Of a stretch of 64,000 nt of DNA, positions 1 to 64,000 are shown one piece after another. A program made the translations under genes and the position numbers. Origin of the DNA: Pelomyxa schiedti. Its lineage: Eukaryota; Protista; Evosea. The notes under the pieces are model-generated. The model searched no databases. It was not told where the DNA came from and saw nothing but the letters and a program-made list of their open reading frames with translations. Location: the NCBI GenBank assembly GCA_020536535.1, contig JAHLWZ010000123.1:1-64000 (forward strand). Reading direction: 5' to 3'. Position 1 is the first letter of the stretch. Each line of letters opens with the position of its first letter.

Positions 1-3000
1 AGATGCCTCTGTCGGACCATAAAGGTTGTAGAGCTCAACACTTGGGAATGTTTTGCGAAACAGATCAACAGTGTCAAACGACAAAGCCTCACCCCCACAA
101 AAAACCAGATTCAGAGAAGAGCATAATTCTGTAATATGTGCGTTTACCATCTTCAAGAAGTAATCCATCATTGTGGGGATAAAGATACAGGATGTGACAT
201 TTTCTCTATGTATCAGAAGAGCAAGAGCTTCTGGATCTCTGTGAGCTCCAGGTGGTGCCATGATCACAGATGCACCAACTGCAAGTGGCCACATGAACAT
301 AATTGTAGAAGCATCAAAGAAGAAAGGGAACTGAAGCAAAAAGCGCTCCGTTTGGAGGAGTGGAAAAGAGTCTCGGAGCCATGTAACAAGGTTACTTGTA
401 CCGCGATGTACGTTTACTACAGCTTTTGGAACACCAGTGGATCCAGAAGTGAAGATCGCATATGAAGCTTCAAGCCCAGTGGCAGGACGCCAGTTTTGAG
501 GGACACAACTCACGGGGAAACCACTCCAAAGGCCCTTGTCTGAGTCCAGGGCAATCACTTTCCACTGTGTATTGTATTCATATAACTTCATTTTAAGTGA
601 CTGTGAGGAACAAGACAGAAGAATCAAAGAAGGAGAAAGGTCACGAACTGCAGAAACCAGCCTCTCTTCAGGCCACTCTGGATCCAGCGGAACGTATGCA
701 CCACCGGCTTTGAGGATTCCATACACTCCAAGGAGTGTCTCAGGGAGTCTCTCAGCCACAATCGGGACAAGGGTGTCAACACCAACTCCCAAAGTTCTCA
801 AGTAATGTGCGAGCTGGTTGGACATCTCGTTCAGCTGTTTGTATGTCATTGCCACTTCTTCAAAGACAAGGGCAACAGCATCTGGCGTTTTCTGTGCTTG
901 TTCTTCAAACATGACTTGAACGGCTTTGTTCTCATTTTCTCCAAACCGTCCCGTGTCAGTTTCTGTGGAATTCCATTTCACCAGCTGTTTTTGGCGGTCC
1001 TCTGCTGGAATGCAATCAACATCCTTAACTTGTGTAGACTTCAACGGAAGGCTGATGATACTTGAGAGAAGTTGCTCAAAGCAGGCTGCAATTTTTTTTA
1101 CTGTTTCAAATCCAACAATTTCCTTGTTGTAGTCAAATCTTATGTGCAGACGGTTCAGTGACATGGGGAATATCACAACAGCGAGAGGGAAATTCGTTTG
1201 CTGTAAATAATAGAAGTGTTCAAGTGTTAAACTTGAAAGTGGCCCAGAGAGACTGCCAACATTACCGCTGGCTCCACCATATATCTGTTGCAATAGGTTA
1301 TCTTCGATTGGAAAATTGTCATAGACAATAATTGTATTGAACAATGGTTGGGAAGCTGTATTGGAGAGGTGTTTCTGGTTCCAGTATTGATGTGCAAGAT
1401 CAGCAAGAGGAATGAAACAGTAATGAGCTACATCGTTTATTAAGTGTTTGTGAAGTTTAAGAAGACACTCCTCAATCATTTGGTCATGGTTGATTTCTAA
1501 TACAACTGGGAGCGTAGTGGCAAACAAGCCAACACCTTGCTCAATTCCAGTCACTTCAGCAGGTCTTCCAGAACCAACAGTACCGAATACAACTTTGTTC
1601 GAGTCCTTATTGCACTTAGACAGGAGAACACCCCACACAAGCTGCAACACAACATTTGGTGTTGTTCCTGCTTTACGTGCATACTGCCCTAGTCGGTCCA
1701 CCATAGCCGCGTTAAGTTCTATGCCATGACTTTCAGTGTGAGTTTCAGCTTTTTGTACTTTCGTGGTAAGGGTTACAGATGCGCTTGCACTAGCTTCACA
1801 GAAGGGGATCGGGGTTGGCTCTGTGAAACCGTCGAGGAGCTTCAGCCAGAAGTCTTTTCCTTCTTTTTGGTCCTGTGACTGCAACCACCGCATGTACTTA
1901 GAGAGGAGATCGTTNNNNNNNNNNNNNNNNNNNNNNNNNNNNNNNNNNNNNNNNNNNNNNNNNNNNNNNNNNNNNNNNNNNNNNNNNNNNNNNNNNNNNN
2001 NNNNNNNNNNNNNNCTTCACAGAAGGGGATCGGGGTTGGCTCTGTGAAACCGTCGAGGAGCTTCAGCCAGAAGTCTTTTCCTTCTTTTTGGTCCTGTGAC
2101 TGCAACCACCGCATGTACTTAGAGAGGAGATCGTTGTCGTCTTCAGTGATTTGTTGGGCACCATGTGGCTTAGTGAGGATTCTGGCGTACTTCTCGTGAA
2201 CCTCTCGGAGGATGTTGCCGTAGCTCCAGCCATCCAATATGACGTGATGGACATTCCAGACGAACGCAGTGCGATCCGAGCCGAGGTTGACGAGGCTGCA
2301 TCGCATGAGACTTGGACGGTCAAGGTTATAGCTCTCCTGCCTTTCTTTAGTGAGGAAGTTTGTTAGCTTTGATTCCCAGGAGCCATCATTGGGAGTTGAA
2401 GAGGACAGGTCCACCTCTCTCCAGTCAAGTGTGCAGTGCTTGTGGACAACCTGCACGCACCCACCAAGGTCATTCAACCCTTCCTCAAGAAGTGCAAATG
2501 ACGTGCGTAAAGCAGTGTGGCATGATACAACCTCTTGCCATGCCTGCTTCAGAGCACTTGGGAAAAGCTTGCCAGTGTACGTCCAACACTGTTGAATGAG
2601 GTAAAGGCCTGGCTCAATCAACTCGTGAAACAGAAGTCCACCCTGCAAAGGTGTCAAGCTGAAAATGTTTTCAATATTCTCTGCTTTCCCCAACTTGTCA
2701 AGGAAGTACTGAGGGACTTTGGACAGAGGGAAATCTGATATTGTAAAGCAACCATTCCTGGGGTTAGTGCAGTGTGCAATCACCTTGGAGAGGGACTCTT
2801 TGTAACTTTGTGCCAATTTGTGGATGGAGTCCCTGTTGTAGGAGCGGTCAGAGAACCTGAAGCTAACTGACAAGCAGCCTCCAACAACAACCGCTGTCAC
2901 ATTTAGGGTGTCTTGGAAGTGGCACTCATTTTCTTTTGCTACATCAGCCTCATCACCACTCCCAAGGATGTTGTGGGAATCCTCTCCCTCAGTGTCGCCA

Positions 3001-6000
3001 AAGACACCTAGATAATTGAAGGAGAGTGCAGGGAACGAGTCCAAAGACTTTAGCTTCGAAACCAAGGAGTCTTTCTGACTGAAGTAGCGTAGGACACCAT
3101 AGCCAAGTCCCTTGTCTGGTATTGTATGAAGCTGATCCTTGACACATTTGATCAATTCCTCCACCTCGTTTGTAATAGCCGATGCTGCAGGACCGTCACT
3201 CTTCTTCACGGACAAATATACAGGGAACATTGTCGTGAACCATCCCACAGTCCTTGCCACATCAACAGCAACAACATCTTCCTGCCTTCCAAAACCTTCC
3301 AGGTGAAGGAGCAATCCAGTCACATCCCGCCAGGTTTTAACAGCTAGCATAAGAGATGCCAGAAGCAAATCGTTAATTTCTGTATGGTATGCCTGGTGTG
3401 CATTGGTTAAAATGCATGTGGTTTCACTCTTGGTGAGGGAAATGTCCTCTTGCTCGAAAATGCCCAATGTTGGGGTTCCACTCTTCTCCACTACCTTGTC
3501 CACAGGGAGGTGGCTGCCCAAGTGGGCTCTGTCGGCAACATTCATCCAGTAATCCCATTGTGTCTCCTCAATAGCAGGGAGGTACTTTGTCACCAGCATC
3601 TCACCCCACACATTGAAAGGGCTTGTCTTTGGAGGGAGATGCAGTGGTGGAACTTCACTGCCAGTTGCTGCAGGAGGTGACCGGGTGAGTTGGTTGTGCA
3701 GGCTGATTATGTCTTCCTGCAAAATGCGCCAAGAGAAGGTGTCCACAGCCAAGTGGTGAATCACAACAAAGAGCAGAGGTTGTCTGATCCCAGCACCTGT
3801 GAAAAGTTCTGCACGCATAATTGGACCGTTCTTTATATCGAGGCTTGACTGTAGTTCCGAGGTGCGTGTCATGATGACAGCTTCTTTTGATCCCTCCTGC
3901 TCCACAACAGTGTGCCCAACGAGTGCTTCCGTGCCCTCCATGCTCAGTGCCTCTGACAAGGTGCAGTATTCTTGCAAGACCTGCCCACTTGATGAGTCCA
4001 CTCGGTATCTCAGTCGCAGCGAGTCGTGGTGCCCAACAATGAACTGCATTATTCTTTCCATGTGCAATGTTGCATCCTGTGTGGGCATTTTTATGAAAAC
4101 TGACTGGTTGAAGTGGTTTGGTGAAGGCATCCGCTTTTCAAAGAACCACCTCTGTATTGGTGTGAGACTGGCNNNNNNNNNNNNNNNNNNNNNNNNNNNN
4201 NNNNNNNNNNNNNNNNNNNNNNNNNNNNNNNNNNNNNNNNNNNNNNNNNNNNNNNNNNNNNNNNNNNNNNNNTTCTTTCCATGTGCAATGTTGCATCCTG
4301 TGTGGGCATTTTTATGAAAACTGACTGGTTGAAGTGGTTTGGTGAAGGCATCCGCTTTTCAAAGAACCACCTCTGTATTGGTGTGAGACTGGCTTGTCCA
4401 TTTGTGTCTTGCCCTGGTTGCAATTCCTTTAATGCTTTACTTTGTGCTACTTGTGCCAAGGCAGCAATTGTTGGGGTGTTGAACAGATCCTGCAGCGTGA
4501 CCTGTAGGCCCTGTGCTCTCAGTTTCGCTATGAATTGTAGTGCCAAAATGGAATCACCTCCAGAGAAGAAGAAATTGGAATGGAGGCCGACCTCTGATGG
4601 GTGGGCATTGAGCAAGTTACTCCACAATGCAAGTATGATAGATTCCTCTTGAGTGAGGTTTTGCATGGCCCCATCACTCACACGGGTATGATTTTCCCCA
4701 GCAGGAGGCAAAGCCATAAGTGCCTTCCGGTCAAGCTTGCTGTTGGGTAAAAGAGGCATTGCTTCTAAGAAAGTAAAAGTTCTGGGTACCATGTATATGG
4801 GCAACTTGGTTCCTAAGTATTCACGCAGTACCGTAGAGTCTGGTTTATGGGCGACTCCTACAACCACATAAGCAGCAAGGTATTTTCTTCCAGGTCTATC
4901 CTCACGAAGGACAATGCACGCCTGTGCTACAGATAGATGGGATCTCAAAACTGCTTCTACTTCACCTGGTTCAATCCTGAAGCCATGTAGTTTTACCTGA
5001 AAGTCCGCTCTTCCCAAAAATTCTATTGCACCACCTTCCCTATATCGGCCTAGATCCCCAGTTCGGTACATATTTCCTGGTCCGTATGGGTTCTTCACAA
5101 ATCTCTCTGCTGTCATTTCTGGACGATTCAGGTAGCCTCTTCCAACACAGATACCAGTAATGCAAATCTCACCAGCACACCCAGAAGGCATGAGTTGTTG
5201 TGCCCCATCAAGTAAGTAAACCTTAACATTGCTCATTGGTGTTCCAACTGGTGACACATGCAGAATTTTGGAGAATTTTTCCAGCCCAGGCTCTGTGCAG
5301 TCCCAAATGCAAACATCATCTGATGTTTCCGTAGGACCTTTTTCCCCCCACCAAAAGAAAAATCTTATTCATATTGCAAACTTAAAGAAATTTCTCTCAT
5401 TGAAGGGTGGGGAGCATACCATAAAGATTAAACAGTTGAGCACTTGATTTAAAAAGGCTGTGAAAGGTTCTCACTGTGTCAAGCATTAATGCTTCTGCAT
5501 TACTTATAACAACACGAAGAGAGCGGCATTGTCTCGCTACATCGGGCACTAATAAAAATTGGTCCATAAGAGAAGGAACAAACTGGATGGCAGTTATCCG
5601 TTGTTGCTGAACAAAGGAAGCTAGTTTTTCAGGATCCCGTGGGGCTTCAACAGGGGCAAGAACAACACAGGCACCAACAATGAGTGGCAACATGAATTCA
5701 AGAAGGGAGGCATCAAAAAATAGAGGGGTCTGAGAACAAACGCGGTCTATGTGAGAAATCTTGAATTTGTTTCTCAGGCAAAGGATATAATTAGTGGTTC
5801 CTTCATGCATATTTATTGCTGCCTTTGGCCTTCCAGTAGAACCAGAGGTGAATATTGCGTATGATGCTGTCTTGCCTGTCACTGATACTGTGAGATTGGA
5901 CAGGCATTCTGGAGATTCATTGCCCCACACTCCTTTTCCTTCAGAGTCAAGAGAGAGTATGGTGAGTTGTGATAAAGCTGAAGCTCCAAGTGCCGCTTCG

Positions 6001-8311
6001 AGCTTCATAAGCATTAGGTGAGATGATAAAATCACAATTGAAGCTCCAATATCGCTTAGAGAGGATGCCAGCCTATCAGGTGCCGAGTCAGGATCTAGAG
6101 GGACATAGGCCCCACCTGCTTTCATAATACCATAGACGGCTATCACCATTTCAATGGATCTGTCAGAAATAACTGGCACAAATGAGTTGGGCCCTATCCC
6201 AGCTGAATGCAGAAAGTGAGCTAACTGGTTAGAAATCTGATTGAGCTCGTTATAAGTAAAGCTAATATTGTCATTGAAAATTGCTGGTGCGTTAGGGGTA
6301 CGAGCCACTTGCTCTTCAAATAGGACATGAATAGGCTTAAACTGGCCCTCTCCAAATCGTAGTGCCTCCATGTCACCAGTGTTGTTCCATTCAATAAGTT
6401 GCCTTTGTATCTCTTCCGAGCAAAGTAACGGGAGATTTCTAACGGAACGGTCAGGATAGTCAACAACTGCATTGGCAAGTGTTTCCATGTTCTTTGCCAG
6501 CATTGCGATTGTGGAGTCATTGAAAATATCCTTTGTGTATTCAAATTTCAAGCAAACATCTCCAACTTGACAACCAGTAAGAGCACTGGTGTCATCTGCA
6601 GGCCATGCTGCAAGAGTCAAATCGAATGTCGTAAATGGATTATAAGGCCCGTGATCCTGAACGACACTTTTCACACCTTTCATTGATGAGAATGCTCTGG
6701 ATGTATGGAAATCACTCCAGGAAAATAAAACTTGCACCAAAGGTTCCCTATCCATATTCCTTTCAACTTGAAGATGTTCTACTAACAGCACAAAAGGTAT
6801 TTCTTGCATTTCAAGAGCTTGATGAACTTTTTCCTTTACTTGCTGGACTGCTACAGAAAAGTCCTTGTTATCATCAGCTACCAGTTTGATTGGAAGGACA
6901 TTTTCACAAGGTCCCACCACCCCTTCCACACCACTTAAGAGGTTCCGTCGATTTCCAACAGGAACACCAACAACAACAACTCTATCTTCTCCTTCCCCCT
7001 TCACCAAACTCTTATGGGTTGCATACCGATGAAGCAGCACCTGAAACAGAGTCAAAAGGGTAACGAAGAGTGTTGTACCATTTCTCCTCCCCAGCATTTT
7101 TAATTTACCAACTACTTGCTGTTGTAGTCTCCAACAACAACAACCAGTATCATATGATCTCCCACCAATCACCATATTGCGAGGAACATCCAGTGGCAGT
7201 TCAATTACATCTGGAATGCCAATAACTTCACTTTTCCAGTAATCAAGTTGGGAATCAAAAGAGTCTCCCTCTGACCATTCTCTTTGCCATCGTGTGAAAT
7301 CCGCATATTGTAGTGGAAGTGGCTGTGAAGTAATGCTTGGAGGTCCGTTGTCCGTCAAAACACAGCTGTTGTAAAACATAACAACATCCCTCATGATCAA
7401 ATGAAAAGACCAGGGATCAGATACAATGTTGTGGATCCGCACAAGCAATGTAATGTGTTCTCCACATTTGTAGATACGCACACGCATTAAAGGGCCTTTA
7501 GAAAGATCAAAAGGCTTACGAAGTTCACCTTCAATTTTGGATTTTATCACAGTATTGCATTCCAGTGAAAATCGTGTTGAAACTTGTTCCACTACTATGA
7601 TATCTTCTGTTGCTTTGGCATTTAATTCAGTCAAAACTTGATGTGGAATGCCATTCGATCCTGCATGAAACACAGTTCTCAATGCTCCATTTTTCTCGAT
7701 GACAGATAAAAAAGCACTTCGAAGTGCAGAAATATCAATGGTTCCCTCCAGCTTCACAACCATGAAAGATGTGTACTGAACAGCACCCGGGGTGAGCTGG
7801 TCGAGAAACCACAATCGCTGTTGCGGGTAAGATAGGGGGAGGTCGGCTTGGCCTTGCAGTTGTGCCTGTTGTAGCGCTGGAGGTCTTTTCGGTGTGGGTT
7901 CTTGGAGCAACTGAAGCAAGCCACAAAAAACACTGCCGACCGTTTCGCGTCTCATCAGATATGACACCGACACACTAACCCCCAAGTCTCTGTCAAGGTA
8001 CTTTGACATGGCCATGAACATTGCCGAATTGAATCCCAACGACACCAGTGAATGCTGCCTGGCATCGCCGCTCTCCTCTGACCACCACCCTTCCTCTTCC
8101 ACGTGGTTGTCGTAGTCATCGGAGACTTGTAGGAGGCACTTCACCAAGCATGCAAAGTATTCCCAAAGAACAGTTTGGGGCAGAGCGGCGGCACCAGAAC
8201 TAACAATAGCTCGCACTTTGGCGGAGAGCTCATCAAACTGACGAGCTGTGTGCGATCTGGAAGGGGACGAAGAAAGTGACTCTCCCAATGAAAACCCCAC
8301 GTACTCGTAGC
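1..8311 (-). CDS. Multimodular non-ribosomal peptide synthetase (T-C-A-T-E-C-A..., runs off the window edge; 5' end uncertain)
   Basis: Carrier LVSLGFNS (~8025). C1 has LSYPQQRLWFLDQL and HNIVSDPWS. A1 has YAIFTSGSTGRPKA, FDAS, NLYG^PTE, GEICITG..VGRGYLNRP, YRTGDLG, GRADFQVKLHGFRIEPGEVE and NSKLDR. T2 has FFFSGGDSI. E has LTPIQRWFF, HHLAVD, EGFGRQE, RTVGWFT and FNYLG. C2 has LTPLQGGLLFH, HHVILDGWS and SGRPAEVTGIEQGVGLF. A2 (read by hand, ~920 to 1) has LKAGGAYVPLDP, YAIFTSGSTGVPKA and NLYGPTEAS. The frame is continuous once intron 5338-5419 and the gap duplications are removed. A likely acceptor (cctag) just above 8311 implies an upstream exon that I could not resolve. Confidence 0.95.
1794..2135. 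repeat. Exact 121-nt duplication flanking a 100-N scaffold gap (1794-1914 = 2015-2135)
   Basis: Identical sequence cttcacagaagggg...gagatcgtt on both sides of the gap; an assembly overlap. Confidence 0.93.
4052..4393. repeat. Exact 121-nt duplication flanking a 100-N scaffold gap (4052-4172 = 4273-4393)
   Basis: Identical sequence ttctttccatgtgc...gagactggc on both sides of the gap. Confidence 0.93.
5338..5419 (-). other. 82-nt GT-AG spliceosomal intron in the NRPS A1 domain
   Basis: Minus strand reads tat g|gtatgc...gggaaaaag|gt cct acg gaa; splicing restores the conserved NLYGPTE (A5) motif. Confidence 0.92.
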
Positions 8312-8937
8312 CTAGGAATAGAGTTCATTGGTTGTTTATAGCATTTAAAAAAAAAAAAAGACAAGTTACGAAGGGTAAAACAACCGCTTCCAAATACATT
8401 AGACCGCGTATACGTAGTTGCGTAACTAAGAAACACCAACAACAATCAAAGAAAACAACCTCCGCTCATCTCGTTTATCGTCGGGACCGCACAAGCGCTG
8501 TTTTATTTTTTATCCAGAAAGTTTTTTTCCCTTTTCCTAAGATGTGCTCACACTCATCGGCTGTTATTTTATTTTTATCGCAATTTCGGAAAAACAGCAA
8601 CACTGATTTCCATAGTACATACTTCGGAATCGGAACCGCCCCGGCACAAGTGTTTCGTGGTCTTACAAGAACCTCCTTTGGTTGCAAGAAAGAACATCAC
8701 CGATCCGCGGACCCAGAAGGAAGGTGTGCAATTGACTCTTTCCCCAGGGGCATTCAGTTAGGACACTCCCCACCCTTCTCCCATTCGGATCTCGTTTCGC
8801 AAGCTTCTTTTGTGGCGAGTGATTGGGCTGCGTTGGGCATCATCAGGAAGACCAACCTTCTTTTTTTAATTTCTTATTCCGGCGCAGTTGCACGCGTAAT
8901 AAGTCTCGCCTCGCCCTTTGCACAGCGATACCGTACA

Positions 8938-11900
8938 ATGCACAAGCCACAACGGGGCAACATCGGCCGCAACGCCGCCGCCAGCCCGGCACGTAGCTCC
9001 TTCCAGCCACGGCCCACGCCCACCAGGAGCCCAAGGGGAGCCTCCTCGTCCCCGTACGGCAAATACAACAGCACCACGCGCAGGTACCCCGCCACTCGTG
9101 ACTACAGGGACGACGGCGGCGGCGAGGACGACGAAGAGGACGAGGAGGCGGGGGAGGGACCAGAGGCGTCGCGGAAACGCAAGACCCCGTCGTTCAGGGC
9201 GCCGCGGGGGTCGCCGGCGGGGCCGGGCCTGGGACGGCGGCAGCAGCAGCAGCAGCAGCGCGGCGGCCTCCTTGGGAGGAAATACGACGCCGCGGACACG
9301 GGACGACGGCACTTCAAAAGGGAGCAGGAGGAGGAGGAGAAAGATGGGCAGTACGAGGAGGACGGCGACGAGGAGCTGGGCAGCGACGGCGACTACGAGG
9401 AGGAGGAGGAAGAAGAAGAAGACTATGAGGGCGAAGACGGGGAGGGGGATGAAAATGACGCCGTGGACGAGGACGGGGAAGGGGAAGAAGACGCAATGGC
9501 AGACGATGAGGAAGGCACAGGGAGGGGGGAGGCAGAGGGCACAAGAGGGGGGCGGGGCGGGGGCGGGGCAGCGCGAGGCGCGGGGGCAGGGGGTGGCCGC
9601 GGCGGCCGGGGGGCTGCTGCCTCTGGGTCTGGCTCTTCTCGGACTATGAACAACGCGGCGGATGCTCACTTTAGGGAGTTTATGGATGCACGTACACGCT
9701 CTCTTTTTGTCGCCCGGACATTTGTCAAATGACACCCTCGAGAACGCACCACCTTTTTCATTTTTGAACTTCTTCCCCCTTCAGAACCCAAACAACTAAT
9801 ATCTGTCTCTATTTCTTCTTCTTTTGTGATTCAACAGCTGTTCTGGAAGTTGACAGAGAAAAAGGCCGATCCCGTTTCCGCAGCCTATGAAATGGGGCAA
9901 TTTCTATCTGTCGAGCAAGCACACCATCAGGAGGGCGAAATCTGGGAAGATGGTTGTGATAACGCAATAACAACTCTTGACCTGACACAAATATTACAGG
10001 GCTTTGCCCGGACATGTGCTATGCCATATCCAGACTGCTAAAAGGACTTGGCTCAGATTCCCCAAAAGCTGTAAAAGGGTTCCTGCTGTGCTTTGTTCAT
10101 GTAAGTTTTGCCAAAGGTATAACAATACAATTACCCTCCCCCTAGTTGCTGGAAATCTTTCCCTGTATTACCATTGACTTTTTACTGAAGAGACTAAGAA
10201 AGATCTTCCCAGAAACAGTGTGTCACTTGTACACAAGAGGACGAAGAAAAGATGGCTAAGTCTTTTTTTATAGAAAGGATACAGTGAAAACAGAAGAGGC
10301 TTTATTTATGCCATCCATGGCCTATTAAAAGCACGGAAGTTTGCATCTCCTCTACCCAGCAAGTTAAGGCTGGTGTACTTGGATGGAAGAAGTGAATTAG
10401 GCTACTCTGCGTGCCTTGGTATTATCAATCAGGTGTGGCAATAGTATTTAATAGTTCTCTTTTGTTGTATTATTATGCAGACCCAGCAAGTTTTAATTAG
10501 GCAATGTGCAGGTTCCAGAATCTTCGAAGGAATTTTTGTTCAGTAGCTTTTCCCATGTTTTGAAAGACAGAATTGCATATTGGAATGAGCGCACTCTCGT
10601 CCTTGCAATCTCTATAGAATACAAAACAAAGGTTAACAAAAAAAAAAAAGAAATAAGACTCATTACCTCACAGATTCTTGCTTCTACTATCAACACTGAA
10701 CTAAAACCACATAGTCTAATCAGTGCTGAAAATTTACCTTTCTTCAAACCTATATTCGATGTATCTAGATTTATCAACATACAAAACCTTTACAAAAGAA
10801 AAGAGATATTTCAAATGGACTGCAGAATTATGCAAACAAATTTTTTCGCAAGCATATACACAACCAAATCCTCCTGCTGTCATACAAGTTTTGTGGTCTT
10901 ATATTATTCATTGTGGGTACACTGATTTTCTTCCTTTCCATCTTCCTCGTCTAATACTCATTAGCTCCACACCAACCAGAGCTTAAGGTGCAGTCAGATT
11001 TGATGACAGGAATTTTCTCCCATATGGACCGACAAACACTCTACACAATGTCCGAGCATATCCACCTACACCCTTTTTTCCGTATTCTTTATTCTAAAAG
11101 CGAGACAGACAACGAGCATGTACAGTTTTTGGTGTGTTGCGTTGCTTAATATGGAGATCCTCCTAGTTGTTAATTAATGCTATCAGATCAATTTCCTTAT
11201 GTCTCTCGATGACCAAGTGGGATTTATGAAAGCTGTTGCCCTTGGCTCTGCAAACAACCCAAGGTCTCACTGATTTTATCCCTCTTACTTACACGGCACT
11301 TATTGACTTAAAGCTCTCCACAACCAAACTCGGCTTTTTGGGAAAAGTTGTTACTCCAGACAGGAATTTCTTTCAGTGATATTTCTGCAGAGCCCAGTTC
11401 TTTGATTTCCTCTTTGTTGCCTGTTGGCGCCCCAAGGTACCAACTAAGCCAAGCTTCCTCATTTTCACAAATTTTTCAGTCATGTAGATGAGAAATTAAA
11501 TCTAAGAGATATTCAAAATGAGCTGGCTATTTCGATTTGTCTCACACAGGATATGGTACCCTTTCAACCTGTCCTGCACAAGCTATTCCAGTTTTCGTAC
11601 TGTAAGACAAGAGGTGAAGAAATGTGTTCATTACCCACACTCCCCTCCTCACTTGTATCAGATGCAAGTGCAAAAAAAAAGGACCCTCTAGTTCGGAAAA
11701 CCTACACAAGCATTCTGTTTGAATTACTCTGGGTAATGGAGCAGAAAAAAACTTGTATGAACCGATTCCCAACTACTCCATTACTTAATCAAGGAAAAAA
11801 AAGTGGATCCAACTCTGCCACCTTATACACAAATAATTGGAAATATGCTACTAGACAACTATAAAGAGCCAAAGCCTTCCAAGTCAGAATTCGTTCTCTT

Positions 11901-13985
11901 AGAAGAGTTCCAAGCACTGGGCCCCCTTCTGCTTGAAACTTGTCTTTTCATTCACAAAATCAAGGTGTGGCGATTAGTTACTCTAATAGTACTTTTTTTC
12001 ATTGTCTTCACTCCACCAGAATGCTCTATTGACCTGTGAAGAGCGAGAAACCAAAATCTACTTGAATCAAATCTGGATTTTGTTGGAATCACTAGCGGTG
12101 GCACTTTTTGATTCACCTGCTCTGAGCAAACCTTTGAAGGTTTCTCCTTCCCACATTGTACATTTTTGTCACAAATCTAATTCTAAATCAGGGATTCCTC
12201 AGTGTGTTTGCAGCAGTGCCGGACGAGCAGTCTCAAGTAGAAAAGGGGCCTGTACCAAGTAAAAAAAAGCTTTTTTTTCCTGTATTCACTTCCAACGAAA
12301 CACAAGTGAGGTCATTTGAATTGGAAATGGACAGTTTTTCGGAACTGATATGTAGCTCTCATCGCTGGATCAGCTCATTGGCAAAGAATGTTTTCAAGTA
12401 AACTGTACTTAAAAATTATTTCAACTAATAAAATGAAACAGGGCGATGCTACCTTGCATAGTCTGTTACTGGAGCATAAATGGTACATTACCTTACCAGT
12501 GTATATTTCACTTCTCACAGTCCCACAGATCCCGCACACCCATTGTCACAGGTTCTCTACTTCTTCTGAAAATTATTGTTATTAACATTCTGTTTCTATT
12601 AGTCCAACAATCTCAAAGGAAAGGTACTAGTTGCACATCCTCTGTTGCGTTAAACTCACTCTATTTTTTTGTAGAAAAAACCAACCGAAGCCTCACCAAG
12701 TCCAGGAAATCTTGTTAGAGGTATAATGCAAAAGAATGAATGCATCCACTAAAAGAGGAAAGAACATGAAGTGAATTCAGCCTTATTATACTTTATTCAC
12801 AAGTTACCTGAAGCCCCTGCTTTCGCGTTGTATTCTTCTTTTGCAGCTTTTACAATGGAAAATTCTCTTTCAAGCACGACTCAAGAAAGATTGGAGCGGA
12901 CTCTTTCATGCAATAAGCGGTAAGCGGAAATATGGCTGGTACTGTTCTACACTATTGCTCATTTTTCTTTCAAGGGCAACGCGAGAATTGTCAGATACAG
13001 AAACTCAAGCAGCCCAATCTTGTGTGCTTGAACTCATACGCTCCGTTTCTAAATCTACCTGGTCTGGCAACAACATGCAAATTTTCACCTTAGTGGCTCA
13101 GTTATTGGCACCAACACCCTCCGGCACCAAAGTCTTACTCCCAAAGCTGCCCCTCTCTGAAATGGTTCCACTGTTGTTCTCGAGTCCCTGCAACAATTTC
13201 CTTCTGCAAGCAATTGCATCCCTACCACAAGTGGGCACTGCCCTGTCCTTGGAAGTTATCAAGAATATTGCAGAAAAACATCCTGACTGCATGTACAGGA
13301 CATCTGTTGCCCATCATTTTTAATTCTTCCATAGGGCAATTTCTGATAACTTCATACGAGCTCTCCGCTCTGTGACGGTCTCTCTCTATTGCTTTTAAGA
13401 AAAAGATCCAATACTGATTTCTTTTCACAGAAATTACAGGAATCGCTGTGTGGATCCGTTGTAATATTCGGTATGCACTGTAACACCTCTCGGCAATCTC
13501 AACTGAACTTTTCTAGTGAACAGATGCACTGAAATACTGACCGAATCCGCACGCCACAGATTTACATTTGGCAACCCTGTGGCAAAGCTTCTTGGGAGAT
13601 TTTTGTTCCTTTCTTGTTCTGTCAAGGTTCTTTTCGCGTTCTCCAACAAACTTGCACCTCTAATCACCAGAAACAGATTTGGCAAATGCCTCCTGGACTC
13701 TGGGAAGCTGTAAAGAGATGGGAGCAAACACAGGGAACAGGCTACGTTCTGCTCCGCAAGGTACTCAGCCTAATACCTGGGTGTATTGTACCACAACACC
13801 AGCCCCGGCACCCACCTCCGCAACGAGGCCCCAACAACAACCAGTATGCCAACAACACTCCCGCGGCTTCTCCCAGGTTCAACAGACAACAAACTCCCAC
13901 AAGAAAATTCTCCCCACCACGATTCAACAACACTATGCCACGAAGAACACCACCCCGCCAATTCAATCAGAGTAAAAATTTCTAA
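8938..13985 (+). CDS. MYBBP1A / Pol5 (DNA polymerase phi family) nucleolar rRNA-biogenesis protein, multi-exon
   Basis: Spliced peptide HFREFMD|LFWKLTE..VSAAYEMGQFL...DMCYAISRLLKGLGSDSPKAVKGFLLCFVH|LLEIFP matches the family N-terminal motifs as I recall them (REFLDFFWDI; YALKRLITGL). It also has an acidic and RGG-rich N-terminus and many short introns, and ends RQFNQSKNF*. Confidence 0.78.
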
Positions 13986-14038
13986 AAAAAACCCAATTTT
14001 TTTAAAAACTCCATTCAACATTCCTCTTTAGGTTCTAG

Positions 14039-16279
14039 TTATCCTTTGAATACCTTGACCACGGTAGTCACAGCACTGCGGCACAAGGGGCACTGCTTAA
14101 GAGACGAAGCACAGGCGAAACAGCACGTCAAGTGTCCACAAGGAACAAACACAGCATTCCTCACATCAGCCATACAAACAGAACACTCTTCCTCAACAGA
14201 AGGCTTTGCCGCAGTTGCTTCTGGTTTTGGGGGCTCCGGAGTTGGAATTGGTGCTGGCGTCGGACTTGGAGTGGCGACTGAGTGTGTCCCTGTAAACGGC
14301 GGGGGTGGCGGGGGCGGCGCAGCAGGAATTATGGGAGTAGCCGGGATCGCCGGCGTGAGCGGCGGCGGTGTCGGGAGCGCGAGGAGGGACGACGACGGGG
14401 GGCTCGTCGGCGGCACGAGGAAGTTGACTGTGTCCAGGTAGCACAGCGTGAAGTTGCATGCCTCGCAGCACCAGCACAGCACGCCCTTGCAGTTGGACGC
14501 GGTGACCTTCCTGCGGCACCCGCCGACCTCCTGCTGCGCCGCGCACAGCCAGCTGGCCTTGGCCCCGCTCATGGTCAGCGGGTGGTCGTGCAGGTACACG
14601 TTGACCACCGGCGGCAGCGACGAGTTGGCGCTGGCCACGACGCCCACCGGCGGCGGCGCCGACCGGAACAGCGCCACGTCCAGGTCGCACAGGTCAAAGT
14701 CGCACTTCTCGCACCTCCACCTCTTGACGCCCACGTGCGACTTTGGGTGGGTGCCCACTTTGCGCCGGCACGAGCCCACCTCGTGTATGGCGTCGCAGTT
14801 CCACCCGAGCTCGTTGAAGCACTGCGCCAGGGGGTGGGGGTGTATCCACACGCTGACTACGCTGCCTCCCATAATGGGCGGGGGGAGGTAGTGCGGGGGG
14901 CAGCGGTACTGCCCGACGTCCAGGTCGCACAGGTCAAAGTCGCACTCCCTGCACTGCCACCTGCTGACGCCTCGGCAGCTCTTCCCTCCCATTCCCACAA
15001 TGCCTCTCAGGCAAGAACCCGGCTCCGAGCGAGCATCACATATCCATTCACCTTCCGTTCGCGTGGAGTAAAGCGGGTGCTGGTGGATATAGACGCGGAC
15101 CGAGGCCGTCGCCTCCGCGCCGGAACCGGCCCAAGGAGCCGGCACTCGGAAGCTGGCCGCGTCCAAGTCACACAGGTCAAAGTCACAGGCGTCGCACCTC
15201 CAGCGCTGTGTGGTTATGTAATTGGTAGTATTCACGCCCCTCCTGCATCCACCCGGCTGGCGCTCCCCGTCACACCTCCACTCCTGGCCCCTCACTCCAC
15301 ACAGAACCAGAGGGTGCAGGTGCAAGTACACCCAGACCTGCGACACACCCACCCTGAGGCCTCCCGTAACAGTGGGCCTGCTAGGGGAGGAGGCGGAGGA
15401 GGAGGAAGTGCCGACGAGAGCGGAGGATGTTATTTTTGTGGGGGTGAGAGGGAGGGCGGGGGGCTTCGTGGGGGGCGGGGCGAGGTTGTAGGCAGCAACG
15501 TCCAGGTCGCAGAGGTCGTAGTCGCAGAGCTCGCACCTCCACCGCTTGACCCCGCTGCAGGTGCTCGGGGTCACGTTTCCCCTGCAGCCGCTGACCTCCC
15601 GGGCCCCGTCGCACCGCCACAGGGTCCTCCTCGTGTGCAGAACCAGAGGGTGCCTGTGCACGCTGACCCTCACGCTAGTCACCTCGGATTCCGCGGAGGG
15701 CGGCGCGGTCGGGGAGCAGGAAGGAGAGGACGCGGCCGAGGCCGAGGCCGCGGCGGCGGCTGGGGAGCTGGGGGGCGCCCGGGGCATGGAGGCGGGGATG
15801 GGGGCGCTGGAGGGGTAGGAGTAGTAGCGGGCGACGTCGAGGTCGCACAGGTCGAAGTTGCACTGCTCGCAGCGCCAGTGGGCGACGCCCGAGCACGTCT
15901 CGTAGGTGACGGAGCGCGGGCACCCGCGGGCCAGCCGGGCCCCGTCGCAGAGCCACAGCCCGCGCCCGGCCCCGCTGTCCGTCGGCGTGCGCCACAGCGC
16001 CAGCGGGTGCGGGTGCACCGAGACGCACGCCACGCTGCCGCACGCCATCGCGTCCACGTCGCACAGGTCGAAGGGGTCCAGCGCCGCCGCGCAGTCCGCG
16101 CAAGTCCAGCGCTGCACCCCGTTCCCGGTGAAGTAGTTGGTGACCCCGCGCGTGCACCCCTGCGGCGCCCGGCACGCCCAGCCCTGCCCCCGCGGCGCCG
16201 GCCTCAGAGTGTGCACGTGCGCTGCCCCGGCTCCGGGAAACGACGGCGCGTTGAAACTCGGTGGCGATGTCGATGACAT
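14039..16279 (-). CDS. RING-finger (IAP/RING-HC type) putative E3 ligase with 7 tandem Cys/His zinc-finger repeats, 746 aa, intronless
   Basis: C-terminal CSVC..CGHLTCCFACA..CPLCR RING. Seven HxHxL..WxC..GC..WxCxxC(D/N)FDLCDLD repeats resemble DC1/ZZ-like fingers. Start taken at MSSTSPP. Confidence 0.88.
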   Translation of the reverse strand: MSSTSPPSFNAPSFPGAGAAHVHTLRPAPRGQGWACRAPQGCTRGVTNYFTGNGVQRWTCADCAAALDPFDLCDVDAMACGSVACVSVHPHPLALWRTPTDSGAGRGLWLCDGARLARGCPRSVTYETCSGVAHWRCEQCNFDLCDLDVARYYSYPSSAPIPASMPRAPPSSPAAAAASASAASSPSCSPTAPPSAESEVTSVRVSVHRHPLVLHTRRTLWRCDGAREVSGCRGNVTPSTCSGVKRWRCELCDYDLCDLDVAAYNLAPPPTKPPALPLTPTKITSSALVGTSSSSASSPSRPTVTGGLRVGVSQVWVYLHLHPLVLCGVRGQEWRCDGERQPGGCRRGVNTTNYITTQRWRCDACDFDLCDLDAASFRVPAPWAGSGAEATASVRVYIHQHPLYSTRTEGEWICDARSEPGSCLRGIVGMGGKSCRGVSRWQCRECDFDLCDLDVGQYRCPPHYLPPPIMGGSVVSVWIHPHPLAQCFNELGWNCDAIHEVGSCRRKVGTHPKSHVGVKRWRCEKCDFDLCDLDVALFRSAPPPVGVVASANSSLPPVVNVYLHDHPLTMSGAKASWLCAAQQEVGGCRRKVTASNCKGVLCWCCEACNFTLCYLDTVNFLVPPTSPPSSSLLALPTPPPLTPAIPATPIIPAAPPPPPPPFTGTHSVATPSPTPAPIPTPEPPKPEATAAKPSVEEECSVCMADVRNAVFVPCGHLTCCFACASSLKQCPLCRSAVTTVVKVFKG

Positions 16280-16572
16280 TTCGAAACGAAAACTTTTTTT
16301 TTTTTTTTTGGTTTTTAAAGGTTTTTTCTGTTGGGTGCTTGTTCTCAAAAAAATCACAAGTGTAAGGAAAAAGGGTGCCATCAAAGATGGCTAAGTGCAG
16401 GAACAAGGAATCAAGAATAGCCCAATCTGAAATGCTGGGTTCTTCTAAATCAACTTTGTTGGGAAGTAAGTTCCGAGCTAAGGTGGATCGCTGCGATTCG
16501 TTTTCTTAGTCTCATTTCAGCCGTTTGTGTTCGTTTTGTTTGGAGCTGTATTCATTAGAATTGACATAGCAC

Positions 16573-17920
16573 ATGGAACACAAGGTGTGCCCTTCGTACC
16601 CAATTCTCGTTTGTATTCAAGTGGCTAGGTGTTGACTCTACATTTTGGAATATGTTGGTTGCATGGGTTTTTTTTTTATGTCGTTGTAGTGTTTGTATTA
16701 TGTTTGTACTTATTTATTTTGTAGCTTCTAGAGGGACTGCAGAGAGACTTGGATGACATGAGGCAACAGAGGGACGCACTGCGCACACAGTTGCAGTCCA
16801 TCGAACCTTCTGCGCCTCATATGAGCCTGGGCTTTGCCCTCACCCGTGTACAGGTGCGTGTAATTGCCAGAGTGGGATTTGGGAAGGGGGAATTTTACGC
16901 GTAGTTAACCTGCGTGACAATGTGAAGGAATTGGAGCAAGTACTTCTTGGTTTGGCGAAGGCTGATAGTGATAAGAGAAAATCAGTACAAGACCTGGAGC
17001 AAAAAGTGGCACTCCTTCAGGAGCAGCTCACTGATTCAGAGAATCGAAGAATAGTGGCTGAGCAAGAAGTGATTATGATGCGGGCAAAAGTGAAAGCTCT
17101 GGAAGATGCCAACCATTCAGAACTTTTGTCTTCTTCGGCTCCTCATACTCCTCGCTCCTCTGTCTCTCCGTTGCGCGCGCCAGTCCATCGGTCACATTCT
17201 GCTACATCTCCTTCACTTCCTGTACTCTCCTCTTCCACTTTTTAAGAAGGATTCTCATAATTTTTTTTAGCTCCCCTCGCCTAGGCCAGCTTCCACTATT
17301 ATAGTGCCACCACGAACATGTTCTATTGATAACACTCCCAATACCCCGCCAGTGTCTTCTGAGCAAAGTGATCAAAATTCCCCCTCAACAAGCAACGGGG
17401 CACACCAATCTACAGAAAGGAAGCTGCGCTTTATTTTTACCAACATTTCCATTAAATTCGAAGTATTCTGTTCAAACGTATTTGATACGATGCTAACACC
17501 AAAAAGGAAATTGCGCAGAGAATAGACCAAGCTCAGCCACCTTACACGCAAGCCGTGACAGAAGCAATCACCGCGTTACCGGCAATACGACGGGTACTAA
17601 TATTCCGCAACCTTTATCCAATAAATAAAACTTTCTACTAGTCTTTAGCCGATGTTGTTTTGGATTCTCCACCACAACCATCATCCTCCAAAACTGAATC
17701 TCGATCCATGTTAACCTCTGTTTTACAGTATGAAACTGCATTTCATTCCTTTTTATTTATTTCATCCAGTGAAACTCGCGCGAAACTCAAGAAAATAATT
17801 CATGATTTGGAAGAGGGCACTGATCCTTCAGGTGAAAAACTGCGGAAATACGTTGGCATGGCTAGAGACATTGCCACAATCTCTGCTTTCCAACAGATAA
17901 CTATACCCTCAACACCTTGA
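16573..17920 (+). CDS. Hypothetical coiled-coil protein, multi-exon (boundaries approximate)
   Basis: Heptad-rich exons (LQRDLDDMRQQRDALRTQLQ; ELEQVLLGLAKADSDKRKSVQDLEQKVALLQEQL) separated by GT-AG introns. Confidence 0.6.
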
Positions 17921-18036
17921 CATCACCTCTCCACTATGCACTAAGAGCCAACTACATAGCCGTAGTTGAACAGTTGTAACTATATAGCTTTGTACTAAAA
18001 TTCAATTCCAAAAATTCGTTCCATTTTTCTTTTTTT

Positions 18037-21000
18037 TTAAACAGATTCGAATGCCTCGATCAGTGCCACTGCTTGCTGGATTTCAAACGTTTCTAAAAAG
18101 GTGTCAGTCTAAAATATGAGAAAGCACAGGAGTACCATTCTCATTTTGTGCCGCATCAATCTTTGAAGCAACTTCCTCCAGAGGCAATTCAAACTTGCAC
18201 ACTTGAACAACAGTTGCAGAGAGGTCTCGGAACTGTGTGGGTGTTAATGGCAAGAGTTTTTACAAAGGAAGCATTAAAACCAGAGATGGAACAGTGAGCA
18301 TTGTGGGATGAGCACACCGCTGCATTACATACTGAAGGGACAATAAAAGTGGGTTTTCCACTATGGAAGGTCAGAAAAAAGAGACATGATAAGAGGAAGT
18401 ACTTTGGGTGGTCTCCCGTAAGAAAGTTGGCCAGGAAAGAACGCAAGTGCTCATACAAAGGATAGGAAATTCGTTTGTTGATTTCGCGTTGCAGTGTGAA
18501 AGAAATATGTTATAAACAAGAATTCGGGCATGCTCTAGATAGGGGTTCCCTTGCGAGCATAAAATTTTGGTCAAAACGCGACTGTAAATATATTACTAAG
18601 GAACAGAAAAAGTATTTATTACCTCAGTGCTGAGGCAGACAATATGGGCATAGGGGGTGATTTGTGAGTAATTTTCTGTATTGCCCATCGGAAGAAGTCA
18701 AGTAACACTGTTCCCTTAAGTTTACAATTACACATAAATGCCAAAGAAGTCTGAGACTGACAGTTGACTTGTTTTCAATTAAACGTGCCACCAGAGCACA
18801 TAATACAGATTCTTTCATCCCCATTTCATCACCCATATTAGCCGTTTGAGGAGGGTGACCAGCCAGTACAAGCTTCAACCTTCTTCAAGTGAAGATGTTA
18901 CTGGAGACTATTTTTGGAATACAAACCGTAAAACATCATTGGGAGTCATTATTAACTGCTGGCAATATCTTCCCAACGCCTCCGGCAGAGAACTTATACA
19001 GTCCGCCACGGGATCAATTATATCAGTCAGAACTTGGCAAAGAGACACATGCGACAAACCTGAAAGCCGGCGAACAACATCTGTTGGATGGTTAAAGATG
19101 ATGTGATTGAAAGACTTACAGTCCACTCCGGTTTCGCCTGGAAGTCGGGAAATCCTAGTTGAAGCAATGTGTTGTGATAATGTTGGAGGTGGTTGAAGAC
19201 CATGGGAGGGTTCTGTCCTGCATTCGCGTGGGGGATGAGAGGGGTGTTGATTTGATTTCGGAAGTGAAACTTCATGCCCTTGCCGGGTGCATGACCCTGG
19301 TTCACTTGACGGAACTGAGCCAGGAGTAGGTGGGGTTGACTCGACAGGAATAGGGTTAGAGGTCATGGAATTAAGAGGTGGGTGTTGAGGTGTTGTGTGA
19401 CTTCTACCGTGGCGTCGTTTAGGGGTAGCTTTAGCATTTGCATTGTGTTCTTTGCTTGTAGTTGTAGTTGTAGTTGTAGTTATAGTTGTAGAAGATGTAG
19501 TTTGAGAACCCATAGTATCCGGGCTGTTGGGAACATGATGTTCTTTGGCAATGGTGGGGTCTATTTCAATAGTTGAATGTTCTTGTGTGCTTGATTGGGA
19601 GATTGTCCTTGTGCTTACTTGTCTAGGTTTTGGTACATGAGTACTGGTTTTCTGAGGTCGCTGTCCTTCTATAATTTCTGGTTGGGTGGGAGTGGGAGTG
19701 GGAAGTTCATCGCTGTTTCTAGGCTCATCGTCACACCAAAAATCATTCTCTTTTACCTACAAAGACGGTAAAACGAGATGGTTTCCGAAAATATAGGACC
19801 TTGACGCCACTATCTACTCCCGGGGAGTAGACTCCCACAGGGGTAGAGTCCACATCAACAGTATCATTCCCCTCATCCTTTAAAAGGAGTCTGTGAGAGT
19901 GTTGGAGTTGTGCCACAAGACCGTGAAGGTGCTTCCTATCGGTTTCTAAAGTCTTCACTGTGGAATTTCTTCCTCCATAAATACATAATTAGATCGACAA
20001 CATAAAGCTAAGAGATACCTAAACGAAATAGTTTTCTTCAAACTAGCAACCTTGTCTTCAAGTCTTGCAATTGTGTCTGATGCTTCATGCAGCGAATCTA
20101 TTTCCACTTGCAGTTGCTCACTGTACTTCTAAATACGGATAGATTATTGGGATTGTTATGTTTGAGGAATATTTAAGTCTTCACATCAAGGGAGAATAGG
20201 ATAGATGAAACCTTTTGGGCAGCTGCAGATTGTTGTGCCTTGCTGGCTTCTTCTTGGAGATTCGTAAGCTGTTTTTTAAGGTCGGAATTCTCCTTTCGCA
20301 GGCAAATATACAAGTCGTCAGAGGAAAGCTCAGAGAGCATCTGCACAAAGTGAAAATAGTTAAATGTGCAATTTGACTTACAGTTTCCAACTGTGAATTG
20401 AAGGCTTGGCTCTTTTGTTGCAGCAAAGCCTTATAATTTGATTTGACAGTCTTCAATTCTTCAGAAAATAGGTGAGATAACGCCGCACCAACGCAATGCA
20501 AAGGACACACCGTCGACAAGGACGCTATTGTCTGCCAGCATCCCCTTGACAACAGCAGCATTTCTGCGAAGGACATCGATGGTGTGATGTGCTGCAGCCA
20601 GCTTCTCCCTCAGGTTAGCGCACGATGCACAACACGAACCGCCTGTGACTCCTCGCTCCGCTTCTTCTCCCATCCCTGTCAGAGTTTCAGCTGCATTTCC
20701 TATTATCGTTCCAGTTTCGGTCGCAGGTGCCAGACCAGTCCCAGGAGTCTGATCAGGGGATGGGGATAGTGAGGTTCCAGTTCCAATGACAATTCCAGTC
20801 CCAATTTGGATGTCAGTTCCAGGCCTAGTGCCAATTCTATCTGTAGGTTCTGCACTCCTGGTCAAACAGGAATCAATTCCGTTGCTGGTGACACCGGTGT
20901 CCACAGGTGTCGAAACACTGGGGGGAGGCGGTGTCGTCCCACAATTGCCGTTGGCAGGCCGCCGCTGTTGGCTCCTGGCGACGCCCCCGCAGCCGCCGTC

Positions 21001-21390
21001 GCCTCCACTGCCCCCTGTAGGCGGCGGCGTCGCGGTCCTGGCGCTCGCGCACGTGGTGTTGGGACTCTTGGCCGCCGCACTACCCGTGGCGCCGCAGGGG
21101 GCCGCCGCCGCGGCGGTGGCTGGGGGCGTGCTCCGGGGAGCCTGGGGCTGGCGCACAGGCTGGCCGGGCGCCCGAGTGTCCGGGGCTGCCGTCGAGCCCG
21201 ACGCCGGGGCCGACGCCGGGGCCGACGCCGGGGCCCCGGTGCTGGCGGTAGCCGGGACGAGCGGGAGAGGCAGAGGGGAGAGAACCCCTTGAGGAGTGCT
21301 CGTGTCGCTGTTGTTGGGTGTGGGAGGTTGCTGCATGGAATCGTCGGCAGCGGTGCACCCAGTTCGTCGTCGTTTAGGTGGCGGGTTCAT
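18037..21390 (-). CDS. Nuclear coiled-coil protein, possibly ICE1-like (little elongation complex subunit 1), multi-exon
   Basis: N-terminal NLS PPPKRRR, then CASCANL followed by a coiled coil, a disordered middle, and a C-terminal helical domain containing spliced ALSRVLTKILCSQGNPYLEHARILVYNI. Confidence 0.5.
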
Positions 21391-21609
21391 TGTTGTATCT
21401 GGAAGAATTTCCCTCCTCAGTCTGGCTGAGAGGAACGCCGACCAAATATCCAGAGCTTATGTGTGGTGAGGCAGTTCCTCCAGTCGCGGGTCCAATCTCC
21501 AAATCAGCTGATTCCCTGAAAGAAAAACGTAAGGTTTTTTCTTCTTTTGTAGATTCGGAGAAGTCATTGAGTAGCTTTGATTGTTGGTTGTGCTACGTAG
21601 CCCCCGCGA

Positions 21610-22245
21610 ATGTCCAAGGCAACGAGCAAGTCCGGGTACCAGGCAGTACCCAAGACAAACCCCACCCCCAAAACATCCGCGAGTGCCACAACCAAGTCCA
21701 CGTCAGCGACAACCAAGTCGACGACGACTGCGGCCTCCAAGTCGGCCACGACCAAGGCGGCTGCTTCTACGACGACGACGGCGGCGGCCAAGGGCACGCC
21801 CACGGCGGCGTCGGCGACATCCAAGACGGCGAAGCCCGCCGCGAGCACGACGACGACGGCGGCGGCCCCGGCGCCGGCAAAGGGCAAGGCGAAGATGGCG
21901 TCGGCGTCCAAGTTCTCGCTGGGGAGGAAGAAGCAGCAGGAGAAGAAGGAGGAGCCGCCGGCGAAGGAAAACAAGGCGCAGAAGATTCTGGAGGAGGTGG
22001 AGGAGACCAAGGCGGTCATGGCGGACAACATCAACATAATGCTTGCCAACCAGGAGAAGCTGGAGGACCTGGAGGATTCCACTGGCAAGATGGCCCAGAA
22101 TGCTCTGCAGTTCAAAAAGAACGCGACGGAAATCAAGAAGGAAATGAGGTGCAAAAACTGGAAACTCACCTGCATTATTGTGTCTCTCGTAGTTGGTGGA
22201 ATCCTGGTCTGTGCTTGCCTGGTCATTATCCCATTTGTTATGTGA
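21610..22245 (+). CDS. Synaptobrevin/VAMP-type SNARE with a Thr/Ala/Lys-rich N-terminal extension
   Basis: EVEETKAVMADNINIMLANQEKLEDLED...ALQFKKNA..KKEMRCKNWKL followed by a C-terminal transmembrane helix. Confidence 0.9.
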   Translation: MSKATSKSGYQAVPKTNPTPKTSASATTKSTSATTKSTTTAASKSATTKAAASTTTTAAAKGTPTAASATSKTAKPAASTTTTAAAPAPAKGKAKMASASKFSLGRKKQQEKKEEPPAKENKAQKILEEVEETKAVMADNINIMLANQEKLEDLEDSTGKMAQNALQFKKNATEIKKEMRCKNWKLTCIIVSLVVGGILVCACLVIIPFVM

Positions 22246-22420
22246 AAAAAAATAAAATTAGTTTTGTTGGTTCGTCTGGCACCCTCCTTCTTTTTGCTTT
22301 CCCAACACCGTCGACTTGGCATTATTCCCCCGAATCAGTGTCATCAGTTGCAGAGAGATCCAGATCTGGAAAAGGAAAAACAAAAAAACTTGGTGCTGTG
22401 GCCCGGGTTGCTGACGTACA

Positions 22421-23319
22421 ATGGACCGAGCCGAATACGAAGATGTTGCGGAAGAGGAGGGAGACCTAGAGGAAGATCTTGCAGCGGCTATTAAAAGAGG
22501 GCCACCAGTTCACGTAGATCCGTCTAGAGCGGGTGCCGGCTCGTCGATTCCTCCACCTCCAGATCCTGTGTGTTTGTGCTTCACTTACTTTAATAAAATG
22601 AAGCTTATTGGCTTGTATTTTTCTCGCCTTACTTACTTTTCGCCCAGGCGTTTGAAGAACTAAAGCAAGGTTTGCAAACTATGGAAGCTGAGGTTCAACA
22701 ACTCGCGGTGATACAAAGGCAACAGGAGCAACAGATGCAAGGCGGGGCTGCTACCCATGCTAACAAGGCCGAAGTCGATGCCAAGTCTGTCTTTGTTGCA
22801 AATGTATGTTTTCTCCTCACCTGGCCAATGTACTTCGTTTCCTTAATGTATTCTCAGGTTGACTGGTCTGCCACTCCAGAGGAAATCCAAGCACACTTCC
22901 TTCAATGTGGCAAAGTGAGCCGCGTCACTATTATGTATGATCAGTTCACCAGCCGACCAAAAGGATTTGCGTATGTGGAATTTCTTGAAAAAGAGAGTGT
23001 AGCAAATGCCCTGGCCCTCACTGGCTCTGAGTTCAAGGGACGACAATTGAAAGTAGGCCCCGTCTTTTCATACACAACATTTTGATAAGGCACTAGGTCA
23101 TACTCAAACGCACCAATATCCCTGGCTTTAAGTCACGCAGGAGGAGGCGTTTTGCATCTCCATATGATTTCCCACCTGCTGCCTGTAAGTTTTTTTTTTT
23201 TGTAACAGTTCCTTTCGCTAAGCTTTTCCACAGACTTCCCCTGGATGCCAGCGCCAATGCCCATGGCCCGCCCAAGGTTCCGCGCTCGGAGGAATGCTAG
23301 CTATCACCCCTACTCTTAG
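22421..23319 (+). CDS. PABPN1: Nuclear poly(A)-binding protein 2, multi-exon
   Basis: Acidic N-terminus and coiled coil, RRM EVDAKSVFVAN|VDWSATPEEIQAHFLQCGKVSRVTI..PKGFAYVEF, KRTNIPG, C-terminal YHPYS*. Confidence 0.9.
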
Positions 23320-23651
23320 TGGACACTGTTATGTTGCAAAGTTACTAGGTAGACCTCCACTTTTTGGTGGTGTCGAAAGACATAGGGTCAAATTAAACAA
23401 AACAAAAAACAACCTACCCAACTCAATGCACGCAAGTCCATTTTAAAACCACAAATTGAACAATGATCCATAAAAAAACAAAAGAAACCTGACAAACCAA
23501 AAGAAACAACAAAAAAAAGAAAATGGAAGAAACCATTAAAATAAAGTAAGAAAACAAAGAAGAAAAAAGGTTTCCTTTCTACTACCCACACAATTCTTTA
23601 TTTCGTTGCTTTTCACTTTGGTTTTTCTTGTCCTCCTTCGAGTTCTGAAGT

Positions 23652-24524
23652 TCAATAAGCGGTGTTTGGTTCTGTGCAGTTCTTTGCAAAGTGACCAGGC
23701 TTCCCACACCTGCAGCACCTTTTCTCTCCCTGTTGGCGCGCCTTCTTGGAAGGAGAGGGACAGTTGGCTGCAAAGTGGCCTTTCTTCCCACAAGAGAAGC
23801 ATACGCTCTGGGCTGGGCTGGGGCACGCGCTCATGACGTGGTCGTAGGCCCCGCAGGCGTGGCACATCTTCAGCTTTAGTTGCGCGGGGGCACGCTGTAG
23901 CGGAAGAGGGCGCCTGCCATATCTCGGTAGGGGCCGAAAACTGGGCTGGCGGGGTGGGCGGGCGTAGCCTCGCGGGAAGTTCCGCGGTTGGGGCGGGACC
24001 CTGAAGGGGACCGGGTGTCGCCTCGGGGGCTGCTGGGGCCTGAAGGGGGCCGGGCGGGTCCTCGGGGGCCTCCTGTCGGTCCGCGCTTCGATCCGCTGCC
24101 TTGGGGCCCGCTGTGCTGGATCGGCTGGGCATGGGCACGCCTCCCAGTCTTCTACCGGCGCGGCCGCTGGTGCCTCCGCCGCCTCGGGCTCCGCGTGCTC
24201 CTTCTCGGGCGCCCTCCTTCTAGCCCACGCGGTTTCCTCCCGCTTGGTTCGGACGGCCCCCCACGCGTCGTCCTGCTCTTCCTCCTCCTCCTTCGTCGCC
24301 TCCTGCTGCTGCTCTGGCTCCTCCGCCTCCAGCGCCTCCGCCTTCACCTTAGGCTTCTTCTCCTTCTTCTTGCCCTTGTTGTTGGTCGTCGCCGTGCTTC
24401 CGCGCTTCTCTGGCGGCGGAGGCGCCTCCATGGCCACGAGTTCGATTGCGTGTATTTCCTCGCACTCCTTGGGCGGCTCTTCCGCCTTCTGTTTTGCCGC
24501 TGCTCCCTTGCGTTTCCTGGGCAT
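23652..24524 (-). CDS. CCHC zinc-knuckle (x3) nucleic-acid-binding protein
   Basis: CHACGAYDHVMSAC, CFSCGKKGHFAANC, CCRCGKPGHFAKNC; charged Lys/Glu N-terminus and Pro/Arg-rich linker. Confidence 0.85.
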   Translation of the reverse strand: MPRKRKGAAAKQKAEEPPKECEEIHAIELVAMEAPPPPEKRGSTATTNNKGKKKEKKPKVKAEALEAEEPEQQQEATKEEEEEQDDAWGAVRTKREETAWARRRAPEKEHAEPEAAEAPAAAPVEDWEACPCPADPAQRAPRQRIEARTDRRPPRTRPAPFRPQQPPRRHPVPFRVPPQPRNFPRGYARPPRQPSFRPLPRYGRRPLPLQRAPAQLKLKMCHACGAYDHVMSACPSPAQSVCFSCGKKGHFAANCPSPSKKARQQGEKRCCRCGKPGHFAKNCTEPNTAY

Positions 24525-24651
24525 GGTTGTGGTGTTGTCGAACGTATGAATTTTTCTGGTGATTCTGGATTGTGAAAAACAGTTCGCGTTTTAACGGTGA
24601 GTTTTGTAAAGGATATCATCTATTTCTACAACAACAAAAGCCGTTGGTGGT

Positions 24652-27600
24652 TTACAATACGGAATGGGATGATGACGTGTTCGCGGTTGTGGGTGGTGGA
24701 GGGGCCCGGTGGAAAAGAGCGCGTAGTGACTCACCTCGTGCTTTTTTGGGTGGCACAGCCAGGCCTGGAGATGATGCAGTGTTGTTGTTGTTGTTGCTTG
24801 CAGTGGGTACCTTGGGGCGTTTTCGGAACAATGAATCTTCAGTGTTCTCCACAAAGAGCATGTTGCCAGATACTACGTGGACTCGTGCCTGCAATCCTGG
24901 TAACACATCCAGGTTTCCTAAGCTGGGATCCTTTTCAGACTTGTGCCGGTTACTGTGTGGTCAAGTTAGACTAATACCACTTGTAGATGATACCGTAGTA
25001 GGAATAGTTTGTGTTTCTGGGCAAAGCAGTCGTCCCGAGAGCACGTGGGAAGCTTGGTTACTTGATGTAAGCATGCGTCGCGATCAAACGAAACCTCGGA
25101 AACTGGCACAAACAGCGGCTGTGAGGTCAAGTCAACTAGACGAATCACGAGCTCCAGAGGGGCGTTGTTTCCCTGCTTCTCAGTAAATTGCAATTCACAT
25201 ACAATGTACTCAAACCCATGTGAAACAGAAACTGAAACAAGGATCGCTTCCAAGCAGATCAGCACAGCTGACATAGTATAGGGGTCCATGTTGAAGTGCA
25301 CCAGCTTGTTGATTAGCAGAAAATAGAGAGAGAAGTTTACAGCAGGTATCATTGGCAAGCAGTGAACGCAACTTTTGGGTGATGAGACAGAAATTGAGAA
25401 AGGAGAAACAAACAGTAGTAATTAGCCGTGTAACCAAATTCGGTAAAGTAAACAACAAGTGACAAGATGGACCAAAATACGATCGGCAATCATCTTCGAA
25501 AATAGATGGATCCAGACTCCTTTCTCGGATGCTGAAAATTGACTCGATACAGTAGTCGTATTTTTCAGCAGGAGTGATGTTGTGCCGTGGAAGATGGTAA
25601 TGTGAAGGTGTGAGCAAACACGAACTGGGTGCCTGGTATTGATTGGAGGAGAGATTGAGGGCCAGTGCCAGGCGGTCATACAGGATCTTGTTCAAATTAG
25701 AAGATTACAAGGGAGTCTCCCTTAACACTCACCTGGTACAAACGGAAAAACAGATAGAAAGACGTATTGCCATAAAAAAATTGTGGTGAGCTACATGGCA
25801 AATCGAGATTTTCAGGATTAACCCCAATAAGGGGAGATAAAAATTTACTCATAAAGAGGCTCATCTTTATTGAAGTAAGATGACGGAAAGGAAGGAGGCA
25901 CACCTTTTCTCGTTCTACTTCTTCAATTGACTGTTCTGGAACTGAGAGTATCAATTTGGCGATGTCGGTATGGATTGAGGTCAGTGGCATGGTATATTTG
26001 AGAAAGCCAATATTGTTTGGTTGGACATTGCCAGTGGTTGAAGGGGGTTTGCCCACTTTGTCAGACGTGGCAGAGGTTTCTCCATTGAGGATTTCTGACA
26101 ATAGAAACTTGGGACTTATGGCCTTGCGTTCGGCAACTTTAAACGAGTTTGTGGACTGACTTAGTGACTTTGTTTGAATTTTGTTGCCAACTGTCCGCAG
26201 GTATTTGCTATATTCCGACTTGGCTCGATACCACTCCTGATCTTTTTGTTTGAGTCGTGAAAGTACTACAGGCACTGCAATGTGAGGGTCCGATGTCAGA
26301 AATTGCATAATGGCTCCCCCATGTTCGCCATAGAGACGTAAAATCGCTTTTTTCCCAAGACCTGCGAAGTAAATAAAAGTTTGATAGAGCTAAATGTAGA
26401 AATACCACTTATGGCATCTGGGTCAAGCTTGTGAGAGGCGGCAGCTTCAGTTGAGAGTTCTGACAGCTTTCTACTTATGTCCATAAGAACTTTAATAGCA
26501 CTTTGGGTCTGTGCAACATTGAGATCATGCTCTAACCTGGGATACCATTAGAGGGAACTTGAGCCATGGAAGTTACAGTTCATCTTCAATTCTTGACACT
26601 GACTCTCCAGGGTGTTTGTGCTGGTTGTGCCTGGCGACTTCTTCACTCCCTTTAGGTTGTGATCTCCATTTATCATTAAGGACGGACTCATCAAGTGCTG
26701 TCCTACCAGAACACTTTGCCTAATAAGGTTAAACTAAATTCTTCAAAAATTGTTGCTACCGAAGAGGGGCTTGCCAAGTAGCTGGGACCAGATCGCGGAC
26801 TGTCTGATCCCCAGCGCACAGTAGTTTGGGGTGGATGAAGTTCTTTACTATGTGATTTTCTTTCCTCGGGTGATTGCAATCCAACACCTACCAGAATTAA
26901 TTACGAAAATGAGGAATGCGGACTACCGTTTGAAGGTCCGTGGGAAACAGCTGGAGATGGAGAAGGGGATGGGGCTGCAGTAAGATGAGGCGAGGAGACA
27001 GGTGATGGCGCCACTGTTGGATGCGACGCGTGTTGGTGGACAGAGTGTGATGTCTGATGTGCATGATGTGCATTCTGCTGTTGTGAGGCGGGTGGGAGAG
27101 GTTGTGGCGTCAGCTGTGGTGATGCTTGTGTAATTGGTAAAGACGCTTGTGGATTGTGAGAGGGGTGAATCGTTACAGGTGGATGCAACATCGTTTGTTG
27201 TTGTTGCATCATGAGCATATGCTGGTGATGGTGTGGCAACGCATGTTGGTTGGGTACGGTCTGTTGTGCTCCTTGTTGTGCTGGTTGATGCGGGTGTTGT
27301 CGGTGTTGCGCCGGGAGTGGAGGTGATGGTGGGACAGAATTCATTCCTGGTGCATTTACTCCTATGGCTGGACTATGCGGTATTCCAGATGGTTGTTGTT
27401 CGTTGTAATCAATGAACTGTTTAAAGGAATCAAGTAATGCCGGGTTCGAAGCAAGTATATCCTTGGTAAGAGACACAAGTTCCCCTTTTGTCAAAACTTC
27501 TTGCGCAAATAGACTTAGGCATTTCAAAAATTCGTTGTACAGCAGTGGAGGCAATGCCTCCTTAATCCTGGAAAGAACAGCTGAATCCTCAACAGGTGCC

Positions 27601-30600
27601 ATTGCATCCATTGCACCTTCTTTGAGTAATCAGTGATATGCTTGACTTTACTACAAACCAGTACCAGGCGCCATCTCTGAGATATCTTCTTTCGATTCGA
27701 AAGGCCTCCTAGAATCATCCCTCTTCGCTGGTCGTTTAGGTCTGCGTCCAGACTTGCTCTTGTTATTCGACTTGGAAACAGAAGAAAGGCAAAGTTACCT
27801 GAGCTTTCTCTTCATGGGATCGCTTTTGCTTTCGTGCTCTTGGGGGAATTTTACGTTGAGGGGCACTGACAAGCTGTTCTGGTTGCACTTGCTAGGATAT
27901 TTCATGTGAAAAGCAAAGACGACGGAGGAGGAAACCTCAGGCAAGAACATAGAAAAGTCATCTAGCAAGTCTTGATGCTCATGAAATAGGGAGGCAACTT
28001 GTTCATACACATCCTTTATAGTGAGATGCTCTTCATGATATTTATGCAAAATTTGAAGAAACTCCTTATAAATGTTTGGTTGCCCTGCAAAACGGTTCTT
28101 GTTTTTTATCAGTAAGAAACTTGACAAAATGGATGCCACACTTTGATTTTTTTAACGTAGTTCCTTGCTTCATTAATTTCTGGGGCCTTCCGTTGTTGGA
28201 TTTCTGTGTCTTCAATTCGAAACCCCGACGGTAAAAATGTGTTGAATATGCTCACAAGACTTGGATGCCCTTGAAAAAGTTCCTTAACTTTGGTGATTAC
28301 ACCTGGGGTGTCAATGCTGTTTTGTGGGAAAAAAGGGTGTCATGAGGAAATAGTCCCAGAAGAGTCAATATACTTTTGGTTTTTGAATTCTTTCATAACA
28401 TCCAAGAACTGATTGTACACCACAGGATTATCAGAAAACTGTTGTTTGACTTGGTCTAAAAAGTCTAAGGCACTTTCATATCGCATATTGCCCACCCGAA
28501 CTGTGCAGGGTTACTTTGACTGCAATAAAAAGCTTTTACCTCCACAACTTGGAGCAGGTTGACTGCCTAACAGTGGACTTCCCTGCATCACTCCCGAAGT
28601 AGGAGTACTTGGTCCCATGTGGGGGGACACTGCGGAATGAACACCAGAAAGGGGAGGTAGTGTGGGAGTACCCATTGCTAAAGTATTTGCGCTGCTCATT
28701 GCAAGGTCAGGACCAGAAGATGGCAAGCAGTTAAGAAGCTGACGGGGAGGGTATTGTTGTAAAGAGGAACTTGGAGTGGGCAAGGCTTGCATGGAAGGAA
28801 CTGGCTTCAATCAAACTATTAGTCACGTGTCTAAAAAGTTAAAATAAACCTGGGAAACTGCAACGGCTCCAAGAGCTGGTGAGTGTTGTGGAGTTGACAA
28901 TAGTGTTGATGCGGGAATTAGATGCGGTGAGTTCAACAAAGCGGCATTATTCAGCTGGGTGAGACTTGGTATGTGTTGGTACGAGTCATGGTTGAGTAAG
29001 GTGGTTGAAGAGGAATCAGAGATAGTAGTTAACACCCTGGGCACTGTAGTCTGGACAGGGAGTGGGGGGTTAATGATGGGTGGGATGTTTTGTGAAGTGG
29101 ATTTTGAGACTGGAGCAGGCGTCGGAGTTAATGCTGTAGCAGGAAGAAGTGACAAAGGTTCTTGCTCATCTTCAGAATTGCCATCAGAATCCTTCATCTC
29201 ATTTGACTGATCCAGAGATGCAATCTGAGCCGCTTGCGGCGCAGGGGTAGTGCTGTGGTTTTGCACGGATTTTAGATCAGATGTAATTGCACCATTTGAT
29301 TGCAGGTCGTTATTGTTTGACCACGTGTTATTTAAAAGGGTTGGAGATATCTGGGGAGGAAACCCAGAGGGTAATTGGGGTATCATCATTGGCGTAGTAC
29401 TTGTTGGTATGGGTGTGGGAGGGGTGTTTTGACTGACGACTTGGACAATATGTGAGATGTGGTTTGAAGGCGAATGAGCATGTGTACCAAGTGCTGAATT
29501 TATGGATGGAAGCTGTGGTGGAACGGGGGGTGAGGGTGTTATCTGTGGAGTGGGCATTTGAGCTGGGCTCAACAGTGATGTCATTTGTGTGGCTGTTGAA
29601 ACAACTGAAGGTGTTGTTGAGGAAGGAAGAGTGTTCGAAGGGACAGTAAGTTTGGGACTGGGCACTGTAAGAGAGTGTGCTGCATGTGCGGAAAGAGGAG
29701 AAGGTGGTGAGTGTATTTGTGGAGGTGTCGATTTGCTTAACGGAGTTGTTGACAAAGATATAGCTGGAACATCCACACAGTGTAACAAAGGTTCTATGTT
29801 TTCTGAAGGCAATGGCCTGGAAATCTGGGTGGTATCATGTTCGGTTTCTATTGGTAGAGTACTATGTACTTGTGTGGTGGGTGACTTCACTTCAGGCTCC
29901 AGAGGTAAGGGTGTAGTGGTTGTTGTTGTGGCAATGACAGTGGCAGGAAGTAGAGAAATTGGCAATGGAGTAGTTAGTGATACATCTTCCATGCCAGTGG
30001 GAATGGTATCCAAGTTCATATCAACAGTTTGGGGAAGAGGCTCAACAAAATTGTTTGCAGCCCCAGGCTCTGTGTTAGTAGTATGCAGGGAAGCCAGCAG
30101 TATTTCCCCGTCCTCTTCAGGCGGTGATCGTTGTGAACCAGAGGATGTGAGTGTTGACAGAGCATTGCCCCCTAAAACAGGAAGGTTTGGGGTCACCACA
30201 GGAGCTACTGATGAGGGGTTCAGATCAAGGGACTTTTCAGCAGAAGACGGTGGAATATTGATGGGAAGATCAAATGACTTGGCTTCTTGCCCCATCACAG
30301 AGTTGAGATCAAAAGAAGAATAAGGTACAGTAGCCTGCTGTTCCATTCTACGTGGTGATGGTGTATTCAGTGTGACATTATTGTCGGTTGTGTTGGTTGG
30401 TGCATTTGTAGGAAGTAGATCAAGTGGCGATGTGGAGATAGGTTTGCTCAAATCTTGGTTCTGCTCAGAAAGAGGTAATGGAGTCTGGTTTAATTGAATG
30501 TCATCTCGCTGCCCTGCAAGTGGACTTAGTATCGAGTGTTGTGGTATAGAATTGCTTGATTGATGGAGTTTGGGTGATGGGTGCTGTAAAAAAAGAGAAG

Positions 30601-30841
30601 ATGATGTAGGATAAGTTAGTTGCTCTATTTGTCGAGGGGGGGAAGCACTGTGGGACTGAAAGAGAGGCGCTGCCGGAAATGATGTGGGTGGTGGGGAATT
30701 CTGTGTAACAGGTTGATTTACAAACTGTGGCTGCTGATTAACTGGTACCTGTTGTGGAAATTGTGTGTATTGGGGGATCCTTTGCCCCGAGGTTGTATGG
30801 GGGCTGTCTGCAGTTCTCACAAAAGAGGCGTTACTGTCCAT
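24652..30841 (-). CDS. SIN3: Sin3 transcriptional corepressor, multi-exon (5' end may extend further)
   Basis: PAH1 [34 protein letters not shown]2 [24 protein letters not shown]3 [18 protein letters not shown]-like [54 protein letters not shown]-terminal [13 protein letters not shown]. Confidence 0.92.
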
Positions 30842-31410
30842 AAATAGAGACCCACTTTCGCCTTTACTTGATGAAGGAGAAGGAGGGAACTGTGCCGAGA
30901 ACGGGCTAGATGCGTTGGTGGTGTTTGCCAGTTTTGAGGAGGCAGTAGGAGAAGGTGGTGGAGACTGACTCTATTGTTGTTCCAACTCTGTCGAAGATCC
31001 AGAAGGGGGAAAAAAAAAAACCGCGTAAGTGGATTGTTGCACCACCACGTACGGCAGATGTATGTATCGTTGGTTTGCTATTTGTTGTGGTTTTTGTGGA
31101 GTGGGAAAAAAAAAAAAAAAGGAGATCTACCACTCGCCCTGTGGGAGTAGGAATGAATTGTGACAGATGTGCCGGGGGATGATGTCGCGTGATCAACCGC
31201 GCTCACGCAACAGGTTGATGGCTTGTTGCTACAAACAAAAAAAAAAAAAAGCAGCTGCGCAACTGCTTTATTTTTCCTGTTCTTCGCGTTTCTTTTTGCC
31301 GATCTGCTATCTGCTGGTCCTCTCCGTCCGAATCACCTCGGGATTAATTAAATTGCAAAAAAAAAAACTCCAAGCATCGTCGTACTCGTACACGGGAGCT
31401 GCGTTGGTCT

Positions 31411-32971
31411 ATGGTCAGCGTGGACAAAGCCCGCCTGCTGTTGATCGTTGCGTTTGTCAACAGCGCCTTGCTGTTATCTCTCGGCTGGTGGTGGTTCTAC
31501 AGCACCCCCGGCGTATCCAGCCAGGGCCAGGGCCAGGGCCGCGGCCCACCCCCGCTCCGCCAAGACCAATCCAGCACGCCCCCCGCGCCCCCGCCGCCCC
31601 ACGAATCACCCCAGGAGAGCAAGGGCGGCGGGCCGGCCGCGGCCTCCTCGGGCGGCGCCGGGGAGGTGGCGGAGGAGCCGCCGGGGCCGGTGGAGGACGA
31701 GGACCCCTGGGGGACGTTCTGGCTCAACGAGACGTGGGCGACGGACGAGGAGCGGGTGGACTCCACGGTGCAGCAGCTCCTCAGCGCGCCCCGGGACGTC
31801 CTGCTGGTCCACTGCATGTGGTCCTCCCGCGGCGCCGCGATGAACAAGCTGTCGACTCTCGCGCCAAAGGCTGTCATTGCAACAAACCCTCCCGACAGGG
31901 CTGGAAGGGTATGCGTATAATATATGTATTTCTATTTCTCTATTTTTACCCTTCTCTTTCTTGGTCTTGTCTCTTTGTATTCTTATGTTCTTCGTCTTTC
32001 TAGTATTTTTCTTAATGCTTCTATCTCAATTGGACCCATAACCGCAGCGCCACTACCTAATACCTAATACCTAACCACGGTTTGTCCTAATGATTTACAA
32101 GGTTCGATTAGTTGTGTGGTTGGATGCATCTGATGGTACATATAAATACCCGTGGTGGGAAAAGCACCCCAACTTGGCTCCCATTCGAGGACTTGGCGTT
32201 GTATTACCGTGCAATGTTACGTACCTTGCCCAAGGCACCCCAATGGAAAACTATGTAGGCATGGTCAAGAATGTATCTAGGCTGGCTTTCAAGTCTGATA
32301 TTATCAGAATTCTGGTTTGTACCAATTGAATTTATTCAGGTCCATACCTGTATTATGTGAAAGCACCATTTGCACGCCATTTTGTTCTTCTACTTTTGCT
32401 CAGACCTCCTTTCTACACAGATTCTCTACAAGTTTGGAGGAGCTTGGTTTGACAACGACGCTCTATTTCTGAGAGAAATCACACCCCTCACTGACGAGGT
32501 CAAAAATTTTGCATACTGGTGGAAAAGACCTACCCGCATCAGCAATGGATTCATTAGAGTGGAGAAGAACAGCCCCGTGGTGAACGACATGATGGCCAGG
32601 TTATGATAACAAACAAAACCCCAACCAAGCAGTCCTGCTTACCCACAATTAGGATGATCAAGGAACGCAGTGCACATCCATCACTTGGCTGGACTGCATT
32701 TCAGAATGCCACCAAACACCCAGACTTCAAAATCGTAAGCATCAAGCTGCTTGACCCGGGGTGGATTCGTTGCTGTGGATTCTCGTTCAAGTGGTTCTTT
32801 TTGAACACAACATATGAGGATATGAGAAAGGTTATTGGAAATGCCTATATCTATCACTGGCACAACTTGTGGAAGTCCGTACCAGAGCCATATTCCCCTT
32901 ATATATACTTTGAGACTAGAGTTGAAAATGCTATCCAAACGAGGACTAAGTACCAGTGGGACTGGATTTAA
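31411..32971 (+). CDS. GT32-family (DxD sugar-binding) glycosyltransferase, type II membrane protein, multi-exon
   Basis: N-terminal TM helix and stem region; SDIIRIL|ILYKFGGAWFDNDALFLR; YHWHNLW. Confidence 0.85.
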
Positions 32972-33011
32972 GAAAAAAAAGATAGAAATCTTGGAATCTT
33001 TTTTTTTTTCC

Positions 33012-35730
33012 CTAGAACAACAATTTGTGGAAACCCACTGTGTGGTCCCTATTGATTGAGACAAACCAGTTATCTTCATGTGTATCAAAGTAGATTCCAT
33101 CTGTTCCGCCAGCTTTTTTGGTTTTGTTTGTGTTAGTTTGTTGTTCTATCTACACTTGAGGAACATACAAGGAAGGGAGAAAGTTTTCAGTATGGAACTG
33201 GGTTTCCTTTTATCCCACAAGTTGATATCAGTGGTGCATGTACCACAGGCAACATAGTTACCAGAAGCAGACCATCCCGGCCGGTTGTAGGAAGATAGTG
33301 AACTGTCTTGCTGTTGTTTTTAAGTTCAATGAGTAACCAAGTGAGTGACTATTTATTCACAATACCTTCCATCCCATTATTATTCCATTCTGCAGAGGCT
33401 GTTCCAAGCGGAAGTCAACTATACACAACTGATTTCGAGTTACGAGTTGGCTTATCAGGAAAAGGTTGGGGTCAGTGTTGTGGCTCTGGATTGAGGAGAC
33501 ACCACCATCCATGACCTTTTGCCAACGTACTGTCTGAACAGCTGAATCCCAGCAAATTATACGTCTGCCAAGAATTAGTGTTAAACATAAAATAAAAGAT
33601 AGCGAAACTTATCACGCCCTCCTGTGTACACATAACTCCCTTCAACTAAAAGGGCCTGAACTCCAGCAGTATGCCTAGAAAGAAGTGAATGCTCAGGTAC
33701 AAAAGGAAAATGTTGGTACTTGGTATGGACTGTCTCTCTTTTTGCGCTCTTCTCTCCACTAACAGTCCAAAGACTCTGTTTGGTCAGGGTGTGACTATGC
33801 TGTGGACAAAAGAAGGAAGAGTTTACCAGATTATGGCTTGTATCATTGGCAGTTGTGTAAAATTGGGTTGAGGAACGAGGTGCAAATTCAATGGCAGACA
33901 GTTTGCCACCACCCTCCGCAAAATGCCTGAAGGTGACCTGTTCATTGGTGGGACTTCGATAGTGGTGCATATTTATACTTGATTGTTTGATTGCAGAGTA
34001 ACGAGGATAACTTCACATGGTTCTTTCTCGCACTTCGACATAGCCAACCCAATGACTTTGCCATCATGAGACCAGGTGGATTGTGTAGCAAAACCATCTC
34101 CATTTGCCTTCATGAATTTACGCTTAGTGAGATCCACATTGCCATCTTCTGTTAGTCTGAGGGAGTATAAGAATAAACAGAAGATAATCTGTCTATTACG
34201 TTACTGAATCACCCTCATTGCCTTGAAGTGACCAAAACGCTAGTAGGCCATCACGAGCAGTTGTTGCAAACCGTGATGGGTCGGAAGGCTTCCGCACAAA
34301 GGATCGTAGTACCCTAGTGTGGGCGGGACAATACTGGTGTATTATGTTGATGTTGGCAGGATGAGAACAAGGCTCTCCCTTTGCAGCAGTTGGAGTTGAG
34401 AGTGCACGTGAAGCTGTTGGTTTCGGGTTGCTATGTTGCATTGCTTGTAGGGCATGTTGTTGTAGTTGAGGTGAAGGTTGGGTGGACTGTGTACAATCAT
34501 CAGTTGTGGATGGATCAGCAGGAAGTGAGTGCAACAACTGAAAAGCAGAGAGGTTCCATGTGAAGAAATTGTGTGGCAATACAGGAAGCTCCAGTGAGTT
34601 TCTATCCCCTTAAAATTGTAAGTAGAAATTCATGCTGGACAAGTATCACACCCTGAGGCAAAGCTTGGTTGACAAGGTCTCTACGACTTTTAAAGAGTTC
34701 ACAGTACTTGTCAAGCTAAGAATTTTCTTCATTAGCACACACCCAAATAAAAACAGAGAACGCAACCTCACCTTGTTTGCATGTTTTTCTATCTTCTCTT
34801 TGTAATGCATAAGCTTCGTCATGTGTTCACTTGCATCCACATCAGCCTTCAGCCTGCAGCAGTTGTTAGAACTAGCAACCCAATGTGGCCCATTCCATTC
34901 TGTGATGTTCCAACCCCCTCCTAGTCCGATCCCCCACTCCCATCCCATAATAATTAACAGTGACATTACCGTTTCGGCGTCGATGGGGACGGCCTTTCCT
35001 CGACACCCACGCGGTGTGCCTGTGGACTAGCCTGTGTAAGCTGGGTGTCTTCGTCACCGCCGCCGTCGCCGTCGTAGCTCGCGCCCGGAGCATGCGCCCT
35101 CTTCCCCAGGAACCCGATTCCGCATGATGATGATGATGTTGATGACGATGACGGTGCCGGTGCCTCGTCGTCGCTGCTGCTGCCCTCTGGCTTGGGGGGT
35201 GGGGCCGGCTCGGGCGCGAAGTGGTGGGTGTAGGCGTTTGGCCGCTTGGTGGTGGGGGGAGCCGCGGGGTTGGGCCTCCCTTTGTTCGCGGGCACCGCGA
35301 GGTCGCCGCCGTCGCTCCCTGGGGGCCGCCCCCTGCCGCCGGGCTGTGGCTGCCGCGCCCCGTGCACTGGCGTGCAGGGCGAGCGGGAGGTGGCGCTGGT
35401 GCTCGTGGTGCTCGTGGTGGTCGTGGTGCACGAGGTAGTCGGCGAGGAGGGGGGCGAGGGGGCCTGCAGGTGCGCGGGGAGAGGCGGCGGGCCCATGGGG
35501 ACTCTGGCCGCGCCCGTGGGCTGCGGAGAGGCAGAGGTCGTGGTTGCGGCTGAGGCAGAGGCGGGGCGGGAAGCCGGGTGTACCGTGGTGTCCCTGGTGT
35601 CTGGGGCTGGGGTGTTTGCGGTGGGGCTCGCGCTGGCGGATGTGGATTCCGTTGTTGTCGAGTTTTGCATGAAACCGGGGAGTGTCCAACGGGGAATTTT
35701 TATCGGTTGGTAACCCTTGTTGTCGGCCAT
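33012..35730 (-). CDS. WD40-repeat protein with a low-complexity N-terminus, multi-exon
   Basis: AHTRVLRSFV..RFATTARDGLLAFWSL; HTAGVQALLVEGSYVYTGGRDK; GNYVACG..DINLWD. Confidence 0.75.
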
Positions 35731-35982
35731 TGCTCTTAAGGGGCTCCTACTTGGGCCTACTCTTGTTTCCCTGACTTTGTGGTTTTTTTTTTATTGTTAT
35801 GATCTGTATCTGTTAGTAGTCTCAGACAACAAAACAAGGCGGCAACTTGTTGAGGTTCTCTGCGCATTTCTATTCGCCAACACCCAGTGTAGGAGAAGGT
35901 GGAGTCGGACCTGCATGAGTCCATCAGATTCTATTTTTGTACATCACAACCAGCTGAGATCATTGTGAAGATACCACCAAGC

Positions 35983-38900
35983 ATGGAGTCATCTAATCCC
36001 CCGTCGATGTCTCGCACTCGCCCTTCTTCTCCCGCAGTGCTTTGCGTCCCAGCCCCGCACCACATAAATCCCAGTTCCCCAACCGCCAGCTATGCCACGG
36101 CCAGCGCCAGGAGCGACGTGCGCCCCGGCAGCGCGACCGGGGGCCAGCCGCGGGATGCGGAGGAGGAGGGAGGGGCCGCCGCCCCAGCGAGGGCCCTGTC
36201 GGCGCGGCAGGAGCGGGAGCGGTTCCAGGAGCTCAACAGCGGGCCCCTCTGCCCAGGCGACACGCGGTACATCGTGTCGGACCGCTGGATGTCCAAGTGG
36301 GAGCACGGCCGCTGGTGGCCCACCGCGGCCGCCGTCGCCATAACCTCCAGGATCAAGAGCTGGACTGGCTGGTCTTCCTCGCCCTCGCCGTCGCCGTTGC
36401 CGTCGCCCTCTTCCTCTAGTGCTTCTGCCTCTGCATCTTCTTATTACTATGAGCAGCAGCAGCAGCAGGCGTCGTGGATGTCGTCGTGGAGGCACCCGGT
36501 TGGGAGGATTGACAACAGTGACATTGTGGAGGTGCACCCTTTGGACCCAACGAGGTTCATTGTGTCTAAATCGGCTCGCTATACTGTGGTATGTATGCCG
36601 CCTCGATGGAAACCAATTGTGGGAGCGAAGGCGGTGATTGTTTACGGGATTGTTATGGTGGAGAGTGAATTGTACTGGCCCATAATGTTATGTGCGTTGG
36701 GGAGTCTTTTCCTCTTAGTTAAGTAAAACTAACTTGTGAAAAAAAGGTTTCTGATAAGGCTTGGGAGTTTCTGCATGCAAGATATGGTGGAGGACCAGAG
36801 ATTAGGTGCAAAGTTGTGAACAGCCCAACAAGGGGTCTGGTGGTTGATCCAAGGCCTATGTTTGTGTGGGTGTACAAAACGTCAATGCCCTCTGAAAGGA
36901 GATATATTGAAGCCAGCAGGTGCAATAATTTTTTTCTGCCAATCTAGAGAGGATTAATACTATTTTATAGAGATGAATCAATACGGACTTTCAAAGAGCG
37001 CATTTGCATCATGTTTTCTGTTGACCCATTCCTGGTGCGATTGTGGAATGTATGCATCTGCATCAGCTTATATAATCTCACGCACCCTGTTTACCTTTAC
37101 ACAGATATTTGGAGGATTTCGCACGTTGATACATTGTTTGAATTACTCACTGGGTTTGAAAGTGTATGACGAGAGTGCTGTGGAATTGGAGGAAAAGCCT
37201 TGGTCCCAAGATACAAAGTATGCCTCAAAAAGCACCCTGCCGAACCATGACAACCACGAAAAAAGGAACTTTCAAATTGGAACCAAAGTTGCACCTGGTT
37301 TGACAGGGTTGGTGAATATGGGAAACAGTTGCTACGTCAGCAGTGCAATACAGTGCCTGAGCAACGCTGTTCCTTTGAGAGAGTTCTTCCTTTCAGAGGA
37401 GTGGAAAACTAAAATTTCCATTTCCAATCCTCTAGGTGACTCCGCCATTTTTTCCTCACTGATACACTGAATACAATCCAAAGGTTCTCATGGGGGAATA
37501 TGTGAAGAATGGTCTCTGATACAGAAGGCTATATGGGACCCAGTGACAATAAGCATGGCACCTGTGGACTTTTTCCATCAAATCCTCTGCGTCGGGCAAT
37601 TTCTTGGGTGCGCACTTAACATTTATCTGTTCCCCTCCAAACACTGAGAGAGATTTCTAATATATCCGACATGCAGGGAAGGCCAACAAGATGTGCACGA
37701 GTTCCTTGCTTTGGTGCTGGATTTACTCCACGAGGACTTGAACACACCAAAGGCAAAAAGCTGCAACCGCCCTGCACAATCCACAGTATGGAATTTGCAT
37801 CTCAGCACAATTATGTGTTGACTTCTTTTCCTCTTCAGTCGGAAGACAACACTGCCTGGTCGGAACACACGGCACAGAATTGCTCCAAGATTGTTGAACT
37901 CTTCCATGGACAATTGAGGTCTTGCGTTGCTTGTCCCTCGTGCAGATGTGTATGCTACACCCCCATTCTCTTCTCATTGGCCACAATGTAACTTCTATTA
38001 AGGAAGGAGTGACCTATGAGCCGTTTACTATACTGAGTGTGCCACTTCCCCCTGAGGTTAGAATACTGAACACTACATTTTGGCCCTTGAACGCCCCTCC
38101 TCGGAGCACGACCATAGAAGTTGTGGTCAACTCTTCTTCAACTGTTGCGCATGTGCGACGTTCCATCGGCCGTCAGCAAAGTGTGTGCCCCGATTGTGTG
38201 CTACTGGCCGAGTTGTCAAAGAATCACATACTATGTTTCACTCAAGATTCCACACCAGCTTCAGCCCTCACCAATGCTGATAATTTGGCTGCGTACGAAA
38301 TCGGTGTTCCACATCAGTGCAAGGCCGCACCATCTAGAGAAGATTCGGTGGTGAATTTGAACCAGCAAGCAAGACAGGACGAACCCCTCCAAAAAGTGCC
38401 ACAGAACCCAAGATATGGCCATACAGCGCAGGAGGCATCAACCACAAACAGCAGACCGTGTATATTCTTCTTCTATCACACAAAAGAGCGGTATAGGCAC
38501 AGCCCCGTGCATCTCATTCTCCCACCTTCTTGTATTTGCACCGCCAGCGCAATGATTGACTTGAATGACCTCAAGTTACTATGTGCCGCGGACTTGTTGA
38601 AGCGATCTATTCTTGTTCCTTCATCTCAGACAGCGAGTCTCCAACTTCCAGACCCGGAAATGCACAAAGCAATCAGGGAAGCTATCATTTTCGGGGAGCA
38701 CATTGGAATGAACCCCCTTTTACCAGTTTCCGTGTCTCCCTTGATTCGAACTCTTGATGTGAGGTTCTTCAACATCCTGTATGATACTGACAAGCTTGCC
38801 TCTCTTGGTCTGGCCTTGAACGAAACACTCCTTACCAATTCACCACCTGGGTTTCCGCCAACAACTTCCACTCTCATCGCAGCACCCGAAGAGCCTGTTG

Positions 38901-39499
38901 GGTCACTAGAGAATCTGTCAACAGCCATCCTGTGCACAAGGCCGGCAACAGAATCCGAACCGTTACTACAGCTACGACAACAAGACACCAGCAGTACCAA
39001 GAAAAACGAGTCATTTCCCGGAGATTCCCCGGCCGAGCAAACAGTCGACCTCGAAACGTGCATTGCATTGCTTACCGCACCGGAAGAACTTGGGGAAGAC
39101 AACCCATGGATGTGTCCCGAGTGCCGCACAGCAAAACAGGCCACAAAGACACTCGCGGTGTGGAAGGCACCCAGGATTCTGATCGTTCACCTCAAAAGGT
39201 TCACCAACTGGGCATCCAAGGTGAACGTGCCTGTGCGGTTCCCAGCAAGCAGTGGAAGCACATTCAGGATCAAAGTGGGCCACTCTGGGGAGTACGCGAA
39301 GTACCGGCTCTTTGCGGTGTCCAACCACATCGGCTCATCATTGGAATTTGGCCACTACACCGCGTGTGCCAGGAACCCGGATAGCAACATGTGGTATGCC
39401 TTTGATGATACCTCTGTGAGTCCGCTGCCAGAGGATTGGAACGAATCGGTGAGTGCGGCCAGGAATGCATATGTGCTCTTCTTCGAGATACAAGATTAA
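35983..39499 (+). CDS. Ubiquitin carboxyl-terminal hydrolase (USP/C19, DUSP-containing, USP4/11/15-like), multi-exon
   Basis: DUSP RYIVSDRWMSKW..GRIDNSDI and AWEFLHARYGGGPEI; Cys box GLVNMGNSCYVSSAIQCL; QQDVHEFL; His box VSNHIG..GHYTA..WYAFDD; AYVLF. Confidence 0.93.
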
Positions 39500-39703
39500 C
39501 CCTCCATTGTCATCATTCGCCGTTCAAAAGAAAATAATGGAGTTACGTGTTTACTATTTTTTTTCTCCCCGTGGTGATGGGAGAACAGGTCTCACTGCAA
39601 CAAGGATAGTCAGCACTCCCATTTTTACTGGATGGAGGTCTCTGTTAAATGCCTTGATTCTACAGAATATTTTTTTTCCCAAAAAGTACAACGATGACAC
39701 CAC

Positions 39704-41191
39704 ATGCAGTCAGCAAGAAAAAGAAGGGCACGTCAAGAAGCAGTAACAACGGCTACACCAAAGGAACTTGGTACTAACAGCAACGACAACGCAACGACAC
39801 ACCATCATCGTAATCATCAGACCGGCAGAGCCGTGGCTGTGGCAGCGGCACCGACGGCGGTCAGTGCGCCCTCGCCGCCAGCGAGAGCAGTGACCACGAG
39901 GGGGACGCGGCGAGTGCGCAGGCAAACAACGGCCGCCGCGACGGCGACCACTGGGTGCATCATGATGAGTGACCAAGTGTCGGCCCTGCTCATGGCTACA
40001 CACCCGCGGTGCGGGGCCAACAGCCCGTTGCGGGCGCTGTCCGCGGCTGGTGCTGGTGCTGGTGCTGGTGCTGGTGCTGGTGCTGGTGCTGGTGCCGGTG
40101 CCGGTGCCGGTGCCGCTGCTGTGTGTGGCGATGTGAATTTGGCGCTGAGGGTGCTGTGGGGCTGGCTCTGGGGGCACTCGAGATTCTACAATGTGCTGTG
40201 CTGTCGCGTTGCCGATCCTGATTACGAAGTGCTCGTGACATTTGGGGTTTGCATGGACCTACTGACACTGACGCATGGAATGAGGTGGTGGATACCCAAG
40301 GGTGAGGATGTGAGGGTGGTTGGTGCTAACCTGAACTTCCTGGTGCTGATTACCGAATCTTCCGTTCGCAGTTGCTACCTGCACCACAGGGTGGATGGAA
40401 AGAGGGCTAAACTTATTGGAAATATCCTGCCGAACTGCGCATCTGTTCGTGCAAATGGGAAATGGTTTATTTGTTGCACAAACGCAGGGGAGATGTTTAT
40501 CTTTGGGCAACAGAGACAAACTGTTGTGTCACTTCCCAGTGATGACTTGTGTGACCCTCAGTTTGACCGCACTTGCGAGGACCATATTTTGCTGTACAAT
40601 GTGTGCAAATCAAATGACCCTGCTGTCTCTTGCTTCAAAATTATCCTTGTCGACCTTGCTCAGACCAGTGCCTCTGGAAAATTGGTGGTGCTGAGTTCCA
40701 CTGCCTCTCAATTCCCTGGTCCATGCTTATTTCGTAATTTTTATGTGGTAATGACCAAAGAGAGTGGTTCCCACTCGTTTGTGATGCTCAGAAGTAGGGA
40801 CCCCCTTGGGCTCACTATTGTCGAAGAGGGCACAGGGCAACTGCACATGCAACCACAATCACAGTCTGACCAAGAACTATTCTGCTGGTTATCACCACTC
40901 AACCAGTCACAGTTCTGTGTCTCTGGTTTGCACAAAGACACATATGACGCGTGGGACATACGCGACACAACAAAGCCAGTAAGGACAATGAGATGCCTTC
41001 CTGGTTGCACATCTTCTGGTGCCTTTGTGGAAGGTGGCCTCCTGTTCCAAATGAGCACCACCAACAAGAAAATGCATGTGACTGAGGAGTCCTCTGGTGC
41101 CCACATCCTCACTTTGGAATTTTTCAGGCCTGTTAAACCTTTGAATTATCTATGTTTCTCCCTCCCTCTCACCCAGGGTTACTGGGGATGA
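39704..41191 (+). CDS. Hypothetical protein of a lineage-specific 'HPRCGAxSP' family
   Basis: 495-aa intronless ORF with motif DQVSALLMATHPRCGANSPLR, shared with the gene at 57214-58392; beta-rich C-terminal half. Confidence 0.75.
   Translation: MQSARKRRARQEAVTTATPKELGTNSNDNATTHHHRNHQTGRAVAVAAAPTAVSAPSPPARAVTTRGTRRVRRQTTAAATATTGCIMMSDQVSALLMATHPRCGANSPLRALSAAGAGAGAGAGAGAGAGAGAGAGAAAVCGDVNLALRVLWGWLWGHSRFYNVLCCRVADPDYEVLVTFGVCMDLLTLTHGMRWWIPKGEDVRVVGANLNFLVLITESSVRSCYLHHRVDGKRAKLIGNILPNCASVRANGKWFICCTNAGEMFIFGQQRQTVVSLPSDDLCDPQFDRTCEDHILLYNVCKSNDPAVSCFKIILVDLAQTSASGKLVVLSSTASQFPGPCLFRNFYVVMTKESGSHSFVMLRSRDPLGLTIVEEGTGQLHMQPQSQSDQELFCWLSPLNQSQFCVSGLHKDTYDAWDIRDTTKPVRTMRCLPGCTSSGAFVEGGLLFQMSTTNKKMHVTEESSGAHILTLEFFRPVKPLNYLCFSLPLTQGYWG
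40046..40114 (+). repeat. (GGTGCT/GGTGCC)n hexamer microsatellite encoding a Gly-Ala repeat
   Basis: Directly visible tandem repeat inside the CDS. Confidence 0.9.
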
Positions 41192-41755
41192 AAATGGCGA
41201 CTGAATAGACCGCATACTGTTGGCCTCTCTTCTAACACTTACTCGTGTGTCGAATGGGCTTAATGGTACAAAAGAGCACATTGTATGCAAGGAATGTTGG
41301 CCTAGTCATCACCGTAGTTGGTGTCGGACATGAGAACGATTACGCGTTACTAACGACGTGGAATAAGGAAAAGCTTGAACTCCCGCGTTCGAACGACTTT
41401 TTGTAGAAGGTACCGATCCATTGCCTGCAGCACCAACACCTTTCGTTTCATTCCTGATTTGGGACTGGTGTTCCCCATCAGCAACGATTCAGGGACAGTG
41501 CCATAAGTTTTGGAACCCACACAGTGGTGTCGGGGACTGGGGTTCTCAGTGATCAGAAAGCCTGGATAGAAATTCTATTTTCGAGACTTTTTTTGACCTC
41601 AAAAGCTATCAGTTGCAGGGGCGTCACTATTTAATTCAGTTGCCTGCGAGATCGTTTTCTTTTTCCTTTAATTGATTTGTTTCTATCGCGGTCACCGCCG
41701 ATCGTCGCCGTCCCCAATTCCTCCGTCTTCTATCGCTTTGTTGCGTTGTTAGAAA

Positions 41756-43064
41756 ATGGTGTGCTGCTCGTTCAACACGCACTTTTTTTTGTTGTTGTTG
41801 TTGTTTTCTTGGATTCGTCGCCGCCGTTTGTGTAGTTGTCGTTGTTTTTTTTTTCCCCCAAGTCGGGCAACGGTTGTAACGCCTGTTGTTTTACGTAACA
41901 GGGTAAAGTCCGCACAAAAACAGTGAAGAAGGCATCTCGTGTCATCATCGAGAAGTATTACCCCAGGCTCACACTCGACTTTCACATCAACAAGAAAATA
42001 TGCCAAGAGGTCGCCGAAATTTCCTCCAAGAGAATGAGGTGTGTCGAGAAACTCACACGCAGTCACCACCAACCCTTCAAACAAAAATCTATGAGTGTGG
42101 GACGAGGCAGCCAGTAGAACGCACCAGCACATTTCAAACAACAAAGCACTACCCTCCGTTTCTTGAATTTTGACCGCACGCACAGAAACAAAATTGCAGG
42201 ATTCGTAACCCACTTGATGAAGAGAATTGAGAAGGGTCCAGTCCGTGGTATCTCCTTCAAGTTGCAGGTTAGTTTCCTCGTTTCACTTGCAATTCATTTT
42301 TTATTTTTTTCCCACTTCGCGTTCCTACTTCGCTCTCTTACTTTTCCTTTTACGTTGGCTCTTCTCTTACAAATCCCAGGAAGAGGAACGCGAGCGCCGA
42401 GATAACTACGTTCCCGAGAAGTCTGAGGTCAACACCGAAAAGATCCGCGTTGACAAGGATACCAAGGCCATGCTTGCCGCAATCGGTGTGTTACACTCAC
42501 CCCCAACACCCGAAAACCAACCAAACAATAGGCATGGGCTCCATCACCGTTGAACTGATTGACACCCGAACCCGATCTCAGCACGTTGCCGCCAAGGCCA
42601 CCGCCGTAGCTGCAGCTGAGGTATATTCCTTCCCTCCCCAGTCCTACCTCCAAACCAACCAACCCCACACATTACTCTCCTGTCTCTTTCAACACAAATC
42701 GTCTTACACATGAATACAGGCAGCCAACCAACTCCGAGCCAAGCAACGCGCCTCTGGCCAGAGACAGCCCGGAGGCCCAGCCGCCGCCGGACCAGCAGGC
42801 CCAAGGGTCCCAAGACCACCCAGAGCAGTTATGGGAGGAGCTGCCGTGGGTACTGGAGTTGGTGGGATGGTGATGGGAGGAGCTCGAGGCAGAGGAGTCC
42901 GACCCCCACGCATTGTGATGAGCAGTGCCCCACAGACCCAGCAGCAACCAAGGGGCCCCAGGCAACCAATGATGATGATGGGAGGCAGGCCCCCAATGAT
43001 GATGATGCAACCAGCAGTCGGAATGGCTCCAATGGGCGTCATGCAGCCAATGATGGGCCATTGA
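41756..43064 (+). CDS. RPS17: 40S ribosomal protein S17 (eS17) with a long C-terminal extension, 6 exons
   Basis: M|[39 protein letters not shown]|[27 protein letters not shown]|[13 protein letters not shown]; further in-phase exons run to the stop at 43064. Confidence 0.95.
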
Positions 43065-43510
43065 TGGACCTACCTGAACGAGACCACCAGTACTGCACCG
43101 AAGCCGGCACTCACGTTGGGCAAAACACAGAGCAAGGACCGTTAGCCCTTCACACGCAAATAAATATAGTTTCCCAAAACCCGTTTCTTTTGTTTTTCTA
43201 TTGTCCTCAAGGTCGAAATTTCCTAATAATAACACAGCAGGTCCATGAAGACACTTGGAGTCCTCAGTCTCATCACCTGTGTAAAACAACCACAGAAGAA
43301 TTTATCAAAAACACTCGGTGTTGCCACCAAGATACCCTAGATTCTACAATCTAAGTCACTCGATACAGCCTGAAAACTTTATCTGGTAATAAAACGGTCA
43401 CTTGAAAGGGCAAACACCTTGAGTGGGAAAGTGGTGGAAGACAAGGAAACTTTTTCTTTTCTTTTATGAGGTACACCTCTTTCACAATTTGGTTTTTGGG
43501 CTGTTTGCAT

Positions 43511-45470
43511 TTAGACAGGGTAGAATATTTTGGGCTCTCCATGCAACAAGACAACATCAAACTGGCCGTCTTCCACATAAATACAGTCTGTGGGATAGAA
43601 CCTTGTGGGGGTGAGAAAATGAGGTAGTAGGTAAGGAGAGGAAAAGTTACAGATTGCACAGCTTAGTACCATCCTGTTTTGTGGGTTAGTGGTGTTTTTA
43701 TTTTGGATGGGATTTCATACGGCATATGGTTGGTAGGTGATAGTTCTGGTAATGCTTGCTTGATTTGTTCCACTGATTCCCAATTAGAATAGAAAGGTGA
43801 AACGGAAAAGGCTTACCCATTTGTTAAGGCTACGAATGTTGTTCCTCGTGTGAAGGCATAGAAGTTGTTATCAGCGTAGCGTTGTACTTGTGATTGGGTC
43901 CAGACTTTGGCTGACTTGCGGTAGGTTATCACTGTCTGAAGGAATGTGTACAAGTCGGATGTGGTGGAATATCCAGATGTCCACAACGGCTCGCGGTTGT
44001 TGGGGTCACTTCCACCGCTGTAACCTTGCTCCTACGCATTTATTAGCCGTGGCAACCAGATCAAGTTTTTTATTACAGTGCCATAGTACACAATTGGTAT
44101 GCCCTGAGACATCAAGATGTACACAAGTGCGTTTTTGTACATCCAGTAGTCGCTTTGTCCATTCAAGAACCTGTAGCAGTCAATCCAGTGTTGTGTGGAG
44201 AAGCAAGAAAGAAAGAAAAACCTTGCTTGGTCGTGGTTATCAATGAAGTTGCCGAGAATTGACATATCTGAGAAATACTGCGCATAAGAATTGAGCTCAC
44301 TCTCGATGTTGTACATAGAGTTTTTGCTTTGAAAAACACCCTGTCAATTTGGATCAGCCATGATGTTGTTCTTGCTTGGAAATACCCTCAAAGTGAAGAA
44401 CATGGGGTAGCTCAGCACAGAGTCAACATAGCCCTGATAGCCAGCCACATAATCAACCCTACCGTCATATACTTCCCCTATTCCGAAAACGCCAGCAGAT
44501 TCCTGGAAACCAGTCCAGAAGGACTTGGAAACCTAAGGAAAGAAGTGAATATTTCCCCAGGGGCAAAAAATGATACGGTCTACCTCTGGAACAGTATCTA
44601 TGCGGATACCATCTGCTCCATAGGTACTAACAAGATTCTTTATCCAGGAATTTAGAGTGCTATTCACATAGGAGTTAGATTGATCCAAGTCTGGGAGACC
44701 AGCTAGTCGGCAATGCTCAACCTGTGCAGACGCTAAATCAAGAGAACAGGGAAACGAAATCAATACTTGATTCTGATTTGAATAATCTTCAATGTTGCAG
44801 CTCTGAAAGAAAGACTTAGTTCGATGAAAGCAAATACAAATTAATACCGAGGGGCAACCAGAACAGTCATGGTAGTAGGTCGATGTGCTGAAAGGATTTA
44901 TAGAGCTATAATCGTAGCCAACATTGCCTTGAAATGAATTGAGTACTAACGGGGAGTAAAAGATCCTCACCAACATGATTGCCTACTACATCGAACATCA
45001 CCCACATGTTATTATTGTGGCATGCCTTAAAATCTATTAAAGAATGTTCCAAATAGCATGATGTTACCTTAACCAATGTTGTTAAGTCCGCTTCTGACCC
45101 AAAATATGGGTTAACAGAGTAGAAGTCTTGTGTCCAATAGCCATGGTAACCCCCATCAGTGTTCTTCACCACTGGAGTTATCCAGATGGCATCAAATCCC
45201 ATACCTTCATGATTTTGTTCTGTTTAGAAAAAAAATCCCAGGAAACGCTAGTCAACCTTTGATGTATGACAAGTGGTCAGTAATTCCGTCCCACTTTCCG
45301 CCGCAGTAGCTAGACAACGAGCAGCTTGGGGACGAGCCGTCAGCCGTAGCGAACCTGTCTGTGAGCAACTGGTAGATCGTCCTGTCTTTCCAATCGGACG
45401 CAGATCCGCATTGACACAACCCAACGAGCCCCGCAACAACGACAACGGCCAGTACCCCGTTACGCCACAT
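43511..45470 (-). CDS. Secreted alpha-amylase (GH13, fungal/amoebozoan type), multi-exon
   Basis: Signal peptide; WKDRTIYQLLTDRF; GFDAIWITP; GYHGYW; DVVGNH; LAGLPDL; DGIRIDT; FIDNHD; GIPIVYYG. Confidence 0.95.
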
Positions 45471-45816
45471 TATTTTTGTTTTGTTTGGCAGTTTTCGAGA
45501 ATTAATTATTTTTGCGATTGGTCGGTTTTTTTTGTCAGCTTAAAAACCGGGTGAACTGTCACAACATCACACAATGGAAAAGCCCCAAAAGTATTCGGCT
45601 TCGAAGTGAGTACTCGGCGTGATGCTTGTTGTTATTGTGTAAAGTTGTTTATTTCCAAAGATGTACAGGGGAGATATATTGGAAACTGGGAACTCGGAAT
45701 TGGTTTTGTGGGTGTTGTTGTGAGTGATGGACGGTGGGTTGTTGTGTGCTTGTTTGCTCGTGGTTTGTTTGGAGGTGAAGTGTTGTTGTGGGTAAGTCCT
45801 GTCTACAATGATTGAA

Positions 45817-47747
45817 TCAAACTTTATCGAACCTGGGGTCATCTTGTGATGCTGCAGGAATATCCCGCGGTTTGATGAACAGGACAATAAGTGTGAGTGG
45901 GATGAAGCCGAGCATGACATATTGTGAATATATCCAGAAGTACTTTATGATTCGCAGGTTATACACGCACATGGAGAACATTTCTGGTTGAGTGGTTAGT
46001 GGGTAAAAAAATGTCTTTGGGATGTACACACGGTTAATAGCGGTGGTGTGGGTAAACTGAGAAAATGCTTCAGTGCAGAACTGGGTCACGGTCATAGCTT
46101 CAACCAAGATTAAGGCAGTGTTAAAAAGCATGGCGCTCATTGTTGTTCTCCCAACCCTGGAAGATACAAATCAGTGGGTAAAAAGAGAAATGTTCCACAT
46201 ACTCCATTGGGTAAATTGGAATCAAGAAGAAAAACCGCATCCCAAATTTGAAAGTTCCCTTCATAACACACAACAGCAAGTAAAATGCCATGATACCATA
46301 AAATATTGTCCCGAGCATGCCCCACGCGTCATTCAGTTTTATGGCAACAGTGTTTAAGAAGGGATCAATTGGACCATTTGGAGGCATGTATATAATGATA
46401 TGAAGAATCCACATAATTGTCACACCAATACTGAAGGGTGGGAAGCTAAGTTGAGTTGAAGTAACACATCAGAACAGCAAACCTAAGGAACCCGAGAACT
46501 AATTTGGCATGTGCTATAAATAGTTTCACACCCTTGAAAGAGTAAGAATCTTTGAGGCGCTGATACTCCCAATCGAGAAGATATACTGACTATTATATTA
46601 TAGTGAGTTTGGAAACAAGGATAGTTGAAGACCTGGCGGAATTGGTTGAGCTTCTCTCTGTATTTGCGAGCCGGGATCTTTCCGTGAACTCTTTTTTCCT
46701 TCAACGTTTCTCCAACTTTCTTGAGCTCGAGAACCTGCTTTGCAAGTTCGTGCTTATGCTTTGTGAACCTGGGAAGAGCATAACAACTAACAGGGGGGAA
46801 AACGGAAATTTGCCCACGTGTCTTCACTGATTGTCCTTGGACGATACTTAAAATCAGCAATAAGATCAAATGGCAAAGCTGCTAGGCCAATGCCCCCCAT
46901 GATAACCATCAAGAACCATCTAGAGAAATGTTACTTTGTTTAATGTGAGAAGGTTTAATTTAACCCAAAGAATGTTACACTGGATATAACATAAAGGGCT
47001 GGGCTAACTCTGATGTTGGTGTTGATACTGGAACTGGCACACTATGTGTGGGTCAGCAATGGGTGAAGGGAGGTACTGGATTTGCCTGAGGACAATCAGA
47101 AGTAGGTATTAGATCAGATATTGAACCACATAGAAGGCGCTGCACTGGAACCTCTGCAACACCAAAGAAGATGTAGGTCACCACGAAAAATATGGTGAAT
47201 ATTATCAGGACTACAACTACACCGCATATGCCCCCGCGGATTTGTTTGCATATGCTGTAGTGGAATGAGTAAACATCAGTGTACCATTAGAGTCACACGA
47301 ATTGTTTTCTGCCTCTTCAGACTCATAATAAAACATGGAGAAAGGTACAACTATAATTGCCAATGCAGCCATTGTAATGTACACAACCAACCAGATAATA
47401 TCCATAGGAATTTCACCGTCGGGAGGACCACGGTTAGCAACCTTTTGATTTGTTTGAAATTGTTGGTGAAACAGCGCGTACATCCAGAGGTAGCATCAAA
47501 ATACTGCACTCAGAGAGTTCCAAACTCACAAGCTTTTTTTCCCCCACGAAAAAGAAAAAGAGAAAAAAAAAAAAGTTAGGCATGTACGGCACCATCGCTT
47601 AAATTTTTAACTCACCACCACGGCCTTTGCCGCCCATGCGGCGAACTTGTCGTCAATGTGCTGGAAGTACACAATGAAGTATACGTTTGCCGCCAGCAGC
47701 ACGATTGGGAAAACGATCATAAGCACCAACAGCCATATGTTGATCAT
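45817..47747 (-). CDS. LMBR1-domain (LIMR family) multi-pass membrane protein, multi-exon
   Basis: MINIWLL..NVYFIVYFQHIDDK; LPLDVAN; VVPFSMFYYE; GGIGLAALPFDLI; GTFKFGMRFFFLIPIYPM; TMSAMLFN. Confidence 0.88.
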
Positions 47748-47903
47748 CTCTGCGTCTCACGCACTTTCGTGTGTTTGTCGTATTTTGTCGTTGTTCCGGT
47801 TCCGGCGTCACCGTGTATTACGATAGGTTTTTTTCTTTGTTTTAGTTTCGTCCTCTTTGCGGGCCTCTGATGGCCGACGGACTTCATCAGAAAATACAGA
47901 AAC

Positions 47904-49438
47904 ATGGATCTTTCGGCGTTGTCGGGGGTTCGTGGGAAGTTAAAACCTACGCGAACGGTTGTAAAGACGTTGGCTCAAGTGAATGAGGAATGTGGTAGTT
48001 CTGAGTGTGATGAACGCAGCAGCGTGGTGATGAAGAAGCGCGATTATGTGATGTCTTGGGTTGATGTCAACATCGAAAACTGGCTGAACTTGCTCAACAT
48101 TGTGGGTCGTGTTTTGCCGTTTGGTTGGTTCTTGTTGAATTTGGTTTTGGGCTTTGCTTGCTGGTTTGGTGCATGCGTTGATTTATTAGTTATTGACTGG
48201 GGGCTTGCAATTTTGTTTTGCTGGTGCGGCAATTGCGGTTTTGTGCGTTGTTGCGTACAGGAAACAGGAACGAAGTTGACTTTCGAAACGGAACTTGTTA
48301 CTGTTTCTAAGTTGGAAGCCACAGCTTTTGTAGATATGGAGGTACTTAGGAAAAGGCCCTGTGAGACAAATAGGGACGCACAATATACTAAGATAAGGTC
48401 AAATGCTCTGCAATCCCCCCCTTTTTTTAGTGATTGTCATCCCAGAAACCGGCTCTCTAGAATAGAGAATGCGGTGGATGCCTCTATTATAAGGTTCGGA
48501 GGAGAGGCGTTTGTAAAAACTAGCAGCAGGAGCCCCAAAGATGCCGTAGAGGCGAATGGGAAATTAGCCGCAATGCTCAGCATAATTCCTAAACTGAACT
48601 GTGCTCCCCCGAGTCCAGGCAATCCCGAAGCAAAACAGGAATACCTACGGCTGATAAATGCTCATGCATCCAGTATTCTAGACTCGGTTTGTCTCGCTTG
48701 ATCTTTCATGGAGAAAAAAACCACTCAACATCTACACAGGCATTCAAAAGTATGAAAGTAACATCCGGAAAAGAAGCACTTGACCTTTTAATCAATAGCC
48801 AACGAGTATGCGAAGATATGAGCGAGTCACTGGATATCGCGTCAGTTTTTCAGCAGAGTGTGGTTATAAGGAAATGGTACCGAGATCTACGATGGGAGAT
48901 GGAAGTACGCGCGTTTGTGAGATCCGGCGAGATCGTGGCAATGTCACAGTACTGCCACGTGCTGTGCGTAGCACCGCTAGTACAACTGAGATTTAAGATC
49001 CAATCTGCCATCTTGGAGTTCTGGGCGACGAGATGCAGGCCCCAATTGGCCGCTCAATTCCCCAATTGCGTAGTTGACTTTGGTTTCGTGGACTCTGCCG
49101 CCGCCATCACCGCCACCAATTGCGCCAATTGCTCGGTGGGAGATCTTGTCGCCTCGCTCGTTGTCATTGAAATCAACCCGTGGCACCAGACAACAGACCC
49201 GTGCCTCTTCAAGTGGGCGCCGCCACCACCACATCAACCGGCAACTGCCGACACGCCGGCAGATCGACTGCTACCGACTTTGGTGAGTGGCGTTGATACT
49301 ACTGAGGACTCGTCATCAGCCACAGCACCATCGTTGAGGGTGCTGTTTGAGCCTGAAGTCTCTCGTCTGATCCCTGTCGTATCTCGTTTCGAGTCGTTTT
49401 TCCCCAGTGGCACATTGGACGCCCTCAAGCGATTCTGA
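47904..49438 (+). CDS. Cdc123/D123-like ATP-grasp protein, multi-exon
   Basis: AFVKTSSRSPKDA; LLINSQRVCED; EMEVRAFV..IVAMSQY; VVDF; IEINPW..TDPCLFKW. Confidence 0.85.
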
Positions 49439-49550
49439 GGTCGATCGGCTGGCAAAGAGGGAAAAAAAAAAGAAAAAAGTTCGTCGGCGAAGAGATGAAA
49501 TTTTATCGAGAAACGAAAAAAAAAATCAAAGAAGGCGGAGGTGCCGCGGT

Positions 49551-52500
49551 ATGTCGGGTGACGAGAAGTCGCCAAATGAACAGCGACCGAAAGAAACCGA
49601 CCCATCAGCAGGCGTAGGGAAATGCGACGACCGAGAAACGATGTCAATCGGGGCAGATTCACCGGAGGAAAATATCACCACCAAACCGAGTGACGTCGCG
49701 CACGAAGATCTGCCGTCATCAGAACGCACCGTAAATTCAGTCGCGGCGGACGGCGGTAGTCAACAGCAACAAAATCAGCAACATAAGCAGCGGAGTGAGC
49801 CAATCTCAAAGTTGCGGCGCAAAGTCGCGATCGCGAAGCGGCTCGTTGCCGACGAAGTTAGATCTTCGCGGCAGTCGGAGTTTCGGGAGATGGCATTTTT
49901 GCACGACGGTGGCTGCATTCTCAAATTTGACAGAAATCGCGAAGTCACTGTGCAGCGCGTGATGCGAGCGGCAAATTCCATATTGCAGCAGGCACAAGAT
50001 CCCAATCGTGCGCATCAAGATAGCAGAATCACCCACAGCGACTCTGATGAGGACAGTGATGATGAGGAGGAGGAAGTATCGGGAAGAAAGGGTAAAAGCC
50101 TTGATGCAAAGAGCCGATATTACGAAATCAGTGAGGATGATGAAGAAAATGACCATGGTGCAGAAAGTGATGAAAATGGGGATGAGAGTGATTCAGAAGA
50201 AGAGAAAAAGATACACAAACACAGTCACGTAAGGACCGAAGGTGGAAAAGTGCGGGAGAAAGATGGTAAACGGAAGGAACCTGTTGTGGATAAAAACCGG
50301 CACTGGAAGTTGAAAGCGCCCCTGAGGAAACTTGTTGACGTGGTTGCTGTAAAGAGGGAGAAAAAGGATTCTACAAGGAGAGATCGGAGGCAGACAGGGA
50401 AAAAAGTGAACCAGAAATTGATCAAGTCTAGCATTGGCAAGCACTCACTTGACTTTGACTCTCCAAGTGAAAGTGATACCACTAGCCACACAAGTGACAT
50501 CAGTAGCAACAGTGATAGCGATACCAGTAGCCGTAGCAGCAGTAGCAGCACCAGCAGTGACAGTAGTAGAGCTTATAGGGGCCGCCATACTCAAGCAAAG
50601 AAAAAGGGTGGCAGGGATAGAGGAGGGGATACAGATAATAGCGATGATCGCAGCTCAACGAGCAGTGGTGGAGAAAGCAGTTCCAGTAGCAGTTATGATG
50701 AACATCCCAATAAAAAAAAAAGTACAAACAAGCATCCTGCCACTGCCAAAACAACGAATATGAAGTCCCCAAGTAAAAAAGGAGTAAGAGATGTTGACAA
50801 CAACCAAAATACCCCTCTCCACCCCAAGAAGGCGAGTTTGCATTCAAAGGCTTCGGTGGTTGCACCAGATCCTCCCAGCGAAGCTTGTGTGCCATGGCCA
50901 GCTGACCTTGTCGAAGCTGCAGCATCGGAGACAGATCCAATTTTTGCTGCTCCCAACATCTTGAAAACTAGTGTACCCTTTGCTTCCTCTGAAGAGAAGG
51001 AGAAGGGTGGTGACTCACATTGGAAGGTCAGTGTGAAGGTTAGCCTTGATGGCATTTGTTGGGATAGCAAGGCCAAAAATGACTCTCCGTGTGTGATTAG
51101 TGACGACGATGTCATTTTTCAGGATACCAACTCTCCGTCAGTAGTTTTGGATGAAATTGAAACAACTGGTAATGAACTCTTTTCCACCCTTTCTCTTGAG
51201 CAACCTGAAGAAGCTGTGTCTCCTCCTGTACCATCTTTATCACCGGGGACATCACCATCATCTTCACCACCCACGTCTCCACCTCCTCCAGATACACACA
51301 TCCTGAAACATTCGCCTGCACTAAACCCAACAGTCCCTGATGCACCTATTGCAGAGAGAGCGCCGATGCATGACGCTCCAGTAGGACTTCAAATACATGA
51401 GCAACTCCCATCTCCTCCGCAACAATTGAGCCCCCTGCCACCACCAAAATCAACTTCCCCACAGTTACAGGCTTCTCCTCAGTCACCATACCCCCCTTCG
51501 CCAGAGTGCATTGAACAGAAATTACATACCCTGGAACCAAATGCTCCTTCGATAATCTCCACCAGCGCTCCAGTACCCACTTCTAGAATATTTAACCCAG
51601 TTGTACTTGTCAATGAGCAACAACGTTCTCCCTTCACCACAATTCAAACACTGATACAACCTAAAACACCTCCAAAAGACTCACATTGGAGACCGATCCA
51701 ACCTCAAGTGTCATGCTTGCAATCACGTCACGAGCCACTGTCGTCATCGCTTCCAGTTCCGCATTCATTGTGCCTTCCTAGATCTTCACCAAAGCCCAGT
51801 CAACCCAGTCCACTGCGTTTTCCCTTCGTACTCCCTAAAAAGCAGTCTCAGGTTATGTCACAGTCAACACCTCAACCAACACCCCAACCGATCCCTCAAC
51901 CAGTTTCTCAACCTACACACAAACTGTCTCTCTTGGAGAAGCTGAGCGCAACTCTGACACCTTCAGTACCAATAGGTGCTCCTCAAGCAAGTCCTCAATC
52001 CAGTCCCTCGTTGAAACTTCGTTTGCATGTACCTCAAGCTCCCGAACTTCCTAAATTCCCACAACTGCCTGTCAGTTTACCATCGATTTCACCAACGGAA
52101 TCCTCTTCCCAACCTCTTTCATCCCCTCTGACAGTAGTCCCTCCACGCGAAAGTAACAAGTCCCACAAGCATATCCATGCAGCGAGTACAAGCAAACACT
52201 CACACACCCGCTCCAGTAAGCACAAAAAAGTCCATCACACGAAAAGTGTCAACAAGGAAATAGCACTTGACAGTACAATAATATCTTCCATTGGGTTGCA
52301 TGACAGTGGGTCGGATTTGGTACCAACAATCACTCCTCCACCGCTGCCTCTGGTTGGAGTACAAGATTCAGGGGTTCCACCAATTCTACCCCTTCATGCA
52401 GCACTTTTGTCTATTTTGACACCAGTGTTGACACCACCTCCACCAATTAGCACCACATCATTTCCTTCAACAGTTCCCTCCCTGACACCAGACCCATCAC

Positions 52501-55500
52501 TTCAAATTCCAACTCCTGTTTCACACAAGGAATGTTCCACGGTCAGCAGTACCACCTCGCCACCTCTTTCACCTTCGTCACCAAATGCCCTTCTTCTCTC
52601 TCCCACTGTGGGTCAAGTGTCTGCAGAAGCTGCTGGAGAGGAACGTACTCTACAAAGAATTAATGAACTCAAGCGGCAAGGTTTATGGGGCTCGGCGCGC
52701 ACACCTAAAGCTGTAGAACCTCCCAAGAAGCACACGTTATGGGACTCAGTCTTGACGGCAATTTCATCTGCTGCCAAAGATTCCAGAGCAAGGAGAAAGG
52801 AAGGGTTGGCTAACGCAAAAAAAGTTGCCAAGCTGATGGAGAAACATGTTAAAAACGAGAAATCGAAAGTTGTTCGAGCTGAGAAAGAGCAAGAACAACA
52901 ATTGAAAAAGGTTGCATCAAAAATGGCAAGGATGGTGAAAATCTTCTGGGGAGAAATGGAGAAAGTTGTCATGTACAAACACAAAGCTAGAATCAATGAA
53001 AGAAAATCTGAAGCAATGAACAAGCACTTGGATTTTGTTGTTGGGCAGACAGAAAGACTCTCACAACTTTTAGCACAGGTTTTCTCTCCTTCCTTCTGTA
53101 ACTGCAACGAGTTTTACAATGAAAGTACTATTACCTGTTTAAAAAGCAATAAAAAATTAAAAAAAATTGCTTCCTTATTTATTGGCAACAGCCCACCACC
53201 TAACAGGATTTAACTCACGTTGAGTCGGACAAGTCTCACGAATCAAGAACAACTGCAACCAACCCACAACCAGAACTTCAGGAAAATAACAACGAACTTT
53301 TGCCAAGTTCCATCTCCAGCATGGATAGGGAAGAAAGTCACCAAGATACACCTCCTGAATCTTCATCACTTGCACCACCTTCTTGCAGCAGCCCCAGCAC
53401 GAGTACAACGAGTACCACTGCAACCACGAGCAGTGGAAAAAAGCTAATTGAACAAACAGCTGCACTTGCCTCATCTGCCCAACCTACGGGCATAACACTA
53501 ACCACCACGCAAGTAAAAACTCCTGTACCTTTCTTACTGAAGCACACTCTCCGGGAGTACCAACACATAGGGCTCAACTGGCTTGTTGCAATGTATGAGA
53601 AACGCCTTAATGGTACCATACTCCTCTTTCACTCTTCACCTCCACTTACACTTTTGTTCTTCAGGTATCCTAGCAGATGAAATGGGTCTGGGAAAAACTA
53701 TCATGACCATCTCCCTGTTGGCCCACATAGCCTGTGAAAAAGGGATATGGGGTCCACATCTCATAATCGTGCCCTCGAGCACAATGCTTAACTGGGAATT
53801 GGAGCTGAAGAAATGGTGCCCTGCATTCAAGGTTCTTACGTACTATGGATCCCAAAAGGAACGAAAGAACAAAAGACAAGGTTGGTCAAAGCAAAATGCA
53901 TTCCATGTGTGCATTTCTTCATACAAATTGGTCACGCAGGACCATTCAATGTTCAGGCGGAAGCAGTGGGTGTACATGATACTTGATGAAGCTCAAAACA
54001 TCAAAAATTTCCGCTCACAGCGCTGGCAGACACTGCTCAATTTCAACACACGACGGAGATTGCTTCTCACCGGCACACCACTGCAGAACAGCCTCATCGA
54101 ATTGTGGTCTTTGATGCACTTCCTTATGCCTGACATCTTCCAGTCACATAAGGAGTTCCGGGAGTGGTTTGTAAACCCTGTCAATAACATGATGGAGGAA
54201 TCCAGTGTCAACGACGAACTAATTGCACGTCTCCATGGAGTTCTGCGTCCTTTTTTGCTCAGAAGGATGAAGAAAGATGTGGAAAAGCAATTGCCTCGTA
54301 AATTTCAGCATATCGTCCCGTGCACCCTTTCTCGGAGGCAACAGTTTCTCTATGACGAGTTCATCGAAAGTTCTACAACGCAGGGAACACTCACCAGCGG
54401 TTCCTTTTTTGGCATTATGAATGTTTTGATGCAACTACGAAAAGTCTGCAACCATCCCGACTTATTCGAGCCGCGGAGTGTAGACTCATCCTTCTGCCTC
54501 GAGCCTCTGTGCTTCCGCCTACCAGCTCTGGTGACGCAACTAACTGAAGAAAACTGCGGCGTAAGAAATTCTGGACTGCCTCTCCTTGATGGAATGACCC
54601 TCCCCGCTCTTGAACTGTCTGGCAAGTCCGTGGTTCCTATGCTGCTCTCCACCAGCAGTGCTGCTGATAGCGACGTTCTTCCGTTCATACATATCCCTAT
54701 TACCAAGGGAATCCACGATTCCCAGCAGGATAGTGCTTTGAATAAGTGGATCCCTCTCCCACAAGTGAGGCCCTCTCCATTGTCTTCTTCATATTTTGCA
54801 CATCTGTGCTCTCTGCGGTCTTGTATTACACAGCCGATATTTGGGGCAACATTGGTCAAGTCTTTACAATGCCTTACACCCGCTGACCTGCTCTTTCACC
54901 CCCCAGCACAACAGCAAATTCCACCACTTGTGACCAACCTTCCAGAACACATAAAAGCTTGCCTGTCGAGATTCTCGCGTTGGTGTTGTGTCATCCCCCC
55001 TGTATGCACCAAGCAACCTCAAATACACATTTCCCATGAAGTACCATCACACAGCACGAAACAAGAGCACGCCGAGCTACATGCACTTCATTTGTTGGAA
55101 AATTCTTCATTGACTACAATATTTCACCCATTTGCTCAGCGATCAAGGATGATATTCCCAGATAAATGGTTGCTGCAGTATGACTGTGGGAAGCTGCGAG
55201 CTCTTTCCGTCCTTCTACACAGTCTGAAGCGAGATGGACACAAGGCATTGATTTTTACTCAAATGACCAAGATGCTTGATATTCTGGAAGCTTTTGTGAA
55301 CCTTCACAGTTATACCTATGTTCGTTTGGATGGCGCAACCAAAATAGAGCGCAGGCAGTTGCTTGTGGAGCAGTTCAATCGGAACCCAAAGATTTTCCTT
55401 TTCCTCCTCTCGACTCGCAGTGGTGGCTTTGGTGTCAATTTGACCGGCGCTGACACTGTTATATTTTATGACACGGACTGGAATCCAGCCATGGATGCTC

Positions 55501-57072
55501 AAGCACAAGACAGATGTCACAGGATTGGTCAAACCCGCGAAGTTCACATTTACCGGCTTGTGACACAGTACACAATCGAAGAGAACATCCTGCGGAAAGC
55601 TCGACAAAAGAAAACACTGTCTCGAATCGTGATAAAAGATGGTGGGTTCAACACTCAATTTTTCGAAGACCTGGATCTGAGTTCTCTTCTAAAGACGCAA
55701 AAGTAATTTTGGGCTTCCCTTTCCCATATAATGAGTCGGCTCACTTCTACCAAGTAATTCAGAAACAGAAAGAGTTGTTATCCCTGCCCCATCCAGCACT
55801 GAACTTGAAGCAGCTTTTTCAAAAGTAGAAGAAGAAGAAGACATGCGAGGTAAGTGTTGTCCATTTACAACCCAATCTTTTATTTTAACCCTGTTATATA
55901 GCGCTCAAGCAAGTACAAAAAGAGCAAGCCTCGGAGCTAGAAGAGTTTATCGAAGGACCTGCTGTAGAGGTGATTCCCTTCCTCTGGGGTGAAATAAGCC
56001 TCAACAAGCATTTAGGAGTCCCAGGATACCCCTGCTGAAGCTGGTGAAGAGCATGAAGATCCAGGTCTAGCTCCACCGCAACCTAAAAGATCCCGTCCAA
56101 ATGCATCTTCTCACCTAAGAGGTGTTAAACCTGTTTCTCTGCCACCAACCACAAGCACGATTTCAATATCACTCCCTCCTCAGCTTCCCATCACATCCAC
56201 TTCGGCCCCTGACGAGGATGTTGTTGCCGAAATTGAAGCATTGAGATCTCCCCCTGCACCTACATCTCTGGATGAGGAGTTGTCAATTTTGCAGCGTTAC
56301 GCAGTGCACTACTTAGAAAAAGTCATTGTGCTTGTAGACGAGAAATCGGCAGATCGCGCCGTTCAACTGACAGGTTCGTTTCCTTCCTTCATTTAATGCT
56401 GCCTCTCAGTCCCAAACAGAGGAGGAGTTGCAGCGGCAAGACAAGCAACTCGAGTTGTCAACACTTAAGCGGTTGCACAACGAGTTCAGTGACGAAGACG
56501 ACACCCCTAAATCCCGGAAGCGGCCACGTAAAAGCTGCAACAGCAAAGCTTCAGGGAAGAAAGCTACAACTAAGCAACGCAATGGAGGCGACGATTCTGC
56601 GGAAGACGACGATGTTCCTGGTACCAACAACCTCAGTGAAAAATCCAGTGATGACAGCGGAAATGAATCATCCGCCGCATCCGCATCCACATCACACACA
56701 AAAACCACGTCGCGAAAACGCAAGAAACCGAGAACAGACGACGAAAGTTCACCAGATTCTCCTGCCTCAACACCAACTTCCACCACACCACCTCCACCAC
56801 CTCAAAGTGAAGGCAGTACGCCGCGCAAACACGGCCCGGAACCACCACAATCCCCGAACTTCCCACCACCAATACCACAAAGCAAGTACAAGCCTAAACG
56901 GAAGAAAGCAGCCACAAAGAAGGGCAAGAAGAAACGGGATCCCAGTCAAACCAAAGGCAAACGTGGTAGACCGAAGGGCAGTTTCAAGAAAACAAGTCAT
57001 CACGCAAAGCCAAAAGAAGATACCGGCCCAACAAATCCTCCACCAGCACCATCACCCAATTCCCAAACATAA
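49551..57072 (+). CDS. SWR1: SWR1/SRCAP/Domino-type Snf2 chromatin remodeler (HSA domain, split ATPase, C-terminal AT-hook)
   Basis: HSA (EPPKKHTLWD...HLDFVVGQTE); LREYQHIGLNWL; ILADEMGLGKT; LDEAQNIKNFRSQRWQ; LLTGTPLQN; long insertion; YDCGKL; WNPAMDAQAQDRCHRIGQTR; KRGRPKG. Confidence 0.95.
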
Positions 57073-57213
57073 TAAGAATCAGTATTACGGAACATAACTT
57101 ATACGCGAAAAAAGCCTCCCACAAGAGAACGTGGGTTGTAAAGGAAAAAAAAGGGTAGCTTTTCTAAGAGCATCTTAAACTCTCTTCAGTTTGAAAGCTT
57201 AGTAGCTTTTTCA

Positions 57214-58392
57214 TCACCAAGAAAATCCCCAGCCGACTACCTTTTCAGGCAGCATTGGAGGCTCTGAGGGTATAATGGTAAGGATAAGAGTGCCGGTGTG
57301 GGGGTCAATGATGCGGATTTCCGTGGCTACACTGACAATAAGAAACCCGGCTGCAGTTGTCAAACTGGCTCCCGGAGTTACAGGGATAGAACAATAACGA
57401 ATGGGGGGATCTGCTAAGTTCCACACCTGGCAAATGTCCGGATTGTCCGGAGAGATGAATGCGTAGTGTGAGGCGTCCACTTCCCACAAATGCGAGAGTG
57501 TGTGGCCCAAAGGCTTCAATGTCTGCTCCGCCGTACCGGGGTTATCCACGCTGTTTATAAGGCCTAATCCCGCGATTTCCACAAGAGGTGTCTGGTTGAG
57601 CCAAATGACCCTGTAGCCCGCCCCCTTCATCGCCCGGAGTGTAACTTTATTCAGAACCACCAGAACTTTTGTGTTATATGACTGCTCTACATCCACCAGC
57701 ATGAATGTAATAACTTTGTCTTTCCAGGCACTGATTCCAAGTTCATTTCTAGCAAAGAACCTGATCACATCCAAATCGAACGAATCCCCGTCGGTATCAA
57801 CATGGCACACAGATGCCGGAGCCAACACCCTTTTGCCTCCACCACCTTCTGTTTCCGCAACTTTCCATATGAACAATTCTGTGTCAGAACATTGCACCAA
57901 CCAGTCTTCGTTGGAAGCAACCCCAAACGGCACCCCACACCATCCCATAAGCTTGTGCACCGGAGTTTTTTCGCCCCCCGGAAGACTCATCAGTTGCATT
58001 TCCATGTCGCCTCCCCACAAGTTGGCCTCGTCGTTTCCCCCACTCTGCACCACGCACGTCCGCGAGTCGACCCACGAGAGGGCCTCGGGGCACGCCGCGG
58101 GGCCCCGCGCGACCCCCAGCGTGGAGCGGGACACCCCGAGGAAGCAGGAGCCCGCGAGGCCGCAGGTGTGCTGCGTCCGCTGCCGGTACCACGCGACCGC
58201 GACCCCCGCGGGCCCGGGGCGCCCCAGGAGCCACTGCGTCACCAGGTCGCGCAGGGCCGCGGGAGGCAGCAGCCTCGCGGGGCTGCGGGCGCCGCACCGC
58301 GGGTGGCTGCTGCAAAGCAGCGCCGAGGCCTGCTGCTTCCAGTCCAGTCCCGTCGTGGTTGAGAAACGTGACGTTCTGTCGGTGCTCCTCAT
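57214..58392 (-). CDS. Hypothetical protein, second 'HPRCGAxSP' family member
   Basis: QQASALLCSSHPRCGARSPAR; shares the later motifs (S)NxxWxx(C) and LVDxxQS...LVVL with 39704-41191. Confidence 0.75.
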   Translation of the reverse strand: MRSTDRTSRFSTTTGLDWKQQASALLCSSHPRCGARSPARLLPPAALRDLVTQWLLGRPGPAGVAVAWYRQRTQHTCGLAGSCFLGVSRSTLGVARGPAACPEALSWVDSRTCVVQSGGNDEANLWGGDMEMQLMSLPGGEKTPVHKLMGWCGVPFGVASNEDWLVQCSDTELFIWKVAETEGGGGKRVLAPASVCHVDTDGDSFDLDVIRFFARNELGISAWKDKVITFMLVDVEQSYNTKVLVVLNKVTLRAMKGAGYRVIWLNQTPLVEIAGLGLINSVDNPGTAEQTLKPLGHTLSHLWEVDASHYAFISPDNPDICQVWNLADPPIRYCSIPVTPGASLTTAAGFLIVSVATEIRIIDPHTGTLILTIIPSEPPMLPEKVVGWGFSW

Positions 58393-58691
58393 TGCCCTTT
58401 TGTGGCTTACGCGAATTGTGGGGTTGTGAGGAAGTAAAAAGACGAAAATAATCAACAGAACGGAACGCCTAAATTTTCTCAGGAAGGGGCTGGTGTTTTT
58501 TTTAGAGCCCGCTCACAGGTTTCGAGTTAGACAAGGAATTCCGGGAGGCGATTTAATATGGCGTGCAGGATTCGGAATTATTCAGCACACTGAGCAGGCA
58601 ACACAACACCCAAAAAACCACCAAATGAACATGTTTTTTCTTGACAGTCTCCAAAATGATGAATCTATGGCACAAAATCAACTCCTTTTTT

Positions 58692-59222
58692 AAAGTGGGG
58701 ATGTGGGCACTAGAGGACTCCTCAGTCACATGCATTTTCTTGTTGGTGGTGCTCATTTGGAACAGGAGGCCACCTTCCACAAAGGCACCAGAAGATGTGG
58801 AACCCGGCAGGGATCTCCCTCTCCTCACACTGGTTTTGTTGTGTCATTTATGTAGATCACCTCGCACGTCGTATGTATCCTCTAGCAAACCAGATACACA
58901 TAACTGTGACCGGTTGAGTGGTGATAACAAACACAAATTAGGTTGTGATGAAGTTGGTAGCTGTAATGTGTGCATTTGCCCTGTGTCCTCTTGGACAATG
59001 ATACCTTGGAACAGTGTTCTGAGCAAGGTCCAATTCCGGCACTTGGGTTCGTCAAATAGTGACGTCTCCAACAGGAAGTTTTAGTTAGCACCGACAACAT
59101 TGGTGTCCACCACCTCATTTCATGTGAGGGTGTCTGCAGAGCCATGCAAACCCCAAAGGCCACAACCACGTCTCATATGCACCAAAACACAAAGTAAAAT
59201 CTTGAATGCCCCAGAACCAGCC
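58692..59222 (-). pseudogene. Degraded inverted paralog of the gene at 39704-41191
   Basis: About 100 nt (58692-58798) nearly identical to 41008-41116 (TSSGAFVEGGLLFQMSTTNKKMHVTEESS). Further similarity (FGVCM..MRWW; SPLNxSQxCVSGL) is split over three frames, with a large internal deletion. Confidence 0.85.
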
Positions 59223-59599
59223 CAAGCGGCTTGGCCGAGTGTGTAGTATCTATTGTGAGTAAATTGTGGGTATACTCAAGAGCGGGAGTTCGGTGCGGGT
59301 GACAACACCCAGGTTACACTCGAGAAGTTTATTTGCCATCCTCACACGTCATAGTAAAACAACAGGTCCTGGAGCAGTTACCAAGTTGGTACAACTCGCC
59401 CAACACAAAACACACTTCCTGCCAGCAGAAACTGATGAAACGAAAAACAAAAAACAAAAAGCAGGCCGCGGCCAGGAAACGCACACCCCAACACCAACTC
59501 AAACCCAGCAAGCAAGCAAGCAAGCAAGCAAGCAAAAGCAGCCAAATCAATGAATTGGGGGAGATGTGGAGGTGGCTGGGGGTTTTGCAAGTTGCCGTT

Positions 59600-59916
59600 C
59601 CCAGCCCAATCAGCAACAGCTTTCGATCGAAAAAGCTGCGGCCGCGGCCAAGAACAACAACAAAGCACTCCCAGTCAGGCTCCACACTATGTTGGGAGTG
59701 GGGGAGTGTTTCCCCAGCCCAATCAGCAACAGCTTTCGATCGAAAAAGCTGCGGCCGCGGCCAAGGAACACCCACACACCCCACAACATATCCCCCAAAG
59801 CACTGAACTCTCTCCAACTGTCCCAGTTTCCACCAGAAGAATTATTGCCGAGATGGTGCTGTTCCCAGCCCAATCAGCAACAGCTCTTTTGGAAAAGAGC
59901 TGCGGCCGCGGCAAAG
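59600..59916. repeat. Three spaced 53-nt direct repeats with an internal palindrome
   Basis: cccagcccaatcagcaacagctttcgatcgaaaaagctgcggccgcggccaag at 59600-59652 and 59713-59765 (identical); variant copy at 59864-59916. Confidence 0.9.
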
Positions 59917-60712
59917 AACAACCCCACCCCACAACTTCCAGTTTTCACCAGAACAATTGGAGAGAGCAATCCACAGTAATCCCAGTGAATCGGGTCCAAT
60001 ATTCCAGAGAGTGAGCCAAGAAGCCAAGGTATAACAGTATTGCAACTCAATAGAATTCATCCCAATAACGAATGTAAATTAGGTAAACTGTTTAGGGGAA
60101 CAAGTATGTTTTTAAATAAGAGCCTCACGTTGACGCACTCTGTTCAAGAAGTACTAGTGCTATCAGACAAGGATGTATCTACCACTCTCTATGTCTTCTA
60201 GGGAATAATCATATGAAGAGAATAGCAGAGTTTTACCAAACACAAGCACTAATGCAATCAATTGGACTAGAAGGCTGTGTGTATCGCGAAGTAAACTTGA
60301 TGATTTTCCAGGTGCTGCACGAGGTAAGTACAGAGCAACTACGGCACAACCAACAAAAACGAGACACGAAAACGTGATGGCCCCATAGTACAAAAACACA
60401 CACAAAAAAAAACAAAGTAGCTAGGGGGATAACCATCGAATTCGCCCTGTTGGTGTTGCCGTATTTTTTTGGTTTGATGTTTTTGCTGTATTGTTTGCGC
60501 TTAAAAAAGTCCCAATAAAAAAAATCATTTTTTTTTTTTGCAACTGAAGCAGTAGCACAAAGGGGAAACAAAAATACACGCAGGCGGTACCTTCAGGATG
60601 TCTTTTTGAGAGTTCCTCTGTGCAAACGCGTGAACAGAATTAAAATGCAACTTTTGTTTATTTATCAATTCACATGAGACCCATAAGCCGTCACCCGTGA
60701 CGCTGAGTTCTC

Positions 60713-63700
60713 TCAATCAAAGAAGGCAATCACGTCGTTGATGGATAGGGAAGGTGGGTGGCACTCAGTCCCAACACAGGTGTAGAACATTGGGGTTCCT
60801 TGGTCACTCGGGTGCATCCCGTGTGTGCTACTGTCCAATATCTCTGCCTTGCTGTTGTATCCAACATAGAGCTTTGGGTAGAACCTGCCAACCAACACAC
60901 GGGGAGGTGTTAAATGACTAGAGAGATATGCTAAGTTAACACCTTTGAAACAGGGGCTGCAACGCGTTGTTTGCTTCTTGGGCTGTATTTGCTCCAACTA
61001 TCACTCGTGCTCGAGGGCCAATCAGTGCCTTGTGAGTTGTTAAAAAAAGTGGTAGAGGTCAGGAACAACGCACATCGTAGCCGATGAGAAGTTGAGAAAA
61101 GCCAGAAGGACTCTTCAACACAAGACCGGCATATGACATTGCAAGCTCGTGAGCAAGCTTTTCAAAGGAGACATCACCTGGAGAGTTGTTGAATCTTTGG
61201 TGAGAAAAAGAGGATTTGTGCTGAGGGGGAAGCCTACCAGTAAGCTCAGAGAGATGCAAAAGAGTCAGCAACGCCATTGAATTGCCAGACGGGATAGCAC
61301 CATCAGAGACTTCTTTCTTCCTGACAAGAAATTCCTCGTGCCCAATTGAAGTGAAGAAAAGTCCACCTTTGTTTGAATCCCAGAAAAGACGCAGCATTTC
61401 CTGCACAAAGACGGGAAGATTACTGTTAGTGCTCTGCAAAGACTGCAACGGGAGGTGGTACCTGGCATATTTCTCTGCAAGAAAAAAGAGTGGAGTCGTC
61501 CAAAGTTGTTTGGTACAGTTCAGCCAGTGCCCAACCCAAAAAGGCGTAGTCATCAAGGATTCCAGTGATACCAGACTCCCCATTCTGCAGAGGAGGTTAA
61601 AAAACAAGGATTACAACGTAAGTAACCATGTATCTGTGGAACAACTTTCCGCCAGTGTACATCTTGCTGAGGAAGAAAGCAGCAGCTTTGGAGGCTATAT
61701 TAGCATAGTGACTCGAGTTGAGTGCACGGGCAGCTTTGGCAACGGCTCCGATCCACAACGCATTCCAGTCCGTGAGAATCTTGTTATCTCTGTGCGGCCG
61801 CACACGAGTGTCCCTGACTGCAAGCAACTGTTGTCGACATCTCTGCAGAATAGAGTTCAATTCCTAATTGGGATGTTAGCAGGAAAATTGATAATACAAA
61901 TTCGAGACCTTCATTGGGAGTGAAGCTCCTTTGGCAACTTTCTCGAGATGAGCATCAGAGTTAGAGTACAAGATGTTTTCTCCGTGCTCGAAATTGCCGG
62001 CCGGCTTGATATGATAACACTGCATGAAGATGTCTGCATCTTTTCCCAGCAACTCCTGGCAAAAAAAAAATGTGTTACGATGAGATAACAGGGAAAAAAT
62101 GAAATGCGGAAAGGAAACAAACCTGAATCTCATCAGCGCGCCACACATAGAATTTCCCCTCGACGCCCTCGGAGTCAGCATCCTCTGCTGAGTAGAACAC
62201 ACCCTCCGGTGATTGAAGGTAATTGGTGACATAGGTGATGATTTCTCTTGCTGTTTGGGGCTTAGTCAAGCTGAAAAGACCACTTGGAAGTTCACATAAA
62301 GAGGGACAACCCACCCGTTTCGGCGTAAAACTCATTCCCGGTCGCCTACAAAACCATTAACTTATCATGACAAGATAGCAGTCTATGTACCTGGAAAGCT
62401 TCTGTGTATGCCATCAAGGTTGTTGCCTACCAAAAAGTAAGTAGAGTAGAAATGATTGCATTGTGATGCACACCTGATCGTAAAGCATTTTCTCGAAATG
62501 AGGAACACGCCACTTGTTGTCAGTTGAGTATCGGTGAAACCCAAAACTGAATCGCCTTTTGGTAAACAAAATCGGGGCAAATATGAAAAAAGCTCACCCC
62601 AGGTGATCATAGATCCCTCCGTGCCGCATCCTTCTCAATGTCTGGTCTCAACTTAGTCTTGCTGTCATTGGGTGAAAGGGGATTACATGCTCCAGCATCT
62701 GAAGTGCTTGAGGGGATCTCTCACGTCCGTACAGCCGTAGACACAAGCATAAAGTGTGTGGCGTTGGAAACTTGGGAGCATGGCCGAACCCACCATAATG
62801 TGAGTCAAACGAAGATTTCAGGTTTGCCAACCTGAAATACATGGCATTTTAGATTTATGTGTATCAGAGAGCTCTTCCTTACGCTTTGTGTAGCGGTTCA
62901 GTGGTGACCTCTGCACTTTCTTGTAAGTCACTTTCAATCTCTCGCAAAGCGTCACAAACAGTATTGGCGTTTCCAATGAGATCATCTCTCCTAGTGTTCC
63001 ACAATGTTGAGACTTTCTCCATGAGCTCCACGAATCCCATTTGCCCGAACCTGAAAGTAGCAGATTAATACGCAGAGTTGTTGTCGTGGGAAACCTTGAA
63101 TGTGGAGGCAAATATGTCCCAGCGAAAAACGGCTTCTTGTCGGGAGTCATGATGATTGTTAATGGCCACCCACCATGCCCAGTCATGGCCTGACAAGCCC
63201 CCATGTAAACACTGTCAATATCTGGATGTTCTTCGCGGTCAACCTGTTTTCCCCAGGTGTAGTTCAAAATTAGTTGCCATGCAAAATGACTCAAAAACAC
63301 AGCAACCTTGATATTCACAAAATTGTTGTTCATCAACGTAGCAATGGAGCTATTTTCTGAACACAGTAAGGTCAGACAAACTAGAATCCCAAGAGCAAAA
63401 GAGAACAAAACTGAACTTGAGCATACCAAAAGATTCATGGGCCATGACGTGGCACCAGTGGCAAGTTGAATACCCAATGCTGAGCAAAACAGGGCAATCC
63501 CTACGACGGGCCTCCTCGAACACCTCATCGCACCACTCCCACCACCACACCGGGTTGTTCGCGTGTTGTTGCAAATAAGGGCTGCGCGATGCAGACAATT
63601 TGTTGCGGTTCTTGTTGTCGGTCGCAGTAGCGGCGGCTGTGGTTACTACTGTTGGATCTGAAGATGCAGCAGCGGAACTAGCAGCTGTCGTTGTTGCCAT
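60713..63700 (-). CDS. SPATA20/YyaL-like protein (thioredoxin-like DUF255 plus alpha/alpha-toroid domain), multi-exon
   Basis: [14 protein letters not shown]; [18 protein letters not shown]; [16 protein letters not shown]; PKFP; [10 protein letters not shown]; [19 protein letters not shown]; DNKILTDWN; DGAIPSGNS. Confidence 0.95.
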
Positions 63701-64000
63701 CTCGCGGAAATACGTACGTAAGTGAGCCCAATGCCGGTTTACACTCGTTCAATAAAAGATCCAGTAGTAATGCAACCGTGCGCGCTTACGGACGCCTGCT
63801 GCGAAGTAAAGGGTCAAAGATCTCATTTTTACCGTCTCAAAACGCGAAATCACCGAGAAATAAATTTTTAAATTGGCGGGTGCTGGGGTGCCATTTTTTT
63901 CATTTTTCTGGAAGTACTAATACCCAATGGTGGGAGAGTCACTCTGTTGTAAGAGAATTAATTCTTGACTGAGGAAGTTGATCCTGTCCTCCTTGAATAG

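Follow-up and report, generated by a model that had tools for sequence, protein, structure and literature searches.

Does the anaerobic amoeba Pelomyxa schiedti carry, as a gene of its own, a bacterial-type assembly line for peptides containing D-amino acids, and how is that line built? The question is raised by the beginning of contig JAHLWZ010000123.1, whose first 64,000 nucleotides (the window) we analysed. An earlier note on the letters alone had described an intron-containing NRPS of order T-C-A-T-E-C-A. The 5' part of the gene is already in GenBank as 'non-ribosomal peptide synthetase, partial [Pelomyxa schiedti]' (KAH3766625.1), and NRPS precedents exist in rotifers and Bigelowiella. 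The GenBank protein is 905 aa only, stops at the intron and lacks two conserved C1 segments, which seem to have been wrongly annotated as introns. We found no paper linking Pelomyxa to an NRPS, and Archamoebae are not known as makers of non-ribosomal peptides in the literature searched.

Domains, introns and altered motifs

The features of the locus, in the order of transcription of the NRPS gene, are as follows.

8938..13990 (end approximate), plus strand: head-to-head multi-exon eukaryotic gene, plausibly MYBBP1A/Pol5, gapless with the NRPS
8460..8469, minus strand: predicted first mini-exon, Met-Ser-Gly plus one base, matching the MSGGYEY N-terminus of KAH3766625.1
8312..8459, minus strand: predicted intron 1, 148 nt, GT..AG, phase 1; alternative donors possible
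8061..8311, minus strand: N-terminal ~85 aa, modelled as two long helices (single-sequence AlphaFold, pLDDT 70-80)
7900..8060, minus strand: T0, a divergent carrier resembling a PKS ACP, with LGFNS and its Ser codon at 8027-8025 (Pfam PP-binding)
6405..7850, minus strand: C1, condensation domain of the LCL clade, active site changed to HNIVSDP at 7433-7413 (PDB, tree)
5420..6320, minus strand: A1 core, in the exon upstream of the intron, with pocket D A L Q I N L (Pfam)
5338..5419, minus strand: intron, 82 nt, GT-AG, phase 1, within the Gly codon of YGPTE (sequence)
4736..5337, minus strand: C-terminal part of A1 with the A-sub domain, whose NSKLDRK holds the catalytic Lys (Pfam)
4451..4636, minus strand: T1 carrier, GGDSI (Pfam)
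4173..4272, no strand: false gap, flanks the same 121 bp; graph branch and also entry of the unassembled 422-bp linker X
2730..4172, minus strand: epimerization domain, HHLAVD and LEGFGRQE (TycA/GrsA E, E 1e-65), part of repeat U2
2015..2672, minus strand: DCL condensation domain N-lobe, HHVILDG (PDB McyB, PvdL, BacC, SrfA-C), in repeat U2
1915..2014, no strand: false gap, 121-bp overlap; branches to two C-lobe/A blocks (the window's own and C318:1-1866)
985..1914, minus strand: DCL C-lobe, variant of this module; compared with the C318 variant, it contains blocks of 30-60% identity
1..909, minus strand: A2 core with D A I I F G L as pocket residues, truncated by the contig end (sequence)

At least two C-A-T modules lie in frame, which makes this a multimodular NRPS, and the proposed domain order was borne out on the minus strand, piece by piece (Pfam, PDB, TIGR01720). 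The internal E domain matches TIGR01720, groups in the E clade (FastTree) and is catalytically complete by sequence, with equivalents of His743 and Glu882 in its HHxxxD and EGxGRE motifs. The condensation domain behind it, C2, is a true DCL domain, as had been proposed: it groups with the after-E clade, has HHxxxDG and finds its matches in the PDB. The GGDSI of T1, taken earlier as the carrier signature before E, is present but not diagnostic. Carriers without a following E also have it, before LCL domains on scaffolds C424, C1508, C150 and C259, which rules it out as an E marker in the Pelomyxa genome.

Removal of 5338-5419 restores the YGPTE motif, in support of the GT-AG intron; the unspliced frame hits a stop at 5397, and among 30 frame-keeping GT/GC-AG pairs only 5419-5338 yields an intact NLY-G-PTE. 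No RNA contig on the NRPS gene crosses this intron, and the other Pelomyxa A domains examined have none at this site. A1 has NAE where GGE is expected, with an Asn that is outside the eight commonest residues of this column in 669 bacterial A domains. Its partial code, DALQINL, is closest to Gly-type codes; together with DAIIFGL and DATHFGL it matches bacterial codes of known type at 5/7 positions at best, and no substrate was assigned.

At the 5' end, no RNA contig lies over the mini-exon, which is a prediction only. The two modelled helices of the N-terminal ~85 aa may possibly form a docking element; the model of the N-terminal 160 aa was low-confidence and uninformative, and a fold search with it gave no match. 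A leftover of the starter acyltransferase of sister genes was rejected as a source of the N-terminus, which has no similarity to the inter-domain regions of C753 or C151. T0 is a weak carrier match (Pfam PP-binding, E 4.4e-4, 20.9 bits against a cut-off of 20.8); its best ESM Atlas matches were all PP-binding/ACP (0.88-0.89), which we treat as a lead only. C1 groups in the LCL clade (FastTree) with DhbF, Txo and TycC as top PDB matches and the RzmA and CDA starters far lower, and in a check for lipo-initiation C1 was LCL-like and T0 ACP-like. Its active site reads HNxxxDP instead of HHxxxDG, without the second His and without the Gly. That His is retained in 384/384 bacterial LCL domains, and C1 is the sole domain without it among the 15 Pelomyxa LCL/DCL domains examined.

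False gaps, a collapsed repeat and the gene end

The two N-gaps in the gene are assembly artefacts. Comparison of the gap flanks showed that 1794-1914 equals 2015-2135 and that 4052-4172 equals 4273-4393, both exact 121-bp overlaps, which rules out truly missing sequence; 121 is the largest SPAdes k-mer used for the P. schiedti genome (PMC8887013). The flanks stay in frame across both overlaps, and in every gap-free block of the NRPS a single minus frame is free of stops. RNA contig X4 bridges 4051 to 4273 and extends to 4438; the read test covered gap 4173-4272, and gap 1915-2014 was judged on overlap and frame.

The E-C block U2 is a separate 2158-bp contig and a collapsed repeat. In two DNA runs its depth was 68 and 131, against 26.5 and 38 for the unique flank U1 (ratios 2.6 and 3.5), the X/U1 ratio was 1.6 in both and U2/X was 2.1 in the deeper run; these ratios fall between three- and four-module expectations, and amplified single cells are a poor gauge of copy number. 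The 422-bp contig X joins U2 in frame in both DNA runs (HGWDREVERF, then ASLTP), and its 362 internal bases, near the 336-338 bp of homologous spacers, have the right phase to connect the end of an A-sub repeat with E. Because the 5' end of X was unseen, we infer the loop through it. The branch sequences at U2 are on no other scaffold of the assembly. Window positions 1-121 are identical to C318:1967-2087, and the gene, which has no end within the window, overruns the contig end and continues in that scaffold. Identical stretches are interspersed with stretches of 30-60% identity in the two middle blocks, which differ in C-lobe and A pocket; such a mosaic would be expected of tandem modules under gene conversion.

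Because the 422-bp linker fits in frame, a gene of ~5,000 aa with an E in each module is likely; this length is the sum of the lengths and phases of pieces that were each searched individually. The T-C-A-T-E-C-A of the window is therefore part of a line that is probably three modules long. We consider it probable that a single line, T0-C1(altered)-A1-T1-E-C(DCL)-A2-T2-E-C(DCL)-A3-T3-E(altered)-stop, with the middle-module order left arbitrary, arose from one ancient bacterial NRPS and makes a D-rich tripeptide. A two-module line, T-C-A-T-E-C-A-T-E, would make the middle blocks alleles, or parts of two paralogous genes with a common E-C block. The assembly graph is indeed a simple bubble between two common 121-mers, the short path is also in frame and the start of X is unread. 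We nevertheless find this unlikely, as alleles leave the second U2 entry and the depth of U2 above the unique flank unexplained, the blocks diverge up to 60-70% in stretches against 4 base differences in 5 kb for the other haplotype that was seen, and separate genes require extra unassembled pieces. Repeated passage through the loop, giving four or more modules of the same architecture, would suit the X/U1 and U2/U1 depths; with just two middle-block variants, the U2/X ratio in the deeper run and amplification bias against it, this also seems improbable.

On C318 the three-module line that we favour finishes T-E-stop, beside an intron-rich Rab gene. The T3 carrier has GGDS, and the terminal E groups in the E clade with its His present. 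It has Asp in place of the catalytic Glu, at a column where 436/441 bacterial E domains have Glu and 0/441 have Asp (TycA E882, which we take to be the catalytic Glu of the epimerization domain). It halts just short of a T-x-SDF/COM tail, and the last module has no release domain (TE, R or terminal C), so the terminal TE or R envisaged earlier is absent. The sister genes of C753 and C1181 terminate in a bare T. The whole assembly contains only two E domains, both in this gene.

The non-canonical motifs in C1, T0, A1 and the terminal E, four in all, and the low RNA cover could be read as loss of function in a decaying NRPS. This is very unlikely given that ~13 kb of assembled coding sequence has no stop or frameshift, that C1 scores 366 bits, like canonical paralogs (350-427), and that the internal E and DCL are intact. 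Some C domains function without the second His (PMC10510592), and rotifer NRP/PKS genes too are barely expressed before induction (PMC11258130).

Host linkage and origin

The NRPS is joined without a gap to the head-to-head neighbour at 8938, both in the assembly and, up to 8980, in two DNA runs of one sample, which upholds the linkage proposed earlier. The neighbour is a multi-exon gene, but its MYBBP1A identity has only a sub-threshold match to PF04931 behind it (positions 1-26, E 0.1, one exon), and a genome search for MYBBP1A/Pol5 gave no match. GC3 of the NRPS gene is 0.39-0.56, inside the host range. RNA contigs cover the gene thinly and may stem from DNA in the RNA library.

A bacterial-type protein, encoded in DNA amplified from single cells of a host that carries bacterial endosymbionts, could in principle come from symbiont or contaminant DNA fused to host sequence by amplification or assembly. 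We regard this as extremely improbable: an intact A1 needs a spliceosomal-type intron, eukaryotic genes flank both ends, the same join is present in two runs (one sample), the domains cluster with those of other Pelomyxa NRPSs spread over many host scaffolds, and the closest bacterial proteins are just 30-44% identical, which is also the best identity to any non-self protein.

In FastTree analyses, the sampled Pelomyxa A domains (SH 99 and 98), the sampled LCL domains (95) and the E domains (99) each form one clade among bacterial ones, a pattern that would fit one old acquisition followed by expansion. The trees, all built with FastTree and without fungal or other eukaryotic references, point to no donor. 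Protein searches (word-indexed and full HMMER; length-limited or long-protein-ranked) returned no close eukaryotic orthologue. A nuclear, domesticated gene of bacterial type is supported, and with it part of the earlier interpretation; the gene is a member of an expanded Pelomyxa NRPS/PKS family and not the lone acquisition that had been pictured.

Proposed product and comparison with known systems

A host Sfp/AASDHPPT-type PPTase would prime the carriers, and the genome search suggested earlier found two AASDHPPT-like ACPS matches on C561. Three A domains with differing pockets would then load three residues; residues 1 and 2 would be inverted by E and then accepted by the DCL domains, giving a D-rich tripeptide. 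The product is probably a short D-amino-acid peptide, as predicted from the domains. The intact E and DCL agree with the earlier claim of a D-configured first residue, which holds only if A1 picks a chiral residue.

With HNxxxDP in C1 and an ACP-like first carrier, initiation appears non-canonical; neither an acyl loader nor a release enzyme is linked to the NRPS gene. Most likely, with about an even chance, an acyl or polyketide unit is supplied in trans to T0 and caps residue 1 via the altered C1. It is quite conceivable, at somewhat under even chances, that T0 and C1 are an inert scaffold and that A1-T1-E1 begins the chain like GrsA. Because the gene is without TE or R, release may occur in trans or through the terminal E. 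A trans-acting thioesterase or partner is the most likely agent, a view we hold about as strongly as its opposite, and release by the altered terminal E is doubtful. As a conjecture, the peptide would likely be protease-resistant and directed against bacteria or archaea, whether food, competitors or symbionts. That it is an acylated all- or mostly-D tripeptide with both ends of the line rewired (a His-less C1 with a docked ACP, a Glu-less E that releases), managing endosymbionts or prey, is an unlikely extension of this proposal.

The gene and its family would go back to one bacterial NRPS, acquired long ago, that has since gained introns and multiplied. The host lives in an obligate association with bacteria and an archaeon, and the gene offers a testable candidate for a means of controlling symbionts or prey chemically. 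As natural variants, the changed first C and last E bear on functional change in the C family, and the locus illustrates that NRPS modules can be hidden in short-read assemblies.

Bacterial E-containing NRPSs (TycA/TycB, GrsA, BacC, PvdL, McyA/B) share with the Pelomyxa gene, at 30-44% identity, the T-E-DCL grammar and the His743 and Glu882 equivalents of E. Unlike them, it has a spliceosomal intron, an E per module, an ACP-like T0, a His-less C1 and no TE/R, and its terminal E lacks the T-x-SDF/COM tail found on most terminal E domains of bacteria. The NRP/PKS genes of bdelloid rotifers are horizontally acquired and bacteria-derived, with clade expansion, low baseline expression and poor short-read assembly (PMC11258130, PMC10531068). 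The Pelomyxa family resembles them in its bacterial-type origin, clade expansion, low baseline expression and poor short-read assembly, and differs in its setting, an anaerobic amoeba with endosymbionts; the likeness is one of description. Bigelowiella natans has a three-domain NRPS with an epimerase, product not known (PMC7073580). Both are protist NRPSs with E, likened by description and from unrelated lineages, and what sets the Pelomyxa gene apart is that it has several E domains and that its ends are altered. ACV synthetase, found in fungi, bacteria, Folsomia and Plectus (PMC10531068), is likewise a eukaryotic three-module NRPS with E whose product is a D-containing tripeptide, as is predicted for Pelomyxa; it has one E and a TE, whereas the Pelomyxa line has an E after each module, no TE and a T0-C start.

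Domains, splicing and surroundings of the C123 gene

The NRPS gene had been read earlier as T-C-A-T-E-C-A with a DCL-type condensation domain after the epimerization domain (E), and this architecture was borne out. Block by block, Pfam returned a weak carrier (T), C and A; A-sub and T; two C-family domains; and C and A. The nearest PDB relatives of C1 are LCL domains (DhbF, Txo, TycC), those of the domain after carrier T1 are the E domains of TycA and GrsA, with equivalents of His743 and Glu882 present, and those of C2 are DCL domains (McyB, PvdL, BacC). The same LCL, E and DCL assignments came from a tree in which the bacterial domains carried labels taken from their context. GGDSI failed as a signature of the carrier before E, as it is also present in Pelomyxa carriers with no E downstream.

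The claimed GT-AG intron is predicted in A1 at 5419-5338 (82 nt, phase 1); no other splice pair that keeps the frame gives back a complete NLYGPTE, and without splicing, the A1 frame hits a stop at 5397. It stands as a sequence prediction, but none of the RNA contigs crosses 5419-5338. Because this site lacks an intron in the other Pelomyxa A domains that were examined, we infer that it was gained in the C123 copy. The GenBank record KAH3766625.1 ('non-ribosomal peptide synthetase, partial') is the 5' piece of the gene, from which two in-frame C1 stretches (44 and 18 aa; window 6870-7200) were taken out as introns. Both align with solved C domains, and these two annotated introns are probably false.

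The gene is linked to host genes, and its surroundings in the window appear by eye to be an ordinary eukaryotic neighbourhood. The first six features below were assigned by eye.

Features neighbouring the NRPS gene (window coordinates)
21610-22245, VAMP-like gene
25200-30841, Sin3-like gene
36973-39499, ubiquitin protease gene
47904-49438, CDC123-like gene
49407-55706, SWR1/SRCAP-like helicase gene
61059-63528, SPATA20/YyaL-like gene
14039-16384, minus strand, protein encoded without introns, carrying some seven Cys/His-rich repeats ('HxHPL...CD..C..CDFDLC') and a RING at the C-terminus
39704-41191, plus strand, intronless ORF with an N-terminal (S/T)HPRCGA motif
57214-58455, minus strand, intronless ORF with the same motif

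The last two apparently represent a lineage-specific family. Inspection by eye found no tailoring or transport genes among the window neighbours, in agreement with the earlier note.

Assembly gaps and probable continuation on C318

Scaffold C123 begins with the window and belongs to an assembly of 5,337 contigs and 52,367,397 bases, produced from single cells with SPAdes using k-mers up to 121 (PMC8887013). At both N-gaps, the final 121 bases on the left are identical to the initial 121 on the right, and therefore nothing is missing on that assembly path. Every gap-free block of the gene has just one stop-free minus-strand frame. Across gap 2 (4173-4272), a single-cell RNA contig links 4051 with 4273 and runs on to 4438, including 45 bases of unique sequence; gap 1 (1915-2014) was closed from the 121-base overlap and the open frame. 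Four bases of the intergenic stretch 8697-8785 are different in run X1 from those in the assembly; run X2 matches the assembly there.

C318:1967-2087 repeats window 1-121 exactly, as C318:1-121 does window 2015-2135; scaffold C318 therefore carries another version of the stretch bounded by these two nodes. Downstream of it lie an A-sub region and T-E-stop (stop at 4675), and beyond the stop is a Rab gene rich in introns. The two versions form a mosaic: some stretches match completely, synonymous sites included, and between them, in the C-lobe and A pocket, lie stretches of 30-60% identity. The E-C block stands apart in two DNA runs as a 2158-bp contig, with depths of 68 and 131 versus 26.5 and 38 in the unique flank. 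Both runs also hold a 422-bp contig, not present in the assembly, that enters the block in frame at 4393; its 362 internal bases (given 30-base overlaps) fit in phase a link from the A-sub repeat to E, and homologous T-bearing spacers have 336-338 bases.

The simplest reading of these sequences would be one gene spanning C123 and C318, T0-C1-A1-T1-E-C-A2-T2-E-C-A3-T3-E. Its pieces would add up to 15,024 coding bases, which is divisible by three and corresponds to about 5,000 aa. The two middle modules may stand in either order, and a fourth module is possible. GC3 is 0.54-0.56 in the two E-bearing blocks (window 2016-4172 and, on stretch L038, 2783-4672) versus 0.39-0.42 in the rest of the gene.

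Altered ends and the proposed product

By NRPS logic, three residues would be loaded and the first two inverted, giving a D-rich tripeptide. The internal E is intact with a DCL domain behind it, the arrangement from which a D-configured first residue was proposed earlier, but that residue is uncertain because the partial A1 code is nearest to DILQ(I/L)GL, which we take to be a Gly-type code. A1 also carries NAE where GGE is expected.

The C1 active-site motif is HNIVSDP. None of the 384 bacterial LCL domains fetched lacks the second His, and C1 is the only Pelomyxa LCL or DCL domain examined without it. The overall score of C1 is comparable to its paralogs, and certain C domains are active without this His (PMC10510592). 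The T0 motif, LGFNS, is more like that of a PKS ACP, and the approximately 85 residues ahead of it are predicted to be helical. That T0-C1 is inert has a chance somewhat below even. There is about an even chance that a trans partner supplies an acyl unit that caps the chain at its N-terminus. This reading is slightly favoured because a carrier stands ahead of C, because the leader is helical and because modules 1 and 2 share one identical E.

The terminal E on C318 keeps its His, has Asp at a column with Glu in 436 of 441 bacterial E domains and Trp in place of the motif Gly, and stops directly ahead of the COM tail position. Because sister NRPS genes likewise end without a TE, release in trans would be more likely than release by a repurposed terminal E, the second candidate. 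Activity of the peptide against microbes is a guess by analogy with such peptides elsewhere.

The Pelomyxa family and known eukaryotic NRPSs

Domain matches in the P. schiedti genome numbered 36 for C, 66 for carriers and 39 for ketosynthases, and several more were thioesterase-like; E domains were present on C123 and C318 only. A check for an Sfp-type PPTase found two Sfp/AASDHPPT-like matches, which are near-identical copies lying 3.6 kb apart at C561:21307-25231 (L036, L037), one beside a gap. Placed with their best bacterial-type matches, all 12 Pelomyxa A domains group into a single clade (SH 99 and 98), and single clades are likewise formed by the 13 LCL (95), the 2 E (99) and the 2 DCL (99) domains. 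The best non-Pelomyxa identities, 30-44%, are to cyanobacteria, myxobacteria, Acidobacteria, Bacillota and unnamed metagenome proteins. The horizontal acquisition proposed earlier would agree with host linkage and with placement among bacterial-type domains, in trees built on bacterial-type references with no eukaryotic ones. These sequences fit a single old acquisition followed by expansion, with the C123-C318 gene keeping the fullest bacterial grammar.

On C753 (5265-21614; L039/L040), a reducing PKS (KS-AT-DH-MT-ER-KR-ACP) lies upstream of a two-module NRPS, T-C-A-T-C-A-T, that terminates in a bare T; the cores of its two A domains do not differ, a further instance of homogenised modules. 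On C1181 (L019:3-1500), a DCL-clade C, sister to C2, directly follows T with no E between, and E was probably lost with DCL kept. A domains with identical scores occur at both ends of C151 (57-1154 and 93661-94758), and C1326:2443-5806 has a pair of nearly identical NRPS pieces, one on each strand; this pattern makes further collapsed or inverted NRPS repeats likely.

The searched literature gave no description of E in every module, of an altered first C together with an altered last E, or of an anaerobic amoeba with symbionts as the host. The kind of system is already known, because bdelloid rotifers have eukaryotic expansions of bacterial NRPSs (PMC11258130, PMC10531068) and an NRPS with an epimerase is reported from the protist Bigelowiella (PMC7073580).
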